In this document: positions 1 to 64,000 of the stretch, one piece after another
Numbering within the stretch: position 1 is the first letter of the stretch
Layout: every line of letters begins with the position of its first letter
Assembly (NCBI GenBank): GCA_945861715.1
Contig: CAMAVK010000001.1
Location: 458,908-522,907 of the forward strand
Source of the DNA: Candidatus Woesearchaeota archaeon
GTDB lineage: Archaea; Nanobdellota; Nanobdellia; Woesearchaeales; GW2011-AR9
Length of the DNA: 64,000 bases
Direction: 5' to 3'
Notes under the pieces: generated by a model
Seen by the model: the letters and a program-made list of their open reading frames with translations, nothing else
The model's database searches: none
Told to the model about the DNA's origin: nothing
Translations under genes and position numbers: made by a program

Positions 1-340
1 GAGATGTCTCGTGATGATCAATCCAAGATATCCCTTTCTCACCTAGTTGACTAGTAATACGTTCTAAAAGGGCATATGGACTACCCCCCGCATTTGCGAG
101 AGTCCCATTTAACCCAATATCCGCAACATACAATCGTGGACTAGATGAACAAGGGTGACCAGAAGCAATATCACCCAGTCTCTTCTCTACTTTTTCAAAC
201 TCAGAGACCAATCTATCATAGCGTGCAAAAAAATGGTTACACGGATCTTCTTTAGTAATACCCAGTGCATGAATCAACAGCGCATGAGATATGATACCAT
301 CAGGATCTTCACAATGTGTAAGTATTAGAGATGTGTTCAT
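1..340 (-). CDS. DHH-family phosphoesterase (RecJ/NrnA-like). N-terminal part only; the 3' end lies outside the window.
   Basis: Minus-strand ORF starting at the ATG at 338-340 and running to the window edge. Translation begins MNTSLILTHCEDPDGIISHALL (DHH motif I-like) and reaches ...ISWIDHHE (DHH motif III). Confidence 0.5.
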   Translation of the reverse strand, partial: MNTSLILTHCEDPDGIISHALLIHALGITKEDPCNHFFARYDRLVSEFEKVEKRLGDIASGHPCSSSPRLYVADIGLNGTLANAGGSPYALLERITSQLGEKGISWIDHHETS

Positions 341-438
341 TTAAATTGATTATTTTAGTCTATATTTATAAATGTTAATTCGAGTAATTGGTTTCTTTAT
401 GATGTCTATAGTAAATCCCAATCAAAATCATACTGACA

Positions 439-555
439 TCAAATAAAATCAGAACCTACTAGAACTAATCCTACTTTTTGTAGCGCATGCGTCATAACCA
501 CTTGCGAAATAATCCCATCTGGATCTTCAGCATGCGTAATAATATTATATCCCAT
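439..555 (-). pseudogene. 38-aa remnant duplicating the N-terminal motif of the adjacent DHH phosphoesterase
   Basis: Minus-strand translation MGYNIITHAEDPDGIISQVVMTHALQKVGLVLVGSDFI then stop. It closely mirrors the N-terminus of the 1..340 gene (THCEDPDGIISHALLIHAL). No continuation in frame. Confidence 0.3.
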
Positions 556-1061
556 AATGACCAAAATAAAACTTCCTATAAAAATAGTTCTGCATATTCT
601 GAATACCTACCTCATAAAATAACATACTCAAACAATGTCACTTTATTCTCGACCAACATTGTTCGTCCAACTTGCAATGATGTTGCAATATCACACATTA
701 CCAACACAATTTCATCTAAAACTATTTGCTTCCCATGCGCACCAACCGAACAAAAGGAAACCTCTCCTACTACTCCATAATCAGCAACGCGAACACCAAC
801 TCTACTCTCCAGAAATGACTTACTTAGAATGCGATGAATTTCTTTTTCACCTTCATTAACATCAATGATTTCACCCGTTACCCTCTCAAAAGGAACATAC
901 AGCATATACATCGATTGTTGTGTAGCTATCAGCGGCAAATAAGCATCTACTTTCATACATCCTTTACTCTTATCAAAATCTTTATATCTTGCTTAGAACA
1001 ATACATCAAAATTATGGATTGTTGTTAATAAACAAACGTCCTTCCCACAATACCCTCTATT

Positions 1062-2162
1062 CTACTTCCCCCACAACCGTCGAACTGCATCATCAATTTC
1101 ATTGCCTGTTGATTTTTCACCAAGTGCCACTTTAAGAGTGCTCCCCTCTCCTATTGTATTACTATTCCCTCCCTTAGCATCACCAACTTTTTCCACAACT
1201 TTCTCTTCAACCTTCCTAGGCGTAGCGGGTGCAACATACTTCACATTCCACATCGCATCCTTAATTTTCCCACCCATCCCTGCTAGATCATATTTTGGCT
1301 GTTCTGGATTCCACACTAACCCTTGTAACCCATCCCCTTGTTTGCGTGCAATAATATGCATACACAAAAACCCATCCTTATTATCATCGGAATGACCAGA
1401 CTTCAAAATAAAATTTGTACCTTGTGGTTGCAAAACAGAAAACAGTACCGAAGAAACATATGCACAAATCGAAAAAAAGTGAATCGCTTGAGACGCACTC
1501 AACTTCTCAATAAATTTTTGTTCAATCTTAGAATATACTTCCACATGCCCCATACATATTCCTTTACCAACAGCACACACAATCAACTCCGAATCTTCAA
1601 ATAATACCAGCGACCCACGAACCCTATCCTCAACCCACGTAGAACGAGTACCCTTCTCAGGAAAAGCACCATCCCCCATACCAGCAAAATACTGTTTCAT
1701 TGCCGCAGGAAACACCCGCATCATTTGTTCTTGAACTGCAACCGTGAGTTCCACACGTGGCTTAAACAAAAAATTCAAAAATCCATCTCCTGGTTCGCGA
1801 GGAATAATATGAGTAACAAAATGGGGCATCTGTTGCCCTGCTGCACCGCCTGATGCAACAAATAAAGTAACTCCAGTCGATATGGTGGCACCCTTAATCG
1901 ATTTCACCATCTGAGGAATAAGACCATAAAACGGCGTAATCTCCTGGGGTTCATAATACATTAAAATTGGATAATGTTCTTTCGGAAAAAACAGAGTATG
2001 TCCCTTCGTAACAGGATAAACATCAAGAATCGCCTCAACCATCCGATCTTCAAATACGACTTGAGTTTGAATCTCGCGAGTTATAACTTTACAAAACACA
2101 CACTGCTTCTTCTGCTCAGCAAGTTGAGCCTTTTGTTCTGGTGAGAGTGCCATAGAATTCAA
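1062..2162 (-). CDS. Tandem HIT (histidine triad)-like domain protein
   Basis: The N-terminal half has a Hint-like CVFCKV...VVFEDRMVEAILDVYPVTKGHTLFFPKEHY followed by HFVTHIIPR. The second half repeats the pattern (LVLFED...ICAVGKGICMGHVEV...FLCMHIIARK). It starts on TTG with the first ATG 3 codons in, and ends on TAG. Confidence 0.5.
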   Translation of the reverse strand: MNSMALSPEQKAQLAEQKKQCVFCKVITREIQTQVVFEDRMVEAILDVYPVTKGHTLFFPKEHYPILMYYEPQEITPFYGLIPQMVKSIKGATISTGVTLFVASGGAAGQQMPHFVTHIIPREPGDGFLNFLFKPRVELTVAVQEQMMRVFPAAMKQYFAGMGDGAFPEKGTRSTWVEDRVRGSLVLFEDSELIVCAVGKGICMGHVEVYSKIEQKFIEKLSASQAIHFFSICAYVSSVLFSVLQPQGTNFILKSGHSDDNKDGFLCMHIIARKQGDGLQGLVWNPEQPKYDLAGMGGKIKDAMWNVKYVAPATPRKVEEKVVEKVGDAKGGNSNTIGEGSTLKVALGEKSTGNEIDDAVRRLWGK

Positions 2163-2256
2163 AACAGGACTGCAAATATAAGTTTTCCTAATCCTTGATG
2201 TCCTTTTTAACAGAACAATCTAATACAAAAAAACCAAATAACAAAAATAGAATAAT

Positions 2257-3183
2257 TTACTTCTTTTTATTCTTCTCAACATCCTTACCAAGTTTCAATT
2301 TTTTAATCAATTCTTTATATCGATTTCGAATAGTAACTTCAGTAACGCCTGCAACATCAGCAACTTCTCTTTGAGTTCGCTTCTCACCGTGAATAAGTGA
2401 GGCAACATACAAAGCCGCAGCTGCAATTCCAGTAGGTCCTCGACCTGATGTCAACTCAATATCTCGAGCCATCTCTAAAATTTCAACAGCCTTAGATTGA
2501 GTTTCAGCACTCAGTTTAAGCGCGGATGCAAATCGAGGAATATAATCTGCCGGATTACTAGGACGAATTGTTATTTCAAGTTCTCGAGTAACAAAACGGT
2601 ATGTTCGACCAATTTCTTTCTTCTCAATGCCAGACGCTTCACCCATCTCATCGAGTGTTCGTGGAATCTCATGACGTCGACATGCTGCATACAATGCTCC
2701 TGCAATAACTGACTCCATAGACCGACCACGAACTAATCCTTTCTGTACGGCAAGTCGATATATTCGAGCCGCTTCCTCTTCAACAGAACGCGGTAATCGT
2801 AAATAGGAACTCACTCTTTTCAACTCAGCTAAAGCAACCTTTAAGTTTCGCTCAATTGCCGTACTAATACGGATATTCCATTTTCGAAGTCGAAAGAACT
2901 TATCTCTTTCTTTATCCGAATCCAGTTTATAAAAATCGGACGCCGATCCTACTTCTGTTCCAAGGCCACGATCGAATTGCGTCTCAGATGTAGGTGCCCC
3001 AGTTCGTCGTCTGGCTCCTTCTCCACCATCATCATCAAAGTCCCGCCATTCTTGAGAAAAATCAACCATTCTATCTTCTAAAACAAGACCACAATCTCTA
3101 CAAGAGGTTTCACCTTTTTCAACATCCCGGTAGATATTTTTACTTGCACACTCCGGACATTCTTTAATGGTTTTGCGGATCAT
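2257..3183 (-). CDS. tfb: Transcription initiation factor IIB (archaeal TFB)
   Basis: N-terminal zinc ribbon CPECAS...CRDCGLV, then two cyclin-fold repeats with a TFB-typical C-terminus (GRGPTGIAAAALYVASLIHGEKRTQREVADVAGVTEVTIRNRYKEL). TAA stop. A GGGGAG Shine-Dalgarno-like motif sits upstream. Confidence 0.9.
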   Translation of the reverse strand: MIRKTIKECPECASKNIYRDVEKGETSCRDCGLVLEDRMVDFSQEWRDFDDDGGEGARRRTGAPTSETQFDRGLGTEVGSASDFYKLDSDKERDKFFRLRKWNIRISTAIERNLKVALAELKRVSSYLRLPRSVEEEAARIYRLAVQKGLVRGRSMESVIAGALYAACRRHEIPRTLDEMGEASGIEKKEIGRTYRFVTRELEITIRPSNPADYIPRFASALKLSAETQSKAVEILEMARDIELTSGRGPTGIAAAALYVASLIHGEKRTQREVADVAGVTEVTIRNRYKELIKKLKLGKDVEKNKKK

Positions 3184-3523
3184 ATTAATATGTCTCCCCT
3201 GTAGAACTGCATAGGTAAATGATAGTAACTTATTTTAATTGATTTATAAATATTTCGAAAAAATAATCCTATTGCTCTCAAGATATGCAAAAATTCCCCT
3301 TTATAACCCTACCCTTTGTATGTAACTATCACGGCCACCCATAATCTTTAATTTTCACCTATGATCACCTGATAATATCAAATAGATCTATCGGTTTCTA
3401 GCCTATATCACCATATGTACCTAAGTGTATAACTATATGTCTCATACGTATCCATAAATCAAAATAACGGGCCCCACTACCCAAAAAGAAACTTTTATAA
3501 ACCGTAATATTCTAACCTGCCTT

Positions 3524-3829
3524 ATGGAAAAGAGAGGTCAGCTTGCAGGTATAGAGTTTCATTATTTTATTATAGGTTTTTTTACAGGAATTGCAAGTGG
3601 TCTGCTCCTTGTTTACCTTGGAACAGCCAAAATTATTGGTTTCCAAGTTCCTGTTGTATGTGGATTCTTTAAGAATAAAAAAGCACAATTAGTTGCAATT
3701 GAATTTCATTTTGCGCTTGCTGGATTTGTGGTAGGTATAATCGGTGCTTTGATTCTAGTGTATTTAGGACAAAATGGCATCATACCTTTCCAAATACCTG
3801 TGTGCGGCATCCCAAGCCCAGCAAAATAA
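3524..3829 (+). CDS. Small membrane protein built from an internal tandem duplication (2 x ~45 aa)
   Basis: QLAGIEFHYFIIGFFTGIASGLLLVYLGTAKIIGFQVPVVCGFF is repeated as QLVAIEFHFALAGFVVGIIGALILVYLGQNGIIPFQIPVCG. Each copy has a hydrophobic TM-like core. Confidence 0.4.
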   Translation: MEKRGQLAGIEFHYFIIGFFTGIASGLLLVYLGTAKIIGFQVPVVCGFFKNKKAQLVAIEFHFALAGFVVGIIGALILVYLGQNGIIPFQIPVCGIPSPAK

Positions 3830-4027
3830 TTTTTAAATATAATTTTTTTCATTTATCATCGCCTCCTAAATCATACTTTTATTTACCTAGTCTACTGCTT
3901 TTTCCAAGGGATACTTCTCTTTTCATGTGCATATGCTCCTGTTGTATATCTACCAGTATAGAAAACATTATAAGGCACATCCCACGCAAAAAACAAAAAA
4001 CCTGAGTAAACAAAAAGAGGCGTTAAA

Positions 4028-4537
4028 ATGGATGTTGAAAGAATTCAAAAAATAAATACTCTAGCACTTGATCTTCTAAAACAAGGCTTAGCTGGTGACC
4101 GAGAAGAAGCAGTCATCATGGCTGAAAAAATATTTCGAAACCGAGATGGTTCAAACAGTGAGATTCGTGAGACCATGGGTGAAGTGCAACGTCATCAAAA
4201 TGCTCAAAGTGGTGGATCATCTTCAGAACGAGAAATGTCCCAAGACAATATTCGTCAAATTCTAGAACAAAATACAAAATTCATCGTAGCAAAGTTCAAA
4301 GAAATTCAAGAGAAAATGACCGCAATGGAACATGAAATTGCTTCTCTAAAAGGTGGACGCTCTCAATCTCCAACCACAAATCATTCTAAATTGCTGCCAA
4401 GCGATCCGCAATTACGAGGTTCAGCAAGTGCCCCACAAAGTCAGGGATCTGCAAGCTCGCCAAGTCACCCACGCTCAGGCGGATACAACGCATCAGACGT
4501 ATCAATTGAGAAATTCTTTTACATGGGCTCAAAGTAA
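4028..4537 (+). CDS. Hypothetical protein with a coiled-coil N-terminus and a low-complexity S/Q-rich C-terminus
   Basis: ORF with ATG start and a purine-rich upstream region (gagg). No recognisable catalytic motif. Confidence 0.35.
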   Translation: MDVERIQKINTLALDLLKQGLAGDREEAVIMAEKIFRNRDGSNSEIRETMGEVQRHQNAQSGGSSSEREMSQDNIRQILEQNTKFIVAKFKEIQEKMTAMEHEIASLKGGRSQSPTTNHSKLLPSDPQLRGSASAPQSQGSASSPSHPRSGGYNASDVSIEKFFYMGSK

Positions 4538-4682
4538 GTCAGTTAATTTTTTTCTTTTTTTCTATCCCCACCTAGTGGCTAATAGTCGTGAATTACCTCT
4601 TTTTTACTGAACATTTATATAATCCACACTACAAAACCTTAAAAACAAAGTAACTACTTTAAAATAAAAACTATCGGTTGGG

Positions 4683-6179
4683 GTGGGTAACATTAAATCA
4701 ACAATTTTCATCGGATTAATTATCTTATTATCTTTGGTAGGTGCGTCGCAAGTAAACGCAGCTCTCGAAATCTTAGAACAAAACGTAACTTTAGACGTTG
4801 ACTATGGCGACTTCATAAACGAAGATCAACTCACTATACGTGAAAGTTTTTCTTTTACGGTAAGAAATTCAAACAATGATGCAGCATCATTAAAATTTAC
4901 ATTCGATAGTTTACCTTCTGGCTATAACGCCTCAACAATAAATACCATCAATTTAAGTGCAGGTGAAGAACGTTCAATAACTGGTTCAATTGAAGTACCA
5001 CACACCCGCGCAACCGGTCGTTCAAATATTGGTTCTTTAGTATTACGAGATCTCAATAACGCTGAGTTAGATCGCTTAACTATTGACCAAACGACCAAAA
5101 GCATGCTTTTCATTGATAGACTAGAAGTTGATTATACTGACGTAGACGGAAACTCACAGTCCGACCGGTTTGATGCAGCTGATCAAACGCTCAATCTTGA
5201 CGAAAATGTTCGTCCCGGAAGTGAAATTACTATTACTATAACCTACAAAAATCAATTTGATCGTGATTACGATAGCGATAAATCTGTTATTGAAGATATT
5301 ACTCTTGATATAGAAGCAAGTGATAGCGACTTATTTGATGACAGTATAGATGACAATGTCGATCTTTCTGATCTGGATGCAAATGACAAAGAAGAGTATC
5401 AAATTCAAGTTAAAATCTCTGACACCATTGACGCTGATAGTTATGATGTCGAATTCACCTTAGAAGGAACTGATGGAGAAAATTTTGACCATAATGATCA
5501 AAAGACCTTAAAAATTGATGTTGAACGTCTAAGAAATGATGTTCGAGTTACCAATAGCGAAATTACCGGGCCCGTTGATAGCTGTGTCCAAAGTTTATTC
5601 TTTGATATCAGTATACAGAATTTTGGAACAAGAGATCAAAAGTATGTTGCCTTTGCTCTAACCAACACGGAGATGGGCATAAATTATAAAGTCAATGATC
5701 TCCTGCTAGAGAAATTCGATGATGACGACACATATTCCAATCATGTTGAAATTCCTCTAACTAAGACCTTGAAGGAAGGGTCACAATCAATCGATCTCAA
5801 AGTGTTCACTGATCGCGATAATCTCATTGACCAAAAAAGAATTCCACTACAAGTAACAAAGTGTACAACGGCTTCAAATACTCCTGTGCAGACAACCACC
5901 TCAACGGGTTCCAGCACGAGTGTCAGCTCTGGAAATGGAACAACTGCTGGTACAACAAGCACTAAAAACGCAACCGCAGCTCAAACTGGGGCCGGATCAC
6001 AAACAACGACTCCTTCCACATCAGATACCACTACCTCCTCTGTCCCGGTGGGAGCAAGTGTCATACAAACAGTCGAAGAACCCTACAGCACAGATGATTT
6101 CTTTGTAGGTGGCTTAATTGTTGCAATAATTGTGGTTGTGGCATTAATAGTCGTATTTTTCATACTGCTCCTTCGATAA
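4683..6179 (+). CDS. Secreted, very acidic (D/E-rich) surface protein with an S/T-rich stalk and a C-terminal TM anchor
   Basis: GTG start. Signal peptide IFIGLIILLSLVGASQVNA. Long D-rich tracts (DSDLFDDSIDDNVDLSDLDANDKEE). S/T-rich linker (TTTSTGSSTSVSSGNGTTAGTTST...). C-terminal GGLIVAIIVVVALIVVFFILLLR. Confidence 0.6.
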   Translation: MGNIKSTIFIGLIILLSLVGASQVNAALEILEQNVTLDVDYGDFINEDQLTIRESFSFTVRNSNNDAASLKFTFDSLPSGYNASTINTINLSAGEERSITGSIEVPHTRATGRSNIGSLVLRDLNNAELDRLTIDQTTKSMLFIDRLEVDYTDVDGNSQSDRFDAADQTLNLDENVRPGSEITITITYKNQFDRDYDSDKSVIEDITLDIEASDSDLFDDSIDDNVDLSDLDANDKEEYQIQVKISDTIDADSYDVEFTLEGTDGENFDHNDQKTLKIDVERLRNDVRVTNSEITGPVDSCVQSLFFDISIQNFGTRDQKYVAFALTNTEMGINYKVNDLLLEKFDDDDTYSNHVEIPLTKTLKEGSQSIDLKVFTDRDNLIDQKRIPLQVTKCTTASNTPVQTTTSTGSSTSVSSGNGTTAGTTSTKNATAAQTGAGSQTTTPSTSDTTTSSVPVGASVIQTVEEPYSTDDFFVGGLIVAIIVVVALIVVFFILLLR

Positions 6180-6217
6180 ACGCAGCATTAAAAAGCAAAA
6201 TCTATGAGGTAAATCCC

Positions 6218-9178
6218 ATGAAACATCAACTTTCCTTTATTTTCATTCTATTATGTCTTGTTTGTACTTCTGTGTATGCAGAAGTCCCTACAATTACTCC
6301 TTTTGAAAATATCTACTTTATTCAAGGTATGAGCAACACCTATCAAGTAGAAGTAGATGGTCATGGTGATCAATTAATTTACCGATTAGTTGGTGCTCCA
6401 AATGGAATGACAATTAACAACAACGGCATTATCAGCTACACTGCTAACCTTGATGATCAATTCTATTTAATAGTCGACCTCACAGTAGAAAACCAAAATC
6501 AAGAACAATCAACATTACGCTTTGTTGTAACAACGAGGTCAGCTCTCCAAATAAATAATGTCATGATTGGAACATCAGACGACGATCTTCGCCAGCTAAA
6601 TAATGGTGGCTCTAGCATTCCTTTTCATCCTGGTGAAGAGGTCTATCTTACGTTTCAATTGGATAATGCCTACACCTTAGTAAATAACCCCTATCTCGAA
6701 CACGACATTTCACCAACCATTGAATCAATTGAGTACACGCTTAGCGAACAGGTAGGGATTTCATTTTTCAATGACCATGTGAGTGTGAATCAACCAATAA
6801 GAGCCCAAGGCATGCAGCAATACATCGTAAAAGGTCGACTACCTGTTGACCTTCAACTCGGAAATTATAATATTGAACTCACTGCAACAGGGTTTGATCA
6901 AGATGTACCTGCAAACGAACAAAGGGACACATTTACATTCAGTCTCCCCATCAGACGAAATCCACACGCACTAATGCTCACACCAACAACACCAAACGAA
7001 GTACTCGATAGAGTATTAACTTGCGATGAAACTTCCCAAATAGCAATCCCAGTTACATTTGCAAATACTGGTCAAGTCGATGAATTCGTCGTTGTAACAA
7101 TTGAAGACCATCATGGCAATTTCCTTGGTGATCTGCAATACCCTATAGCTGTAGGTGATGAGACGACGCAGACTGTGGATGTATTCCTCCCACGAGAAGA
7201 TGACAACAGCGTAACTGTGTATATAGCGCGGATACAAGACCAACAGACTATTATGGATAAATACGCCTTCAGTTATAGTTCAAGCGCGTGCTCGTCATTA
7301 AGTGTTGATGGTTCAAGCCCTAACTCCAATGACCTTACCCTACGAACCGGCTCTAATCAAGGCTTTGAACTTCTTATATCCAACCCCAGCAACACACCTT
7401 ATCAAGTACAATGGCGCTACAATAATCAACTCGTAAGCAATGGCAACACTTTCAATCTTCAAAATGTTCAAACGGGAATTCATACCCTTACTGTAAATGT
7501 AATTCAAGAGGATAGTATTGTATACCAAAAAACGTGGGATATCACTGCATCCAATCTACCACTTGGCTTCGATGCATTCACTGGTCCAGCAACAACCAAC
7601 CCTGCCAATATTATCAACATTCATTCAACTCCTCTAACACTCGAAAATAACTTTGGAAAAATAGTCTTCGATGCCAACCTTGATTTAAGTAACATAGAAG
7701 ATCTCTCAAGAGTCATTTCAATTACAAGTGGAAAAGTAGCAATTGATACTATTACAGCACCTGCATTAAATCGTCCAGCTACCATCACATTGTACCGGTC
7801 CTACGCAGATCCAAAAATAATGGTACAACCTGGTTTCAACAACGGGCAACTGAGCATCTGTAATGTATGTGTCATAACTTCAAATCAAGTAAATGCACTT
7901 ACATTCCACGTTCCGAATTTCTCAACATATGTTGGGGTTGAAAACAGCGGTATCGAATTAACAATTAATGAAATTGTAGCAACCAATATCATGCCAGGTA
8001 CTTCAGGTAATACCACTATCACCATCATAAACACTGGCGCTCAAGATCTAACCAACATACGCACGACTCTTCAAAATATAAACGCTAAATACCAAGCTAG
8101 AATAATCCAACAGCCACCTGCCGTGCTACATTCAGGCGAACAAGCAACACTCACACTAAGTCTCTTCATCCCTCTAGACGAGTCAGATGCAATACATACC
8201 ATTGGTACACTTCAGTTCACTTCAACGGAATTAAGTGCATCACAGCTAATTCAAGTTGACCCCACAAGTTATATCGAAATACAAAGTATCAAAGTCAATA
8301 GCAAAAGCAATGGTGATCTCGAATTAAATTCAAACCAGATCGAGTTCAAGGTAAAGAACAATTATCCTGAAGACATGGACGACGTAACAGTTACAGTTCG
8401 CATTCTTGATGTTAATGGTGATGACCTTGAAGAAGAAGTTGACAGTTTCAAATTGAGAACTGGAGATGACAAAAAAGTCACTGTTGACTTCGACCTCTCA
8501 GGCGAAACACTTGATGAAGATAGCTATACCATTGAGATAGAAATCGAAGCCGAAGCAGATGATAACTCCAACCATGATGCCGCAACAGACTTCACTGCTG
8601 ATGTTGACCGTGATCGTCATAACGTTGTATTCACCAGAACAGATCTCTCCATATCAAAATTATCTTGTGAGATGCAAACGGCATTGTATGTTACTATTGA
8701 AAATAAAGGAGAAAGCGACGAAGATGATCTTGAAATAAGAGTTTCAAACACCAACCTTAACATCGCCGAATCAAAGCGTTCCATTGATGTAGATGATTAC
8801 AGTGGTCCAGATCAAGAATATTCCGCCATATTCCCACTTGATCTAACAGGTAAAAATATCGGTACTTACCCCATCAAAGTGGAGTTGCTTCGCGACGGGG
8901 AAGTTGACGAAACACAATCTGTAACTCTTGAGATTACCACCTGTAGCAGCGGCACAACTAAAGCTGGCAGCATAACTGTGCTTGGTGATTCCAACCGTGG
9001 TGACGCGCTGCGAAATCAACTGGATCAAGCCCTCATTCAACACCAAGGAGGATCAAATTCACAAGTGACTGCATCATTTAGAGACTCAAATGTGTACACT
9101 TTGTTCCTTGGCGGACTTGTTTTGTTTGTACTCATCGCCGTGATGTTAGGGATTGCTGTTGCAATAAAACGTAAATAG
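6218..9178 (+). CDS. Large secreted surface protein (986 aa) with a C-terminal TM anchor and short basic tail
   Basis: Signal peptide LSFIFILLCLVCTSVYA. Multiple beta-rich repeat modules. C-terminal LFLGGLVLFVLIAVMLGIAVAIKRK. Confidence 0.6.
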   Translation: MKHQLSFIFILLCLVCTSVYAEVPTITPFENIYFIQGMSNTYQVEVDGHGDQLIYRLVGAPNGMTINNNGIISYTANLDDQFYLIVDLTVENQNQEQSTLRFVVTTRSALQINNVMIGTSDDDLRQLNNGGSSIPFHPGEEVYLTFQLDNAYTLVNNPYLEHDISPTIESIEYTLSEQVGISFFNDHVSVNQPIRAQGMQQYIVKGRLPVDLQLGNYNIELTATGFDQDVPANEQRDTFTFSLPIRRNPHALMLTPTTPNEVLDRVLTCDETSQIAIPVTFANTGQVDEFVVVTIEDHHGNFLGDLQYPIAVGDETTQTVDVFLPREDDNSVTVYIARIQDQQTIMDKYAFSYSSSACSSLSVDGSSPNSNDLTLRTGSNQGFELLISNPSNTPYQVQWRYNNQLVSNGNTFNLQNVQTGIHTLTVNVIQEDSIVYQKTWDITASNLPLGFDAFTGPATTNPANIINIHSTPLTLENNFGKIVFDANLDLSNIEDLSRVISITSGKVAIDTITAPALNRPATITLYRSYADPKIMVQPGFNNGQLSICNVCVITSNQVNALTFHVPNFSTYVGVENSGIELTINEIVATNIMPGTSGNTTITIINTGAQDLTNIRTTLQNINAKYQARIIQQPPAVLHSGEQATLTLSLFIPLDESDAIHTIGTLQFTSTELSASQLIQVDPTSYIEIQSIKVNSKSNGDLELNSNQIEFKVKNNYPEDMDDVTVTVRILDVNGDDLEEEVDSFKLRTGDDKKVTVDFDLSGETLDEDSYTIEIEIEAEADDNSNHDAATDFTADVDRDRHNVVFTRTDLSISKLSCEMQTALYVTIENKGESDEDDLEIRVSNTNLNIAESKRSIDVDDYSGPDQEYSAIFPLDLTGKNIGTYPIKVELLRDGEVDETQSVTLEITTCSSGTTKAGSITVLGDSNRGDALRNQLDQALIQHQGGSNSQVTASFRDSNVYTLFLGGLVLFVLIAVMLGIAVAIKRK

Positions 9179-9189
9179 TTTTTATCTTT

Positions 9190-9870
9190 TTATTTTTTTA
9201 ACTTTTCTTTCGCCAACGTCACTTTAAAAGCATCCATTCTCTTCCACATCAAATCCATCTTTGTATTTACAAGTGCGGTGAGCCAAGAAACATCACCAGA
9301 AAAAACACAAATCCCATCTACATATAATGGCATCTCAATTATGTCCCCTCCCTTTATCTCAACAATTATCTTATTGCTCGCAGACAAGATAGCACTCCGC
9401 TTATAGTGTTCGCGACAACACAGCAACAACCAATTTGCAGTTTCAATGGTATCGCAGCAAACATGAAAAATAGAAGATTCAAATCGAATCCACACTACTC
9501 CTTTTTCTTTCACCTGTAAATCCAATCCAAAAAACGACTCTGAGATAGGATCATGACTCATCGTAACCCATTCTGTTTCATTCTTTTTCCCAGAACCTCG
9601 CCAAAGATAGACCCTCCCAGAACATGACGAAGTAGAGAACATTGATTCATACGAATTAATTGTCTCAAGAAGAGGGATAGCACGCACATCAATCCCGCCT
9701 TTCTTACTTTTGTCTATCTTAGACAAAAAGGTCTTTTTCTCATTTGCAAAGGCTTTAACAGAATGTGTTTTCATGCTGAGTTTATTTTTAACATTAGCAT
9801 CCTTCTGCATGGTTGCTTGTGGTGCATTCTTTTTGGGCATCGGATTTTGTTGTTGTTCTGTACTCTTCAT
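9190..9870 (-). CDS. taw3: tRNA wyosine-derivative methyltransferase Taw3 (TYW3 family)
   Basis: KSKKGGIDVRAIPLLETINSYESMFSTSSCSGRVYL carries the TYW3 SCSGR signature. The size beyond a K-rich N-terminal extension is appropriate. TAA stop. Confidence 0.55.
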   Translation of the reverse strand: MKSTEQQQNPMPKKNAPQATMQKDANVKNKLSMKTHSVKAFANEKKTFLSKIDKSKKGGIDVRAIPLLETINSYESMFSTSSCSGRVYLWRGSGKKNETEWVTMSHDPISESFFGLDLQVKEKGVVWIRFESSIFHVCCDTIETANWLLLCCREHYKRSAILSASNKIIVEIKGGDIIEMPLYVDGICVFSGDVSWLTALVNTKMDLMWKRMDAFKVTLAKEKLKK

Positions 9871-9911
9871 TCACTTACCTCGCAAAAATGTTATTTACAA
9901 AAGAATATATC

Positions 9912-12077
9912 TTATAATATCGGACTTCCATTTGCTACTCCGTCCACTCGTATTGCAACCCCATTACTCTCAAGAACCGCTCCTTCAAACACCACAGTAT
10001 CCCCAAGCGTTACAAGTCCTATTTTCTTAAACTCATCATAGGTAATCAGCGTTGAAGAAACAACAAATCCTCTAGGTGCAACAGCTTCACCAATCTTTAA
10101 CCCAGGAGCTCCAAGAAATGAGATTGCAGTTTTTCCATCAGCAATCATAACCATTGCTTCACTCATCTCACCACGCAATTTCGCAGGCTTCAGCGACAAA
10201 CAAAACACTGCCTCAAGTCCTATCAACTGTTCAACTGATCTATCCTTACGTAACCCCGCAACAACTTGCTTACGTCCACGTGCTCCAAAATCAACAGATA
10301 ATACATACAAACTATCGGCGTTCGAGTGCGCCCGAACATCCACAATTTTCCCAACACACAAATCGAGCGGAAATTTTTTCTCACAAGGGATAGTCTCTAT
10401 CTTAACTGCCAACATTTCTGGTTCAAACAACTGTCCTTTGAAGTGAAAAGAAATATCACTCCATTTCAAACCATGCCCACTGACATCATCGCACTCCCCA
10501 ACAGCTCGATAAACCTTTTGTGAAAATGTGGGAACAATCGGACTCACAATTATAGCAAGATTTCGAGCTAGATTCACACAAAATCCAACAATTGCTTTTG
10601 TTTGAGGATCATTCTTTGTCTTCCATGGCTCCGCTTTTTGGAACATACTGTTCCCAATATCAGATAACCGTAAAATCAACTGCACCGCTGATTTGAAATC
10701 CAAATGCAAATATTTGTCTTTGATTTCAGCAATAAGTGCATCTACCTGGAGTTGTTCTCCACGTGGTATACCCACATGTTCAATAATTCCATAATTTTTT
10801 TGTGCAAATGTGAGAGTTCGATAACAAAAGTTAGCCACATTTCCTAAATATACATTATTATTTACTGCCTGTAAATTCGCAAATGACAAATCAATATCTG
10901 ACACGCTCGTATCTAAGTGTGATGCATAGTAAAATCGAAGTGACTCGCAAGGAAATAATTTTAAAAAGTCATCTGCGGTATAAAACGTACCACGTGACTT
11001 ACTCATTTTCTGACCATTAACTGTGATAAACCCATGCGTTGAAATACGCGGAAAGGGAATTCCCATCCCTCGCAACATCGCAGGCCAAAATAAATAATGA
11101 AAATAAACGATATCTTTACCTATCAGGTGATGAGCAACTCCTCGTTGAAAATAATCCTGCCAGGTAGGGTTCTCTTGATTATGAATTGACCTTCCTTCAC
11201 CCACTCCTCGCGCTCCTCCTCCAACTCCAATGGCAGATCCATATTTAGTATCAAGGAAATTTTTTGTAGATGAAATATATCCAACAGGGGCGTCGAGCCA
11301 TACATAGAAATATTTCTTTTCTCCCATTTCTTCAAGAGATCCTGGAATTTCAAAACCAAAATATGGTCCATCTCGTGATATACACCAATCTTCAAGACCT
11401 TTATTCATCCAATCAGCAAGCCAGTTTTTAATCTCTTTTTGAATGCCAGATTCGCGTGATGCAACCCAAGTAGATAACTCATCAAAAAAAGAGCTTAACC
11501 GAAAAAAGTAGTGCTTTGAGTCCTTAGCTATTGGTCGTCCTTTAACACTATTACATAACGTGCAATAAGGATTAATCAAATCAATGCCTTTCAACACCGA
11601 TGAACATTTCTCACACACATCCCCATATTGATCTGTTGCTTGACATTTTGGACATTCACCTTTCACAAATCTGTCTGGAAGTGAGCGAGCACAATGTTCG
11701 CAATACACTACTTTCATCGAAGATACATAAATATGTCCGCGAGCTCGTAATTCTCTAAAAAAATATTCTGCTAATTCTTTATTCTCCTTTGAGTTAGTAT
11801 GATAATAATTATCAAATGAAATTCCATACTGAGTAAATGTTTTTTGATGTTCTAGCCAGTATTTTTCCGCAAATTCGGCAGCACCAATTCCCGCTTTAGC
11901 TGCATTAATCTCTATTGGTGTCCCATGCATATCTGAGCCACAAATAAAAAGAGTATCATTTCCTATCAGTCGAGAAAATCGTGCATGTATGTCTGTCTGA
12001 ATAAAACCCAACATATGCCCAATATGAATTGAGCCGTTTGCATACGGAAGCGCATATGTTATGAGATGTCGTTGCAT
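9912..12077 (-). CDS. metG: Methionyl-tRNA synthetase with an appended C-terminal tRNA-binding (Trbp111/EMAP-like) domain
   Basis: HIGH motif (SIHIGHMLGF). KMSKS motif (KMSKSRG). Zinc knuckles (CEHCARS...CPKCQ...CEKC...CTLC). C-terminal OB-fold domain (LDLCVGKIVDVRAHSNADSLYVLSVDFG...). Confidence 0.92.
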   Translation of the reverse strand: MQRHLITYALPYANGSIHIGHMLGFIQTDIHARFSRLIGNDTLFICGSDMHGTPIEINAAKAGIGAAEFAEKYWLEHQKTFTQYGISFDNYYHTNSKENKELAEYFFRELRARGHIYVSSMKVVYCEHCARSLPDRFVKGECPKCQATDQYGDVCEKCSSVLKGIDLINPYCTLCNSVKGRPIAKDSKHYFFRLSSFFDELSTWVASRESGIQKEIKNWLADWMNKGLEDWCISRDGPYFGFEIPGSLEEMGEKKYFYVWLDAPVGYISSTKNFLDTKYGSAIGVGGGARGVGEGRSIHNQENPTWQDYFQRGVAHHLIGKDIVYFHYLFWPAMLRGMGIPFPRISTHGFITVNGQKMSKSRGTFYTADDFLKLFPCESLRFYYASHLDTSVSDIDLSFANLQAVNNNVYLGNVANFCYRTLTFAQKNYGIIEHVGIPRGEQLQVDALIAEIKDKYLHLDFKSAVQLILRLSDIGNSMFQKAEPWKTKNDPQTKAIVGFCVNLARNLAIIVSPIVPTFSQKVYRAVGECDDVSGHGLKWSDISFHFKGQLFEPEMLAVKIETIPCEKKFPLDLCVGKIVDVRAHSNADSLYVLSVDFGARGRKQVVAGLRKDRSVEQLIGLEAVFCLSLKPAKLRGEMSEAMVMIADGKTAISFLGAPGLKIGEAVAPRGFVVSSTLITYDEFKKIGLVTLGDTVVFEGAVLESNGVAIRVDGVANGSPIL

Positions 12078-12265
12078 AGTGTATCAAATGAACAGCTAAG
12101 AAACATACTTTATAAACATTTCATATGACTTTTTCTACACTTGAAATAACTCAAAAATTAAAATAGTGTATATCCCTCTTCCACTAAATTTCTTTCTCTT
12201 CCCTCTCTAAAAAACCCTCCCAAGTTGCCGACACATATATATACCATAATTAACCTCTTCCACCT

Positions 12266-13573
12266 ATGAATCAGTACAAGGTGATAATGCTAAGTATAGC
12301 TCTACTTATGCTAAGCACAAGCCTTATTTATTCCATCACCATCATCTCACTAACCGGTGCTGCAACCGATTCTGCCGGTACTGTCGGTTTTTGCAAAGTT
12401 CTCTATCCACGTTTAGACACCATTCCCAATCAAATAGGTTATGTCGGAACACCTTTCACTTATCCAGTCAATGTAAGCCCAGATTGTGGGGAGAGAATTA
12501 CCTTCTCCGGAGTACCGGTTCCTGATCTCTCCTCATTTCATATTAACTCCTCAACTGGTGTCATTGATATAACTCCTCAAGCAGGCGAAGAAGGTGTGTA
12601 TGATCTCAACATCTTCGTGGTAAAAAATGGGTTCGCATTAAACACGACTGTCTTTACATTTACTATCTTAGGAACCATTCGACCAACCAATTTTACGTGC
12701 ATAAAAAACACAACCAACTCCAGTAGAGTATACCTTAATTGGGATAACGTATCCACTGCATCATATTACAAAATCTATTACGCAACCAACATCTCCCAAG
12801 TCGCAAATATGACCTCAAACACCAGTCTGGGCAGCAATGTCAGTACCATATCATTACTTAATCAAAGTGAGTGGAGCGACAACAACCATCTTGGTGTCTT
12901 AAGGCGTTATTACACTGTTGTGGCTGTAGTAAACGGAACCGAAGGATACTCAGACGAACCAGTTTGTGGAAAAATCACCTATCAATACACCGCACCAGTT
13001 TCTAGCACCTATGGTACATTAGCCTCAAACCGTATTGTCCATTATCTCAACACCACAATGGACGCAGAAACGTGGCTTCAAGAAATTCCAGAAGGAAATA
13101 ATCCTACTATCTCTCGATTGGATAAATCAAACGCCTCAGGTGAGTATTATACAACCCATGTTCGTGGTCTACTCGATGGAAACAATTTCAATGTTGATCC
13201 AACCATTGGATATTTAATCACCACAGACAACTATTATAATCAAACCGTAGTCGGAAAAATATATCGACCTCCCTATAATATCAGCTACGACGCCCCTGTC
13301 TCAACGGTGTATGGAACACTTGCTTCAAACGCCAGAGGACCGCATGATAGCATCAAATATTATTATGCTGAAACATTTTTACAAGAAATCCCTGCCGGAC
13401 TCAACCCAACCGTATCACGTTTAGATAAGGGTAATGCCGAAGGAGAATATCTAACAACTCACGTGCGTGGTTTAGATGATGGAAATAATTTTTATATGCA
13501 GCCAGGAATTGGATACCTCATAACCACAGATGGATATTATAATCACTCCACCTGTAGCATGTGTTTTAGATAA
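12266..13573 (+). CDS. Secreted protein: Ig-like domain, FN3-like domain, then two tandem ~100-aa repeats
   Basis: Signal/TM peptide VIMLSIALLMLSTSLIYS. FN3-like segment (RPTNFTCIKNTTNSSRVYLNWDNVSTASYYKIYYAT). Repeats PVSSTYGTLASN...TISRLDKSNASGEYYTTHVRGLLDGNNF... and PVSTVYGTLASN...TVSRLDKGNAEGEYLTTHVRGLDDGNNF.... Confidence 0.55.
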   Translation: MNQYKVIMLSIALLMLSTSLIYSITIISLTGAATDSAGTVGFCKVLYPRLDTIPNQIGYVGTPFTYPVNVSPDCGERITFSGVPVPDLSSFHINSSTGVIDITPQAGEEGVYDLNIFVVKNGFALNTTVFTFTILGTIRPTNFTCIKNTTNSSRVYLNWDNVSTASYYKIYYATNISQVANMTSNTSLGSNVSTISLLNQSEWSDNNHLGVLRRYYTVVAVVNGTEGYSDEPVCGKITYQYTAPVSSTYGTLASNRIVHYLNTTMDAETWLQEIPEGNNPTISRLDKSNASGEYYTTHVRGLLDGNNFNVDPTIGYLITTDNYYNQTVVGKIYRPPYNISYDAPVSTVYGTLASNARGPHDSIKYYYAETFLQEIPAGLNPTVSRLDKGNAEGEYLTTHVRGLDDGNNFYMQPGIGYLITTDGYYNHSTCSMCFR

Positions 13574-13621
13574 AGAAAAGTATATACACCCCCAAAGAAA
13601 AAATAAACTTCCGGTGAAATC

Positions 13622-14749
13622 ATGAAAAGACAACACACAAACATCAATTATCATCGCACAAATATCAATTATCATCATCTAACTTTATTTCTAACTCTAT
13701 TTCTGATTTTACTCATTCCTGATGTATTAGCCACCAGTAAACCAATCTCAAGCACCCTGCAGTTTCCAAGTGGTTCTATCCACTCAGTGCCAATTACTGT
13801 TCACGCCCAAGCAACCGGAACGGGTACTCCTCAAGAATGTATCACCAACCCTCTTGTGTACACTGGAGAGAAAGGAAGTTTTGCAACTAATTTAGATAAT
13901 CTCATAATTAAAAGTGCACCCTCCCTTCGTTGCAATGGACTATGGTCAATTGGAGATAAAATCTGGTATAGCTATACCCTCAACAATCAAGAGTATTCAT
14001 CGCCTGTTGACACCATTAAATCAGGAACCGGCTTACAAGTTCTTATACCAATGGATGTTGGTCCCCTTGTACCAAACCCTTCATCACCCCCTGGATCATC
14101 CCCTGGTAGTTCAAATGAAAACACTAACCCCTCCTCCCCCAATCCTACCACTCCACCCAACGCTGACAATAATGGCAAAATCACAGCATCGCCAGACGCA
14201 TCAACTATTGAATTATTACTTCAATCGACACCCATTGACGACATCGTAAAGGTAACTGTATTTGGCCGAGTAACAAAAGGTGATCTCACAACCGCTACAA
14301 TTCGCATCGAACTACGAAGAATGCCAGACAATAAATTAGTTGATTATAGGGAAGTTGAATCCTCATTTCCATCAACAACAGAAGTAAATTTTGATGTCTC
14401 TCAAATCAAATCTGGTTTATACCAAGTCCAAGCCACTGCTCTACAAAACGGAGTCATTATTGCCGCTTCAGCCCCTGATACATTCACCCTTCGTAGACCT
14501 AATGAAGAGATACCTGCAAAATCAAATCTTGGTGGCATGGCAATAGCATTAAAAAATAATACTTCCTCACTTTTAGACAGCCCCTATCTTGCACTAGCCT
14601 CATACTTTATCTCATTTTTCCTCATACTTATTGCGCTCCTACTTTTCATGTACAAAAGGCGACACTACGCAACACCAATCCCAGTAGAAATAATCGGGGA
14701 AACAGTTGAACAATCAGGGAAATCAGAGAAAACAATCACCAAAAAATAA
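13622..14749 (+). CDS. Surface protein with a conserved two-cysteine N-terminal module, a P/S-rich linker, an Ig-like domain and a C-terminal TM anchor
   Basis: Signal peptide LTLFLTLFLILLIPDVLA. N-terminal module TSKPI...QECITNPLVYTGEKGSFATNLDNL...CNGLWSIGDKIW...SGTGLQVLIP, shared with the 16077 protein. C-terminal ALASYFISFFLILIALLLFMYKRRH. The true start is probably internal because the first 20 codons are a low-complexity NINYH repeat. Confidence 0.55.
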   Translation: MKRQHTNINYHRTNINYHHLTLFLTLFLILLIPDVLATSKPISSTLQFPSGSIHSVPITVHAQATGTGTPQECITNPLVYTGEKGSFATNLDNLIIKSAPSLRCNGLWSIGDKIWYSYTLNNQEYSSPVDTIKSGTGLQVLIPMDVGPLVPNPSSPPGSSPGSSNENTNPSSPNPTTPPNADNNGKITASPDASTIELLLQSTPIDDIVKVTVFGRVTKGDLTTATIRIELRRMPDNKLVDYREVESSFPSTTEVNFDVSQIKSGLYQVQATALQNGVIIAASAPDTFTLRRPNEEIPAKSNLGGMAIALKNNTSSLLDSPYLALASYFISFFLILIALLLFMYKRRHYATPIPVEIIGETVEQSGKSEKTITKK

Positions 14750-14773
14750 TCAACCAAAAATAACATCTTCCCC

Positions 14774-15757
14774 CTAACATGCAGGAGTTACTTGATACGA
14801 AATAGGAATTTTTTCATTATGAAAATATAATTCCATCTGGGTATAATCAGTAATCACATCAAGCGGTGTAGGGTCAATAATAGTTACAGATAAAACATAT
14901 TCTGTTCGTTCGAGAAGTTCTTCGATTGTGTCAGGCGCGCCATCCCAACAACCAGTATTGATATGATTCAGCCATGTCTGTACTACTCCACGAGGTCTAT
15001 CCATCAAAAAATCAGGCATCATCATTTCCTCTCTAGGATCATAAACAAAGTGGGGACGAAACGTAGTAGAATATTTCAAATCTTTCAAATACATTTCTAA
15101 AAACGAGACATCCTTACATCTTCGCATTAATTGTTCCAATTCTCCATACGTATCCGCGAGCACCATATTTGTGGATTCAAACATTTCCTTTGTCAATAAC
15201 CACGGTGTACCAGGATTAAGCTCATCCATCCACTGCAACAAATGATACAATTCAACTCGTGCATATTTCGAACCAACTTTTGGAAGGGCAGGTAATCCAA
15301 GCATACAAGAAAGACCTCCTTCCTGTCTGGTTTGTACTGGTCGTAAAATTCCAACCCCATATGTTAAAATTTCGAATGCTTGCGCCACACTTGACCACAT
15401 TGGATGTACTCCTCGGCGAAGTCGAATTCCCCCAGGCCTAATATGCCTTGGATCGTGATACAAATATTCATTGCAAAGATTAACGCCACCATTTGAAAAA
15501 AACCACCCTTCTACATCCTTCTGCGATAGGACCCATGCAGGTGTTCCCTCAGGAAAAACAATTTCTGCAGCCACCGGTGTCGGGTGATGGCGCACAATGT
15601 TTCCGTTGCCAATCAACATGTCAAAATCTTTCGTTAAAATTCGATAAGGGGCGTGTTTTGGATGTTCTGGAAAAACAAATTGGTTCATATCACTTTTTTC
15701 TAATCCATATTTAAAAATCAATTCTCCTATTATGTCATTGTTCCAAAAATGGAACAA
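14774..15757 (-). CDS. Hypothetical cytoplasmic protein (327 aa) embedded in the surface-protein cluster
   Basis: Long ORF with coherent composition. No motif I can assign. Possibly a glycan or surface-modification enzyme by context only. Confidence 0.3.
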   Translation of the reverse strand: MFHFWNNDIIGELIFKYGLEKSDMNQFVFPEHPKHAPYRILTKDFDMLIGNGNIVRHHPTPVAAEIVFPEGTPAWVLSQKDVEGWFFSNGGVNLCNEYLYHDPRHIRPGGIRLRRGVHPMWSSVAQAFEILTYGVGILRPVQTRQEGGLSCMLGLPALPKVGSKYARVELYHLLQWMDELNPGTPWLLTKEMFESTNMVLADTYGELEQLMRRCKDVSFLEMYLKDLKYSTTFRPHFVYDPREEMMMPDFLMDRPRGVVQTWLNHINTGCWDGAPDTIEELLERTEYVLSVTIIDPTPLDVITDYTQMELYFHNEKIPISYQVTPAC

Positions 15758-15828
15758 TTAACCCAAAAATAAAATAATTATTTCAAAAAAGGAACATTTA
15801 AAAAGGCAAAACCCCGAACCAAGCCTAA

Positions 15829-16080
15829 ATGCCTGCAGTACTTGATGGACTATTGGATAAAAAGACCGCATCATTACTGAAAGTTCTTTTAAAAAATAAA
15901 GACGAAATATACCATCTCCACTCTCTTTCTAGGGCGTCAAAAGTACCCGTCTCCTCTACTTCTAGAATTGTAACTAAACTAATCAAATTAGATCTGATAA
16001 CAACAAGAAAAGTCGGCAATATGGTCCTATTCCAAGCATCAAATTCTGAAAAAGCAAAATTGGTGGGTGATTTGCTATGA
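15829..16080 (+). CDS. Small winged-helix (MarR/ArsR-like) transcriptional regulator
   Basis: 83 aa. Helix-turn-helix region IYHLHSLSRASKVPVSSTSRIVTKLIKLDLITTRK followed by a beta-wing (VGNMVLFQ). Its TGA stop overlaps the start of the giant surface-protein gene (ATGA). Confidence 0.5.
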   Translation: MPAVLDGLLDKKTASLLKVLLKNKDEIYHLHSLSRASKVPVSSTSRIVTKLIKLDLITTRKVGNMVLFQASNSEKAKLVGDLL

Positions 16081-19000
16081 GTCAATCCACTAAGTCTACC
16101 AAAACCGTACTCCGCCTAAGTTTATTCATAATCATCCTCCTCCTCACATCAGCAACCGTACTCGCAGCTACAAAACCTATTGCTGGCTATATTTTCAAAA
16201 CAGACGGAACAACAGTGGCACCAAACGCGAGCGTACGAGTCTACGTAAACCAAGCTTCCGTGAGTGCAGCAAACCCGTGCTACACAAACCCTGCTGTTCT
16301 CTCCGGTGTAGATGGTTCATGGTCTACTAATCTCGCAAATTTGAAGCGAGCAGATAATGGGAATGATTGCTCTGGATTTTGGGCAACAGGGGATGCAATA
16401 TGGGCAAACGCCATTGGCCAAAACGTAACTCCTGAACACGGAAACCTTTCCACTGCAAATACAACCATCGCATCAGGAACCGGACTCCAGTATCTCTCAA
16501 ACGTTAGTCTCCCTGCAGGGCCGGATCGAATCGCACCAGTAATTCGTCTCATCGCCCCACCAAACGCCACCAACAACACCAACGGCTCCATCCTCTTTCA
16601 ATACAATGTAACCGATGACAGTCTCATTAGTAATTGTAGTGTACTATTCAACGGTACAATAAATACGACAAATACCTCTATAACCAGAAACATCACCATG
16701 AACTTCAGCCTCACCAATATTGCTGATGGCCACTATAATTGGTCTGTTGGATGTTATGATAACGTTACAAATTATAACACCAGTATTGAGACATGGTTCC
16801 TAAACGTATCGAAAGTAGGTCATTATAACTTAAGTCTTGTAACCCCGACGTCCAACACCAGCGTTGAACAGAATCAATTTTTTACTTTTACTATGCAAGT
16901 GAAATGTTATGATGGAAGCTGTGGTGATACAAATGCAAGTCTTGACCCTATTATTCTTGGTGAAGATCAAACAATTGTCTCCCAGAACAAATTTCACTCA
17001 CAAGGATTCTTTGAAAAAATATGGTCTTACTTCGCTGAATTCTTTTCAGGGAATCTCATCACCGGGCAAGTAACAGGTGCGCTCGTTCCCATGGTACCAA
17101 CCACACCATTTTACACTAATATGTCAAACCCTATGAACCTAAGTAATGTAAGTTGTCTAGCTAATATGGCTCAAAATAGCGCATGCAACGTAACATGGTA
17201 TGTCAACGCGTCAGGTCCTGTTGGGACCGTAGCAGAGTTCTGGGCATTTACTAACTCTACCATATACACCGCGCTGAACAATGAGACTCCACATTTATTT
17301 ATCAGTATAGTTGAATCAATCCCACCTGCTATTATTAATTACACTCCTCGAGGAGAGACTTTTAATGTCACCCAATTAATAGAAATCAGTCTTAACACCA
17401 CCGACCCCCAAAACATATCTTTTGTAAAAGCAAACATTACATATCCTAATGCAACCGTTGACCTAATTAATCTTACTCGTGTGGGTACTACCGATAAATA
17501 CAACAGCAGTTACACCATCCCGCCAAGAACTGGGTTCTACCTAATCAAATTTTGGGTAAATGATACAGGAAACAACATCAACGGAACAACTCAAACAAAT
17601 TTCACAGGTCAAGATATTGTCCCTCCTAACGTTACCACCCTCCTCCCTGCAATTTCAACAAGCTACAACACATCCCAAATAATTCAAATATCACTTAACG
17701 CAACTGACGTAACAAATATCAGCACAACGTTTGCCACCATCACTTCACCCAACAGCACCAAAACAAACGTCACCCTAAGTCGCCAAGGCACTACATACAA
17801 ATACAATGGAACCTACACTGTTCCTCCCCGCATTGGCACATTCAACATTACCTTCTTTGCAAATGATAGTAAAAATAATATCAACAATAGTGAAGTTTCA
17901 AACTTCACGGTACTCGATGGCGAATATCCTCGCCTAGCAACCATTGTAGAAGCCCCAACTGACCCGGCAACATACGTATATAATCAAACATATTTTTTCA
18001 ACATTACTATCACTGACAATATTGGAATAAACAATGTTATCATGCAATTCAATAACACAAATTACACCGCAGAAATAAAAAATCAAAGCACCATTTTTCA
18101 ATTCAACATCTCAGATCTCGCAGCCGCAACATACAATTATGTCTGGTATGCAAATGACACCAGTGGCTACATCAATTCTACTTCCTCTACCTACACCATC
18201 AGCAAAGCATCATCAACTGTAAATCTAACTTTATATGGAAATGATAGTAACACCAATATCAGTGTAAACACACCAGTTAACCTAAGCGGGGTACGAATCG
18301 CCGGTGATGGACAAATAGAATTACTTCAAAACGGATCCGTTCTCTCACTTGGCAATACAAGTACCTCCTCGAACCAAACCTATACCACGCTAACTTCATA
18401 TAATATCAGCATTCGACACAATTCTACTCAAAATTTCACTGCAAGTCAAGAAGATCATGTCCTCGCAATAAAGGATTATATTTCACCAAACGTCACCCTT
18501 GTAACCGTAAACGCTTCAAGCGTCAATCAAACGCAACATGTCAGAATAAACGCAACGATAATTGACAATCTTCAAATTGATTCCATTAAAACACAAATTT
18601 GGTTCCCCAACGGATCGGTCCAAAATTTCACCATGAATAACATCAGCTCTTCGTTTAATACCACCTATATCACAATTCTCACATCAAACATAGGAAACCA
18701 CACTGCACAAATTCTAGCTAACGATACCTCCGGAAATAGAAATACCACTCAAAACGTAAGCTTTTGGGTGTATGACATAACTCCACCTGCAGTTACTTTA
18801 CTCATACCCGCAAATCAAACTACTCTAGGAAATGGGACTACTATCCAATTGTCATCAACAACGACAGATAATATCGCAATATCGAGTACATATGCAAATA
18901 TTACTTACCCAAATAATTCCATTCAATCTATCCCCCTCACACTTACCACCGCATCAAAATATAATTCATCCTTGCTTCTAGGTCAACAAACAGGAATTTA

Positions 19001-21080
19001 TCTGATGCAAATATTTTCCAATGATTCAAGTAACAACATCAATGCAACAGAACAAGTATTGTTCTATGTGAACGAGACGGACGGTCCTCCAAATGTAACT
19101 CTAGTTGCAGTAAACGTATCAAGCGTTAATCAAACGCAGCATGTCAGAATCAATGCAACTGTCATGGATGCAATAAGTGTAGATACCGTTAAAACGCAAA
19201 TATACTTCCCTAATGGCTCAATCCAAAATTTCACGATGAGTAATGTGAGCTCCTACTATAACACCACCTATATCACAATTCTCACATCAAACATTGGAAA
19301 TCATACCGCGCAAATTATTGCAAACGATACCAATGGAAATAGAAATACCACTCAAAACGTCACCTTTTGGGTATACGACATCACACCACCCAATGTCACA
19401 GCTTTAATCCCGACAAATCAATCCACTGTATTCACCGGAACCAGCATTCAAATCGCAGCGAATGTAACAGACAACACTGCTCTCTCAACAGTATACGCAA
19501 ATATCACCTATCCAAATAGTTCAATCACCTCATTGCCCTTATCGTTAGCAACAGGTGCCAAATACAACTCTACTCTCACCTTGGGTTCATACAATGGAAC
19601 CTACACACTCCTTATCTTTTCCAATGATAGCAGCAATAATATCAACGCCACCGAACAAACACAGTTCTTTGTAAACACCTCAGATAATGCGCCAGTTGTA
19701 ACCTTGCTAAACCCTGCAGACAGCTATACGAATACTACTTCTACCTATCTTGAGATGAACTTTTCATGTTCTGCAACCGATGATTACGCCCTACGCAATA
19801 TCTCATTATACCTAAGCAATCCATCAAACACCAATTTTAGTCAGAATCAAAGTACTCTTCTTAATGGTACAACTAACTCTACTTCATGGCTACTTAATCT
19901 TACCCAAGGCTCCTTCACCTGGAACTGTCAAGCAATTGACAACAGTACTCAACTCGATTGGGCATCAAACCGCAGTATAACCCTATCTGCCCCTTCTTCC
20001 TCAAGCAGCAGTTCAAGCTCCTCCGGTGGTGGTGGTGGAAGTAGTTCAAGTACATCGAGTAGTAGTGGCGGGCCTATACCACAAAAAAGAGTAGATGTAA
20101 ATGCAACCCCGACATGTCTATGGAATGAAAGCATCATCGCAGGAAATTGCATGTACAATGAAAGTAATGTATTGCTAAATGCTTCACCTACTGAGATCCC
20201 AATAAACTCAAACCAAGGAATATTCAATTTAGTGGGAAGAGCATTTGATATAAACATCCATGCCTTTGGTCTAGACCTTAGTCTACTTTACATTGCCTTG
20301 ATGGTATTCCTCTTGGGCTTATTAGTGCTTTTACTGACCAGACGAAAACGACCATACCTTATTATTCAAGCACCAACCATGGCCGCCCCCGGTGACACCT
20401 TTGATGTAAACGTCAAACTAGGTAATGATTATCGGCCAGTTGTATTAAGAATTTGGAGTATTTTCGTTCCTGAGGGAGAAGTTGGTCTGCTAAACATCAA
20501 AAATATTATCGGCAAAGGCCCAACCTATCGTCTCGAAGTAGACCGATCAGAAATAAGGCGTGGCACCATTCCTGTGGCTATACCAGCACAGTTTATGCCG
20601 GGGAAATATCGAATCATCACGTGTGTGCGGTGGGAATACAAGAAGACAAATGAGCCAAAATCCCTTGTAGAAAAAGGAACAACCCAAGAAAAAATAAAAA
20701 TAACTGCTCATCAAAATAAAATAACGGTTACCCAAACTAAGTTACCTATCCCACCTGCGCTTCTAGTATTAGTGGGTAAACGAAGTCGGCTTCCAGAAAA
20801 TATCGCAATCAACTTACAAACCATGCGTGAAAAGCTCGCGCCAACTGCAAACATTGTTGAACTCGCAAGAACTCGTGAAGAAATTGTACTACGTATGCAC
20901 CAAGCAGAGAAAATGCATAACTTGCGTCTCAAAAAGTTAGAAATCGAAGAGGATATGCGACACACCGAAGAAGAAGGAGTACTACAGCTTCAGTTAACGA
21001 GACTAAATAGTACATTAACTAAGAATGCGGCACCCGTGCAACGCTCAACACAAACACCCACAAAAAGGGACAGAAAGTAA
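16077..21080 (+). CDS. Giant (1667 aa) heavily sequon-decorated surface protein: signal peptide, conserved N-terminal module, about 12 beta-sandwich repeats, poly-Ser/Gly stalk, single TM, ~260-aa cytoplasmic tail with a coiled coil
   Basis: Signal peptide LRLSLFIIILLLTSATVLA. N-terminal module homologous to the 13622 protein (ANPCYTNPAVLSGVDGSWSTNLANL...CSGFWATGDAIW...SGTGLQYL). N-x-S/T sequons occur every ~5-10 residues. Stalk SSSSSSSSSGGGGGSSSSTSSSSGG. TM LLYIALMVFLLGLLVLLLTRRKRP. The cytoplasmic tail ends in a K/E/R-rich coiled coil. Confidence 0.7.
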   Translation: MSQSTKSTKTVLRLSLFIIILLLTSATVLAATKPIAGYIFKTDGTTVAPNASVRVYVNQASVSAANPCYTNPAVLSGVDGSWSTNLANLKRADNGNDCSGFWATGDAIWANAIGQNVTPEHGNLSTANTTIASGTGLQYLSNVSLPAGPDRIAPVIRLIAPPNATNNTNGSILFQYNVTDDSLISNCSVLFNGTINTTNTSITRNITMNFSLTNIADGHYNWSVGCYDNVTNYNTSIETWFLNVSKVGHYNLSLVTPTSNTSVEQNQFFTFTMQVKCYDGSCGDTNASLDPIILGEDQTIVSQNKFHSQGFFEKIWSYFAEFFSGNLITGQVTGALVPMVPTTPFYTNMSNPMNLSNVSCLANMAQNSACNVTWYVNASGPVGTVAEFWAFTNSTIYTALNNETPHLFISIVESIPPAIINYTPRGETFNVTQLIEISLNTTDPQNISFVKANITYPNATVDLINLTRVGTTDKYNSSYTIPPRTGFYLIKFWVNDTGNNINGTTQTNFTGQDIVPPNVTTLLPAISTSYNTSQIIQISLNATDVTNISTTFATITSPNSTKTNVTLSRQGTTYKYNGTYTVPPRIGTFNITFFANDSKNNINNSEVSNFTVLDGEYPRLATIVEAPTDPATYVYNQTYFFNITITDNIGINNVIMQFNNTNYTAEIKNQSTIFQFNISDLAAATYNYVWYANDTSGYINSTSSTYTISKASSTVNLTLYGNDSNTNISVNTPVNLSGVRIAGDGQIELLQNGSVLSLGNTSTSSNQTYTTLTSYNISIRHNSTQNFTASQEDHVLAIKDYISPNVTLVTVNASSVNQTQHVRINATIIDNLQIDSIKTQIWFPNGSVQNFTMNNISSSFNTTYITILTSNIGNHTAQILANDTSGNRNTTQNVSFWVYDITPPAVTLLIPANQTTLGNGTTIQLSSTTTDNIAISSTYANITYPNNSIQSIPLTLTTASKYNSSLLLGQQTGIYLMQIFSNDSSNNINATEQVLFYVNETDGPPNVTLVAVNVSSVNQTQHVRINATVMDAISVDTVKTQIYFPNGSIQNFTMSNVSSYYNTTYITILTSNIGNHTAQIIANDTNGNRNTTQNVTFWVYDITPPNVTALIPTNQSTVFTGTSIQIAANVTDNTALSTVYANITYPNSSITSLPLSLATGAKYNSTLTLGSYNGTYTLLIFSNDSSNNINATEQTQFFVNTSDNAPVVTLLNPADSYTNTTSTYLEMNFSCSATDDYALRNISLYLSNPSNTNFSQNQSTLLNGTTNSTSWLLNLTQGSFTWNCQAIDNSTQLDWASNRSITLSAPSSSSSSSSSSGGGGGSSSSTSSSSGGPIPQKRVDVNATPTCLWNESIIAGNCMYNESNVLLNASPTEIPINSNQGIFNLVGRAFDINIHAFGLDLSLLYIALMVFLLGLLVLLLTRRKRPYLIIQAPTMAAPGDTFDVNVKLGNDYRPVVLRIWSIFVPEGEVGLLNIKNIIGKGPTYRLEVDRSEIRRGTIPVAIPAQFMPGKYRIITCVRWEYKKTNEPKSLVEKGTTQEKIKITAHQNKITVTQTKLPIPPALLVLVGKRSRLPENIAINLQTMREKLAPTANIVELARTREEIVLRMHQAEKMHNLRLKKLEIEEDMRHTEEEGVLQLQLTRLNSTLTKNAAPVQRSTQTPTKRDRK
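18485..19690 (+). repeat. Near-identical 603-nt (201-aa) tandem duplication inside the giant surface-protein gene
   Basis: Unit 1 (NVTLVTVNASSVNQTQHVRINATIIDN...ITILTSNIGNHTAQILANDTSGNRNTTQNVSFWVYDITPP...FSNDSSNNINATEQ) is repeated immediately as unit 2 (NVTLVAVNVSSVNQTQHVRINATVMDA...ITILTSNIGNHTAQIIANDTNGNRNTTQNVTFWVYDITPP...FSNDSSNNINATEQ). Nucleotide strings such as caagcgt(c/t)aatcaaacgca(a/g)catgtcagaat(a/c)aa(c/t)gcaac recur at 18519 and 19122. Confidence 0.85.
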
Positions 21081-21291
21081 AAAAATGATCAGTACCAAAA
21101 AAAATAAAAAGGTGAAACAAATGAATTATATCAAAACAAAAATACGCACATCTCAACATTACAAAAATCCAGATGAAACTAAAGAAAAATCCCTGGGTAT
21201 AATATTATACAATCCAAAAGTAATAATCCCTGGAATACATTAGCATGGCAAAATCAACCAAGAAAAAATTTCAAACAAGACAGGTGCAAAC

Positions 21292-21564
21292 GTGTTAACC
21301 CTAATGTCCCTAAGTATTGGAATCAGTGGCAGCCTTGTAGCTGCTGCCTTATACCTTTTTGTATTTCATCATAGCGCTCACGTTCGTCGGATGGGTACTG
21401 TCACAGTTGAAATCGATGGCCTCTCAATTGAGTCAGAAACGCGTGTCCGTTGGATCCCATTTTTTCAACCCCAAACTTTTGAAGAACTAAGAGTACTTGA
21501 TGAAGAGAATTATTACATTTTAAGAGAAAAACATCCACTCCCAGAAATCGTAGACGAGTTGTAA
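21292..21564 (+). CDS. Small hypothetical protein with an N-terminal TM helix
   Basis: 90-aa ORF. LSIGISGSLVAAALYLFVF hydrophobic segment. GTG start. Confidence 0.25.
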   Translation: MLTLMSLSIGISGSLVAAALYLFVFHHSAHVRRMGTVTVEIDGLSIESETRVRWIPFFQPQTFEELRVLDEENYYILREKHPLPEIVDEL

Positions 21565-21644
21565 CCAGCACCCCGTGCTCAACTAAATTTGTGACTCCTT
21601 AAACGTGAGAAAAGACTTAAAAATAAACCCCTTTTAATCAGTAC

Positions 21645-22364
21645 ATGTCCAATACTAATCGACGAGAAATGCTACTATCCCTAACCTCAATTATTGTTAC
21701 ATCACTACTTGACCCTCTCCCTCAACAAGCTCAAGCAGAGACCCCGCGCGAGTTGAAAAGAAAAGAAGAAGAGCTAAGAACAATCTATCTTTTACAAAAC
21801 GCAAGAACCCAGTATCCTCTTCCCCAAGGCGTACACGTCATTGATTCAGTAAGTGGTGGCCGAGATTTTGGTGCAACCAGGTGGCGTCATGGGAAACGCG
21901 AAAGGCACAACGGTATTGATCTCTTTGTTCATCAGGGAACCGATGTCTACCCGATAATTCAGGGAAAAGTAAAATCAGTAACCAGGGAACGATACGCCGG
22001 CAAATTTGTTACTGTTGAATCTCTCTATCCTTTCAAATTCAAAAAAAGTTCTCCCATTGAAGATGCAATCATCTATACCGACTACATGCATTTACAAACC
22101 CAAACAGTTCGTCCTGGCCAGAGCGCACAATTCAACACTATTTTAGGAAAAGTAGGCAGGACAGGAGTACATGTATCTGGGCCACATCTCCATGTGCAGA
22201 TGTACACTAAACGAAACGGCGCAAAAATATTCATTGATCCACGAAAAGCGCTTTCGAGTGGTTCCTATTACAGTCTCATTGAATCCAGAGGAAAAGAAGA
22301 TGTATATCGCGAGGAATTTAATCGTATCAATTATCCTACGCAGTACGTCAGAACAACACTCTGA
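21645..22364 (+). CDS. Secreted M23 (LytM/lysostaphin-type) zinc metallopeptidase
   Basis: N-terminal signal/TM (LLSLTSIIVTSLLDPLPQQAQA). M23 HxxxD motif HNGIDLFV and HxH motif GPHLHVQMY, with the intervening glycine-rich core (ILGKVGRTGVHVSG). Confidence 0.7.
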   Translation: MSNTNRREMLLSLTSIIVTSLLDPLPQQAQAETPRELKRKEEELRTIYLLQNARTQYPLPQGVHVIDSVSGGRDFGATRWRHGKRERHNGIDLFVHQGTDVYPIIQGKVKSVTRERYAGKFVTVESLYPFKFKKSSPIEDAIIYTDYMHLQTQTVRPGQSAQFNTILGKVGRTGVHVSGPHLHVQMYTKRNGAKIFIDPRKALSSGSYYSLIESRGKEDVYREEFNRINYPTQYVRTTL

Positions 22365-22384
22365 ACTTCCATTTCCATTTTATA

Positions 22385-23335
22385 TTAATTGGGTCCTTTA
22401 TCAATAATATAAAATATCTCATTTTCAAACTCAAGTATTTCAAATGCCCATCCCAGGCGATGACATAACCATTCCATCCATCGTCGTTTCGGAGCAGTCA
22501 TGGGTTTACCTGACATGGTCTTTGTAGCAAAACTTGCAACGACAAATCGGCAAGGAATTCGTGATAGGAGCGTCTCCGAACGGGTGTGACCGGAATTTCG
22601 ATCAATCACATCCAATATTTTAAAACAAAATGCCACATCACCTTTCTCTATCTCACAACTTCGAATGTCACCCACTATTGCTAACCATTGTTGTACGGAG
22701 TTTTTTTTGCGTGAAGAAAAAAAATGATTCAAAACATCAATTTCTTTCGTATTAATATCATATCCTACATACTTTATGACTTTTAATGGTGCTACAGAAA
22801 CACTAATCGGATTAAGTCCACAAGCTAAATCTACAATTCTAACCCCTTGTTTGTACTCCTGTCCACGTAACCTTACAATGCTTGAAAAAATATCTGAATA
22901 TAATGTTGGATATATTGGCTTTCTCTCCTTTGTTGATTCATGCAGTCCCAAAAGTGTTTGTACATTTCTCACAGACGGATTCTTCAAATATGCGCTCAGA
23001 GCCTCATCAAGTTCGCTTGAGTCACGCGCTCGAAATAAACCATACGTACGACGCATTCTTTCTCGCGTGAGTTTTAAAAGCATCTTAAACTCTTTGGATT
23101 TAGTATGAATCAATGTATCTAACAAATTTGGGTCATCCTTTCCTTTAATCAGAGAAATATTTTTTACTTTATGTTTTAATATAGATGGATTTGAAATAAT
23201 GACTTTTTCAAGTTCACATAATATCACTGTAGGAGTAAGGGCCTTCAATTCTTTTTTCTTTTGAATTTCGCAAACAAGTATATCTTTCCAAGACGTTTGA
23301 CCCTGCGCCACATGTAATAACTTTGACATCCTCAA
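22385..23335 (-). CDS. FmrO-family (ArmA/RmtB-like) 16S rRNA (guanine1405-N7) methyltransferase homologue
   Basis: Blocks characteristic of the aminoglycoside-resistance methyltransferases: LLGLHESTKERKPIYPTLYSDIFS (compare ...HASTKER...LY.FIF), the SAM motif IVDLACGLNPISV (compare VLDIACGLNP), FCFKILDVIDRN, and FATKTMSGKPM near the C-terminus (compare FPT(R/K)SLGGR.KGM). Confidence 0.5.
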   Translation of the reverse strand: MRMSKLLHVAQGQTSWKDILVCEIQKKKELKALTPTVILCELEKVIISNPSILKHKVKNISLIKGKDDPNLLDTLIHTKSKEFKMLLKLTRERMRRTYGLFRARDSSELDEALSAYLKNPSVRNVQTLLGLHESTKERKPIYPTLYSDIFSSIVRLRGQEYKQGVRIVDLACGLNPISVSVAPLKVIKYVGYDINTKEIDVLNHFFSSRKKNSVQQWLAIVGDIRSCEIEKGDVAFCFKILDVIDRNSGHTRSETLLSRIPCRFVVASFATKTMSGKPMTAPKRRWMEWLCHRLGWAFEILEFENEIFYIIDKGPN

Positions 23336-23342
23336 ATAAGGG

Positions 23343-24095
23343 TTGAAGCGTATAAAAAGGTTTTTAAATTGCCCTCTCCCTATGCTTGATATGTCTCACT
23401 CATCATCTTCTCATTCTCCATCCTCTCCCACTCCATCCTCAAATCCAACTAACTGGAAATCAAAAGCGAAGCGAGCGTGGAAATTCTTTTGGCATGACGA
23501 TTCTCTTGCGAGCTGGCTTGCAAATATGGTTGTTGCTTTCTTGGTCATATATTTCATCGTCTATCCAGTTCTAGGATCCGCTCTAGGCACTAGTTTTCCT
23601 ATAGTGGCTGTATTGAGTGAAAGTATGCAACATAATATCCATGATGAAAATCTCTGCGGTCAAAGTATGGACAGAAGCACCTGGAAAGACTCTTTTGACA
23701 ACTATTGGGATCTCTGTGGGTATTGGTACGAACAACGAAATATTACAAAGGAACAATTCACTGATTTTCCTCTCAAAAATGGTTTTAACAAGGGAGATGT
23801 CATTATCCTCTACAAACCAAACAATATCCAAGTGGGTGATGTACTTATATTTCAGGGCAACCGTCCACAACCAATCATCCATCGAGTCGTAAAAGTATGG
23901 CAAGAGGATAGCAATACCTATTATCAGACAAAAGGTGATCACAATGGTGACAGTATCACGGGCGCACTTGGTGAATCAAAAATAAGCAAGGATCGCTTAC
24001 TGGGTAAAGGAGTAATACGACTCCCTTATCTGGGGTGGGTCAAAATTCTCTTTGTTGAGTTCATGTCTTTGTTTGGGATTCAAATCACCAGATAG
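23343..24095 (+). CDS. Signal peptidase I, archaeal/eukaryal Sec11 type
   Basis: N-terminal TM. Catalytic Ser box VLSESMQH. GDVIIL box. Conserved His (QPIIHRVVKV). GDHNGDS (GDN...D) box. Confidence 0.6.
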   Translation: MKRIKRFLNCPLPMLDMSHSSSSHSPSSPTPSSNPTNWKSKAKRAWKFFWHDDSLASWLANMVVAFLVIYFIVYPVLGSALGTSFPIVAVLSESMQHNIHDENLCGQSMDRSTWKDSFDNYWDLCGYWYEQRNITKEQFTDFPLKNGFNKGDVIILYKPNNIQVGDVLIFQGNRPQPIIHRVVKVWQEDSNTYYQTKGDHNGDSITGALGESKISKDRLLGKGVIRLPYLGWVKILFVEFMSLFGIQITR

Positions 24096-24264
24096 CATTA
24101 ATCAACGTTCTTTCATAATTTCTTTGATTCTTTCATAAAATATGACCCAGTGATAAAAAATGTATACCATGTGCCACTAGACATGATTTAATATTAAGAA
24201 GTATATACTATTCGAAAAATATACAGAGCAAACCCATAAATAAATTCACTTCTACTCTTTATCC

Positions 24265-25458
24265 ATGTCAAAAAATCTGAACTATTATGTTTCTCGTGGT
24301 GCAGGAGTTTTAACCTACCTCATTTCATTTAATTATTCTCCACTGAGTGTCTCACCCCATTCACCCCATCTCTCAACGAATTCCAGTTTTTTATCGCAAT
24401 CAAATGCCGAATCTGTTAGTCCATTAGAAGACCGAATATATGCACCAAATCCTGAATTTCGAAATTCAAGCTCGCAAGCAAATCAGAAAATATCAAAACA
24501 ATCTATTAGTAATGCACAAACCACAGCGCAAACAACAAACTTAGTAAGATGCTTAGAGGGAAAAACCAAAGCAGTAATTGGTCAGTATGATGGCCAAACT
24601 TTATTACTTTTCCCAGACGGTGCCCCGATTCCGGATTCCTTTTCAAGACTGTATCAGTTTAGCCTTCTTTCAGGTAATTCAAGTTATTTTATACTAGATG
24701 AGGTTGAGTCAGGAATAGTAATTTTTCCTGGAACTTCTGCTAGTTTTACTCCAGATGAATTTACTCCCCTTCCTGTTCGTGCACTTGCTAATATATTCAA
24801 GTCCATTGTTAATAGTCCTTATATTGATAATGAAGAAGAATCTCACTGGCGTACGTCATGGTCAGAATGTTTTAATTATGCAACCACCGCTCAAGAAGCA
24901 GCCAAACCACTCACCTGGATTATGACCACCCCAGAAAAACAAACTGAACCGCAAATAGACTACATCCCAATACAAGCTTTACCACCTTTGCCAAAACCAC
25001 AATACCATACATCACCCTCACACTATAAACAAGGAACGCTCACCATAAATCCTAGCGTAAATATTTACGGTAAAAAGAAACCCAAAGGAAATGATCCAAA
25101 AGACTATGCAAAATTAAATCCCTCACCCACTCAAAGAATAATTCTTCCTACCATAACACTTGAAGCACAAATTGATCCTGAACTCGCCATCTGTGCCGCA
25201 ACACCCGAAGAACAAGATAATGTTATCGAATTTCTCACCACCACCACAAATTATTTTTCACCCAACCCCTACGAAGCAGTACAAGAAATAGATGGTATTA
25301 AAGAATCTTGCCATGACATATTACATGACTACCATCTTGCTCCTAGCGACCACCATACTCTTTCCGCAACACTTGCTCTCACCACACCACCAAAATCAGA
25401 CAATTATCTAACCATTAACCGCGCAGAGTTTATAATGTCACTCGATAATGACAATTAA
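24265..25458 (+). CDS. Hypothetical Pro/Ser/Thr-rich protein (397 aa)
   Basis: Long ORF. No assignable motif. Confidence 0.3.
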   Translation: MSKNLNYYVSRGAGVLTYLISFNYSPLSVSPHSPHLSTNSSFLSQSNAESVSPLEDRIYAPNPEFRNSSSQANQKISKQSISNAQTTAQTTNLVRCLEGKTKAVIGQYDGQTLLLFPDGAPIPDSFSRLYQFSLLSGNSSYFILDEVESGIVIFPGTSASFTPDEFTPLPVRALANIFKSIVNSPYIDNEEESHWRTSWSECFNYATTAQEAAKPLTWIMTTPEKQTEPQIDYIPIQALPPLPKPQYHTSPSHYKQGTLTINPSVNIYGKKKPKGNDPKDYAKLNPSPTQRIILPTITLEAQIDPELAICAATPEEQDNVIEFLTTTTNYFSPNPYEAVQEIDGIKESCHDILHDYHLAPSDHHTLSATLALTTPPKSDNYLTINRAEFIMSLDNDN

Positions 25459-25494
25459 CGCAACCTTTTTAAATAACCATCACTTTGAACTATT

Positions 25495-25860
25495 ATGTCT
25501 AGAAAAAAACAGGAAATGCCCTATTTAATCGCCCAGCGGATTACAAGTACCTACCATTGTGTTCCTCAAGATCGCACGAGCCAAGAGACCCTCATACGTA
25601 TAAGATATACCAAACTCCGAGGCACTCCTTTAGATCAATGCTCCCAAGGTCAAATACATGCCGTAGCAGAAAAAATGTTTCATGAATCGTATTTGCGTGT
25701 AAACGGCGTAAGTTACCGTGAAGCATTCGAAGTCCCCCAATGTAGAAACGATTATCACACACGACTCTATGATATGTTTAATATCCCTGCAGAACAAAGA
25801 AATTCCTCTGTATCCGGTTATATTCATCCAGGCGAGTTAGAAAAAAGGCTTTTAGATTAA
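25495..25860 (+). CDS. Hypothetical protein (121 aa)
   Basis: ORF with ATG start. No assignable motif. Confidence 0.25.
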   Translation: MSRKKQEMPYLIAQRITSTYHCVPQDRTSQETLIRIRYTKLRGTPLDQCSQGQIHAVAEKMFHESYLRVNGVSYREAFEVPQCRNDYHTRLYDMFNIPAEQRNSSVSGYIHPGELEKRLLD

Positions 25861-25960
25861 TTCCTTAGCCACAGATTTTCCTTATTATCTGCTCTCAATC
25901 TCTTTATCTACCTCTAATTTAAACTTAAACATAAGTATGAAGAGAAGTAAGAAAAATGAG

Positions 25961-26072
25961 CGGGCCCTGAGGGATTTGAACCCCCGACCTCGTGGTACCT
26001 ATCAATTACTCATTCCTTTCGGATTAGCAATGTTAAGAGCCACGCGCTCTAGCCAGCCTGAGCTAAGAGCCC
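25961..26072 (-). tRNA. tRNA-Lys (anticodon CUU) with a ~37-nt canonical-position intron (after nt 37). CCA is not encoded.
   Basis: Minus-strand read GGGCTCT-TA-GCTC-AGGCTGGCTA-GAGC-G-CGTGG-CTCTTA[intron ACATTGC...GATAGGT]A-CCACG-AGGTC-GGGGG-TTCAAAT-CCCTC-AGGGCCC-G. All four stems pair, U33 and A37 are present, and the T-loop is TTCAAAT. Exons are at about 26034-26072 and 25961-25996. Confidence 0.85.
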
Positions 26073-26169
26073 GTTATTGAGGAAAAAACCGTATCTATAT
26101 TATAAATCTTATCACTTGGGAACATACCAACCACGTTGCTTAACCAACCACAGCTTTTTCAAATCAAAT

Positions 26170-26345
26170 AAGCAGGAATCCCCTGGATTCATCCGGGGGA
26201 GGAATGCGAGTTCCACATTGGGATTCCGCTATATTTGATTTTAGAAAATCCGTATTAGAAAAAGGGCGAAAATCCCCTCCCTTGGGGCGGGGGTATTTTC
26301 CGTAGGAAAGCTCGGAACGGCAGTGACGCTGGCCCCTTTTCAGGA
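26170..26345. ncRNA. GC-rich structured RNA candidate. Identity and strand unassigned; SRP RNA, a reduced RNase P RNA or an H/ACA-like sRNA are possible.
   Basis: An island of ~55-60% GC in a ~35% GC genome, directly beside a tRNA. An 8-bp helix GGAATCCC/GGGATTCC (26176/26220) encloses a GGAA-tgcgag-TTCC hairpin. A C-rich/G-rich hairpin CCCCTCCC-tt-GGGGCGGGG follows. Then comes GGAAAGCTCGGAACGGCAGTGACGCTGGCCCC. Confidence 0.35.
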
Positions 26346-26407
26346 TTTTCTTTAAATTTAAACCCTAATACCAAAATAATTTTAAACCCATTAGAACTTT
26401 AATCATC

Positions 26408-26965
26408 ATGACCCAAAAACAATACATCACAGCAAACGACTTTCTTCTCGATTCCTATAGACTCGCAAAACAAATTTTAGACTCAAATTTCAAGCCAAAC
26501 TTCTTAGTTGGGTTCTGGCGTGGTGGAACGCCAGTAGGTATAGCTGTACAAGAATACTTACTAACCAAAGGGGTTCCAACCGATCACATCGCCTTAAGAA
26601 CAAAGGCCTATGAAGCAATCGGCAAGATGCAGATTGAAATAAACGTTGATGGTCTCGATTATTTAATTAAACATGCAAACCAAAATGATTCGATCCTCCT
26701 AGTTGACGACGTCTTTGATACCGGTCTCTCTATGCAAGCGGTAATTGAAAAATATCAACAAGAAGCTCGAAAAAACACAGCACATGACATACGAATTGCA
26801 ACCGTCTATTTCAAACCAGAAAATAACAAAACCAAAAGACAACCCGATTTCTTCATCCACCAAACCAGAGAATGGCTCGTTTTCCCACATGAACTAAAAG
26901 ACCTAACTCCTGAAGAAATAAAAGCAGGCAAAGGTCAAGAAATATACGATTTATTGTATAAATAG
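26408..26965 (+). CDS. Type I phosphoribosyltransferase (purine/hypoxanthine-guanine PRTase family)
   Basis: PRPP-binding motif SILLVDDVFDTGLSM. Size (~185 aa) fits archaeal purine PRTases. Confidence 0.6.
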   Translation: MTQKQYITANDFLLDSYRLAKQILDSNFKPNFLVGFWRGGTPVGIAVQEYLLTKGVPTDHIALRTKAYEAIGKMQIEINVDGLDYLIKHANQNDSILLVDDVFDTGLSMQAVIEKYQQEARKNTAHDIRIATVYFKPENNKTKRQPDFFIHQTREWLVFPHELKDLTPEEIKAGKGQEIYDLLYK

Positions 26966-26969
26966 GAAG

Positions 26970-28145
26970 TTAAATAGACTTCAAATAATGTTCCAAGAAC
27001 GTCTCTGTAAACCGTTGCCGATGCGGCTCAAACACTTCAGCTCCAGACTTATTCTCCCCCCTCATACAAAAATGCCGTCGTTCAAAAAAAGTTTCAAGTG
27101 CAGTATGAGCATCCTGAACCACATCGTAAAGATTAATCAAAGTACTTATTTCTAAATGTAAGATGTTCTCCAATGAAGACAGAGTACGAACACCAAATAA
27201 ATTTCTTGGGTCATCTTGCGTCAGTTTTTTAGCTATTTTTATCTTTTGAGTCCTAATCAAATACTCTGTTTGCAACGCATGTAAACGCACAAACGCAGCA
27301 TCATAAAGTGGCGTGCCTCTATTGCTAATTAAAGAGATAGTCCTCTCTTGAAAATCTAATTTTTCTTGCAGCTCCAATAGCTTACGTTTATCAAACATAT
27401 CTTCTTCTATTAATTCAAACAACCTTGCCGTTCCAAAATCAATCACTTTTCGAGTTCCCTTAAAGTTAGACCGAAACTCATCCATACAATGACCATGATT
27501 ATAATTAATACCGAGCCCCGCAAGATCCGCATACGTTCTTGCACATTCTTCAACAATAGAACCCATCGCAGCACAATAGTGATCAAGCCGATCGGATTTT
27601 GAGTCTAGGGTTGGCAAAGTTTGTTTCGAGAGTAACTCTTCTGCATAAAATTGAGAACCAAGATGAAGTACCTTGGGCCCTATTTTACCACTTACAATCT
27701 CAAGCACTTTTTTCTCCATGGATTGATTATATTTGTCATAAGGTTTTACAACAAACTGTCCGCACGATGCACTAACGACAAGCGGAATCCTCCCACTACC
27801 TCGAACCAAACGAGCTGCATGTCCACGCCGCTTCTCAAACGCCGTTTGTTCTCGCATAAAATCAACCTGACAAAATCCCACACCCATCTCGACAAGAAGT
27901 AACTCGGCTTCACGAAAATACGCATCACTTACTTGAACATAATTTGGAACATAAACCTTATCCTGCATATCCTGATACAACTCATCTTCTGTTCTTCTAC
28001 ATTTGAACAATACTCCTTGCGGTGGTCCACGTTGATTCCCATTTGTAAGCAAAGTGTGAGTCTCCCGTGTTCGACCATATTGTTCCACATAAGTCAAACC
28101 TTGAACACCTACCATTGATCGAATCACAAGAGGTTCTGCAGTCAT
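26970..28145 (-). CDS. Divergent protein-kinase-like (ePK-fold) protein, paralogue A
   Basis: beta3-Lys-like QFVVKPYD. alphaC-like VLEIVSG. Catalytic-loop-like CMDEFRSNF (D...N spaced as in HRDLKPxN). DFG motif VIDFGTARLF (compare DFGLAR) 16 residues after the catalytic Asp. A unique ~140-aa N-terminal domain. Overlaps the next gene by 4 nt. Confidence 0.5.
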   Translation of the reverse strand: MTAEPLVIRSMVGVQGLTYVEQYGRTRETHTLLTNGNQRGPPQGVLFKCRRTEDELYQDMQDKVYVPNYVQVSDAYFREAELLLVEMGVGFCQVDFMREQTAFEKRRGHAARLVRGSGRIPLVVSASCGQFVVKPYDKYNQSMEKKVLEIVSGKIGPKVLHLGSQFYAEELLSKQTLPTLDSKSDRLDHYCAAMGSIVEECARTYADLAGLGINYNHGHCMDEFRSNFKGTRKVIDFGTARLFELIEEDMFDKRKLLELQEKLDFQERTISLISNRGTPLYDAAFVRLHALQTEYLIRTQKIKIAKKLTQDDPRNLFGVRTLSSLENILHLEISTLINLYDVVQDAHTALETFFERRHFCMRGENKSGAEVFEPHRQRFTETFLEHYLKSI

Positions 28146-29362
28146 AATCTTTGCTCCAACAGATATTCCTCTAAAAACCGTACTATGAATTTCTGTTCAA
28201 ATGGCCTAAACAAATCATACCCTGATACCTTATCAAATGACCAACCCGATTGACGACATTCAAAAAATGAACGCATTGCTCCTTTAGCACTATCGAGACA
28301 AAAATAAGAGTTCACTAACATATGAGGTGAAACTCGTTCAAAATATTCCACCGGGAATTGTTCTTTGAGTTCAAACAACGCATGACCTCCTTTATCAGTA
28401 AGTATTCCTAACAAAGAGATACATTCTCTTCGTTCATTCCAAGAAGAAAATGCGGGTTTAACAATCTCAATTTCTAACTTTTTATGAGCTTCACTTTCAT
28501 CCATCGGGATAGCCTTGCGAAGTGAAAAAGCTAAATTTAACTTTTCCTCACTCTCACGCAAAACATCAGAAGAAAAGTATGATTCATCATAAAATAATCG
28601 AGAAGTCCCAAAATCAGTAATTTTTCGGATACCAGCGAAGTTAGACCGAAATTCATCCATGCATTTTTGGTGATTATAATTTATTTCCTTCTTTGCCAGT
28701 TGTGCATAAATCACTGCTGCTTCAAGTACAATCATTTCCATCTCAGGGCAATCATGTTGTAAACCATTTGTTTGTTCAAATAGTGTTGGCATGGTGTTGA
28801 AGTCAATAAACTCCTCAGCATACATATCTTTACTAAATGCTCTGATTTTTGCACCAATGTTCCCACTAACTGTCTCCAATACTTTTCTTTCAATAACATG
28901 ATCGTAGTCATCATACTTTTTTACCACAAATTGCTCATCTGGTGTTGAGACGAGAAGTGGTATTCGTGTACTTCCTCTGACATACTTCCCTTTATTCCTC
29001 ACAAAATCAACTTCGGCTTTGACAATTCCCATGTCATGAAGGAAAAGTTCAACATTTCGAAAGTATAAATCATCAAGTGCTCGAAAGTGATACCTCTCAA
29101 TATCCTCCAATTCAGAATAATACTCATCGTTTGATCTTCTGCAATTAAAATGAACGCCTTCCTTAAAGTTCCTTTCTTGTTTTTCGCGCTCAAGAAATAA
29201 TCCAATCAGTCCGTTCCAGCTGGTTTTAGATTCTCCTTGCTGCCGTTTGGCATATGTTTGTGGAGTATATCCATCTTGCTCAGTTTGAGTTAACAACGCT
29301 AAATATTTTCTGTCCTCTGGTTCAACTGACGTAATAAGAAAAGGTTGTTGTAATAAGACCAT
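28142..29362 (-). CDS. Divergent protein-kinase-like (ePK-fold) protein, paralogue B
   Basis: Same architecture as paralogue A: QFVVKKYD, VLETVSG, INYNHQKCMDEFRSNFAGIRKITDFGTSRLF. Roughly 30% identical to A across the full length. Confidence 0.5.
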   Translation of the reverse strand: MVLLQQPFLITSVEPEDRKYLALLTQTEQDGYTPQTYAKRQQGESKTSWNGLIGLFLEREKQERNFKEGVHFNCRRSNDEYYSELEDIERYHFRALDDLYFRNVELFLHDMGIVKAEVDFVRNKGKYVRGSTRIPLLVSTPDEQFVVKKYDDYDHVIERKVLETVSGNIGAKIRAFSKDMYAEEFIDFNTMPTLFEQTNGLQHDCPEMEMIVLEAAVIYAQLAKKEINYNHQKCMDEFRSNFAGIRKITDFGTSRLFYDESYFSSDVLRESEEKLNLAFSLRKAIPMDESEAHKKLEIEIVKPAFSSWNERRECISLLGILTDKGGHALFELKEQFPVEYFERVSPHMLVNSYFCLDSAKGAMRSFFECRQSGWSFDKVSGYDLFRPFEQKFIVRFLEEYLLEQRL

Positions 29363-29436
29363 AATATCCTCATTTCTCCCTTATTATAAAAAGATTACCA
29401 CTAATAAAGAACAACTTATTCTCCCTTAACCTTTAA

Positions 29437-30705
29437 TCAAACTTTACTTCCAACAAAAATATTGTGTTTATCTCGAGCAATCTTCACTTTAATTGGCATA
29501 TCACGGCGAAACTCAACATCCGGAATAGATATTGTTCGACCCTGTGCAACCGCAATAACTCCACCCGGAAAACGATCCACTGATTTAACAATCGCATTCA
29601 CCACATCTGCTTTCTTAAATGGTTTAGGAAGTTTCTTCGTTTCACGGATTTTAAAATCATCCTTCGACCAACGCAGTTTAATCTTGTACTTTGTCTCCCA
29701 TCCTTCAATGAGCTTGTAAAATTTGTCCCATGGAATTTCTTGTGCAGGATTACGTCCCGTTTTATATCGTAAGAAATTTTGAATACCTAATTTAGGCTGT
29801 ACCTCAAGACCAGCAATCCATGCAATAACCTTTTCCATCTCAGCTTCATTGTATTTTTTTACCATCACCGGAGCTACAATCACATTCAACCGAGCAGAGG
29901 CATATGAAATAACCTCGAGCACGTGCTTAATATTATAATTAGTAATACCTGCCATCTTCTTTGCAATGTCAGGGTCAATTGCATCCAGCGACAAATTAAG
30001 TTGCAATTTAGTACACAACGCCAACCTATCAATCATAGCTTTCGAAAGCATCGTACCATTTGTGTCAATAGAAATGGTATGTATCATCGGATGCGCTTGC
30101 AAATCGGTTATCAATCCCTCAATATCTCCATACAGAAATGGTTCGCCCTGTACCCCAATGTGTATCTCAACTGGTTCACCAACAAACTCCAGTAAGGTAA
30201 ATAATTCCGAGACCATATAATCTTTCTCAACGACAAAATCATTTTTACGCGATGACAAACCCTCTGAAATAGAGCAGTACACACAATCCAAATTGCATCC
30301 ATTCATTGGTTTTATCTCAATTATACTCGATTCGCGATACACAATACCAAACGCCACATTACCAAAGAGTGGGATTCCAGAGTTACGATGAAGATACGTT
30401 GCTTTATTCCCTGTTAAACTTGTTTTCAAGGAATCCAACGCCTTCGAAAACATATGTGAAAATTTTATTTCGGCCTTTTCTTGATCAATTTTAGTGAATT
30501 CAATGGTATGGGCATCAATAAGCTTCCAAGGAGAAATTCTATCCATCTCAGAACACAAAATTTCCGTAGTGTACAACTTAAGCAAGGTAATCTTGAGTAC
30601 ATCTCCTATTTGTTGAAATGAAAGAGTTTCAAATGTGAGTATTGCCATGTATTTTGTTTTGTAAATTTTAAATATTGGATCAAGCACTATTAACGGGCCA
30701 GCCAA
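29437..30705 (-). CDS. Radical SAM enzyme with a C-terminal TRAM-like domain. Not MiaB/RimO type; the ~120-aa N-terminal domain is unique.
   Basis: CxxxCxxC cluster CNLDCVYCS. GGEP-type motif GVQGEPFLYG. SIDTNGTML. C-terminal VVNAIVKSVDRFPGGVIAVAQGRTISIPDVEFRRDMPIKVKIARDKHNIFVGSKV resembles a TRAM beta-barrel. Confidence 0.55.
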   Translation of the reverse strand: MAGPLIVLDPIFKIYKTKYMAILTFETLSFQQIGDVLKITLLKLYTTEILCSEMDRISPWKLIDAHTIEFTKIDQEKAEIKFSHMFSKALDSLKTSLTGNKATYLHRNSGIPLFGNVAFGIVYRESSIIEIKPMNGCNLDCVYCSISEGLSSRKNDFVVEKDYMVSELFTLLEFVGEPVEIHIGVQGEPFLYGDIEGLITDLQAHPMIHTISIDTNGTMLSKAMIDRLALCTKLQLNLSLDAIDPDIAKKMAGITNYNIKHVLEVISYASARLNVIVAPVMVKKYNEAEMEKVIAWIAGLEVQPKLGIQNFLRYKTGRNPAQEIPWDKFYKLIEGWETKYKIKLRWSKDDFKIRETKKLPKPFKKADVVNAIVKSVDRFPGGVIAVAQGRTISIPDVEFRRDMPIKVKIARDKHNIFVGSKV

Positions 30706-30826
30706 ATTTACCTTACATTCAAAAGAATTTTCATTTTTTAATAAAACTATTCCTCTATTTCACAAAAAATAATATCATCCTCTCATTCCGTAATCGTGTC
30801 TAATAATGTTTTTTAAAATTCTCTTT

Positions 30827-31555
30827 TTATTTCCTACCCCGGACTTCAGGTAAGCAAGTATATGCAATTTTACGTATTTGCTCAATTGTCTTTCGCTCAA
30901 CCCCACACGTCCGTTCTGCAGCAATTTGAAAATAATCCTGCACCTTAGCCATATTTTTTTTAATTTTCCCTGGTTTTCCGGAACGAGCACCTTCAACAGC
31001 GAGCCCATAATACACACGACCAAGTTCCATTGGAATGACTGAGTTCAAAGGAAAAAGTTGAATTCCTTCTCGTAAAACATCTTCTACTCTACCCACTCGA
31101 ATTTCGCATGGATTTTGAAAATACCTGGCAACAAAATTATACAATGGTTCATATACAGATATAGGCAAATTCTGCTCAGCTCCCAATTCAAATTCTAACA
31201 TATCTCCGGGTGGAATATCTAATGTTGCTCTAGTTTCCAACTTCAATAGAGCCTTAATACGTAGCTCTTGTTTTTGTTTTTCTTCAATAGCAAGCAGAGA
31301 TAATTGAACGGGGACCCGAATTACTTCTTTAACAACCGCATCACTAATCTCACCTACCTCGGCATACGCTAGTAATGTGTAGGCATCCTTCATTTCCTTA
31401 TGAAGACGATATGTATTAACCTGATCAAATGGAATTCCTTTTAAGACCTGAAGTACTTCTTCTAGCGCTGATATGTTCCTTTGTGTGCTCATATCCTTTT
31501 CAAACGGGAATCTTTTAAAAACTTGTTCCTCAAAAAGGACAAATATATGATTCAT
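30827..31555 (-). CDS. Hypothetical protein (242 aa), first gene of the rSAM/kinase-like operon
   Basis: Same strand as the three downstream genes, about 120 nt upstream of them. No assignable motif. Confidence 0.3.
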   Translation of the reverse strand: MNHIFVLFEEQVFKRFPFEKDMSTQRNISALEEVLQVLKGIPFDQVNTYRLHKEMKDAYTLLAYAEVGEISDAVVKEVIRVPVQLSLLAIEEKQKQELRIKALLKLETRATLDIPPGDMLEFELGAEQNLPISVYEPLYNFVARYFQNPCEIRVGRVEDVLREGIQLFPLNSVIPMELGRVYYGLAVEGARSGKPGKIKKNMAKVQDYFQIAAERTCGVERKTIEQIRKIAYTCLPEVRGRK

Positions 31556-31660
31556 ATGCCACCACTCATCATCCGACTATCATCTCAACTTCAGTTTTGT
31601 TTTGCCTAAACAGTAGTAATCAACACAAAGATATTTAAAAAATCAAGAAAATAGGGAAAT

Positions 31661-33538
31661 ATGGCTCTTACTAGTTCAGATATGTACACAATTCTTGGTT
31701 TAGAGCCTGGTTGTACAATAAAAGATGTACAACAAAGAAGAAGAGTACTTCAACGAAAATATCACCCTGATCAAAATCCAAACGACCCGGAAGCTGAAGA
31801 GCAAGCAAAAAAAGTAAACAACGCTGCAAGCGAACTTGAAAGAATTCTCACCCAAAGTACTACAGTACCCCCCGCACCAGAGCATAGTACACCAAGACCA
31901 TCTATGGGTAGCATTGCTCAAAGATTAGCAGCAAAAGTAAAAGCGGAAAAATCACCGTCAACTGACCATTCCTCGTTTAAAAAATACTCTCCCCCCCCCG
32001 TCAACGTTACTCGGGACATACCCCATCCTTCGCCTGCATCAAGCGAAAAAAGTATGTTTCAACAAAGACTCAACGCACCTCCCAGCATACGCGAAAATGC
32101 AGGCACAAATGCGGGAGGAAGAATAATTCTGGGTAACATCAATGAAAGTTATCGAGAGGTCTATTTTAGTCTTGAAGATAATTTTGCAAAAGCAGCTAAT
32201 CAGTATTTATTCAATATGCAAGGGACATCCGCATCAACAGTGTATGGAGAGTTACACCATCTCGATTCAGATCTTCTTATCTGCAGCTCTATTTTAGATG
32301 AGGTCTACTTAAAGAAATTTTCAAATAGCTCCCTAGAACGACGACAAAAAATAGTACTTCCATTAGTAACCCCAAAAACTGATCAATTAAAACAATTAAG
32401 TCTTGAGGATCTCATCATCGCCTTTGGAACTACTATCGCGCTTATACCTCATCCCAACAGAAATCCAATCTCCTCTCAATATGAGCAATCATTTTGGACA
32501 ATCTATAATCACATCACAACGAATATGAGAAGTGCTGAAATAGAAAATACACCCTATCTCCATCAACTAACAAATCTTGCGGGGACCATTGTTAGGTTAA
32601 GTACGGACCCCAAAATTCGAAAAGAGCTCACCTCCTTTTTACCTGATCAGCATTCGCTATTATCCCAAACACTTAATGCTATACTCCCTGTGAGTACAAA
32701 TATCTATACATGTATAACACTATTTTCTAGCTTATCAAAAGTAGCCACTAACCATACATATCTTCATTGGAGCGAAAAAAACGTAAAAGTAACCAAAACC
32801 GCCGTGGCGTTCATTAAATCCCAAGAATTAACTCTTAACCAACATACCCCTGATAACGTGCCAACACAATCGATATCACCTGATCAAAAGTGGCAAGTCA
32901 TCTGCGAAGCTACTGAATTTGTAAATGATTATGACCTGGGATTATCCAAAAACTACTACAGTACCTGGGAAGCTACTATAACCAAACTCTCCTCCTTATA
33001 TTTTTCTCCGGATTTGGAAATTCTGGTTCCACTCATTTTAACTCTCAGCGATGCAAGCCATAGGTATGAACAAGTACGATACCCTGCAAATCTCGAAGAG
33101 GCAATCACAGCGTTAACCATCTTATTACCCGTATACCAACACAAAACGGGTATAATTGAGGAAGCTTCCAAAGGTCTGTATGAATTAAAAAGAGACGCAC
33201 GTGGCAAAAAAAGCCCCCATTATACTGTCACCGCGCGTGTTGCCCGAGCAGTTGAATATATCTCCTATTGTATTGAACAATGCAATCAATATCCACACTT
33301 AGAAAATAATCTTCCTCAACTAACGGAAATTTTAGGTGGATTTGCAAAGAGTCGGTATTACCATGAACCACACCAATCTCAAAAAGTACGAGAAAAAATA
33401 GCTCCCCCAACTGACCACACCACTCAGTTAATCTATGGACGTTTAGAACAAGTTCAAACCAAACCACACGATAAAAGAACACTTTCAACTGATGATATTC
33501 ATTATATCATTGATACCTTTGTTGCAAAATTCAAATAG
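31661..33538 (+). CDS. J-domain (DnaJ-like) protein with a large unique C-terminal region (625 aa)
   Basis: N-terminal J domain DMYTILGLEPGCTIKDVQQRRRVLQRKYHPDQNPNDPEAEEQAKKVNNAASEL with the HPD tripeptide. No zinc-finger or DnaJ C-terminal domains. Confidence 0.55.
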   Translation: MALTSSDMYTILGLEPGCTIKDVQQRRRVLQRKYHPDQNPNDPEAEEQAKKVNNAASELERILTQSTTVPPAPEHSTPRPSMGSIAQRLAAKVKAEKSPSTDHSSFKKYSPPPVNVTRDIPHPSPASSEKSMFQQRLNAPPSIRENAGTNAGGRIILGNINESYREVYFSLEDNFAKAANQYLFNMQGTSASTVYGELHHLDSDLLICSSILDEVYLKKFSNSSLERRQKIVLPLVTPKTDQLKQLSLEDLIIAFGTTIALIPHPNRNPISSQYEQSFWTIYNHITTNMRSAEIENTPYLHQLTNLAGTIVRLSTDPKIRKELTSFLPDQHSLLSQTLNAILPVSTNIYTCITLFSSLSKVATNHTYLHWSEKNVKVTKTAVAFIKSQELTLNQHTPDNVPTQSISPDQKWQVICEATEFVNDYDLGLSKNYYSTWEATITKLSSLYFSPDLEILVPLILTLSDASHRYEQVRYPANLEEAITALTILLPVYQHKTGIIEEASKGLYELKRDARGKKSPHYTVTARVARAVEYISYCIEQCNQYPHLENNLPQLTEILGGFAKSRYYHEPHQSQKVREKIAPPTDHTTQLIYGRLEQVQTKPHDKRTLSTDDIHYIIDTFVAKFK

Positions 33539-33550
33539 AAAAAAGGAATA

Positions 33551-35056
33551 TTATGCATTACTTTCTAAAGCTCCCTTAGCTCTTCGCCGAAATACACCCA
33601 TACCCATTGATGCCATCTGAGATACTGATGCTGGAACTTCTACATTCAATCCGCGCAATATTTCTGCTGCCTGAGCTGCTTTTCGAGCTTTAGCAAAATC
33701 AACCGGTGCCGCAGCAAGTGCATAACGCGCCTCATCAATGAGTTCTCGCAGTGGTTCACCAACTTCATCAGCGACAAGTTCCGCAACATCTGATACCGGA
33801 ACAAGCGCTGTACTGACATCTTGAGAACTTGAAATAGCAGAATGCTCATACCCAAGCAACGCAAGCGCCTTATGAGCACTTCCAATTACTTTGGTATCGC
33901 CACCTTGAATAGATTTCACCACAGGTCCAACATGTGTAAGAGCATCAAAAGCCGCCTTTCTATTCTCACCCAAATCATATTCTAGGCGAGTAAGTAAACT
34001 CGCAAAAAAAGTATCTGTGTACGGTGTAATCTCTATAACATTATGTCCTCTATCTAATCCCTCAGATTCCAGGAATCGAACTGGTGGAGCACGTTTATTT
34101 ACTCTGCCTCGAGTGGCACTGGCTGGACCTTGTTTTTGAGGTGTATAATTTTCATTAATCAAATATAACAAACGACTCTCAAGCGGACCAACATCAAGTC
34201 GTTCCCCTACTTCTCTCTAACTTAAATCACGTGCAAGGCCAACAAGACCTGGGAGAATTTGTCCATATGTTCTCATCTCGGAACCAACAGTATACATCTC
34301 TTGACGTAGAGGTCTCATAACAAAATCAGCTCCACTCACACCACTATTAAAAAGATTACCAATTCGGCCACTATAATGATGCGAAATAGCTTCTGAACCA
34401 CGTGATCTTTTAACATACTGATTGTGATGATGTGCATTTGCTTTAGCTTCAACGCGTTCAACATAATATTCTAAACTCTTCTCCATTTGGAGCGCAATAG
34501 CAGTACAATCGCGACCTCCATACGCCGCTCGAATTTCTTCAAAAACGGAGTCATCCAATGCAGGGGCCAACTCAGAATCCTTTTCATACAAATCGATGAG
34601 TGATGAAACATCACCAGCACGAAGAACATCTGTGGCGTAGGTTAAAACACCTGTTAAAATAAAATCTCGTCTTGCATCTCGGCCTAGAGAATTAAGAAAA
34701 CCATCATCTAAACCCCACTTTTTCTCAAGCTCTCGTGTATCCATCTGATTATACGCAAGATGCATTGCAACAAATGGTGCAAGAACAGGACTTATATGTT
34801 TAGATACAAATACCCGTGAATTTCCATCTGTATCACTGTCAGAATAACCTATCTTACTATGACAAATATCACTCAACGCAGTTTGAGGTACAATATAATA
34901 TGAAATTTTCTCTTCACCAACAGTGGTTGTCCAAGGTTTTGAATGTTCTACAATCTCATCCGTAGAATATCCTACCTGTTGAGTTGGTATAAGCTTTAAT
35001 TCCAGCGTAAATGTCATACTACCCTCTAATCGGCTTTTATTTAATAATCTTATCAC
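33551..35056 (-). pseudogene. ~500-aa conserved-looking hypothetical gene interrupted by a single in-frame TAG; alternatively a stop-codon readthrough gene
   Basis: Track ORFs 34217..35056 and 33551..34171 lie in the same frame, separated only by TAG (...GLVGLARDLS*REVGERLDVGPLESRLLYLINENY...). The downstream part has no ATG or RBS of its own; the track 'M' is a TTG. Confidence 0.45.
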
Positions 35057-35145
35057 GTAAAAGTAAATAATTCACCCCCTTTAGATTATAAATCAGCAAC
35101 CTTACCACAACAATCTTTAAAATCACCTCTCCCAACCAAACACTG

Positions 35146-37638
35146 ATGACCAATAGTGTACTTGATGTTGATGAACAAAATCTTACTCCTGGGATGAAAC
35201 AATACAGGGAAGTAAAAGAAAAACATCCAGACTGTGTAGTCATGCTTCGCATGGGAGACTTCTTTGAAATGTTCTATGAAGACGCGGTCACTGCGTCAAG
35301 AGAGCTCGACATCACTTTAACATCCCGTGGTCAAGGTGAAAAACGCGCACCACTCGCAGGCATTCCCTTTCATGCTATTGAACCGTATCTAGGAAAACTT
35401 GTAAAGCGCGGCTACAAAGTTGCAATTGTAGAACAACTTGAAGATCCAAAAAAAGCCAAAGGTCTAATCAAGCGTGGAGTAGTGCGAATAGTTACCGCAG
35501 GAACTTTAGTTGAATCATCTCTTCTTACCGAAAAAGAAAATAACTATCTAGCAAGCATTGCAATTCACAACACAAGCGCAGCTCTTGCCATTGCTGACAT
35601 CTCAACAGGTGAGTTTCGAATCGAATCATTTTCAACATTATCAGACCTATTCGCATCCCTCACCCAAAATAATCCCTCAGAAATACTGCACGCGCACAGC
35701 TTAGCTGTAAACTCCGACATCATCGCCCGTCTGAAAATCATCGCTCCTCTTGAATCACTTGATGACCAACTTTACAAATATGACGCAGCAAAAAAAAGAA
35801 TCTGTGATTTCTTTAATCTAACTTCTCTAGATCCCTTTCAGCTTGAGAATCAAAAATTAGAAGTTGCGGCCGCCGCATCACTATTGAACTATCTCGAGAA
35901 AACCCACAAAACAAAACTAGTACACCTAACAAAAATAACCAGATCAAGTACCAAGCATATGATCATTGACGCAAATACCTTTCGCAGTTTAGAAATCACG
36001 AAATCCCTTAAAGACGGATCAAAAAAAGGCACGTTACTTGAAGTATTAGACGACACCAAAACAGCCCTCGGCGGACGCCTCTTGAACAAATGGCTCACAG
36101 CTCCCCTCCAAGATCAAATTCAAATGCAAGACCGCATCGCAGCCATTACTGATTTAAAGTCATCTTCTCTACGTCTCGCCCAACTCCAAAATACCCTCAA
36201 CACTATTCAAGATATCGAACGACTTCTATCGAAGGTACATACAGCCATTGCCACCCCAAAGGACATCTTAAGTTTACGTAACTCGCTGCGACCACTCCCA
36301 ATCCTCATAACTCAACTCTCACCAAAAACACTTCGTGCATTAAGATTAAAAGAAATCGCCACCTTAAATACTCACCACGAGTTGGTTCATTATCTCACAC
36401 AAGCAATGCGTGATGAAGCTCCGCACAGCACCCGTGAAGGTGACATCTTCAACTCAGAGTTTCACCAAGAACTCTCTAGTTTGAGAAACATCCGTGATCA
36501 CGCATCCGACATCATAACGAAAATTGAAGAAGCTGAAAAAAAGAAAACGGGAATTAATTCTCTCAAAGTAGGCTACACACGAATATTTGGGTACTACATC
36601 GAAATACCTCGAAAGAATACTCAACAAATCCCTACGACCTACATGCGAAAACAAACAACTGCCAACGCCGAAAGATACATAACTTCCGAATTAAAAGAAA
36701 TGGAAGACAAAGTTCTCAATGCTGATGAGAAAATAAAAGAGTTAGAATATACCCTCTTCCATGAACTTTTAAACAACATAAAATTTCATACTTCCGAGTT
36801 ACAAGAAACTGCCAAGCATATCGCAGAGCTCGACGTACTCTGCGCGCTCACCAGCGTCGCGATAAAAAATAATTATCATGCCCCAACACTATCCAACGAA
36901 AAAGATCTAATCCTTACCAACGCAAGACACCCCGTCGTAGAAACGCTTGCATCAAATTTCATCTCAAATAGTATCACGCTGCAAGACGGACATATGATGA
37001 TCATCACTGGACCAAACATGGCTGGTAAATCAACCATCATGCGACAGTGCGCATTAATAATCTACTTAGCTCATATTGGCTCCTACGTTCCAGCAACATC
37101 CGCAATCATCCCACTCACAGATAAAATATTTAGTCGAGTAGGAGCTCAAGACGATTTAGCAACAGGAAAATCAACCTTCTTAGTTGAAATGCATGAAACT
37201 GCACACATAGTAAACAACGCAACCGCCAATTCATTTATTATCCTTGACGAAATCGGAAGAGGAACAAGCACCTTTGATGGTGTCTCCATTGCGTGGAGTG
37301 TAGCTGAGTACATTCATAACCACATCCGCGCAAAAACCATGTTTGCCACACACTATCACATACTAAACAATCTCACTCAAACTCTTCCTCGAATTGAAAA
37401 CTTCAACATCGCAGTCGAAGAAAATCAAAAAGAAAATTCCATCACCTTCTTACACACATTAATCCCCGGCGGAACGGATCAAAGTTATGGGATTCACGTC
37501 GCAAAAATCGCAGGCATCCCCCAACAAATCCTCGAGCGTGCAACACAAATACAACAGACATTAGAAAAAGATGACAAAATGGTGCGTCTCCTTAAAGCGA
37601 AGCGACTCGACGACCAGAAATCAATAACTGAATTTTAA
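35146..37638 (+). CDS. mutS: DNA mismatch repair protein MutS (bacterial-type MutS1)
   Basis: Domain I mismatch-binding motif LTPGMKQYREVKEKHPDCVVMLRMGDFFEMFYEDA (Phe-x-Glu). Walker A ITGPNMAGKSTIMRQ. Walker B/ABC signature IILDEIGRGTSTFDG. HTH-like C-terminus. TAA stop. No mutL in the window. Confidence 0.88.
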   Translation: MTNSVLDVDEQNLTPGMKQYREVKEKHPDCVVMLRMGDFFEMFYEDAVTASRELDITLTSRGQGEKRAPLAGIPFHAIEPYLGKLVKRGYKVAIVEQLEDPKKAKGLIKRGVVRIVTAGTLVESSLLTEKENNYLASIAIHNTSAALAIADISTGEFRIESFSTLSDLFASLTQNNPSEILHAHSLAVNSDIIARLKIIAPLESLDDQLYKYDAAKKRICDFFNLTSLDPFQLENQKLEVAAAASLLNYLEKTHKTKLVHLTKITRSSTKHMIIDANTFRSLEITKSLKDGSKKGTLLEVLDDTKTALGGRLLNKWLTAPLQDQIQMQDRIAAITDLKSSSLRLAQLQNTLNTIQDIERLLSKVHTAIATPKDILSLRNSLRPLPILITQLSPKTLRALRLKEIATLNTHHELVHYLTQAMRDEAPHSTREGDIFNSEFHQELSSLRNIRDHASDIITKIEEAEKKKTGINSLKVGYTRIFGYYIEIPRKNTQQIPTTYMRKQTTANAERYITSELKEMEDKVLNADEKIKELEYTLFHELLNNIKFHTSELQETAKHIAELDVLCALTSVAIKNNYHAPTLSNEKDLILTNARHPVVETLASNFISNSITLQDGHMMIITGPNMAGKSTIMRQCALIIYLAHIGSYVPATSAIIPLTDKIFSRVGAQDDLATGKSTFLVEMHETAHIVNNATANSFIILDEIGRGTSTFDGVSIAWSVAEYIHNHIRAKTMFATHYHILNNLTQTLPRIENFNIAVEENQKENSITFLHTLIPGGTDQSYGIHVAKIAGIPQQILERATQIQQTLEKDDKMVRLLKAKRLDDQKSITEF

Positions 37639-37732
37639 ATGATTAGAAAATCACCACTAACTCCTATCTCCCCACCCCTTAAGCCCCTACTCCCTAAAAG
37701 ATAACTCCTTTACAGAAGTAACATTTAAATAA

Positions 37733-38113
37733 ATGGCCTACTTTTTAATAAGTATGAACACAATTGAATATACTCTTAAGTCGAATCCACACAAGCAAGT
37801 GGACGTCCCAACCCATTATGGTAAGCAGGCAGAGATTTTGGTAAATCTCGCTCTTGGTTTAGAAAGTCCTCATCAGTTAAGACAATCAATTTTTGAACAT
37901 CCCTATCTAGGTAACCAGGGCATCCTTCATAAAACGACAGAATTAATTGTAACACCACGTGGAATTCCCCTATCCATTCAGCTTCAAGACGAAGTTTACC
38001 TTCGAATTTGTGTATATGGCTGTGAAAAAATAGGCGGTTCTCATAGGGAAGAAACTGAGCAAATCAGCATTACACTTATGCAAATAATTAATTCACTATC
38101 TCATAATTTTTAG
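37733..38113 (+). CDS. Hypothetical protein (126 aa)
   Basis: ORF only. Confidence 0.25.
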   Translation: MAYFLISMNTIEYTLKSNPHKQVDVPTHYGKQAEILVNLALGLESPHQLRQSIFEHPYLGNQGILHKTTELIVTPRGIPLSIQLQDEVYLRICVYGCEKIGGSHREETEQISITLMQIINSLSHNF

Positions 38114-38191
38114 CGATAAATCATTGAGTGATAATTGTTGCTAGAATCAATATTACCAATTCATCATTAAGATAAAACAAATTTCCACCTC

Positions 38192-39274
38192 ATGATCTAC
38201 GCTACCCTCACCCAAGAAAACCGTACAGAGAACTCGTTTAGTTTAGAAGGAAACACTGCAATTGGTCGCAAGCTCCTTCCGGATAAGGACTTATTCGAGT
38301 TATGGGAACGAAGAATAACCTCTTCCAAGCACAAAAATAATGGTGCCACACGCATGGCGCCCATTTCAGTTACAGAATTACAACATCAATATTCTCAAAA
38401 AAATCTCGATCTCATAATCAGCGACAATATTGACGTATCGCGTCGTCATCTCCTATTTTGTGTGCCTAACTGGGGAATGAATGCCTATCACGTAATCGAT
38501 TTATTCAGTTATTATGGCACCACCGTAAACGGCGAAAACTTAACTCCTGCGGTGCCTAAAAAGGTAAGCCATGGTGATAGAATCACAATTCTAGGCAAAA
38601 CTGAAATCCCTTTTATATTCAAAGAAGTAGAACGCGTTACAAAGTATGAAGCAATTATTATCGCGAACCCAGACGGGACCTTAGACTGTAATGAGCCTAT
38701 CGCAGCGGAACTAGAAGATTTACTTCTCAAACGTAATTTCAAAGTAGACACATTAAAATCAAATGTTCAACTTAAACAAGTAACAAATAGTATAGCACAA
38801 AAAGCGAGATCATTACGGTCGCACGACTATTTATTATTTCTGTATCTTGGGCATGGATCAAAAAACGGCGAATTACGTTTTGCAGATAATGGTTTCGTGC
38901 ATGCCTCAAATTTATACTCCTCACTAAGTACTGTTCCCGCAAAAAAAATCATTTTATTAGATTGTTGTTATGGGAAGAATTTTCTCATTCCTGAGATTCC
39001 TCTGAACTCAGCTGTTGCCGTAAGTACATCGAGGCTAGATCTATCTTACACCAATACGTTTACCAAGGGATTAATTCGACGATTACAAGACCCGAGGGGG
39101 GGTTATTTTGAGCGTGTGATTGATGATGCTTGCCATTATGCCGAAGTAGAATTACGTCTATGTGGGATGGAACCCGGAACAAAAGCCTCAATGGTCACTT
39201 ATTTTAATACAGCAAGAGATGAAGATCGTGAACAAGCTCGCAAAGATATGAATAATTTTATTCATCAAAAATAA
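38192..39274 (+). CDS. FHA domain - caspase-like (peptidase C14, metacaspase/orthocaspase) fusion protein
   Basis: N-terminal FHA signatures: NTAIGRK, VSRRHLLF, GTTVNGENL, GDRITILG. C-terminal C14 catalytic dyad: His in LFLYLGHGSKNGELRF and Cys in KKIILLDCCYGKN (compare the DCCHSG of metacaspases). Confidence 0.65.
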   Translation: MIYATLTQENRTENSFSLEGNTAIGRKLLPDKDLFELWERRITSSKHKNNGATRMAPISVTELQHQYSQKNLDLIISDNIDVSRRHLLFCVPNWGMNAYHVIDLFSYYGTTVNGENLTPAVPKKVSHGDRITILGKTEIPFIFKEVERVTKYEAIIIANPDGTLDCNEPIAAELEDLLLKRNFKVDTLKSNVQLKQVTNSIAQKARSLRSHDYLLFLYLGHGSKNGELRFADNGFVHASNLYSSLSTVPAKKIILLDCCYGKNFLIPEIPLNSAVAVSTSRLDLSYTNTFTKGLIRRLQDPRGGYFERVIDDACHYAEVELRLCGMEPGTKASMVTYFNTARDEDREQARKDMNNFIHQK

Positions 39275-39488
39275 TTTTATCCTCATAAAGAAACGAATAA
39301 AATCAGCCCCTTTTGAAAAAAAGAAGAAAATATTTGGCAGTATAAGAAAGAAACGGGTTTAATCTCTCCTTTTTTGAAATCCATCATCCTTTTCAGCTAG
39401 AAAAACAAAAGGGAAAAGTTTTTAAGCGAATGGCATCTCAAAACGTAATTTTTCAAATATAATCATCAGAGGTCAAATCAAACTCAAC

Positions 39489-40040
39489 ATGAACGACAAC
39501 GGACAACATATATCATTAATTTGGCAAAATAACCCTAAAATCATCCTTCCTGAACTAAAAAATCAGTGGGAAACGGCAATTTCACATGCCACCTCACCTG
39601 AAATTCTTGCTAGATTAATTGGCTATGCAACCTTATGCGAACGAAATTTCAACGCTACTGAAGAATACGTACGAACGCATGACCTCACTCATCCGCGTGC
39701 CCTTGATGGAACAACTTTCATCACCGCTCCAACACTACTCAATTTATTTCCAAAGGATCAAAAACCAAATTACGAATCTCTCACCTCTACATATGGCGTA
39801 GGAAGTAATGGTGTGTGCGAAATGACTTTTATGATACTATCAAATCCATCAGGTGATGAAATGCATCTAGAAGCTCGTTTACAGTTTGACACGGATGCAA
39901 GAAATCTTCCATTGGAAGGAAGAGATCAACAGTATCGTGCACTTGCCTCAGTATTATTTGGGGAAAAACTTCCTCAGGCATTGTATACTCTACGAACCCC
40001 CCCCCCTCCGCCTACAAAAAAAAAACTTCTTGAAAGTTGA
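39489..40040 (+). CDS. Hypothetical protein ending in a poly-Pro/Lys tail
   Basis: ORF. C-terminus RTPPPPPTKKKLLES. Confidence 0.25.
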   Translation: MNDNGQHISLIWQNNPKIILPELKNQWETAISHATSPEILARLIGYATLCERNFNATEEYVRTHDLTHPRALDGTTFITAPTLLNLFPKDQKPNYESLTSTYGVGSNGVCEMTFMILSNPSGDEMHLEARLQFDTDARNLPLEGRDQQYRALASVLFGEKLPQALYTLRTPPPPPTKKKLLES

Positions 40041-40085
40041 CACAATTCGAAAACTATATAATACAAACAAACCATTCCACCACTG

Positions 40086-41330
40086 ATGATAGGTTTGGAT
40101 TTAGTGCAACGATTACTCATTGCCCTAGCTCTTGGAGCACTTATCGGACTCGAGCGAGAATACGCAACCAGTAAATCCCGAGTCAACGCCTATGCGGGTA
40201 TTCGTACATTCCCACTCATTGCCATGTTTGGCGTTCTCGCCGCATATTTTGGAGATCTCTACAGCCAATGGATATTTCTTGCTGCCATGCTTTTAATAGG
40301 ACTCCTTGTCATTACGGCATACTATCTCATCTCCGCACATTCACATCAAAATTACGGCGCAACATCAGAAATAGCCGGCTTACTAACCTTCTTCATTGGT
40401 GTTCTCGTCTATCAAAACGAAACCCTACTCGCAACTGTCATAACCATCATCATGACTGTCTTATTATATATGCGATCTGTCTTACACACCTTTGCTCATA
40501 AAATCCGCCAAGCTGAACTCACCGACACACTCAAATTTGCCATCATCGCATTTGTTATTCTTCCTTTCCTTCCGGACAAAGGATACGGTCCGCATGAAAT
40601 ATTCAATCCCTACCTTGCGTGGTTAATGGTCGTATTCATCTCCGGCATTTCCTTTGTAGGGTATTTTGCCATGAAATGGTTTGGTGAACGTGGCATTGCT
40701 TTAGCAGGAATCCTCGGCGGCCTCGTATCCAGTACTGCCGTAACAAGCAGTTTTGCGGATCGTAGCAAGAAAGAACAAAAAGTTTACTTAGCTCTCGTGC
40801 TTGGTGTCATCTTAGCTAATGTACTCATGTTTGGCCGAATAATCATAGAAGTATTTGTTCTAAATCCCCCGTTATTGCCCTATGTCATCGTACCTATTGG
40901 TCTCCTCGCTATTATCACTCTTATCTTTAGTTATTTCATTTGGGAAAAAGCAAAGAAAGTCAAAGGAAAAGTTCACCTCACATCGCCTTTCACCCTCACT
41001 CCCGCATTAAAATTTGGATTCATCTTTGCTGCGGTGCTCGCTTTAGCAAAACTAGCTGACATCTATCTCTCTTCAAAAGGAGTATACTTAGTAAGCATCA
41101 TCTCCGGAATTGCTGATGTCGATGCAATTACTGTCTCCCTCTCCCAACTTGGTGGAAAAAGCATGGCGCTTGAAACGGCAAGAAATGGAATAATCATGGC
41201 CGCCCTCACCAACGTCGCAGTAAAAGGAGGTATTGCCTTCTTTATGGGTGGAAAACAATTTGGAAGAATAATTGCTGGCTTTTATGCAATTCTTATCGTA
41301 CTAGGCGTAATATTTTTGCTAGTTTTCTAA
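40086..41330 (+). CDS. MgtC/SapB-family integral membrane protein with a DUF4010-like C-terminal half
   Basis: N-terminal MgtC signature LLIALALGALIGLEREYATSKSRVNAYAGIRTFPLIAMFGVLAAY. About 10 predicted TM helices. GTG/ATG start. Confidence 0.5.
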   Translation: MIGLDLVQRLLIALALGALIGLEREYATSKSRVNAYAGIRTFPLIAMFGVLAAYFGDLYSQWIFLAAMLLIGLLVITAYYLISAHSHQNYGATSEIAGLLTFFIGVLVYQNETLLATVITIIMTVLLYMRSVLHTFAHKIRQAELTDTLKFAIIAFVILPFLPDKGYGPHEIFNPYLAWLMVVFISGISFVGYFAMKWFGERGIALAGILGGLVSSTAVTSSFADRSKKEQKVYLALVLGVILANVLMFGRIIIEVFVLNPPLLPYVIVPIGLLAIITLIFSYFIWEKAKKVKGKVHLTSPFTLTPALKFGFIFAAVLALAKLADIYLSSKGVYLVSIISGIADVDAITVSLSQLGGKSMALETARNGIIMAALTNVAVKGGIAFFMGGKQFGRIIAGFYAILIVLGVIFLLVF

Positions 41331-41763
41331 CTCCTCTTGGTTCATTTGGAAACAAATTTCTACTTCTAGCATAACCTTCGAGTAAAAATTGTTGGCAATC
41401 CCGTAAAAATGGAGTATTCTTATACAGTCTCTCTTCTGCAAGAATGTTCTCGTATCGCATGCTATCCACGCGCTCATCCTCATTATTCATCGGTACTAAC
41501 CCATATAATAGGGCCTCAGGATATACAGAATGAATAACTCGTGCAACTTCTTCTGATAAATCAGAATATTCATCTGCAACAAAGAAATCAAGAAACCCTA
41601 TGTTCACTCCTCCTCTGCTACCAACCAAACTAAGTACGCTTTTATCATAGCCACAAATCAAATTCGCACCATCTGGGATTTTTTTCGATTCGACCATCTC
41701 TGTAAAGAATCGCTCAAACTCCAACGTGTCCTCTCGACAAGGGTCAAAATATAAAACCTGCAT
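41293..41763 (-). CDS. Hypothetical cytoplasmic protein (156 aa)
   Basis: ORF. Its 3' end overlaps the MgtC-like gene on the opposite strand by ~38 nt. Confidence 0.3.
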   Translation of the reverse strand: MQVLYFDPCREDTLEFERFFTEMVESKKIPDGANLICGYDKSVLSLVGSRGGVNIGFLDFFVADEYSDLSEEVARVIHSVYPEALLYGLVPMNNEDERVDSMRYENILAEERLYKNTPFLRDCQQFLLEGYARSRNLFPNEPRGVRKLAKILRLVR

Positions 41764-41915
41764 ACATCACTCCTTTGAAGTAGGTCCTTATATACTTTCT
41801 GAAACTAACCATTCATTTTAACTCTTCACCCCCACCTAACTAATCCCGCCTAACTCCATTCTACTCACTCAAGGTCACCTAAACACATATATATCACACA
41901 TCCTCTTTCAATAAA

Positions 41916-42359
41916 ATGGCATACGCTCGATACAAACAAAAATGTGCAATCTGCAAAACCAACATGGTTGAAATGTTTTCTGCTCGTCAATTTCCTATCT
42001 GTTCACCCTGTCAAATGAAACGTATTAATCAAGAGATAAAAGATCCAAAATTCAAAAAGTTTTTTGATATCGGCCAAGATCTCTATGAAAAATCCTCGTT
42101 CTTACGAAATATCAAAGAAGCATACTTGCGCTATGACTCATTAACTGAAAAACAAACCGAGGCATTTCTCAAGGCAGTTGAAGACGTCAAAAAACCACGC
42201 GAAGTAAAAGAGCCAAAGCCAATCGAGTTTGATGTACCAATTGATAGTAATATTTCGATGCGTGCTCAACGTGTTGCGAAAAAAGCTGCCACCGCCGCAA
42301 AGAAAGTCGCCAAAGCCGCAAAACTAGCCGAAGACAAAAAAGGAAAAGACGAAGAGTAG
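41916..42359 (+). CDS. Zinc-ribbon protein with a Lys/Ala-rich (histone-H1-like) C-terminal tail
   Basis: Zinc ribbon CAICKT...CSPCQM. Tail AQRVAKKAATAAKKVAKAAKLAEDKKGKDEE. Confidence 0.4.
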   Translation: MAYARYKQKCAICKTNMVEMFSARQFPICSPCQMKRINQEIKDPKFKKFFDIGQDLYEKSSFLRNIKEAYLRYDSLTEKQTEAFLKAVEDVKKPREVKEPKPIEFDVPIDSNISMRAQRVAKKAATAAKKVAKAAKLAEDKKGKDEE

Positions 42360-42432
42360 GTTCCTTCTCCACCCATACGGTCACTGGGCACCAAACATAA
42401 GTTTTATTAATCCCACACTGTCATTATCCTCC

Positions 42433-43632
42433 ATGAAAAAGGTGGTTGATGCTGTTATAATTATTATACTTCTATTATCACTCACATCCATCGCACTAGC
42501 TGACACCTATATCAGTGGAGTTTTTCCCACTATCAATAGTACCAACATCAACGCGTTTCAAGTCAATGGAAATGCAGCACAAACCGGAAGTGTACTCCGG
42601 CTTACTCCCGCGTCTAACAATCAAGCAGGTAGTGCATTTTGGAAATACAAAACGGATTTTCCTGCCAACCGCTCATTTGCAACTTATTTCTCATTTCAAA
42701 TAACAAGCACGGGTGGCGGCGGAGCTGACGGATTAGTCTTTGTCATACAACCCGATTCAAATACGGCTGGATCTTCAGGAGGCGGCCTTGGATTCTCCGG
42801 CATACCAAACGCATTTGGTGTCGAATTTGATACCTATCAAAACGGTGACTATGGTGATCCGAACGGGAATCACATTGGTATTGATTTAAGCCCGGGTGGT
42901 TTGGGCAGCGTTACTTCTGTAGCCACTGTTACCGTTGACTCAATCAACTCCTCGTGGTCTCTTGAAGATGGGGCAATATATCACACCTGGGTTGAATATA
43001 ACGGGAGTACCCAAAATATTACTATTCGCTTGAACCGCAACAACAATACTCGTCCAATAAATGCAGTATTAAATTACACCACAAACCTCTCCAATGTATT
43101 TGCACAGCAAGCGTACGTCGGCTTTACTGCTGCTACTGGCGGTGCCTACGAGAATCACGATATAAACAGCTTCTTCATAAATAATAACTATCTCTCTGAC
43201 GGAATAAACATTAATACGACCACTTATCAACCCTATGCATACAGGCTACTATTAAGCCAAAGTCATTTAAACGTCTCCGCCGATGGATACTCCGTCTCCG
43301 CTATAACCATCAACGCAACCGATCTTGATGGAAACTTATTACCCACTCAAAACATTTCTTTTACAACAACCTTGGGAAACATTATGCCTTTAGGGGATAA
43401 ATATGCTTCAAGTGGTTTAACTAATAGCACAGGTCAATTGTATCCAGTCTACGCTAGTTCCCATCTACCTGGAACCGCAACTATCACTGCCTCCGTCCCA
43501 GGTGGAGCATATAATATCACTACTGTGACTTTTTTAAATAGTGGTGCAACTGTTCCTGAGTTATCAACTATAGCTCTATTCCTCATCATCGCATCTGTTT
43601 TCTCTGGGTTCTTTTATATACGCACAAAATAA
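42433..43632 (+). CDS. Secreted surface protein with an N-terminal L-type (legume-lectin-like) lectin domain, a Big-like domain and a C-terminal TM anchor
   Basis: Signal peptide IIIILLLSLTSIALA. Legume-lectin signature blocks FQVNGNAAQTGSVLRLTP...NQAGSAFW...FATYFSFQITSTGGGGADGLVFVIQP...GGGLGFSGIPNAFGVEFDTYQNGDYGDPNGNHIGIDL. C-terminal ELSTIALFLIIASVFSGFFYIRTK. Confidence 0.65.
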   Translation: MKKVVDAVIIIILLLSLTSIALADTYISGVFPTINSTNINAFQVNGNAAQTGSVLRLTPASNNQAGSAFWKYKTDFPANRSFATYFSFQITSTGGGGADGLVFVIQPDSNTAGSSGGGLGFSGIPNAFGVEFDTYQNGDYGDPNGNHIGIDLSPGGLGSVTSVATVTVDSINSSWSLEDGAIYHTWVEYNGSTQNITIRLNRNNNTRPINAVLNYTTNLSNVFAQQAYVGFTAATGGAYENHDINSFFINNNYLSDGININTTTYQPYAYRLLLSQSHLNVSADGYSVSAITINATDLDGNLLPTQNISFTTTLGNIMPLGDKYASSGLTNSTGQLYPVYASSHLPGTATITASVPGGAYNITTVTFLNSGATVPELSTIALFLIIASVFSGFFYIRTK

Positions 43633-43767
43633 TTGACCTAGCATCCCAATCCCACTGTCTCATCCTCCCCGAAAACTTTATAAACAACCTACATTCTTGG
43701 TCCCTTACCGTTAAAACTACACACAGTATGCGTCATATTCTGCGTTCTGCCAATGTAGGAGGGAAAT

Positions 43768-44409
43768 ATGGAAAAAGCTGAAATTCAAAAAGCACTCAAG
43801 GAAGTAAACGCGCAACCAAAACGCAAGTTTGTACAATCCTATGAGTTAATAATTAATCTAAAAAACATTAACCTAAAACAAACATCTGTAGATTTCTCTG
43901 CAACACTTCATCACACAACAGGTCGAAAAGTAAAAGTATGTGCTTTTGTTGACAATGCACTTTTTGACCAAGCAACCAAATCCTGTGACAAAGTAATAAG
44001 AGATACTGAATTCGCTCTCTACCAGCAAGATAAAAAATTAGCAAAACAGTTAGCCCAAGAGTTTGATTATTTTGTAGCTCAATCAACTCTTATGGCTAAA
44101 GTTGCAGCTGCCTTTGGTAAAGCACTTGGAACCAGAGGAAAGATGCCAAACCCAAAAATGGGTTGCGTTGTACCACCAAACTCTGCTATGGAACCGCTTA
44201 TTAAAAGACTCAATACCACCGTAAGATTTGTTGCCAAAAAAGGTATGAATTTACAAGTACCAATTGGTAAAGAAAATCAATCAGAGGAAGAAGTAATCGA
44301 TAATATTTTTACTGCTGTTCAAACTGCAATAAAATCACTTCCAAACGAGTCCCAAAACATCAGAAACGTATTGCTCAAACCAACAATGGGCAAGCCGGTG
44401 AGGATCTAA
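43768..44409 (+). CDS. rpl1: 50S ribosomal protein L1 (uL1)
   Basis: AAAFGKALGTRGKMPNPKMG and the overall L1 fold pattern. GGAGG 8 nt upstream of the ATG. TAA stop. Confidence 0.88.
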   Translation: MEKAEIQKALKEVNAQPKRKFVQSYELIINLKNINLKQTSVDFSATLHHTTGRKVKVCAFVDNALFDQATKSCDKVIRDTEFALYQQDKKLAKQLAQEFDYFVAQSTLMAKVAAAFGKALGTRGKMPNPKMGCVVPPNSAMEPLIKRLNTTVRFVAKKGMNLQVPIGKENQSEEEVIDNIFTAVQTAIKSLPNESQNIRNVLLKPTMGKPVRI

Positions 44410-44410
44410 A

Positions 44411-45250
44411 ATGGTTAACGAGCAAAAGAAAACAATAGTTACCCAACTAGTCAGCGACATTAAATCATACCCTATTGTTGGATTAGTAAATATGTCCAGT
44501 CTTCCTGCACCACAATTACAAAAGATGCGTAGCGCCTTAAATGCTAAGGGTGTAAAAATCACCATGGCTCGAAAACGCATTTTAGAGCGTGCCTTAGGTG
44601 AATCCAAACGAAGCGGAATTGACTCACTCACCAAAATGCTTAAAGGAATGCCAGCCTTAATTTTTGCAAAAGACAATCCATTTGCGCTCTACGGCACACT
44701 TCAAAAGAGTAAATCTGAAGCACCTGCAAAAGCGGGCCAAATTGCTCCTCGAGATATCGTAGTAAAAGCTGGTGCAACAAACTTCTTACCAGGTCCAATC
44801 ATTTCCGAGTTAGCAGGAGTAGGAATCAAAACGAAGGTAGAAGGTGGAAAACTCGCAATCATCTCCGACACAACAGTAGCAAAAGAAGGTCAAATGATTA
44901 CTGGCAAACTTGCTGAGACCCTAAAACGACTTGACATCAAACCAATGGAAATTGGTCTTGACCTTGTTGCAGTATGGGAAAACGGCGAAGTCTTCGAAGG
45001 TAAAATCCTACATATTGATGAAGCAGAATTTGCAGCGAAACTTACACAAGCAGCATCATGGGCAGTTAATCTCTCCGTTGAAGCAGCATACCCAACTCAC
45101 GACACATCCGAAATCATCCTTCAGAAAGCATTCAGAGAGGCTAAAGCAGTTGCCATTGAGGGCGCTATCATCACTGAAGAAACCCGAGACGAGATCCTCG
45201 CCCGAGCCGATCGCCAAGCTCATAGTGTCCAAAAAGAGGCCAATCTCTAA
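44411..45250 (+). CDS. rpl10: 50S ribosomal protein L10 / acidic ribosomal protein P0 (uL10)
   Basis: N-terminus KKTIVTQLVSDIKSYPIVGLVNMSSLPAPQLQKMRSAL... typical of archaeal P0. Immediately follows rpl1. Confidence 0.85.
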   Translation: MVNEQKKTIVTQLVSDIKSYPIVGLVNMSSLPAPQLQKMRSALNAKGVKITMARKRILERALGESKRSGIDSLTKMLKGMPALIFAKDNPFALYGTLQKSKSEAPAKAGQIAPRDIVVKAGATNFLPGPIISELAGVGIKTKVEGGKLAIISDTTVAKEGQMITGKLAETLKRLDIKPMEIGLDLVAVWENGEVFEGKILHIDEAEFAAKLTQAASWAVNLSVEAAYPTHDTSEIILQKAFREAKAVAIEGAIITEETRDEILARADRQAHSVQKEANL

Positions 45251-45282
45251 TCAACTAAAACGAAATCACACGGAGGAAAAAA

Positions 45283-45582
45283 ATGGAATATATTTATGCC
45301 GCAATGTTGCTTCATAAGGCAAGCAAACCAATGAGCGAAGATGCAGTAACTGCTGTTTTAAAAGCAGCTGGTGTTACCGTTGACGCAACCCGAGTAAAAG
45401 CTCTTGTAGCAGCTCTTGCTAACGTAAACATCGAAGAAGCTATTAAGAAAGCTGCAATAGCTGCTCCTGTAGCTGCTGCTCACGCTCCAGCTCACGTTGA
45501 AGCAAAGAAAGAAGAGAAGAAAGAAGACAGCAAGAAATCAGAAGAAGCTGCTGCTGCTGGTTTAGGCGCACTCTTCGGATAA
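45283..45582 (+). CDS. rpl12: 50S ribosomal stalk protein L12 / P1
   Basis: [13 protein letters not shown]...[13 protein letters not shown], an Ala-rich hinge, acidic [14 protein letters not shown] and C-terminal GLGALFG. GGAGG precedes the ATG. Confidence 0.88.
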
Positions 45583-45589
45583 ACCTCAA

Positions 45590-45615
45590 GCATCATTTCT
45601 TTTTTTTATTTTTTC
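45590..45615 (+). terminator. Oligo-T archaeal-type transcription terminator after the ribosomal operon
   Basis: catttcttttttttattttttcat immediately after the rpl12 stop. Confidence 0.45.
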
Positions 45616-45695
45616 ATAGTATATTTTACAATTTACCCCCATTTTATCTTCAAAAATAATAACAAAATAAGAGCATCCAAATACGAAAGTAAAAA

Positions 45696-46559
45696 GTGTG
45701 TACCATGAATCAACCTGAAGCCCTCGAGCAACTCAAATCAAAGAGAAAAGAACTTTCTGCGCTAAAAGCTAAATTAAGCACGGCTCTACGAGTCAAGGAA
45801 GAAACATTCAAAGACCTTCGCTCAATTCGCGACAAAATAAAATCACGCTCACAAAAAATCACTAACTTGAAACAAGAGAGAAACGCGCTCACTGACGAAG
45901 TAAAAAAACTAAAAGGCGAGCGTGACAAATTAAACGATACTGTCAAAAACGCCGCAACAATGCGCAAACAAGTGGATGAAAAAAAGAAGGACATTGGTAA
46001 TGACACTTATCAAGATCCACGTAAAATAAAAATTCTAATTGAACAAATAGAGCGTAAAATTGAAACCGAAGTAATGCCATTCAATAAAGAGCAGGAATTA
46101 AACAAACGAGTAAAAGAGCTCAAAGCAGAATACAAAAAGATCTCTGAGCTTGGACAAATATTTCAAGCCGAAAAAGTAGCGGGAAAAGAGTTTGTTGAAA
46201 GTCGTAAAAAAGCTCAAGAGTCTCATAAAGAAGTACAAGAAAAAGCACATGATTCTCAAGAAAAGCACGTCGAAGTCAACAAAATGTACGAAGAACTTAA
46301 ATCACTTCGCGAGCAAGAAAAACCAATCAATGATAAATTCTCCTCTCAAAAAAAAGAGTTTGAAGATTTAAAAGTGCAAGCCGACGCAATTCAAATTCAA
46401 GTGTCTGAATTATCCAAAATATGCAACGAAGTAGAAGATAAGAGTTTCAAGGACCAAATCGTTGAAAAGACCACCGCAGTGAAAGAGAAATTAAAGAAAG
46501 GCGGAAAACTCACCACCGCAGACATTCTTGCCTTACAAGCTCTTGACGAAAGAGATTAA
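45696..46559 (+). CDS. K/E-rich coiled-coil protein (287 aa)
   Basis: Heptad-like K/E-rich sequence throughout. No catalytic motif. Confidence 0.4.
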   Translation: MCTMNQPEALEQLKSKRKELSALKAKLSTALRVKEETFKDLRSIRDKIKSRSQKITNLKQERNALTDEVKKLKGERDKLNDTVKNAATMRKQVDEKKKDIGNDTYQDPRKIKILIEQIERKIETEVMPFNKEQELNKRVKELKAEYKKISELGQIFQAEKVAGKEFVESRKKAQESHKEVQEKAHDSQEKHVEVNKMYEELKSLREQEKPINDKFSSQKKEFEDLKVQADAIQIQVSELSKICNEVEDKSFKDQIVEKTTAVKEKLKKGGKLTTADILALQALDERD

Positions 46560-46743
46560 TTAATCCCCTCAATCTTTCTCTCTCTCAATCAACGAAGTAG
46601 AATTCTCCAATCATCCAATGCAAGTTATCATTAAAAAAATTCAATAACTCAATACGGTTGGCATCGCATCACCCAAACAAGTAGAAGCATATTTCGGTGA
46701 GAGCATAATGAGCTTTTTTAATTAAAAAAATATTGTGAAGGTT

Positions 46744-47190
46744 TTATCTCTTTCTCTCAAGTCTTTCTCGAACTGCACCTTTAAGCAACTCTTGCTGCAA
46801 TCGATGTCGCTCAATTTCACGCAACCAAAGCGTCCCAATCTTAATGGTCATTTTATTAAATTTATCAGAAATTTTATACTTCTTATCATACAAATCATAC
46901 TCAATAAGACCCATTCCTCGCATCGGTGTGAGAATACGATCATAAAACTGTCTTTTATTATACGATATGCGCAACGGTCCATCACTTGAACGACCCTCGC
47001 CACCTCGCATCATCAATTTACCCTCATGAAGCTGCATGGCAAACACTCCCATCTCACTTTTACCAATCTCACCACCGCTCTCCATCATATATCGTATAAG
47101 CATTTTAGCAACAATCTCCTGCTGTTCAGTTGCAAAAATAATCTTAAAAATATCTTCTGGAAGATTGTCAAGATCAAAGAGAATAACCAT
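46744..47190 (-). CDS. Hypothetical protein (148 aa)
   Basis: ORF only. Confidence 0.3.
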   Translation of the reverse strand: MVILFDLDNLPEDIFKIIFATEQQEIVAKMLIRYMMESGGEIGKSEMGVFAMQLHEGKLMMRGGEGRSSDGPLRISYNKRQFYDRILTPMRGMGLIEYDLYDKKYKISDKFNKMTIKIGTLWLREIERHRLQQELLKGAVRERLERKR

Positions 47191-47291
47191 ATGCCAAGAA
47201 GCATTTTCTCAATATATAAATATTACGCATATGTATACTGGGGTCTAGATTTTTCTCTTAAGAGGGATGTCATCTACCCTTAACAAAGCAC

Positions 47292-48305
47292 CTATATTTT
47301 TCCCTTTAACCAACCATCAACCAAAACATATTCCTTGGGTTTATATCGAGCCCGTTGTGCTGCAAGCAACTCTTTGTATTCTCTCAAAACAGAACTTAAC
47401 TGCACGCAACTTTTTTTATCTTCTAAGTATACCATCGGGTCAATCCATCGAAGTTTCTTTGCTATCTCAAAACAAGATTCATTTACCAAAGAATCAGTTA
47501 CAACACTAAACTTTTCCGTACCTTCCAATAACAACAGTCGAGCCAGCAAATCATCTGCACCACTACGTAAAATTTTGTCCATACAATGCACATCATCAAC
47601 CCAAAAATCATCCATGGTCAATATTTTTCGTTTAATGGCAGCTTTTAACACCTCTGAAAAAAGAGCATATCGAACTATCTTATCCTGTCCGCCCCAATGT
47701 TCATCTTGTGCTTTCACATATCCTTTACTAAAATAAGTCGCTTCCTCAATATTATTAAAGCACAACTTTCCATCAACCGCAATAATACTTTGCGCACATC
47801 TAGCAACCTTACCTGCATTATCACCAAACGCAACTAACAGCTCATGTAATGTATAATCAGCTCTATCTGCACAAAGTGCCGGGGCATCCTGCTCAAGCAA
47901 CGAAAATTGATGACAATCTGCAATACGATCAAAATCAAATCCATACTTTCGCAAAATATCAGCAGCGTCCGACCGAGCAAGATATTGCTCATGATGTAAA
48001 TCTTGAAAATCCTCTTTTTCTGTATGCCCAAATACAACATCTGCAACATGTGAAAACGCGGTATGCGACGCGTCATGTAATAGCCCTGCTGCTTGTTCTT
48101 CTACGCTAGCACCAACCTTACGTAAGATGAGCATCACCCCTACACTATGATCATATCGAGAACAAGTATGAGTTCCGCAATATTGAAACGGCACTCCACC
48201 TTGACTAATACCCTTTAACCGTTGAATAGTATTGCTAGCAAGTAAATCAACAAGAACAGGTTCAGTTATATCCCATGAACCATAAATCGGACTATCTAAT
48301 CTCAT
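47292..48305 (-). CDS. HD-domain metal-dependent phosphohydrolase
   Basis: HD signature: H in YDHSVGVMLIL, HD in GLLHDASHTAFSH, and downstream His/Asp residues. Confidence 0.6.
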   Translation of the reverse strand: MRLDSPIYGSWDITEPVLVDLLASNTIQRLKGISQGGVPFQYCGTHTCSRYDHSVGVMLILRKVGASVEEQAAGLLHDASHTAFSHVADVVFGHTEKEDFQDLHHEQYLARSDAADILRKYGFDFDRIADCHQFSLLEQDAPALCADRADYTLHELLVAFGDNAGKVARCAQSIIAVDGKLCFNNIEEATYFSKGYVKAQDEHWGGQDKIVRYALFSEVLKAAIKRKILTMDDFWVDDVHCMDKILRSGADDLLARLLLLEGTEKFSVVTDSLVNESCFEIAKKLRWIDPMVYLEDKKSCVQLSSVLREYKELLAAQRARYKPKEYVLVDGWLKGKI

Positions 48306-48447
48306 ATTTTATCTAAAACCGTGATTCATTAAAAAAGTATCATCAAAAATAAATATTCTTTAAATTTAATTTTCCCCAATAAACATTAAATAATATCTCT
48401 CATTAGCCCACAATACCATTAAATATCCCCCAACAATTTAACCTTTT

Positions 48448-49359
48448 ATGGCAACTCTACTCAATCTCCCCTGGTGGGCATTTCCAATTATCATCGCACT
48501 TATTTTCATTTTCTTTGCAGGGATTCGAATTATTCGACCAACGCAACGTGCAATTCAAGAACGACTTGGAAAATACAAAAAATTCCGTCAGCCAGGTTTC
48601 GCTTGGATTATCCCCCTAGTTGACCGCCTCTATGTGGTAAACATCACGGAAAAAATGATCAACGCCGAGCCGCAAGAAATCATAACAAACGACAACCTCA
48701 ACGCACGAGTTGATGCTCAAGTCTATTTCAAAGTAAAACCGGATGAAGCAAGTGTTAAAGCATGTCAGTATAATGTCTTTGATTACGAAACACAAATCGT
48801 AAGTCTTGCGAGATCAACTCTTCGAAACATTGTAGGCACTCTTACATTAAAATCCGCAAATAGCGAACGTGATAAGATCAACAATGCCCTTATGGAAACC
48901 CTCAAAAAAGAAACAAAAGACTGGGGAATTGACGTCGTGCGAACAGAATTAAAAGAAATTGATCCACCTAAAGACGTCCAAGACACCATGAACAAAGTAG
49001 TAAAAGCAGAAAACGAAAAAATAGCAGCCGCAGACTTTGCAACCGCAAGAGAAATCGAAGCAGATGGAATACGTAGGGCAAAGATAAAAGAAGGTGAAGG
49101 AGCAAAACAATTTGAAATTCTCCAAGCCGAAGGAAAAGCTCAAGCCATCAAATCTGTAAACGAAGCCGCAAGTAAATATTTCGTAGGTAACGCCCAACTT
49201 CTCAAACGCTTGGAAGTAACAGAAAACTCCTTGAGTCGCAACACCAAAATTGTTGTACCCTCCAACACCGAATTAGTAAACGTAATTGGTGACATGGCAG
49301 GTGTTGGTCCCATGAGAAAGGCAACGAAGTCAAACAAGATGGGCAATTCGCAAGAATAA
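48448..49359 (+). CDS. SPFH/Band 7 (stomatin/prohibitin-like) membrane protein
   Basis: N-terminal TM FPIIIALIFIFFAGI. Band 7 core GFAWIIPLVDRLYVVNITEKMINAEPQEIITNDNLNARVDAQVYFKV. Coiled-coil C-terminus. Confidence 0.75.
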   Translation: MATLLNLPWWAFPIIIALIFIFFAGIRIIRPTQRAIQERLGKYKKFRQPGFAWIIPLVDRLYVVNITEKMINAEPQEIITNDNLNARVDAQVYFKVKPDEASVKACQYNVFDYETQIVSLARSTLRNIVGTLTLKSANSERDKINNALMETLKKETKDWGIDVVRTELKEIDPPKDVQDTMNKVVKAENEKIAAADFATAREIEADGIRRAKIKEGEGAKQFEILQAEGKAQAIKSVNEAASKYFVGNAQLLKRLEVTENSLSRNTKIVVPSNTELVNVIGDMAGVGPMRKATKSNKMGNSQE

Positions 49360-49522
49360 ATCGCACTTTTTTTAAATTCTTAATTCATTTCTCGTACGTT
49401 TCTCATATAACCCTAAAATGATCTTATACTCTATGCTATGATCTTTTTTTAATAGATATTTAAAACATCAAACAACAAATTTCATCAAAACCTTTAATAA
49501 TAGAAAAAATGTACTTCCCATC

Positions 49523-50080
49523 ATGGTGGAGAAATCAACAGCACATTTACGTAGCATCATCACTCAAATTCATACTCTCTCAAAGGATCTCCTCGCAAAA
49601 ATTAACGACGACATTCGAGAGAATTCTGTCACCCTAGGGGTAAGACCACGAAAATTATCAGATTTATCGGTAGCATCCAAAGGTATCCTAGAAGCCCAAA
49701 TCATAATCAAAAAGATACATAAACTCAGAACTGATATGAATGTGTATCAGGTGGTATGGGCTAAAACGCAAATCGCAGCTCTGCCACGAGAAAACATTGA
49801 AACGAGGTGGACTATCGCCGTTTCTCAATTAAATCAAGAGATTGCGCAAAGAACAACCCTCATTCAAAAAAATCTCCTCAATGCCTACGAACTCTTAGAT
49901 CATTACTCAACTAATTCAATTCAAGATCAGCATGAGCAAGGAGCTACAGATGATGATATCAACAGTTCATGGCAAACTAATCACAGCATTCTCACCGAAT
50001 TATTGCGACAAACACGACAAGCATCAGACGAAATGAGAGACAAAATTAGTACCACCCTCATGTTTTTACCAACGGCATAG
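49523..50080 (+). CDS. Hypothetical protein (185 aa)
   Basis: ORF only. Confidence 0.3.
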   Translation: MVEKSTAHLRSIITQIHTLSKDLLAKINDDIRENSVTLGVRPRKLSDLSVASKGILEAQIIIKKIHKLRTDMNVYQVVWAKTQIAALPRENIETRWTIAVSQLNQEIAQRTTLIQKNLLNAYELLDHYSTNSIQDQHEQGATDDDINSSWQTNHSILTELLRQTRQASDEMRDKISTTLMFLPTA

Positions 50081-50113
50081 GTAACTTTACAAGATCAAGT
50101 AATCATCCACTAT

Positions 50114-50797
50114 CTACTTAAACAACTGCATCACATATTTCTTCGAACCAATATACTCTTGATCCATAATCTCTCGAACTCGAGCTAACTCCATTGCAGG
50201 TTTATACACTCGTTTAGAACTAAGTGCATCATAAATATCCGCGCATGCAAGCATTTCTCCCAAGCTCAAATTAACCGCGTTGGTTTGCCTACGTTCCAAA
50301 CTCCAGTCCCTTCGATCAGACTTGGCTCGAGCATCCACCGGAACCATCAGTTCACGGTTTCTCCTTTCCTCGAGTCGACGATCATCTCCACTACGAGGAT
50401 ACGATGCAATTTGATATTCATGATGACTCACAACAATTTCTCGTACATCTTGTTTAACTCCAGTAAGAATCATAAACCCAAGTCGGGCATGAGATTGCAT
50501 CACTTTTCGCTCCGCTTCATCAAGTGGTCATGCTTTGCACAGTACACAGCCTGGAATATCTTTTTTTCCCACATCATGTAAAGTACCTGCTTCACCAATG
50601 TTTCTAAGCTGCTCATCACACAAATGATTACGCACCCCCAGATACATACTCAAACGTCCAACTCGAACCATATGTTCATAACTATCTTGATGCACTGCTC
50701 GAACCTCCTCTAAGTGTTCTTTAACCGTTTTATCTTCAAGAATGGAAGCATACATAGCAGTAACACGTAATGGAAGTGTGAATTTGTCTCTTGTCAT
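50114..50797 (-). pseudogene. HD-GYP-like (HD superfamily) phosphohydrolase interrupted by one in-frame TGA
   Basis: Upstream piece ...LHDVGKKDIPGCVLCKA, then TGA, then in the same frame PLDEAERKVMQSHARLGFMILTG...VVSHHEYQIASYPRSGDD. This matches the HD-GYP consensus HDIGK..IP..IL.KPGKLT.EEF..MK.H...G.....HHE..DGSGYP, with the stop sitting where the KPG glycine would be. Confidence 0.5.
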
Positions 50798-50903
50798 ATT
50801 AGTCTAAAAAGAGCTCTTTTTTTAAAAGATCGTTGCCTCTATTTTCAAAAAATAGTAATCTCATGATGTAATCTTTTTATAGAATATTCCTTCTCATAAT
50901 CCA

Positions 50904-51395
50904 ATGAAATATCTTGCATATTTTCAACCTAGTCCGGAACTTGCAACTCTCATCCAGACTCAGGACTGCATCATAATTCCTTCCTCTGGTTTACACACAA
51001 CACTTTGCACCTTTCACATGGAACAAAACCAAGAGTCCATCCTGATCTCAAACCTTTCGAAAATCCCCCTCAGCGCATTTGAAGTTGAAACTCAAACCAT
51101 CGCCCTTTTTGACAAAGAATCCCTCGTTCTGAAACTAACTCGTCCACCTGAATTATATCAATTACATCAAGACATCACAGAAATAGTACGTACCCACGCA
51201 ACGCCAGAATTCAACCAAAGGTATCAAACATACTTTGGACCAAAATATAACCCTCACATTACTATCTCTAAATCCTACACAGACTTCAACACGTCCACCC
51301 CTCTATTAAGCGGGCACACCTTTCGGGTAGAAAATTTTTATCTAGCAAAAAAAGTAGAAGAAAAGTGGATTGAAATTTCTAACTTTACCCCATAA
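50904..51395 (+). CDS. 2H phosphoesterase superfamily protein (LigT / 2'-5' RNA ligase-like)
   Basis: Two H-x-T/S-x motifs in the correct spacing: GLHTTLCTF and NPHITISKS. Confidence 0.6.
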   Translation: MKYLAYFQPSPELATLIQTQDCIIIPSSGLHTTLCTFHMEQNQESILISNLSKIPLSAFEVETQTIALFDKESLVLKLTRPPELYQLHQDITEIVRTHATPEFNQRYQTYFGPKYNPHITISKSYTDFNTSTPLLSGHTFRVENFYLAKKVEEKWIEISNFTP

Positions 51396-51400
51396 ATAAA

Positions 51401-52108
51401 TTACCTATCACTCAGTTCATCAATCGTCTTCGCTCTCCACTCCAATAAAGCATCATCCTCACTAGGAGCATGCCTGATAGCATAACATATCCCCGCAAGA
51501 CCAAACGATTTCCAAATCGGTTCCACAAAACATGCTGCTCGTTCATACTCGGGAATACGACTGCTCACTTTTGGAATAACTCCAGCACTTCCCGAACAAT
51601 TAATTTTACCTGTTCCATTCCCCATTAAATAGGCAAATCCTTCATCAATCATTTTTTCACCACGATTCGCTACTCTGGCATTTGGACAAATTCGCGCAAC
51701 TATAGAATGTGTTGCTTCATGACGAATCATTTCACTAATTTGCGATTTAACCGAATCCCTCAGCTGTAAAAGTTGACTATCTCTGAACTCAGCGCTAAAG
51801 AAAAATATCTCTCCTTGCTCATTTGTAACGGCAGCTATACGTGCATCTGAAAAAGGAATCCAAGGATAAGTGTTTTCATAAAAGTCATGGTCACCAAAGT
51901 AATGTGGTGCAGCAGTTATCTCACTATGTCCTAATGCCTTTGCTTGAGAAATATACTCGCTATCAAACACAGAGTCAATATACCCCTCAACCAGCTTATC
52001 TCGACCGTACTTTTCATGATAAAAATAGGTACCCCATCTGTTCACAAGTATACCAGCATACATTGCAAGTCCGAGATACATTACCTGTTTTAGCTTTACC
52101 ATAATCAT
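51401..52108 (-). CDS. Membrane-anchored putative zinc metallopeptidase (HExxH)
   Basis: N-terminal TM MIMVKLKQVMYLGLAMYAGILV. HEATH motif in ISEMIRHEATHSIVARI with a downstream EGFAY. Confidence 0.45.
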   Translation of the reverse strand: MIMVKLKQVMYLGLAMYAGILVNRWGTYFYHEKYGRDKLVEGYIDSVFDSEYISQAKALGHSEITAAPHYFGDHDFYENTYPWIPFSDARIAAVTNEQGEIFFFSAEFRDSQLLQLRDSVKSQISEMIRHEATHSIVARICPNARVANRGEKMIDEGFAYLMGNGTGKINCSGSAGVIPKVSSRIPEYERAACFVEPIWKSFGLAGICYAIRHAPSEDDALLEWRAKTIDELSDR

Positions 52109-52140
52109 AGTAACATCAGAAAAACCACTCTAAATGAAAT

Positions 52141-52294
52141 ATGCGGGGGACGTGACTTTCTCATTGTCAATCGATCATTGTCGGTGAACAATATTTGAAC
52201 ACGCGTACCCACTAAGGGACTACCCATTTGACACATTACTGTGACCTCAAGGTAGCGGATTTGACCGCTCTCCCACCCCCGCATTAGTCACGGT
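52141..52294. ncRNA. GC-rich structured RNA candidate closed by a 9-bp terminal helix. Identity and strand unassigned.
   Basis: ATGCGGGGG...CCCCCGCAT at the ends (9 perfect bp). Internal hairpin AGCGG-atttga-CCGCT. Repeated GTGAC/GTCAC elements. GC well above background. Lies in the 30-nt gap upstream of the minus-strand peptidase gene. Confidence 0.35.
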
Positions 52295-52402
52295 GAATAA
52301 ACAGTGACCTATTTAAAAAGATTCCGACGGCAATTGAAGACATAACAAAAATTAATAATGACGCAAGAAAATTAAAAATCTAAAAAAGAAAAAAACAAAA
52401 GC

Positions 52403-52708
52403 TTAACGCTTCTTAGCAGGAGACTTCTTAGCAGGAGCTTTCTTTACTGCCTTTTTAGCAGGAGCTTTCTTAGCAGCCTTTCGACCACGTGCCATCTTTG
52501 CTCGACAAACGTTTCCTTTACCATCGATAAAGTACAAATAACCAGATTCCTTCTTCACACCAGCTCGTGCAACAAGTTCTTTCTTGGTCTTACCTTTCTT
52601 GCGACCTGCTCTGCTCATTACAGCTCGGCAAACATCGCCATTCTTATCAACGAAGTATAGATACCCACCTTCTTTCTTTACAGCAGTTTTTGCTACGACT
52701 TCAGCCAT
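52403..52708 (-). CDS. Small basic protein: two 36-aa tandem repeats plus a histone-H1-like AKK-rich tail; putative nucleic-acid-binding protein
   Basis: Probable start at the ATG at 52706-52708 (MAEVVAK...). Repeat VAKTAVKKEGGYLYFVDKNGDVCRAVMSRAGRKKGK then VARAGVKKESGYLYFIDGKGNVCRAKMARGRKAAKK. Tail APAKKAVKKAPAKKSPAKKR. AGAGGTGGA is upstream. The track ORF (52403..52810) extends further upstream through a low-complexity leader. Confidence 0.5.
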   Translation of the reverse strand: MAEVVAKTAVKKEGGYLYFVDKNGDVCRAVMSRAGRKKGKTKKELVARAGVKKESGYLYFIDGKGNVCRAKMARGRKAAKKAPAKKAVKKAPAKKSPAKKR

Positions 52709-52839
52709 ATTACATCCACCTCTTTTTTGAAAAATTCTAAGTTGATGAAGAATTAAAAGTATATAAAGGTTTCGAGTACACTGTATTTTCCCCCGTCTAC
52801 AAAAGAACAAACATCAACCAGAATCACTGTTTTTATGCT

Positions 52840-54000
52840 CTAATTCAGCCCAGCATCAACCCGTTCAGGCAAATCAACTGCACTTACGTTTGGCACATCA
52901 ATCGTTGGTAACTCAGCCCGATTTTTCGTGATAGAAAGCCGATTGGATAAAATATTATACTCTTTACAAAATCGGAGTAAATTATCTGTCTTTCGTTTTT
53001 CTGGCTCACAATGCAGCACCTCACGAATAGAGTACGCAAACAAGTTCCGAGACTCCTTTGGTAACATCTGCATAAAAGGTGACCATGCAAGTGCTTGAAC
53101 AATGCGTTCAACATTGGATGTTTCTAAAACATTTGCTCTAATAAATTTTTCCACCTCCAATCCATCGCGTGATTCAAGTCGAGCAAATGGATACCTATCT
53201 AACAGTTCTAATGTTACAAGACCAAGTGCATAATAATCTGATTTCAAAGTTGGGCACCCTCGAGCCTGTTCGGGAGCGACATACTCAACCGTTCCACGAA
53301 ATGTCCCATCATCTGGTAAACAGTTTGCTTCCCCTAACCTTAATTGATCAATATTTCGAATGACTCGGCTTTCAAGTGACAGTGCAGCTGTATAATCAAT
53401 GAGTACAATACCTTCAGCTCCAAGCATGATATTACCTGGTTTAATGTCCAAGTGCATAAACCCGAGTGAGTGAAACGCATCAACTGCATCGGCTAGTTCA
53501 GAACAAAATTCTACTTTCTGTGATTTTCCATATGGTACTCGAAGATGCGAAAGTGGGTCTCCTTGTACCCGGTCCATCCCCACAAGTACACTTAACCACC
53601 CCTCATCATCAACAAATAATGTGTGGGAGCAATACCCCACCAGTCGTCCACCGTCCATTACCGAATATTTTTTTGCATCTTGTAAAATCCCAATCTCTTG
53701 GGTAATCATCTGCAATCGAACAAGCTCTGAGGGAAAGAAATCGACTATCTCTGCAAATGTCTCATCTCCAATCCTACGGCTAACCTCAAATTGCGAAAAT
53801 CTCCCCGTTTGACCAACATAGGTGCATTCTGAATCAATACTTCTCCCCTCACACCCTAATAACTTAATCTTCATTAATTTTGCAACTCGATAAGGCGACT
53901 CGGTGGCATATACAATCCCAAAACCACCTCTACCTAACTCTTCTCGTAGTCCAAAATATTCTTGAATTGTTTTCGTAACCATTTTATAAATAAGTATCAA
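52840..54000 (-). CDS. Eukaryotic-like Ser/Thr protein kinase (Hanks type) with a C-terminal extension
   Basis: Gly loop LGRGGFGIVY. VAIK Lys (RVAKLMK). Catalytic loop HLDIKPGNIML. APE motif EYVAPEQ. Confidence 0.8.
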   Translation of the reverse strand: MILIYKMVTKTIQEYFGLREELGRGGFGIVYATESPYRVAKLMKIKLLGCEGRSIDSECTYVGQTGRFSQFEVSRRIGDETFAEIVDFFPSELVRLQMITQEIGILQDAKKYSVMDGGRLVGYCSHTLFVDDEGWLSVLVGMDRVQGDPLSHLRVPYGKSQKVEFCSELADAVDAFHSLGFMHLDIKPGNIMLGAEGIVLIDYTAALSLESRVIRNIDQLRLGEANCLPDDGTFRGTVEYVAPEQARGCPTLKSDYYALGLVTLELLDRYPFARLESRDGLEVEKFIRANVLETSNVERIVQALAWSPFMQMLPKESRNLFAYSIREVLHCEPEKRKTDNLLRFCKEYNILSNRLSITKNRAELPTIDVPNVSAVDLPERVDAGLN

Positions 54001-54152
54001 ATAATCTTTAGAAACACCACCAAAACATATACTTCATATAAAAATCAATTTTATTTAAAAAGTTTCCCTCCTAAAGCACCTCACTCTCTTTTTCAAAAAA
54101 AAATCAATACCACTAGAAATCTTTATTAACTGTCCCAAACCCCAAGAACATC

Positions 54153-54707
54153 ATGGCCTCTATTCCTAAACGATATTTTCTAATCTCACTCGCCATAGCG
54201 ATCATTTACGCCTTTTTCATCGGATACGGAATCGAAGTATTTCATGAAGGGAAAAACTACGAAGATTTCTGCTCTCAACGAGTTTACGAGGCACGAAATC
54301 AAACTGCTTGCACAGAATTAAATGGAACCTGGCAATCATACCCTCCTGCCATGGATGTTAAAGCCCCTCAACCAGTTCAAATTGATCCAAGCATACAAAC
54401 TGGATCATGTTCCAACTCTTACTCTTGTCAGGAAAAATATGAAAACACATCTCTCACTCACGATCGCATTGTATTCATCGTTGCACTAATCGGATCCATA
54501 GTCGCCTTTATAATTGGAACACTTCTCTCTCGAGAAATAACCAGCACCGGTCTATATGGTGGAGCCGTTTTAACCCTACTATATGGAACAATGCGCTATT
54601 GGCAGCACGCCGACAATCTCTTGAAATTTGTACTTCTTGGGGTTGCACTTGCAATTCTCATCTGGATTGCGATAAAAAAACTCCAAGACAATAAAGGCAA
54701 AAAATAA
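54153..54707 (+). CDS. Membrane protein: N-terminal TM, Cys-containing ectodomain, two C-terminal TMs
   Basis: LISLAIAIIYAFFIGYGI; IVFIVALIGSIVAFIIGTLL; LKFVLLGVALAILIWIAI. Confidence 0.4.
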   Translation: MASIPKRYFLISLAIAIIYAFFIGYGIEVFHEGKNYEDFCSQRVYEARNQTACTELNGTWQSYPPAMDVKAPQPVQIDPSIQTGSCSNSYSCQEKYENTSLTHDRIVFIVALIGSIVAFIIGTLLSREITSTGLYGGAVLTLLYGTMRYWQHADNLLKFVLLGVALAILIWIAIKKLQDNKGKK

Positions 54708-54729
54708 TCCAGCCTCCCCCAAAAAACAG

Positions 54730-55131
54730 GTGATACCAATGTTTGAATTCCTCAAAAAATCTAAGGCCACACTTACCTTAAGCGCTGAGTCCGCTGTAAA
54801 AAACCAATCCTTTCCAGCACAAGAGTTCATTCTCAAAGAAGAGAAAATTGAAATTGGAAAAAATAAATCTCCTTTCAGCGAAAAATTCATCTCTAAAATC
54901 GGCTCAAAAATTACCATCGCAAGTAATGACCTAACAAAAAAAATAAGCATAAATCACAGTCTTCTCACCTGGGATATGAACACCAGTACCTACACCTATC
55001 AAGAACAATCTGAAAAAGGATCATTAGTCAATGGCGAACCACTTGAGAAAGGAGAAGAAACGGTTTTAGAAGATGGAAGTGAAATATTAATTCACCCCTT
55101 CAAATTCACTCTGAAGTATACTCCAAAGTAA
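54730..55131 (+). CDS. FHA-domain protein
   Basis: IEIGKNKS...ISINHSLLTWD...KGSLVNGEPLEKGEETVLEDGSEILI follows the FHA pattern G(R/K)...S..H..l...(S/T)xNGT.vNg..l...l.dGD.i. Confidence 0.5.
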   Translation: MIPMFEFLKKSKATLTLSAESAVKNQSFPAQEFILKEEKIEIGKNKSPFSEKFISKIGSKITIASNDLTKKISINHSLLTWDMNTSTYTYQEQSEKGSLVNGEPLEKGEETVLEDGSEILIHPFKFTLKYTPK

Positions 55132-55214
55132 TCACCCATTACCAATCACCTCAGCTGCTGTGCGGTCTGGTTTCATTGGTTTTCATTCCATAATCTCGCT
55201 TTTCCTACCTACCC

Positions 55215-55685
55215 ATGAAACGACTCCAACTAAGATCAAAAGAAGTACAAGACCAGGTGGAACAGTATAATATTATCATCACCAAAAAAGATAACGTAGA
55301 ACTTCTTGAAGACGAGCAACTTAAACTCATCCTTCTCAACAAAGAAATTAGTTTCTTCTATCACCAAGAAAAAATAATCCCCAGTTTACAATTCATCGTA
55401 AAACATCCAGAGATTTCAACACTGAAAAAAATAACCGTGGATATGGGTGCAATAAAACATGTGGTAAGCGGAGCTGATATCATGCGACCTGGTATCACCC
55501 ACATCGAAGAAGGAATCCACGCCCAAGATCCTGTCCTCATAATCGACCAAACACACAACAAACCAATCGCAGTTGGTCTTGCATTATTCGACTCCCAAAC
55601 TATGCAAAATCTCGACAAAGGCAAAGTTATTGAAAACATCCATTATATTGGGGATAAAATTTGGGCATTCAAAATTGTAAAATAA
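55215..55685 (+). CDS. PUA-domain RNA-binding protein (archaeal small PUA protein)
   Basis: C-terminal PUA block ITVDMGAIKHVVSGADIMRPGITHIEEGIHAQDPVLIIDQTHNKPIAVGLALFDSQTM. Confidence 0.5.
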   Translation: MKRLQLRSKEVQDQVEQYNIIITKKDNVELLEDEQLKLILLNKEISFFYHQEKIIPSLQFIVKHPEISTLKKITVDMGAIKHVVSGADIMRPGITHIEEGIHAQDPVLIIDQTHNKPIAVGLALFDSQTMQNLDKGKVIENIHYIGDKIWAFKIVK

Positions 55686-55723
55686 CCATCTAGCCACAAC
55701 AAAAATAATTCTGAATAAATCAA

Positions 55724-56050
55724 ATGATATTCAACAAAACCAAAAATATCTGCATCAGTAAAGACGAAATCAACGCCATCAGCTTGGTAAAACAAGCTCG
55801 TGGCCTCATGTTTAAAACAAAACAGAACTGCCTCATGACCTTCAAAGAGCCACAACCCATCTCACTTCACAATTTTTTCGTATTCTATTCCTTAGACATC
55901 CTTATTCTAAACAACCAGCTAAAAATAATCGAAATAAAACGAAACTTCAAACCTTTCACATTTTGGAAATCGACAGCAAAAGGAAAATATTGCCTGGAGC
56001 TTGCACACCAAAGCGAATATGATACTGGTGACGAACTCGTATTCACGTAA
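55724..56050 (+). CDS. DUF192 (COG1430)-like small protein
   Basis: ARGLMFK...HNFFVFYSLDILILNNQLKIIEI resembles the DUF192 core (GLMFR...FWMKNT.IPLDIIF). Confidence 0.35.
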   Translation: MIFNKTKNICISKDEINAISLVKQARGLMFKTKQNCLMTFKEPQPISLHNFFVFYSLDILILNNQLKIIEIKRNFKPFTFWKSTAKGKYCLELAHQSEYDTGDELVFT

Positions 56051-56102
56051 AGATTCTCACAAAATCCAAACCTTTTTATAATCAAGAACCATTAAAATAA
56101 CC

Positions 56103-56900
56103 ATGTCTACAGCCTGGGAAGTCACACTGCAACAAAAGCAACTACCAAAACTACATAATCCTCTATTAGTGGAAGGATTACCTGGAATTGGCAACGTAGG
56201 AAAGATAACCTCTGATTTTTTGGTAGAACATTTCAAGGCCAAAAAACTATACTCCTTTTATTCTCATAAATTTCCTCACAGTGTATTCGTAAGTCCGATT
56301 GGAATTATCGAGGCACCCAAACTCGATTTGTATTTCAAAGCAGGAAACGGAAAACATCGAGATCTTCTCATTTTGATTGGAGATATTCAGCCAATAGACG
56401 AAGAGAGTTGTTATTCTTTCTGTGAAGAAGTTATCCGTGTCTGTAAACGTCTTGATTGCAAAGAAATAGTAACAACTGGTGGCATTGGTTTAGAGCACGT
56501 CCAAGATCCACCCCAGGTATTCATAGCCGCAACGAGTGAAAAAGTAATCACACAATTCACCAAGCCAAAATTGGGGGTCCAACGCGATATTTTCGGAATT
56601 GTTGGGCCAATTGTTGGCGTCTCAGGAATCCTTCTCGCAGTAGGCGGCAGACGAGAAATGGACGGTGCGTGCTTACTTGCCGAGACCTACGCGCATCCAT
56701 TATATTTGGGAATCAAAGGTGCAAAACAAATCCTTTCCGTAATCGATAAAAAATATCTTCTCCAATTAAATCTCAAAAAACTCAACAAAGATATTGGTGA
56801 CATGGAAGAAGATCTCCTAAAAAAGACGCACGAGTGGTCAGAAAATGTTCTTTCATCCAAAAAAGGCAAACCTCACAAAGATCAAAATTATATTGGGTAA
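56103..56900 (+). CDS. PAC2-family proteasome-assembly-chaperone-like protein
   Basis: LLVEGLPGIGNVGKITSDFLVEHF matches the PAC2 N-terminal signature (l.EGfPGiGlVG.ia..yli). Length ~265 aa. Confidence 0.55.
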   Translation: MSTAWEVTLQQKQLPKLHNPLLVEGLPGIGNVGKITSDFLVEHFKAKKLYSFYSHKFPHSVFVSPIGIIEAPKLDLYFKAGNGKHRDLLILIGDIQPIDEESCYSFCEEVIRVCKRLDCKEIVTTGGIGLEHVQDPPQVFIAATSEKVITQFTKPKLGVQRDIFGIVGPIVGVSGILLAVGGRREMDGACLLAETYAHPLYLGIKGAKQILSVIDKKYLLQLNLKKLNKDIGDMEEDLLKKTHEWSENVLSSKKGKPHKDQNYIG

Positions 56901-57033
56901 TTATATTCCTCATCATTTTATCCACCAATGAACCCTTACTAATCATCATTGAATAATCAATCAGCATCATTCGATAATCTAAATCCATAAATAGATTCAT
57001 ATCCCTCCTACCCCCATTAAGGTAAATCCCACT

Positions 57034-57186
57034 ATGACCCTATCCTACTCTCAAATCGTGCACGCAGTCGGTCTGCCTTTTCTATTTTTACTAACTCTCG
57101 TAATTATCTTATTCACTTTCCTCATATTACTATATTTTGGCAAATCAAAGCGACACATTCGAAGATCAAGCCCGGTAAACAACTGA
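57034..57186 (+). CDS. Possible 50-aa single-TM micro-protein. Not in the ORF track because it is under 60 aa.
   Basis: ATG...TGA ORF MTLSYSQIVHAVGLPFLFLLTLVIILFTFLILLYFGKSKRHIRRSSPVNN upstream of the 57319 gene. Hydrophobic core plus a basic tail. Confidence 0.2.
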   Translation: MTLSYSQIVHAVGLPFLFLLTLVIILFTFLILLYFGKSKRHIRRSSPVNN

Positions 57187-57318
57187 GTTAAATGCACTTT
57201 TTTCCCATTCACTGCATCCACACTTATCTTCAAGCAAGTAAAAAATACTCCTTAAAGACGCTATTTCTCCCGCACAAAATAAGCAATATTTATAAACCAA
57301 ATCGACCTGCTTCAACGG

Positions 57319-59355
57319 ATGTTCCAAAAGAGGTCAGATGTAGAGGTACGTATAGCACCACCATATCTAAATTCACCTCGCAAACACCCACATTCAAGAA
57401 GACACCTCAGAAGCCACAAAGGTCAAATCACTATCTACATCATTTTAGGAATAATTATTCTATTGGCCTTAAGTCTCTTCATGGTGTTTCAATATTCTAT
57501 CACCACAAGTAAACCCGATGCTGTACTACCAGGGGGACAAGGAAAAGTGAGCAACTACCTCACCAGTTGCATTGAACAAGTTGCCAGTCAAGCCCTCTCA
57601 CATATGGGGCAACAAGCAGGCTACGTCACCGTACCAAAAGAAGTCGAACTTGACGGTGCAAAACATCTACGCACCTCACCAGTAACAGTCGCACCATTTT
57701 GGGCCTACGGAACAACCACCACAATTCCAACCCAAGATCAACTCAAAAGTCGCCTCGATACCTATATCCAAACGAACCTTCGCGATTGCGTCATGAACTC
57801 CCAAGGACTGAGAGATTCCTACAACATACTCGAAAAAAGTGAAGTTTCTTCAGACGCTAAAATCCACCCAAAAGGAATTACCTTCAGTGTAAAATGGTCA
57901 ATTGAAATACAAGACAAAGCAGGCGAAGTTATCACCCAAATAGATGATCATATCTACGAATCAAACGTCAAACTTCAAGACCTTCGGGATCTAGGAGAAA
58001 AAATAATCCTTGCCGAACTAAGTGAAATGAAACTTGAAGACTTAACTCAAGACATGATCGCTCTTGAACATCCACAACTTCCTGTTTCAGGAATCGAGTT
58101 TGCGTGCTCAAAAAAGAAATGGAAGTTTGATGAAGCAAAAGACACCTTGCAAAACATGCTTCGAGTAAACCTCGCGCAACTACAAATCAAAGGAACCAAT
58201 CCTTCAACGCCTCACACTGCAGATCTTCCTTATTATCAAAATCACTACGAATGGAACATCGGAGAATTATCGTATTCCAAAATCACTCCACAATTCCACT
58301 ATGATGCAAACTATCCATTCTCATTTGATGTGTCCCCGCGTGGCGGAAATTATTTACAAAGTGAAAACCTCATCCCCAAATCAAAATACATTTCATTATT
58401 ATGCCTTCAAACCTGGAAATTCGCATACGATGTAACCTATCCTATCATGCTTACATTAACAGACGACACCACTGGCTATCAACTTAAAATCCCCTTCACA
58501 GTTGAAATGGAAAACAATTACGCCAACCGTCATCAAACAATAAAACCAAATTCACCAATTCTCCTGAGTACTCAAACGAGTGATGACTACTGTAAAACCG
58601 CAAAAACACCTATGCTCGTAAAGACCCAAGAAATTGTGGATAACCCCTATACCGGCGTGCACACAACTCAACCACTAGACAACGCAAAGATCACCTTTGT
58701 ATGTCTCAAATATGATTGTACTATCGGACAAACCGAATATAACTACGGCGGCATGGGTGACGTCGCTGCAATCAACACTAACTTCCCTGCGTGTGTTGGT
58801 GGATACGTGCGATCTGAAAAACCATATTATACCATGGCTCAAGAACGTGTCATCATCAACTCAAATCCAAATCAAGAAGTAACCCTCAACTCTATTCCTC
58901 TCTATCCTGTAAGTTTAAACAAAATCACCATTAAAACTCACACCAATAGTGAGGATGGAATCGGTCCTGCTCAAGACTTAAAAGACAATCAAGTAGCCCT
59001 CATCAAAATCACTTTTGATCGCGGAAACGAGACATACAACCCACTCCACTTACCAAATCAAGAGTCATCACTTGTCGTATCTCCCTTACTCGACGAAAAA
59101 ACAAAATCATCGCAAACACTCGACCTCCTCGCTATGGCCGAGTTTACCTACGATGTGGATATCCAAGTGTACGAAGATGAAAACCTCATCTCTTCCTATC
59201 GTGGAAACTGGACAGTTCCGTGGGAAGACCTTGAGTACAGCTCACATATTACCTTCCATACGATTCAAGCACCAACCGAAGACGAAAAATTATACAACTA
59301 CATCGAAGATTTAGGAACCATCAGTAAAACAGTTCCCCTCCCTGAAATTCAATAA
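57319..59355 (+). CDS. Membrane-anchored large extracellular protein (678 aa)
   Basis: Basic N-terminus, then the TM helix ITIYIILGIIILLALSLFMVF. Long beta-rich ectodomain with scattered Cys. TAA stop. Directly upstream of the giant Cys-rich ORF on the same strand. Confidence 0.5.
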   Translation: MFQKRSDVEVRIAPPYLNSPRKHPHSRRHLRSHKGQITIYIILGIIILLALSLFMVFQYSITTSKPDAVLPGGQGKVSNYLTSCIEQVASQALSHMGQQAGYVTVPKEVELDGAKHLRTSPVTVAPFWAYGTTTTIPTQDQLKSRLDTYIQTNLRDCVMNSQGLRDSYNILEKSEVSSDAKIHPKGITFSVKWSIEIQDKAGEVITQIDDHIYESNVKLQDLRDLGEKIILAELSEMKLEDLTQDMIALEHPQLPVSGIEFACSKKKWKFDEAKDTLQNMLRVNLAQLQIKGTNPSTPHTADLPYYQNHYEWNIGELSYSKITPQFHYDANYPFSFDVSPRGGNYLQSENLIPKSKYISLLCLQTWKFAYDVTYPIMLTLTDDTTGYQLKIPFTVEMENNYANRHQTIKPNSPILLSTQTSDDYCKTAKTPMLVKTQEIVDNPYTGVHTTQPLDNAKITFVCLKYDCTIGQTEYNYGGMGDVAAINTNFPACVGGYVRSEKPYYTMAQERVIINSNPNQEVTLNSIPLYPVSLNKITIKTHTNSEDGIGPAQDLKDNQVALIKITFDRGNETYNPLHLPNQESSLVVSPLLDEKTKSSQTLDLLAMAEFTYDVDIQVYEDENLISSYRGNWTVPWEDLEYSSHITFHTIQAPTEDEKLYNYIEDLGTISKTVPLPEIQ

Positions 59356-59393
59356 ACCCCGCGTGCTCAATACCTAATCAAAAGACAATCAAC

Positions 59394-62300
59394 ATGAAAA
59401 CTGCAACACGTTCAAAACAATTAACGGTACTCGTTTTCCTCACTCTATTATTTCTAACCCCAATTGCGCACGCGCTCGAAATAAGTAATGTCCAAACAAC
59501 TGATATTACCCAAAATAGCGCATCTATAACCTACCAAACAGATGAACCTGCTAATACCATCATAAGCTACGGAACCGATGCAGCCCAACTCAAAACCATT
59601 GGTGATGCGCCAAAAGTCACAACGCACAAGCTCATACTCCCTGATTTAACCGCAAATACAAACTATATCTATAAAGTACAAAGCGAAGAAGTAACCAACG
59701 ATAACCAAGGAGCACTCTATACCTTCCAAACTCTTGCACCCGACACAACCCCTCCAACTATCACAGCTGACATCCAAGCCACCCTCACCGCAACCCAACT
59801 CTCATTTACGGGAACAACAGAAGCGCACACCCAAGTCATCCTCAAACTCAACAATAAATACGTGCAAGAAACAAATACCAAAGACACCACCACTTTCGAG
59901 TTCAACAATATTATTCTTCTCCAAGACGTACAAAATAATATCACTCTCACAGCTAAAGATGCTGCAAATAATGAAGCAAGTATAACCGCAATTGTTACTG
60001 CTGACATTGCAGCACCAAGAATTATCCTCGCTGAATTTCCTGAGTTTGTCTCAGACCACAAAGTCACCCTCAAAGGAAATCTCACCGAACCAGCAAAAAT
60101 TCAGATTGAAATTAATGATCGAAAACTCCAAGATGTAGATCTAACAAACACACCAACCACACTCAATCAATTCATTCCGTTCTCTGTTGATCTTCAATTG
60201 CAAGAAAACATGAATAACATCACCCTCACCGCAGTTGACGCAGCAAACCACTCAACCACCAAAGAAATCAAAATACTCTCAGATACCCAACCCCCCCAAG
60301 TAAGAATTGACATCAGTCGCGGTAAAGAATACTATGAAGGTCGAGCCACATCCACTATTGATGGACATACCGATCCACTTGCCACTCTCTACCTATATAT
60401 ATACACCCCGCAGCCTGCAGAATATTATCCTGACTTCAAACGCGCACGAGCAAAAACAACCGCCGATGAAAATGGAGACTTCACATTCAAAGACGTATCG
60501 TTTTCTGGACCAGGATTTAGAGATGCAACCTTAGAAGACTTCACCCCAAAAGAACTTCCAAGCGCATTAGTGCAAGAACCAATCTATCCATTCCAAACCG
60601 GAACAAATGCAGAGTCTAAACCCTATTATATCTATATTATTGCTGAGGACAAAGGAGGACACACCGGCTACGGAAAAGAAACCGTTCAGGTAAACTCCTG
60701 TTACTCTCCAAACTTTGATTTCTCAATTGAAAGCATGCCAGAATTCCAAGCACCACTCAAACTCATGCCTCAACTTCTCGATGACGGAAGGCAAGACATC
60801 CAAGCAACCTTCAAATTCACATATCTGGGTCAAGGCATGCCAAGCAATAATCCTAATGGCGGCCTGGAAGATCGTGGCATCAGAATTACTCAAATGGATA
60901 TCGAACCGGCATGTACCGATGGCATGGCTAAAGATGATAAATATAGTATCGGCTGCAAAATATTCCCTCGGTCTCAACCTAACCCAAAAATTCCAAACGT
61001 TGACAAAACCATATGGTATACTGGATGGAAATTATTACCTGCTGCTGACTTCTTAGAACGCGAAGACAGCACCTGGGACGACTTCAAAAAACGCCAAGTC
61101 ATCTTTCCAATCAAAGTAAAATTACGGTATTCCGAAAAAACCGCGGAAAACTCGTGGAGCGAAGCCAAAGAACAATACTTCTGTACTGACATTGGCTACT
61201 TCGTTGACATCCCTCTTGAATCCAAAGAATATATGCCTGACTTCCTCGCACACGACGCAGTCAACGCACTCAATTGGACAATTGACAAATTACATACCGC
61301 AACCCCCTATGTTGAACAAGCCTATTTAATTTCAGGCTACAGCTGTATGGGTTCCTTCTTACTCAAAACCACCGCTCGCTTCGGTCGAATCTTCACCACA
61401 AAATTAGAAGTAATATATGGGGTATTCAAAGGCTCAGCATCCAAAGCCGAGCGAGATGCCAAAAACATAGATGTAGCCAAGTGCCCAACTACTCAAGATG
61501 AATTATACCGTGAAGATGAATTAGAAAATTATCTGAAAATAAAACAAAACAATAATGATGCTTGGAATCAGTTCTTGGCCAGTTTTCCAAACACTGCAAA
61601 AGGTAAATCGAGAAAGGCCGCTCTCGAGTTAGCGTTACAATCCCCGCATGGTAAAGATTGGGAGATCATTTCCTTAGACAAACGATGCCCCAAAACAGCA
61701 ACCGCATGGACCATTGAATCCGCTTTAGATAAAGCGTACAAGTGGAGTTGTGATCGAGCATTCTGTCGAACCGTTCCCGCCGGATGGACATCGGATGTTG
61801 ATTTGGGAGCAATTGACAAAGTAATCCAATCCCAAAAGGAATGTGCCGTAACAGGTCGCGGCGTTCCTCTTGTCAAAAAAGAAAACTGTAAAGAATTAAT
61901 TAAGAGCAACGTCGTTGCAAGTTATGAATCAATTGGCGACTCTGGAACATGCTGGCAAACCGCTGATGGAAGCCTTTATGTTAATGATCAAACTGATGAC
62001 GCCGTTGAAAAAATAGAAAAATCAGGCAGTTTAAAAAGTACTATTCAAGATAATATTGAAGACCCAAATAGTGCAGGAGTATACTATTTGCGTTTCGTTG
62101 GAAAGCCACTAGAAGATTTTGTCGCCAAAAAGCCAAATCTCCTCGTGTACAAACCTGCAGGCTCCGACACTCCAATTGTTGGTCGTGATAAAACCTGTCA
62201 ACAAGTCTGTGGAGGAAACTCTCGGGTACAAGGATTTGGTGCTGATGTAAAAGATAGCCCTCCTCATGGATGTTGGGATGAAGTAAAAGATGATTTAGGC

Positions 62301-64000
62301 AAAACAATTTTCCAAAAACCAGGCACCACTGAAAAATTAGGCGATAAAACTGCTGGTGACGCAAACCAGCCAAAAAAATATCCTGCTGGGTACACCAGTG
62401 ATTGTTTTATCAAATCAAACACCTTTGTAGGTCCCCTGCAAGAAGGACAAACGTCTCGACCAGAAGATGTTGTAACAAATGAAAACGGCGAACCAATCCT
62501 CCAACAGTGTGTCTGTGTTGGAGCATCACCTGAACAATCCGAATATTCCGCTCGAACTGCAATCAAAGAGTATTCTAATGTGAAAGAAGAATGGTTCTAC
62601 CATCAAGAACAGGTATTTAGAGAAGACAAAAGTAGTGGAGTAGGTACATACTATCCAAAACAACGATATTATACTGGCCGCGACGTGTCAGGGGCCTTTG
62701 GAGCAGACTATCTCTTTGACTACATTCACACAACTGATGAGACTAAAACAGAACCAGTGGTAAGTCCTCATGCAAGTATTGTTGGAACCGTGCAAACGAT
62801 GTGCCTCTCCGGCATCCTCAAAAATATGAAAATGCTTGAAGCCATGTTAACCGGTATTCGAAATTGTTTAGTAGAAGCAAAATATACTGGACTCCAAGAT
62901 GCCGGCATGTGTAAAACATTATTCACGCAGCAAGTCTGTGGACTTCTCTACAAAGCCATTGCCTCAGCAACTTCAGGCTGTACACCATCAACATTTGAAG
63001 ATTTAGCAAAAGAGACAATCTTTGGTGATGTAGGCACCATCATCAAAGCAGGAACCGAAGGAATGGGTGAAGCCGTATCAACGAGCATCAATGACATTCA
63101 AGAGGATTATGGCAATGCCAAACTCAATGAATACTTCAAAGGTGGAACTCAAGGCTTCGCACAATCCATTTGCCTCGCTGCATTTGGATACGACATCCCG
63201 CTCTTCGACGATAGTTTCTTACTTGACGCAGCCTATAGCTTCCCTGTTCATTCCGCGGTCCTCGTCATGCCAGCAAATAGAGAACTCTCAAGCTACAACC
63301 CAGCCAAACAAACCGCTGTATATAATTATCAAGTTGGCGCAACGGTATTACCCGGCTGTAAAATGTCACATTGGTCGGTCAAACTCAAATGCATTGGCCC
63401 AGAAGACGCAACTGGTCAGGGAATCGATGAAAGCTGTGATGGTCAAGGTTGTGATTGTAAAAACATAGAGGGAGCATCCCCCTATGATAACCAACGAACA
63501 ATGATGCTCGCGCAAGACAACGCCGCACAATCAGGCAGTGTTCTCAATATTCCAATTGAAACACCAGTGCGCAGCGAAGGACCATTCAGATATGATCACG
63601 TTGTAGTTGAACTAACACTTGATGGCTCAGAAAAAGGAAACGAGGACGCGTGTTTCGATAAAGAATATTTGAATGGCAATAAAGCTACATATTACTATCC
63701 AATCTCCGATCATTCACCAAAAGTATTAGCCGGATGTTCCCCACACATTGCAACCGGTCGATTCACCTGTCCGCAACTTTCAAACCTTCTTGGTTTTGGC
63801 GCAGCATACATCGAAGCACCAGATGTATCCTGTTGGAATGAAAAAACACAAAGTAGAATGGATTGTAACACACCTAATCTCTACACCATCAACGATCGAA
63901 TTAAGGTAGGAGCACACCTTTACCTCGACGGAAAAACATACTGCCTCAAACGTACGATTACAGGTGTTCCAGGTATCGCGCGAGATGAACCACCAAAATT
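59394..64000 (+). CDS. Giant secreted cysteine-rich protein, more than 1535 aa, open to the end of the window (3' partial)
   Basis: ATG at 59394, signal peptide LTVLVFLTLLFLTPIAHA, and a reading frame with no stop through position 64000. It is absent from the ORF track only because no stop lies inside the window. FN3-like and Big-like N-terminal domains are followed by a >1000-aa region with dozens of Cys (CYSPNF, CTDGMAKDDKYSIGC, CDGQGCDC, CPQLSN, ...). Confidence 0.7.
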   Translation, partial: MKTATRSKQLTVLVFLTLLFLTPIAHALEISNVQTTDITQNSASITYQTDEPANTIISYGTDAAQLKTIGDAPKVTTHKLILPDLTANTNYIYKVQSEEVTNDNQGALYTFQTLAPDTTPPTITADIQATLTATQLSFTGTTEAHTQVILKLNNKYVQETNTKDTTTFEFNNIILLQDVQNNITLTAKDAANNEASITAIVTADIAAPRIILAEFPEFVSDHKVTLKGNLTEPAKIQIEINDRKLQDVDLTNTPTTLNQFIPFSVDLQLQENMNNITLTAVDAANHSTTKEIKILSDTQPPQVRIDISRGKEYYEGRATSTIDGHTDPLATLYLYIYTPQPAEYYPDFKRARAKTTADENGDFTFKDVSFSGPGFRDATLEDFTPKELPSALVQEPIYPFQTGTNAESKPYYIYIIAEDKGGHTGYGKETVQVNSCYSPNFDFSIESMPEFQAPLKLMPQLLDDGRQDIQATFKFTYLGQGMPSNNPNGGLEDRGIRITQMDIEPACTDGMAKDDKYSIGCKIFPRSQPNPKIPNVDKTIWYTGWKLLPAADFLEREDSTWDDFKKRQVIFPIKVKLRYSEKTAENSWSEAKEQYFCTDIGYFVDIPLESKEYMPDFLAHDAVNALNWTIDKLHTATPYVEQAYLISGYSCMGSFLLKTTARFGRIFTTKLEVIYGVFKGSASKAERDAKNIDVAKCPTTQDELYREDELENYLKIKQNNNDAWNQFLASFPNTAKGKSRKAALELALQSPHGKDWEIISLDKRCPKTATAWTIESALDKAYKWSCDRAFCRTVPAGWTSDVDLGAIDKVIQSQKECAVTGRGVPLVKKENCKELIKSNVVASYESIGDSGTCWQTADGSLYVNDQTDDAVEKIEKSGSLKSTIQDNIEDPNSAGVYYLRFVGKPLEDFVAKKPNLLVYKPAGSDTPIVGRDKTCQQVCGGNSRVQGFGADVKDSPPHGCWDEVKDDLGKTIFQKPGTTEKLGDKTAGDANQPKKYPAGYTSDCFIKSNTFVGPLQEGQTSRPEDVVTNENGEPILQQCVCVGASPEQSEYSARTAIKEYSNVKEEWFYHQEQVFREDKSSGVGTYYPKQRYYTGRDVSGAFGADYLFDYIHTTDETKTEPVVSPHASIVGTVQTMCLSGILKNMKMLEAMLTGIRNCLVEAKYTGLQDAGMCKTLFTQQVCGLLYKAIASATSGCTPSTFEDLAKETIFGDVGTIIKAGTEGMGEAVSTSINDIQEDYGNAKLNEYFKGGTQGFAQSICLAAFGYDIPLFDDSFLLDAAYSFPVHSAVLVMPANRELSSYNPAKQTAVYNYQVGATVLPGCKMSHWSVKLKCIGPEDATGQGIDESCDGQGCDCKNIEGASPYDNQRTMMLAQDNAAQSGSVLNIPIETPVRSEGPFRYDHVVVELTLDGSEKGNEDACFDKEYLNGNKATYYYPISDHSPKVLAGCSPHIATGRFTCPQLSNLLGFGAAYIEAPDVSCWNEKTQSRMDCNTPNLYTINDRIKVGAHLYLDGKTYCLKRTITGVPGIARDEPPK

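Follow-up and report, generated by a model that had tools for sequence, protein, structure and literature searches.

The gene at 52403-52708 on the minus strand of the window (the whole stretch of 64,000 nucleotides that was analyzed) encodes a small basic protein which, judged by its homologues, is a member of a large, uncharacterized, cross-domain family whose members occur both in DPANN archaea and in a number of bacterial phyla. We propose that this 101-residue protein may be an architectural protein that binds nucleic acid, probably double-stranded DNA, without sequence specificity, and we put the probability of this reading at roughly 45%. The conserved part of the family is a core of about 76 residues made of two repeat units, and the Lys-rich tail at the C-terminus is an accessory to it.

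The gene and its expression signals

The gene for the 101-residue protein is real and is under strong purifying selection: dN/dS was 0.036 relative to its closest genomic relative (L008; dS was saturated in this comparison). Upstream it has a BRE/TATA promoter and a strong Shine-Dalgarno site, and an oligo-T terminator follows it. The complete product is MAEVVAKTAVKKEGGYLYFVDKNGDVCRAVMSRAGRKKGKTKKELVARAGVKKESGYLYFIDGKGNVCRAKMARGRKAAKKAPAKKAVKKAPAKKSPAKKR. The features of the locus are as follows.

52403..52708, minus strand, coding sequence of the 101-residue two-repeat basic protein, from the open reading frame and sequence; stop codon TAA at 52403-52405
52716..52722, minus strand, Shine-Dalgarno-like GAGGTGG, 8-14 nt 5' of the ATG, from sequence reading
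52760..52774, minus strand, promoter-like element, 52-66 nt 5' of the ATG, by consensus match only
52768-52774, minus strand, BRE-like CGAAACC, directly 5' of the TATA box
52760-52767, minus strand, TATA box TTTATATA, 52-59 nt 5' of the ATG
52366..52400, minus strand, oligo-T tracts TAAGCTTTTGTTTTTTTCTTTTTTAGATTTTTAATTTTC, immediately 3' of the stop codon

The mechanical open reading frame extends further, to a TTG at 52810. Since the homologues all open with MAE(V/K)VAK and a Shine-Dalgarno site lies upstream, we take the ATG at 52708-52706 as the biologically supported start. The N-terminus of the closest relative, P0001 (132 aa), is over-called in the public record. Most of the orthologous loci in archaea have a motif of the GGAGG or GGGGGT type where this Shine-Dalgarno site lies, and of 26 upstream regions of archaeal orthologues about 18 have a TTTAAATA or TTTATATA box in a similar position; the type of promoter, of Shine-Dalgarno site and of terminator is conserved across the archaeal orthologues. 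Oligo-T has a known role in archaeal transcription termination, and by analogy the tracts at 52366-52400 may be read as an archaeal-type terminator signal. With this arrangement the BRE/TATA promoter would serve this gene alone, and the transcript would carry a strong ribosome-binding site.

Two repeat units followed by a basic tail

The protein has a pI of 10.5 and a net charge of +25, with 32 basic residues (24 Lys and 8 Arg) versus 7 Asp and Glu. It had been described in the original prediction as about 100 residues long, built from two repeats of about 36 residues and followed by (A/P)KK repeats, and this architecture was borne out. When residues 2-37 were aligned with residues 43-77, the 35 aligned residues gave a BLOSUM62 score of 115, compared with 22 ± 4.5 (maximum 51) for 2000 shuffled sequences (z = 20.6). 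The period from start to start is 41 residues (G15 to G56), about 36 of which align.

52586..52708, minus strand, repeat unit 1, residues 1-41, AlphaFold2 strands at residues 3-6, 16-20 and 26-30
52478..52585, minus strand, repeat unit 2, residues 42-77, AlphaFold2 strands at residues 43-47, 57-61 and 67-71
52406..52477, minus strand, basic tail AAKKAPAKKAVKKAPAKKSPAKKR, residues 78-101 (24 aa), predicted disordered with pLDDT of about 50

The strands of unit 1 are followed by the basic linker MSRAGRKKGKT and those of unit 2 by MARGRK. Residues G15, L17, Y18, K22, G24, M31 and R33 of unit 1 are invariant across archaea and bacteria, as are G56, Y59, D62, G65 and M72 of unit 2, with R74 nearly so; the basic M-x-R-(x)-G-R-K segment that follows each unit is also invariant. 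No repeat was found at the DNA level between the core units, so the duplication of the unit is old. The tail is encoded by a tandem array at 52410-52476 with a 15-nt unit in 4.7 copies (detected by TRF and as direct repeats), and the (A/P)KK tail itself is best read as a recent 15-nt DNA array of the slippage type that is specific to its lineage.

Database searches

A homology and profile search had been named as the check on the original prediction, and it returned no match to any characterized family. No significant match to the 101-residue protein was found in Pfam (in a copy that lacks the PF27482 model), NCBIfam, PHROGs or PADLOC. The only match reaching E = 6e-5 was to phrog_9154, whose function is unannotated. 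The NCBIfam model NF038053, hist_H1_lk_Burk, which covers bacterial H1-like DNA-binding proteins, scored 14.7 bits against a curated cutoff of 80 (E = 0.027), a match of low complexity only, and the Pfam Linker_histone model gave no match to the protein even at E ≤ 10. Histone, Alba, MC1, Sso7d, Cren7, HU, AbrB and Lsr2 were considered as homologues and rejected by hhalign; tblastn with reference sequences detected none of these eight in the window.

The precomputed domain annotation PF27482.1 is present on 7 of the 120 close homologues listed, including P0120 and P0068, which are 75-78% identical to the 101-residue protein by alignment, so this domain may have been catalogued already. A literature search found no paper naming PF27482, and a search for proteomic, transcriptomic or binding reports on members of the family found nothing. 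The names given to family members in their source records were all "hypothetical protein" as far as they were examined.

Searches of the PDB bear on a second reading of the protein, which we consider unlikely: that it is a small basic protein associated with RNA or the ribosome, such as an RNA chaperone, an accessory ribosomal protein or a hibernation-type factor, which would bind rRNA or single-stranded RNA on an aromatic and basic face of a beta-sheet, in the way that cold-shock domains use their RNP motifs. The only matches in the PDB profile search were to the beta-hairpin and basic loop of uS12/S23, and the best of these (E = 0.44) was not significant. The exposed G-Y-L-Y-F strand with its basic neighbours may also resemble stacking motifs of the RNP type. 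Against this, phmmer returned nothing at E ≤ 10 from the PDB sequences, among them every chain of the solved ribosomes.

Predicted structure

AlphaFold2 modelled the full-length protein from 43 homologues with a pLDDT of 80.7, and the core alone, from 54 archaeal and bacterial sequences, with a pLDDT of 88.7 and a pTM of 0.74. The predicted core is all-beta and pseudo-dimeric, with six strands and no helix of four or more residues; confidence was lower in the basic linker (residues 31-42) and in the C-terminal MARGRK. Foldseek found nothing significant in the PDB (E ≥ 0.38). From strand alternation and conservation, and not from coordinates, we infer that Y16, Y18 and R28 and their equivalents in unit 2 are exposed.

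Several family members gave sub-threshold Pfam matches to the propeller-like DUF5050 (E = 0.005-0.19), and these agree with a blade-like meander. The unit might on this basis be a module that forms oligomers, such as a propeller-like ring, or serves as an adaptor between proteins, its basic charge being incidental. A period of 41 residues is a typical blade length, and long proteins with many units occur in the family (P0203 with 6 units, P0204 with about 7, and P0281), acidic multi-repeat forms among them. The similarities to propellers are nevertheless all below significance, each unit has three strands where a blade has four, and the invariant basic segments and repeated poly-basic tails are hard to explain if the partner is not a polyanion. 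We regard this reading as improbable.

Distribution and genomic context of the family

A word-indexed search returned at least 1696 matches, all of about 76-110 residues and 70-96% identical. In a full HMM scan of 1.84 billion representative sequences, the matches fell into 1152 clusters at 50% identity, and for 368 clusters E was 1e-10 or lower; a bacterial profile matched 7968 of the 8000 candidates scored. The family is present in at least 587 GTDB species, counted with one genome per species, and most of those listed are Woesearchaeota or Nanoarchaeia. Several records from these two groups are titled "uncultured Methanosarcinales", which we take to be generic labels of the submitters.

The protein had been put forward as archaeal, and this did not hold. 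Among the best 80 loci there are bacteria, with identities of 48-68% over the core of about 76 residues. Their loci fall into the following groups, and Nitrospirota and Endomicrobium were also among the matches of the bacterial profile.

Myxococcota and "Deltaproteobacteria": L051, L052, L058, L061, L078
Neomarinimicrobiota: L064, L068, L071, L077, L081, L085, L087
Elusimicrobia/Endomicrobia: L026, L073
Auribacterota: L039

We considered that these might be mis-binned DPANN contigs. This was ruled out by the bacterial surroundings of two loci: L078 lies on a 5.0-Mb Myxococcota chromosome between genes for a PBP1 transglycosylase/transpeptidase and a sigma-54 activator/response regulator, and L073 adjoins Maf and SurA-like genes. 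The bacterial members of the family are genuine. Identity at this level between archaea and bacteria would suit a universally conserved RNA target and so speaks for the RNA- or ribosome-associated reading; a patchy distribution over DPANN and a few bacterial phyla, together with variable tails, would be unusual for a core component of translation.

No conserved operon partner was found when 830 neighbouring open reading frames from 87 loci were clustered; the best shared neighbour occurred in 18 of the 87. This neighbour encodes a conserved protein of about 165 aa (L067 3457-3954); all 18 loci are from Woesearchaeota, and in them it lies on the strand of the family gene, about 60-100 nt upstream. 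It has no Pfam or PADLOC match and is absent from the window. Many archaeal genes for small ribosomal proteins are monocistronic, and we count this in favour of a ribosomal or RNA-binding role. The gene was found in ribosomal protein clusters in none of the 87 loci, however, and in the window the L1/L10 genes are about 7 kb away on the other strand.

In the window the gene is located between a gene for a Ser/Thr kinase and an unannotated gene. In other Woesearchaeota it is often found after the genes for CarS and a CDP-alcohol phosphatidyltransferase, and is itself followed by a Dus gene. Its position behind these lipid-synthesis genes in several Woesearchaeota favours a further reading, in which the protein would bind a polyanion or surface other than nucleic acid (polyphosphate granules or acidic membrane lipids) and would act as a scaffold or tether in the manner of the H1-like protein AlgP on polyphosphate granules. 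We think this has little chance of being right. The synteny with lipid genes is seen in some lineages only and is absent from the window and from bacteria, and the dominant form of the protein is soluble, with neither a signal peptide nor a transmembrane segment.

No family member was found in 50,697 phage records or 72,556 plasmid records, and 8 of 2.9 million viral contigs in IMG/VR carried one. Single-unit versions of 45 aa and divergent two-unit versions occur on viral contigs (L092 1849-1989; L093 4998-5138; and L091, a viral contig of 430 kb). The viral single-unit form ends in NRAGRPKK, with a GRP core like that of an AT-hook.

Tails and fusions

The C-terminal extension was compared in 329 full-length members. 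Its median length is 10 aa, with a 75th percentile of 16 and a 90th percentile of 32; in tails of 4-20 aa, Lys and Arg make up about 70% of the residues and Asp and Glu are almost absent, and some members stop right after MARGR(K) and have no tail. The H1-like tail that had been predicted is therefore present in the 101-residue protein but is not a feature of the family, most members of which have about 4-20 basic residues there. Long tails were of different kinds: (RRKTA)n or (KKTA)n over 60-80 aa in Myxococcota, (KKAVKKA)n in Elusimicrobia and, in a single Nanoarchaeia genome, about 70 aa of poly-K. Long basic tails of low complexity, with these different repeat units, have arisen separately in more than one lineage. 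Repeated gain of a polycationic tail on one scaffold is the strongest indirect argument that we have for a polyanion as the partner. A precedent in which the partner is something other than nucleic acid favours the granule- or membrane-binding alternative: a protein of polyphosphate granules has been documented to carry Lys-rich tails of the H1-like kind (PMC9239181).

Fusions to the two-repeat module are rare. They join it to an HNH nuclease (P0349, E = 2.7e-7), an ASCH domain (P0282, E = 1e-8), zinc ribbons, a GAF domain and a prokaryotic RING finger (P0233, P0324 and P0330), DoxX (P0258), transmembrane segments (P0230, P0325 and P0203) and a nitroreductase (P0297). Members of a sub-branch (P0261, P0279, P0313 and P0317) have at the C-terminus a further conserved domain of about 96 aa (KPTVKYLVYE...KFV.L..PA.N.R.VN), for which Pfam gave no match. 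The fusions to HNH and ASCH favour nucleic-acid binding, and they do not fit a binder of granules or membranes, which the DoxX and transmembrane fusions would suit. They divide on the kind of nucleic acid: HNH points to DNA and away from an RNA-binding role, while ASCH points to RNA no less than to DNA. The other fusions show that the unit is a general building block, used also where nucleic-acid binding is not obvious.

The zinc-ribbon protein and other features of the window

The original prediction paired the two-repeat protein with a second one, described as a zinc ribbon coupled to a similar tail.

41916..42359, plus strand, zinc-ribbon protein of 147 aa, with C10, C13, C29 and C32 conserved

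This protein does have a zinc ribbon and an A/K-rich tail, but its likeness to the first goes no further than low-complexity composition. A grouping of the zinc-ribbon and two-repeat proteins as one family was rejected, since they have no common domain and share A/K composition of low complexity only. The zinc-ribbon protein contains a conserved helical region (SFLRNIK..YLRYG.LTEKQ.EAF), and its tail, RVAKKAATAAKKVAKAAKLAEDKKGKDEE, is A/K-rich with an acidic end and is found only in the nearest relatives. It had no match in Pfam, NCBIfam, PHROGs or PADLOC. Its family, with 82 matches, is confined to Woesearchaeota, and most members have 93-110 aa and no tail. The public gene call for an identical zinc-ribbon protein (P0122, 131 aa; L096 1501-1896) starts at Met17, 16 residues late, and so loses the conserved first CxxC; the alignment of homologues supports the 147-aa form.

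Directly 3' of the zinc-ribbon gene, in an arrangement kept in L096, is an open reading frame at 42433-43632 (plus strand) whose product looks like a surface protein: it combines a legume-type (L-type) lectin domain (PF00139, E = 5e-40) with an Ig-like domain of the Big_1 family, and its C-terminus is hydrophobic. Two genes encode signalling proteins of eukaryote-like type: one at 38192-39274 (plus strand) has an FHA domain together with a caspase-like Peptidase_C14 domain, and the other, a Ser/Thr protein kinase gene at 52840-54000 (minus strand), is immediately upstream of the two-repeat gene. An open reading frame of 1667 aa at 16077-21080 (plus strand) had no Pfam match at E ≤ 1e-4. An Rfam tRNA match of 112 nt and 50 bits at 25961-26072 (minus strand) is probably an intron-containing archaeal tRNA; ARAGORN found no tRNA in the window.

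The GC skew of the window (1-64000) is -0.19, negative in every 4-kb bin and with no switch point, which is unusually strong for an archaeon. The skew at third codon positions, read on the plus strand, was -0.44 for plus-strand genes and -0.47 for minus-strand genes, so the bias is independent of the direction of transcription. Because of this extreme strand bias, any comparison of codon usage with the L1/L10 genes, which are on the opposite strand, is confounded.

Comparison with known DNA-binding proteins

The Sul7d proteins (Sso7d/Sac7d) and Cren7 of Crenarchaeota are very basic, beta-rich proteins of about 7 kDa that are encoded by single genes and do without helix-based DNA-binding motifs; they bind DNA by a three-stranded sheet with aromatic and hydrophobic residues. 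We propose a similar mechanism for the 101-residue protein by analogy, with the sheet doubled. The SH3-like five-strand barrel of Sul7d and Cren7 was not detected in it by fold and profile comparison.

The likeness to histone H1 that had been suggested applies to the tail and not to the core. The 101-residue protein shares with linker histones H1/H5 a disordered Lys/Ala/Pro-rich tail, which is much shorter or absent in most family members, but it lacks their winged-helix globular domain and its predicted fold is all-beta. In composition the (A/P)KK tail, predicted to be disordered, is also like the tails of Hc1, AlgP, mycobacterial HupB and NF038053 proteins.

At the ends of the units, RAGRKKG and ARGRK resemble the AT-hook or "RGR" motifs of HMGA, Lsr2 and H-NS. 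They differ in that the cellular family members lack the Pro of the R-G-R-P core and that the motifs are carried on a folded beta scaffold; the viral single-unit relative has RAGRPKK. Since the GC-rich Myxococcota also carry the family, a preference for AT-rich DNA does not follow from these motifs. A candidate nucleoid-associated protein (WP_019177984.1/AGI86273.1) has been reported in Methanomassiliicoccales, Sphingomonadales and Rhodobacterales (Hocher et al. 2022, PMC7613761), a distribution that differs from that of the present family. On these comparisons the 101-residue protein stands outside the H1, Sul7d/Cren7, HU, Alba, histone and MC1 families.

A model for function

The properties of the protein fit a binder of polyanions or nucleic acids because it has a charge of +25 and basic segments, its gene has its own promoter and no operon partners, and the family includes fusions to HNH and ASCH. 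That the family binds DNA or RNA is plausible on these sequence properties. Being small, basic and abundant is not enough as a case for the architectural reading, in which specific parts of the protein would have specific roles. Each 41-residue unit would form a three-stranded antiparallel sheet, whose exposed face would bear the conserved Tyr16, Tyr18 and Arg28 in unit 1 and Tyr57, Tyr59 and Arg69 in unit 2. The basic M-x-R-(x)-G-R-K segment after each unit might act much like the prokaryotic AT-hook-like "RGR" motif, which binds the minor groove. Two units would then present a bivalent, non-specific surface for nucleic acid, most likely double-stranded DNA, and this small protein would have an architectural or nucleoid-associated role. 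Additional, non-specific electrostatic affinity would come from the disordered (A/P)KK tail, which may be a fast-evolving accessory, generated by slippage and gained separately by different lineages.

Small size and a single-gene operon are typical of the nucleoid-associated proteins known so far (PMC7613761). At 101 aa, and with promoter- and terminator-like signals of its own, the present protein falls inside the limits used by Hocher et al. 2022 (fewer than 290 aa and a single-gene operon). Woesearchaeota have been reported to possess both histones and Alba (PMC6136690), and the protein is therefore not needed to fill a gap in their chromatin. The suggestion of a novel archaeal chromatin or nucleoid protein thus survives in part: the protein is small and basic and matches no characterized family, but it is not confined to archaea and there is no chromatin gap for it to fill. 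A bolder proposal would make the family a new structural class of chromatin or nucleoid protein and a major coat of the genome in these mostly uncultured lineages: an all-beta pseudo-dimer with no relation to MC1, HU, Alba, histones or Sul7d/Cren7, exchanged horizontally between DPANN archaea and bacterial phyla such as Myxococcota, Neomarinimicrobiota and Elusimicrobia, that has repeatedly acquired H1-like tails. We consider this doubtful.

If the family binds DNA, it would be a widespread and structurally new class of small architectural protein in both prokaryotic domains, with most of its members in lineages never brought into culture, and it would be a clear case in nature of low-complexity, H1-like tails being gained repeatedly on one scaffold. 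If it is instead a ribosome or RNA binder, it would be an unrecognized translation-associated factor of DPANN archaea and some bacteria. The 76-residue core is predicted with confidence and should be easy to express, which makes the hypothesis directly testable.

Follow-up and report, generated by a model that had tools for sequence, protein, structure and literature searches.

The end of a 64,000-nt stretch of DNA (hereafter the window) raises the question of what a giant Cys-rich protein, secreted without an obvious means of attachment, might do at the surface of an archaeal cell. The preliminary description had reported a single frame of more than 4.6 kb that starts at the ATG at 59394, is missing from the program-made ORF list and meets no stop before 64000. 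Indeed, translation of positions 59394-64000 (+) gave 1,535 stop-free codons in one frame, for which the chance at 39.5% GC is approximately 1e-44, and the nearest in-frame stop on the 5' side is located at 59343-59345. The frame is absent from the list only because it overruns the window end. Extension of the contig had been proposed, and was achieved with L001, a locus base-identical to the window over a 14,607-nt overlap, which puts the stop 991 nt after the end of the window (window-equivalent 64989-64991). The complete product, P0001, encoded on a 797-kb contig, is a 1,865-aa protein with 100% identity to the window translation, and the window holds the 5' 82% of the gene (the first 1,535 of 1,865 residues). 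A mis-read stop, or a set of several shorter genes, can thus be dismissed.

The giant protein is predicted to start with a Sec-type signal peptide (residues 1-27; 59394-59474 (+)), MKTATRSKQ-LTVLVFLTLLFLTPIAHA↓LE, whose n-region is basic, whose hydrophobic core gives the KD peak at residues 7-31 and whose AxA site is followed by predicted cleavage at AHA↓LE. A27 is invariant in 34 homologs, and the positions A27, L28, I30 and S31 are all invariant or near-invariant, in agreement with the clean signal peptide described earlier. No TM segment follows in residues 1-1535, and none is evident in the C-terminal 330 residues. The adjoining Cys-free region (59481-60281 (+)) gave three weak FN3/Ig-like matches in Pfam, Pur_ac_phosph_N/fn3 at residues 30-113 (E 8e-5 / 6e-3; 23.6 against a gathering cut-off of 30, and 17.2 against 25), Big_6 at residues 129-204 (E 3.5e-3; 18.0 against 27.6) and Glucodextran_B at residues 232-296 (E 6e-5; 23.4 against 27), all of which are below the curated thresholds. 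The same families have precomputed matches in most homologs too, so that the FN3/Big-like domains proposed in the preliminary description survive as weak, recurring matches but not as domains that pass the Pfam cut-offs.

The Cys-rich body (60684-63998 (+)) spans residues 431-1535 of 1,865. There is no Cys in residues 1-435, and residues 436-1535 contain 35 (3.2%), arranged in CxC, Cx3C and Cx4C motifs, of which, across 34 homologs with 34-69% identity, 32 never vary and a further one reaches at least 90% conservation, confirming the disulfide-rich ectodomain that had been suspected. Structure models of parts of the protein (moderate confidence, pLDDT 68 and 75) suggested that the body may be laid out as a beta-sandwich, a 63-residue helix, helical bundles and more beta domains. 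The most conserved core, common to all family members (residues 1040-1535; 62511-64000 (+)), was modelled, again with moderate confidence overall, as a Cys-studded amphipathic helical bundle joined to a beta domain of high confidence. Searches with the Cys-rich core gave no relative in Pfam, NCBIfam, PDB sequences or PDB folds; the lack of a fold match is inconclusive since the models are only moderately confident.

Relatives of the giant protein form 586 clusters at 50% identity, and the genomes of at least 107 GTDB species encode one or more of them. All named members are annotated as hypothetical proteins, and the organisms that encode them are Candidatus Woesearchaeota, Nanoarchaeota or simply 'archaeon'; together with the TFIIB, PAC2, archaeal L1/L10 and intron-containing tRNA genes in the window, these names corroborate the archaeal, DPANN origin assumed at the outset. 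The 34 full-length homologs have 35 invariant Cys, and the other invariant positions are mostly Gly, Pro and aromatic residues. Even among divergent members, 11 of the 16 invariant columns are Cys, the remainder being Tyr, Pro, Gly and Leu, a pattern that points to a scaffold rather than an enzyme. Strong conservation across the order, with invariant residues of a structural kind, is also more in keeping with a scaffold than with a rapidly evolving adhesin.

Comparison of 81 loci revealed a near-universal three-gene order, in which a gene for a protein of ~670 aa (hereafter the anchor) precedes the ~1,900-aa giant gene, followed by a gene for a small protein of ~190 aa and then by 1-3 genes for secreted proteins. 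An anchor homolog lies directly 5' of the giant gene in 75 of the 81 loci, the missing cases being contig ends, and a small-protein homolog directly 3' of it in 71. The order is kept in four loci at 38-41% identity, and the chromosomal surroundings recur across dozens of species, with PAC2 upstream and enolase, RelA or Fpg downstream. In the window, the first gene of the operon (57319-59355 (+)) encodes the 678-aa membrane-anchored neighbour noted earlier on the same strand, which is real and conserved (40% identical to its counterpart in a second locus, L002) and has one N-terminal TM helix (residues 33-63) followed by an extracellular part of ~620 aa. Both a TATA box and a conserved MxKKR at the N-terminus favour ATG 57319 as the start over the 624-aa call in L001. 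This archaeal TATA-like box, TTTATAAA (57289-57296 (+)), is located 30 nt upstream of the ATG; an equivalent box was found 22-40 nt before the anchor ATG in 57 of 58 loci (28-30 nt in 53), and none in the 38-nt gap preceding the giant gene. It is therefore probably the promoter of the operon, whose mRNA is probably leaderless or near-leaderless.

No relative of the anchor family was found in Pfam, NCBIfam or PDB, but its N-terminus resembles a class III signal peptide of the EppA type (57418-57489 (+)), with the motif K34-G35↓Q36-ITIYIILGIIILLALSLFMVF (K34-G35↓Q36-I-T) and a hydrophobic helix extending to F57. The residues that mark such a peptide, basic at -2, Gly or Ala at -1 and Gln at +1, are all present and lead directly into a hydrophobic helix of ~20 residues, and 66 of the 75 anchor homologs share the pattern [KRQ][GA]Q[VIL]T, with KGQV, KAQV, KGQI and RGQV as variants. 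The EppA processing sites published for Methanococcus maripaludis pilins are RAQI, KGQV, KGQV, KGQL and KGQI (PMC4371748, Table 1), and we consider the matching anchor N-terminus a candidate, look-alike site for EppA-type prepilin processing. Curated pilin HMMs did not match the anchor; the sole Pfam hit was a chance-level US29, and NCBIfam, searched with three family members, returned nothing relevant. The N-terminus of the small protein may also be pilin-like, with G/A/S at -1 and E/Q at +5 in 55 of 71 homologs, a motif that is degenerate in the window's own genome (MADNNAITEILVF), and likewise matches no pilin HMM in Pfam or NCBIfam. The sequence covered is 64 kb plus 11 kb of the ~0.8-Mb contig, and the scanned ORFs of the window included neither a prepilin peptidase nor PilB/PilC; a preprint describes DPANN genomes as devoid of type IV pilus components (10.1101/2020.05.14.094862).

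The secreted proteins encoded 3' of the small gene have unrelated catalytic domains and share one module of ~50 aa, C..C.EIDxVW...VWD...W...YP, which lies between Ser/Thr/Pro linkers at variable positions; the enzymes of L001 and L002, for instance, are non-homologous outside it. An HMM of the module matched 68 ORFs, all of them 3' of the giant gene on the same strand, and had no match elsewhere in the flanks of the 81 loci (up to 10 kb per side) or in the 64-kb window, which also encodes other secreted proteins and one M23 protein without the tag. A signal-peptide-like N-terminus is present in 66 of these 68 proteins. Pfam domains were counted in 66 tag-bearing proteins, giving SLT (13), FGE-sulfatase (13), GDSL (11), DUF2272 (9), Amidase_2 (7), M15_4 (6), Metallophos (5), DUF218 (4), M23 (3), Exo_endo_phos (3), Phage_lysozyme2 (3) and Polysacc_deac (1), i.e. 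mostly peptidoglycan hydrolases, plus lipases and phosphoesterases, and no housekeeping domain. A wall-directed role is not obvious for the FGE-sulfatase proteins and the phosphoesterases. In the genome of the window, L001 encodes beyond the window end an M23 protein (31.0 bits; cut-off 28.7) and an SLT protein (57.7; cut-off 21.3), both scoring above the Pfam gathering threshold and thus predicted to be murein hydrolases. Enolase comes directly after the small gene in 4 of 48 loci, leaving none of these enzyme genes next to it. Extracellular murein lytic enzymes that may target bacteria have been reported from Woese- and Pacearchaeota (PMC8204110; PMC9723730; PMC12352652).

With roughly even confidence, we propose that Woesearchaeota-type DPANN have a conserved surface complex of their own, with the giant protein as its large secreted subunit, which presents the tagged murein and lipid hydrolases to bacterial cells. 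The two pilin-like proteins would tether the giant protein to the surface of the cell, where, stiffened by ~20 disulfides, it would serve as a platform onto which the common module would dock interchangeable hydrolases by a cellulosome-like logic. Wall- and lipid-cutting activity would thereby be concentrated where a bacterial cell is touched, whether for attachment, feeding or killing. Both the display role of the pilin-like proteins and the docking role of the module are inferred from gene order and motifs. The preliminary description had placed the protein among candidates for host-cell attachment, and the murein hydrolase genes directly downstream add weight to a role in contact between cells, although the implied target is bacterial peptidoglycan rather than an archaeal host. 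More tentatively, most Woesearchaeota-type DPANN may possess one undescribed machine of this kind, made of a disulfide scaffold for which no fold relative is known, two pilin-like holders and a lineage-specific tag that recruits exchangeable peptidoglycan and lipid hydrolases.

The same complex might instead be an antibacterial or scavenging weapon that lyses nearby bacteria, in competition or 'vampiristic' feeding, without specific host attachment, and we give this reading a minor but real share of belief. Murein hydrolases, lipases and nuclease/phosphatase-type domains prevail in the tagged set, killing of bacteria by archaeal peptidoglycan hydrolases has been reported (PMC12352652), and Woesearchaeota have been suggested to live as predators (PMC9723730). 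However, enzymes tethered to a cell-bound scaffold would favour contact-dependent action. The ecology differs between the weapon and the displayed complex proposed above while the molecular layout is the same, and the present data do not separate them.

It appears improbable that host attachment, the role named in the preliminary description, is served by the giant protein alone, as an adhesin that functions independently of its neighbours. The near-universal synteny of three genes under one conserved promoter speaks against independence, and so does the absence of a membrane or cell-wall anchor of its own. In addition, the core is conserved across the order, with structural residues dominating, and such strong conservation is unusual for receptor-binding adhesins.

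We likewise consider it rather improbable that the giant protein is the main S-layer-type envelope protein, with the anchor as its stalk and the hydrolases merely co-located. The model for such an arrangement is SlaA/SlaB, the two-component S-layer of Sulfolobales, and the giant protein does resemble it in lacking an anchor of its own and in adjoining a membrane-anchored partner within one operon, amid the core genes PAC2, enolase and RelA. Nevertheless, the giant protein has only 5 N-X-S/T sequons where ~14 are expected and no TM segment, and so does not have the features of an archaeal S-layer glycoprotein, whereas a better candidate is encoded at 16077-21080 of the window, a 1,667-aa protein with a signal peptide, 126 sequons (42 expected) and a C-terminal TM helix. 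Rapid divergence is usual for S-layer proteins, but the giant protein keeps its 34-69% identity and 35 invariant Cys, and the operon-specific hydrolase tag would be left unexplained. Finally, an origin of the cluster from a virus or mobile element, as a tail- or entry-like module with virion-type lysins, is very improbable: Phage_lysozyme2, SLT and M23 are typical of phage tail lysins, but no relative was found in 2.9 million viral contigs, the chromosomal neighbourhood (PAC2; enolase, RelA or Fpg) is constant across dozens of species, and the loci carry a single copy each and showed neither integrase nor capsid genes.

Woesearchaeota rank with the most widespread of the uncultured archaea; on which hosts they contact, and how, the only published lead that we know of is the mention of extracellular murein lytic transglycosylases. 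Nothing in the papers searched describes the giant Cys-rich family, either of its two partner proteins, the fixed gene order of the operon or the common tag. The locus, with its three-gene core and defined promoter, offers a concrete, testable and order-wide molecular candidate for the contact apparatus. The tag could mark the enzyme partners in any genome and so list each cargo repertoire, which might in turn predict the type of host envelope from amidase, M15 or SLT versus lipase content. The enzyme specificities point to bacterial rather than archaeal targets, and if an order-wide wall-breaching complex exists, the whole order would live or prey on bacteria, not archaea. The conserved core of the giant protein, which is without a solved fold relative, is a clear target for structure determination.

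Several known systems invite comparison. SPEARE proteins of Nanohaloarchaeota are also giant, secreted and proposed for host contact and envelope breaching, but they are single polypeptides of several thousand residues with their own protease, adhesion and nuclease domains, whereas in the present operon no enzyme domain was detected in the giant protein and catalysis is left to separate proteins that bear the tag. In the cellulosome, a scaffoldin with cohesins assembles dockerin-tagged enzymes. The likeness lies in unrelated secreted hydrolases that carry one short, linker-flanked module and are encoded beside a giant non-catalytic secreted protein; the tag here is, however, a Cys/Trp module of ~50 aa at variable position, and the substrate would be the bacterial envelope instead of the plant cell wall. 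No cohesin or dockerin match was found with Pfam in the giant protein or the 66 tagged enzymes, so that a cellulosome-type scaffoldin/dockerin pair is not indicated.

PilY1/PilC is a non-pilin adhesin at the tip of bacterial type IV pili, presented by minor pilins. Similar to this case, a large non-pilin gene with a Sec signal lies between genes for prepilin-like N-termini, and the presumed role is the presentation of an interaction module at the cell surface. The giant protein, however, shares no sequence or fold similarity with PilY1/PilC (Pfam, PDB sequence and PDB fold searches) and, given no domain or fold match, is not identified as such a tip adhesin; the anchor, at ~670 aa, is far larger than minor pilins, and no pilus machinery was identified here, in line with what is said of DPANN (10.1101/2020.05.14.094862). 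A precedent for proteins several times the size of pilins that carry prepilin-type sites and assemble in the envelope is the Sulfolobus bindosome, which consists of large substrate-binding surface proteins with class III signal peptides (PMC4371748). Bindosome subunits bind sugars and depend on the bas PilB/PilC, whereas the partners described here have no known domains and their function would concern hydrolases. Extracellular murein-active proteins from the same lineages have likewise been proposed for contact with bacteria, in a report that concerns the SLT proteins themselves (PMC8204110); of the wall-active domains on the tagged proteins described here, SLT is the most frequent.

The preliminary description had reported a long frame, opened by an ATG at 59394 and still open at the window end, and translation of 59394-64000 (+) bore this out, giving 1,535 codons and no stops, with the closest upstream in-frame stop at 59343-59345. 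At the window GC content of 39.5%, the chance of 1,535 stop-free codons is about 1e-44. The frame was also rightly said to be absent from the ORF list, from which frames running off an end are left out. A search of the protein collection retrieved P0001, a protein of 1,865 aa encoded on a 797-kb contig, with 100% identity over the whole query, and extension in L001, another assembly of this organism, which is base-identical to the window across a 14,607-nt overlap, located the end of the gene 991 nt past the window end. P0001 and L001 thus show that the frame in the window makes up the 5' 82% of a single gene.

The N-terminus of this giant protein, MKTATRSKQ-LTVLVFLTLLFLTPIAHA/LE, has the tripartite make-up of a Sec signal peptide, as had been proposed, and its AxA site is invariant among homologs in the alignment. 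The proposed FN3/Ig-like domains stood in part: matches exist, all of them under the Pfam curated thresholds, and most homologs have precomputed matches to the same families. The cysteine richness was evident, with 35 Cys in residues 436-1535, none in residues 1-435 and 40 in the full 1,865 aa. The alignment of 34 full-length homologs (1,730-2,190 aa, 34-69% identity) extends over their whole length and has 35 invariant Cys columns, among them 32 of the 35 Cys encoded in the window. Of the 16 columns that are invariant in an alignment of 58 sequences reaching down to 24% identity, 11 hold Cys and the others Tyr, Pro, Gly and Leu, and therefore no obvious catalytic signature is apparent.

A profile of residues 431-1535, searched against 1.84 billion cluster representatives, matched 586 clusters at E <= 1e-3, of which 220 reach E <= 1e-30. 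Among the matches listed, most complete-looking members have 1,500-2,700 aa; in distant relatives the match lies chiefly in the final ~490 positions of the profile, or about residues 1015-1530. All named members are annotated as 'hypothetical protein' and come from MAGs of Candidatus Woesearchaeota, Nanoarchaeota or 'archaeon'. A pattern scan with one genome per GTDB species placed relatives in 107 contig stretches, from which 79 loci were retrieved. The numbered operon loci L003, L004, L012 and L017, together with about 25 more operon-bearing TPA MAG loci, are labelled 'uncultured Methanosarcinales archaeon', which, on records of a Woesearchaeota-specific operon, looks like a placeholder or misassignment. 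AlphaFold2 modelling of residues 431-1535 gave a pLDDT of 67.6 and a pTM of 0.51, and that of residues 1040-1535, using a deeper alignment, 74.7 and 0.62, with one beta domain at a pLDDT of about 90. The models, of moderate confidence, predict beta-sandwiches, a 63-residue helix, Cys-studded helical bundles and additional beta domains. Sequence searches of the PDB with single sequences and a profile returned no match, which, given the moderate model confidence, we take to mean 'no recognisable relative' and not proof of a new fold.

The gene directly before the giant (57319-59355 (+)) encodes a 678-aa protein with one N-terminal TM helix, hereafter the anchor protein, and the gene directly after it a small protein of ~190 aa. 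Pfam and NCBIfam scans yielded no informative family for any of the three proteins. By tblastn, 75 of 81 loci have an anchor homolog directly before the giant gene and 71 of 81 have a homolog of the small protein directly after it, the missing cases being contig ends. In L001, three same-strand genes follow the giant gene and encode proteins of 183, 719 and 543 aa, the second with a Peptidase_M23 domain (31.0 bits, cut-off 28.7) and the third with an SLT domain (57.7 bits, cut-off 21.3). The order recurs in three distant loci, of 38-41% identity, where PAC2 is followed by a ~660-aa protein, the giant, a ~200-aa protein and finally large proteins that differ in their domains, which are Exo_endo_phos+GDSL, GDSL+Metallophos, GDSL+DUF218, Amidase_2 or DUF218 with a faint M74 match. 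L001 and another locus, L002, have conserved anchor proteins (40% identity) and conserved small proteins (38% identity), and their enzyme-bearing proteins have no homology.

Reading of the sequence located a TTTATAAA box (+) 30 nt before the anchor ATG at 57319, and 57 of 58 loci have a TATA-like box 22-40 nt upstream of the anchor start, 53 of these at 28-30 nt; the 38-nt gap preceding the giant gene has none. The automatic 624-aa call in L001 (8088-9962, window 57481-59355) starts at a Met inside the TM helix and truncates it. Given the conserved TATA box and the conserved MxKKR N-terminus, the anchor start was assigned to 57319, upholding the 678-aa membrane-anchored protein of the preliminary description. 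The analysis indicates a leaderless operon transcript beginning at the anchor start. PAC2 and the operon promoter are 418 nt apart, and this gap holds a 50-codon ORF (57036-57188 (+), MTLSYSQIVHAVGLPFLFLLTLVIILFTFLILLYFGKSKRHIRRSSPVNN), which, as read by eye, would encode a small single-TM peptide. The window also encodes a Ser/Thr protein kinase (52840-54000 (-)) and two FHA-domain proteins (54730-55131 (+) and 38192-39274 (+)); the kinase and one FHA gene precede the operon by a few kb, and a regulatory link to it is possible.

Both partners of the giant protein resemble pilins at their N-termini. In anchor homologs FIILGILLLLAL comes after the motif [KR][GA]Q[VI]T, which 66 of 75 match; the EppA-processed pilins of Methanococcus maripaludis have the sites RAQI, KGQV, KGQV, KGQL and KGQI, and a conserved +1 Gln is found in EppA substrates (PMC4371748). 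Most homologs of the small protein show KKG/xxxxE and a helix, with G/A/S(-1) and E/Q(+5) in 55 of 71, and the motif is degenerate in the window's own genome. Since no pilin HMM matched the anchor or small protein, and type IV pilus components are absent from DPANN according to a preprint (10.1101/2020.05.14.094862), the resemblance, as judged from sequence, is regarded as a strong lead and not as membership.

The enzyme-bearing proteins encoded after the small protein share a tag of ~50 aa with the consensus C-x3-Q-x-C-x-E-I-D-x-V-W ... V-W-D ... W ... Y-P, in which D, W and W do not vary across 22 examples. It is flanked by Ser/Thr/Pro-rich linkers at varying positions (residues ~50, ~270 or ~550). 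No Pfam family spans it, and the 22-sequence alignment retrieved nothing at E <= 1e-3 from a 5.8-billion-protein collection, the module being too short for such a search. A tag HMM, run over every ORF in the six frames of the 81 loci and of the 64-kb window, matched 68 ORFs, every one downstream of the giant gene on the same strand, with none upstream, on the opposite strand or in the window. A signal-peptide-like N-terminus is present in 66 of the 68. Among 66 tagged proteins, Pfam assigned SLT and FGE-sulfatase (13 each), GDSL lipase (11), DUF2272 (9), Amidase_2 (7), Peptidase_M15_4 (6), Metallophos (5), DUF218 (4), M23, Exo_endo_phos and Phage_lysozyme2 (3 each) and Polysacc_deac_1 (1), and no housekeeping domains. 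Further secreted proteins of the window are untagged, as is an M23 peptidase (21645-22364 (+), 239 aa, 53 bits in Pfam) encoded directly downstream of the gene for a 1,667-aa protein; a BLAST comparison of the window with the M23 domain had missed this gene.

The operon is conserved and encodes a secreted, disulfide-rich giant, two membrane-anchored proteins whose N-termini are prepilin-like, and interchangeable secreted hydrolases bearing an operon-specific tag. SLT, Amidase_2, M23 and M15 families act on peptidoglycan, to our knowledge a bacterial polymer not present in archaea. The giant protein itself has neither a membrane anchor nor an enzyme signature. We infer that the anchor and small proteins may hold it at the cell surface as a scaffold onto which the tag would dock the enzymes, so that wall-cutting and lipid-cutting activities would act where a bacterial cell is contacted, a model to which we give an even chance. 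We take the system to be a candidate host-interaction complex of the cell surface, to which hydrolases would be tethered and whose components have no known relatives. The observations of the preliminary description are confirmed, and its interpretation, host-cell attachment, is partly supported.

Use of the same complex for killing or scavenging bacteria, and not for stable symbiosis, is an ecological variant of this model, indistinguishable from it on the present evidence, and is given a lower probability. It is less probable still that the giant is a lone adhesin, which would leave the fixed synteny, the tag and the conservation pattern unexplained. An S-layer role is weakened by the depletion of N-X-S/T sequons in the giant (5, ~14 expected) and by a far better candidate in the same window, the 1,667-aa protein (16077-21080 (+)), which has a signal peptide, 126 sequons against 42 expected, repeated Ig-like segments (weak Big_7 match) and a C-terminal TM helix (residues 1394-1424), and is likely to be an S-layer or surface glycoprotein; as a paralog of the giant it was rejected, the similarity being confined to weak Ig repeats. 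A viral origin of the operon is excluded for practical purposes, with no relatives of the giant among 2.9 million viral contigs and conserved chromosomal neighbours.

Elsewhere in the window, a 399-aa protein (42433-43632 (+)) combines a legume-lectin domain (E 5e-40) with a Big_1/invasin-like Ig domain, a pairing unusual in an archaeon, and is a candidate glycan-binding surface protein. Two adjacent orphans of 498 and 986 aa (4683-6179 (+) and 6218-9178 (+)) both combine a signal peptide with a C-terminal TM helix, have no or weak Pfam matches and are uncharacterised surface proteins. The window further contains an 830-aa bacterial-type MutS with all five domains (35146-37638 (+)), in a DPANN genome, and a 112-nt tRNA (25961-26072 (-), Rfam 50 bits, not detected by ARAGORN), whose length is in keeping with an archaeal tRNA that contains an intron.

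In the literature searched, neither the giant family nor its partners, the operon or the tag are described. By sequence and by domain content, the operon belongs to none of the PilY1/minor-pilin tip complex, the bindosome and the cellulosome, and its likeness to each of the three is a functional one.
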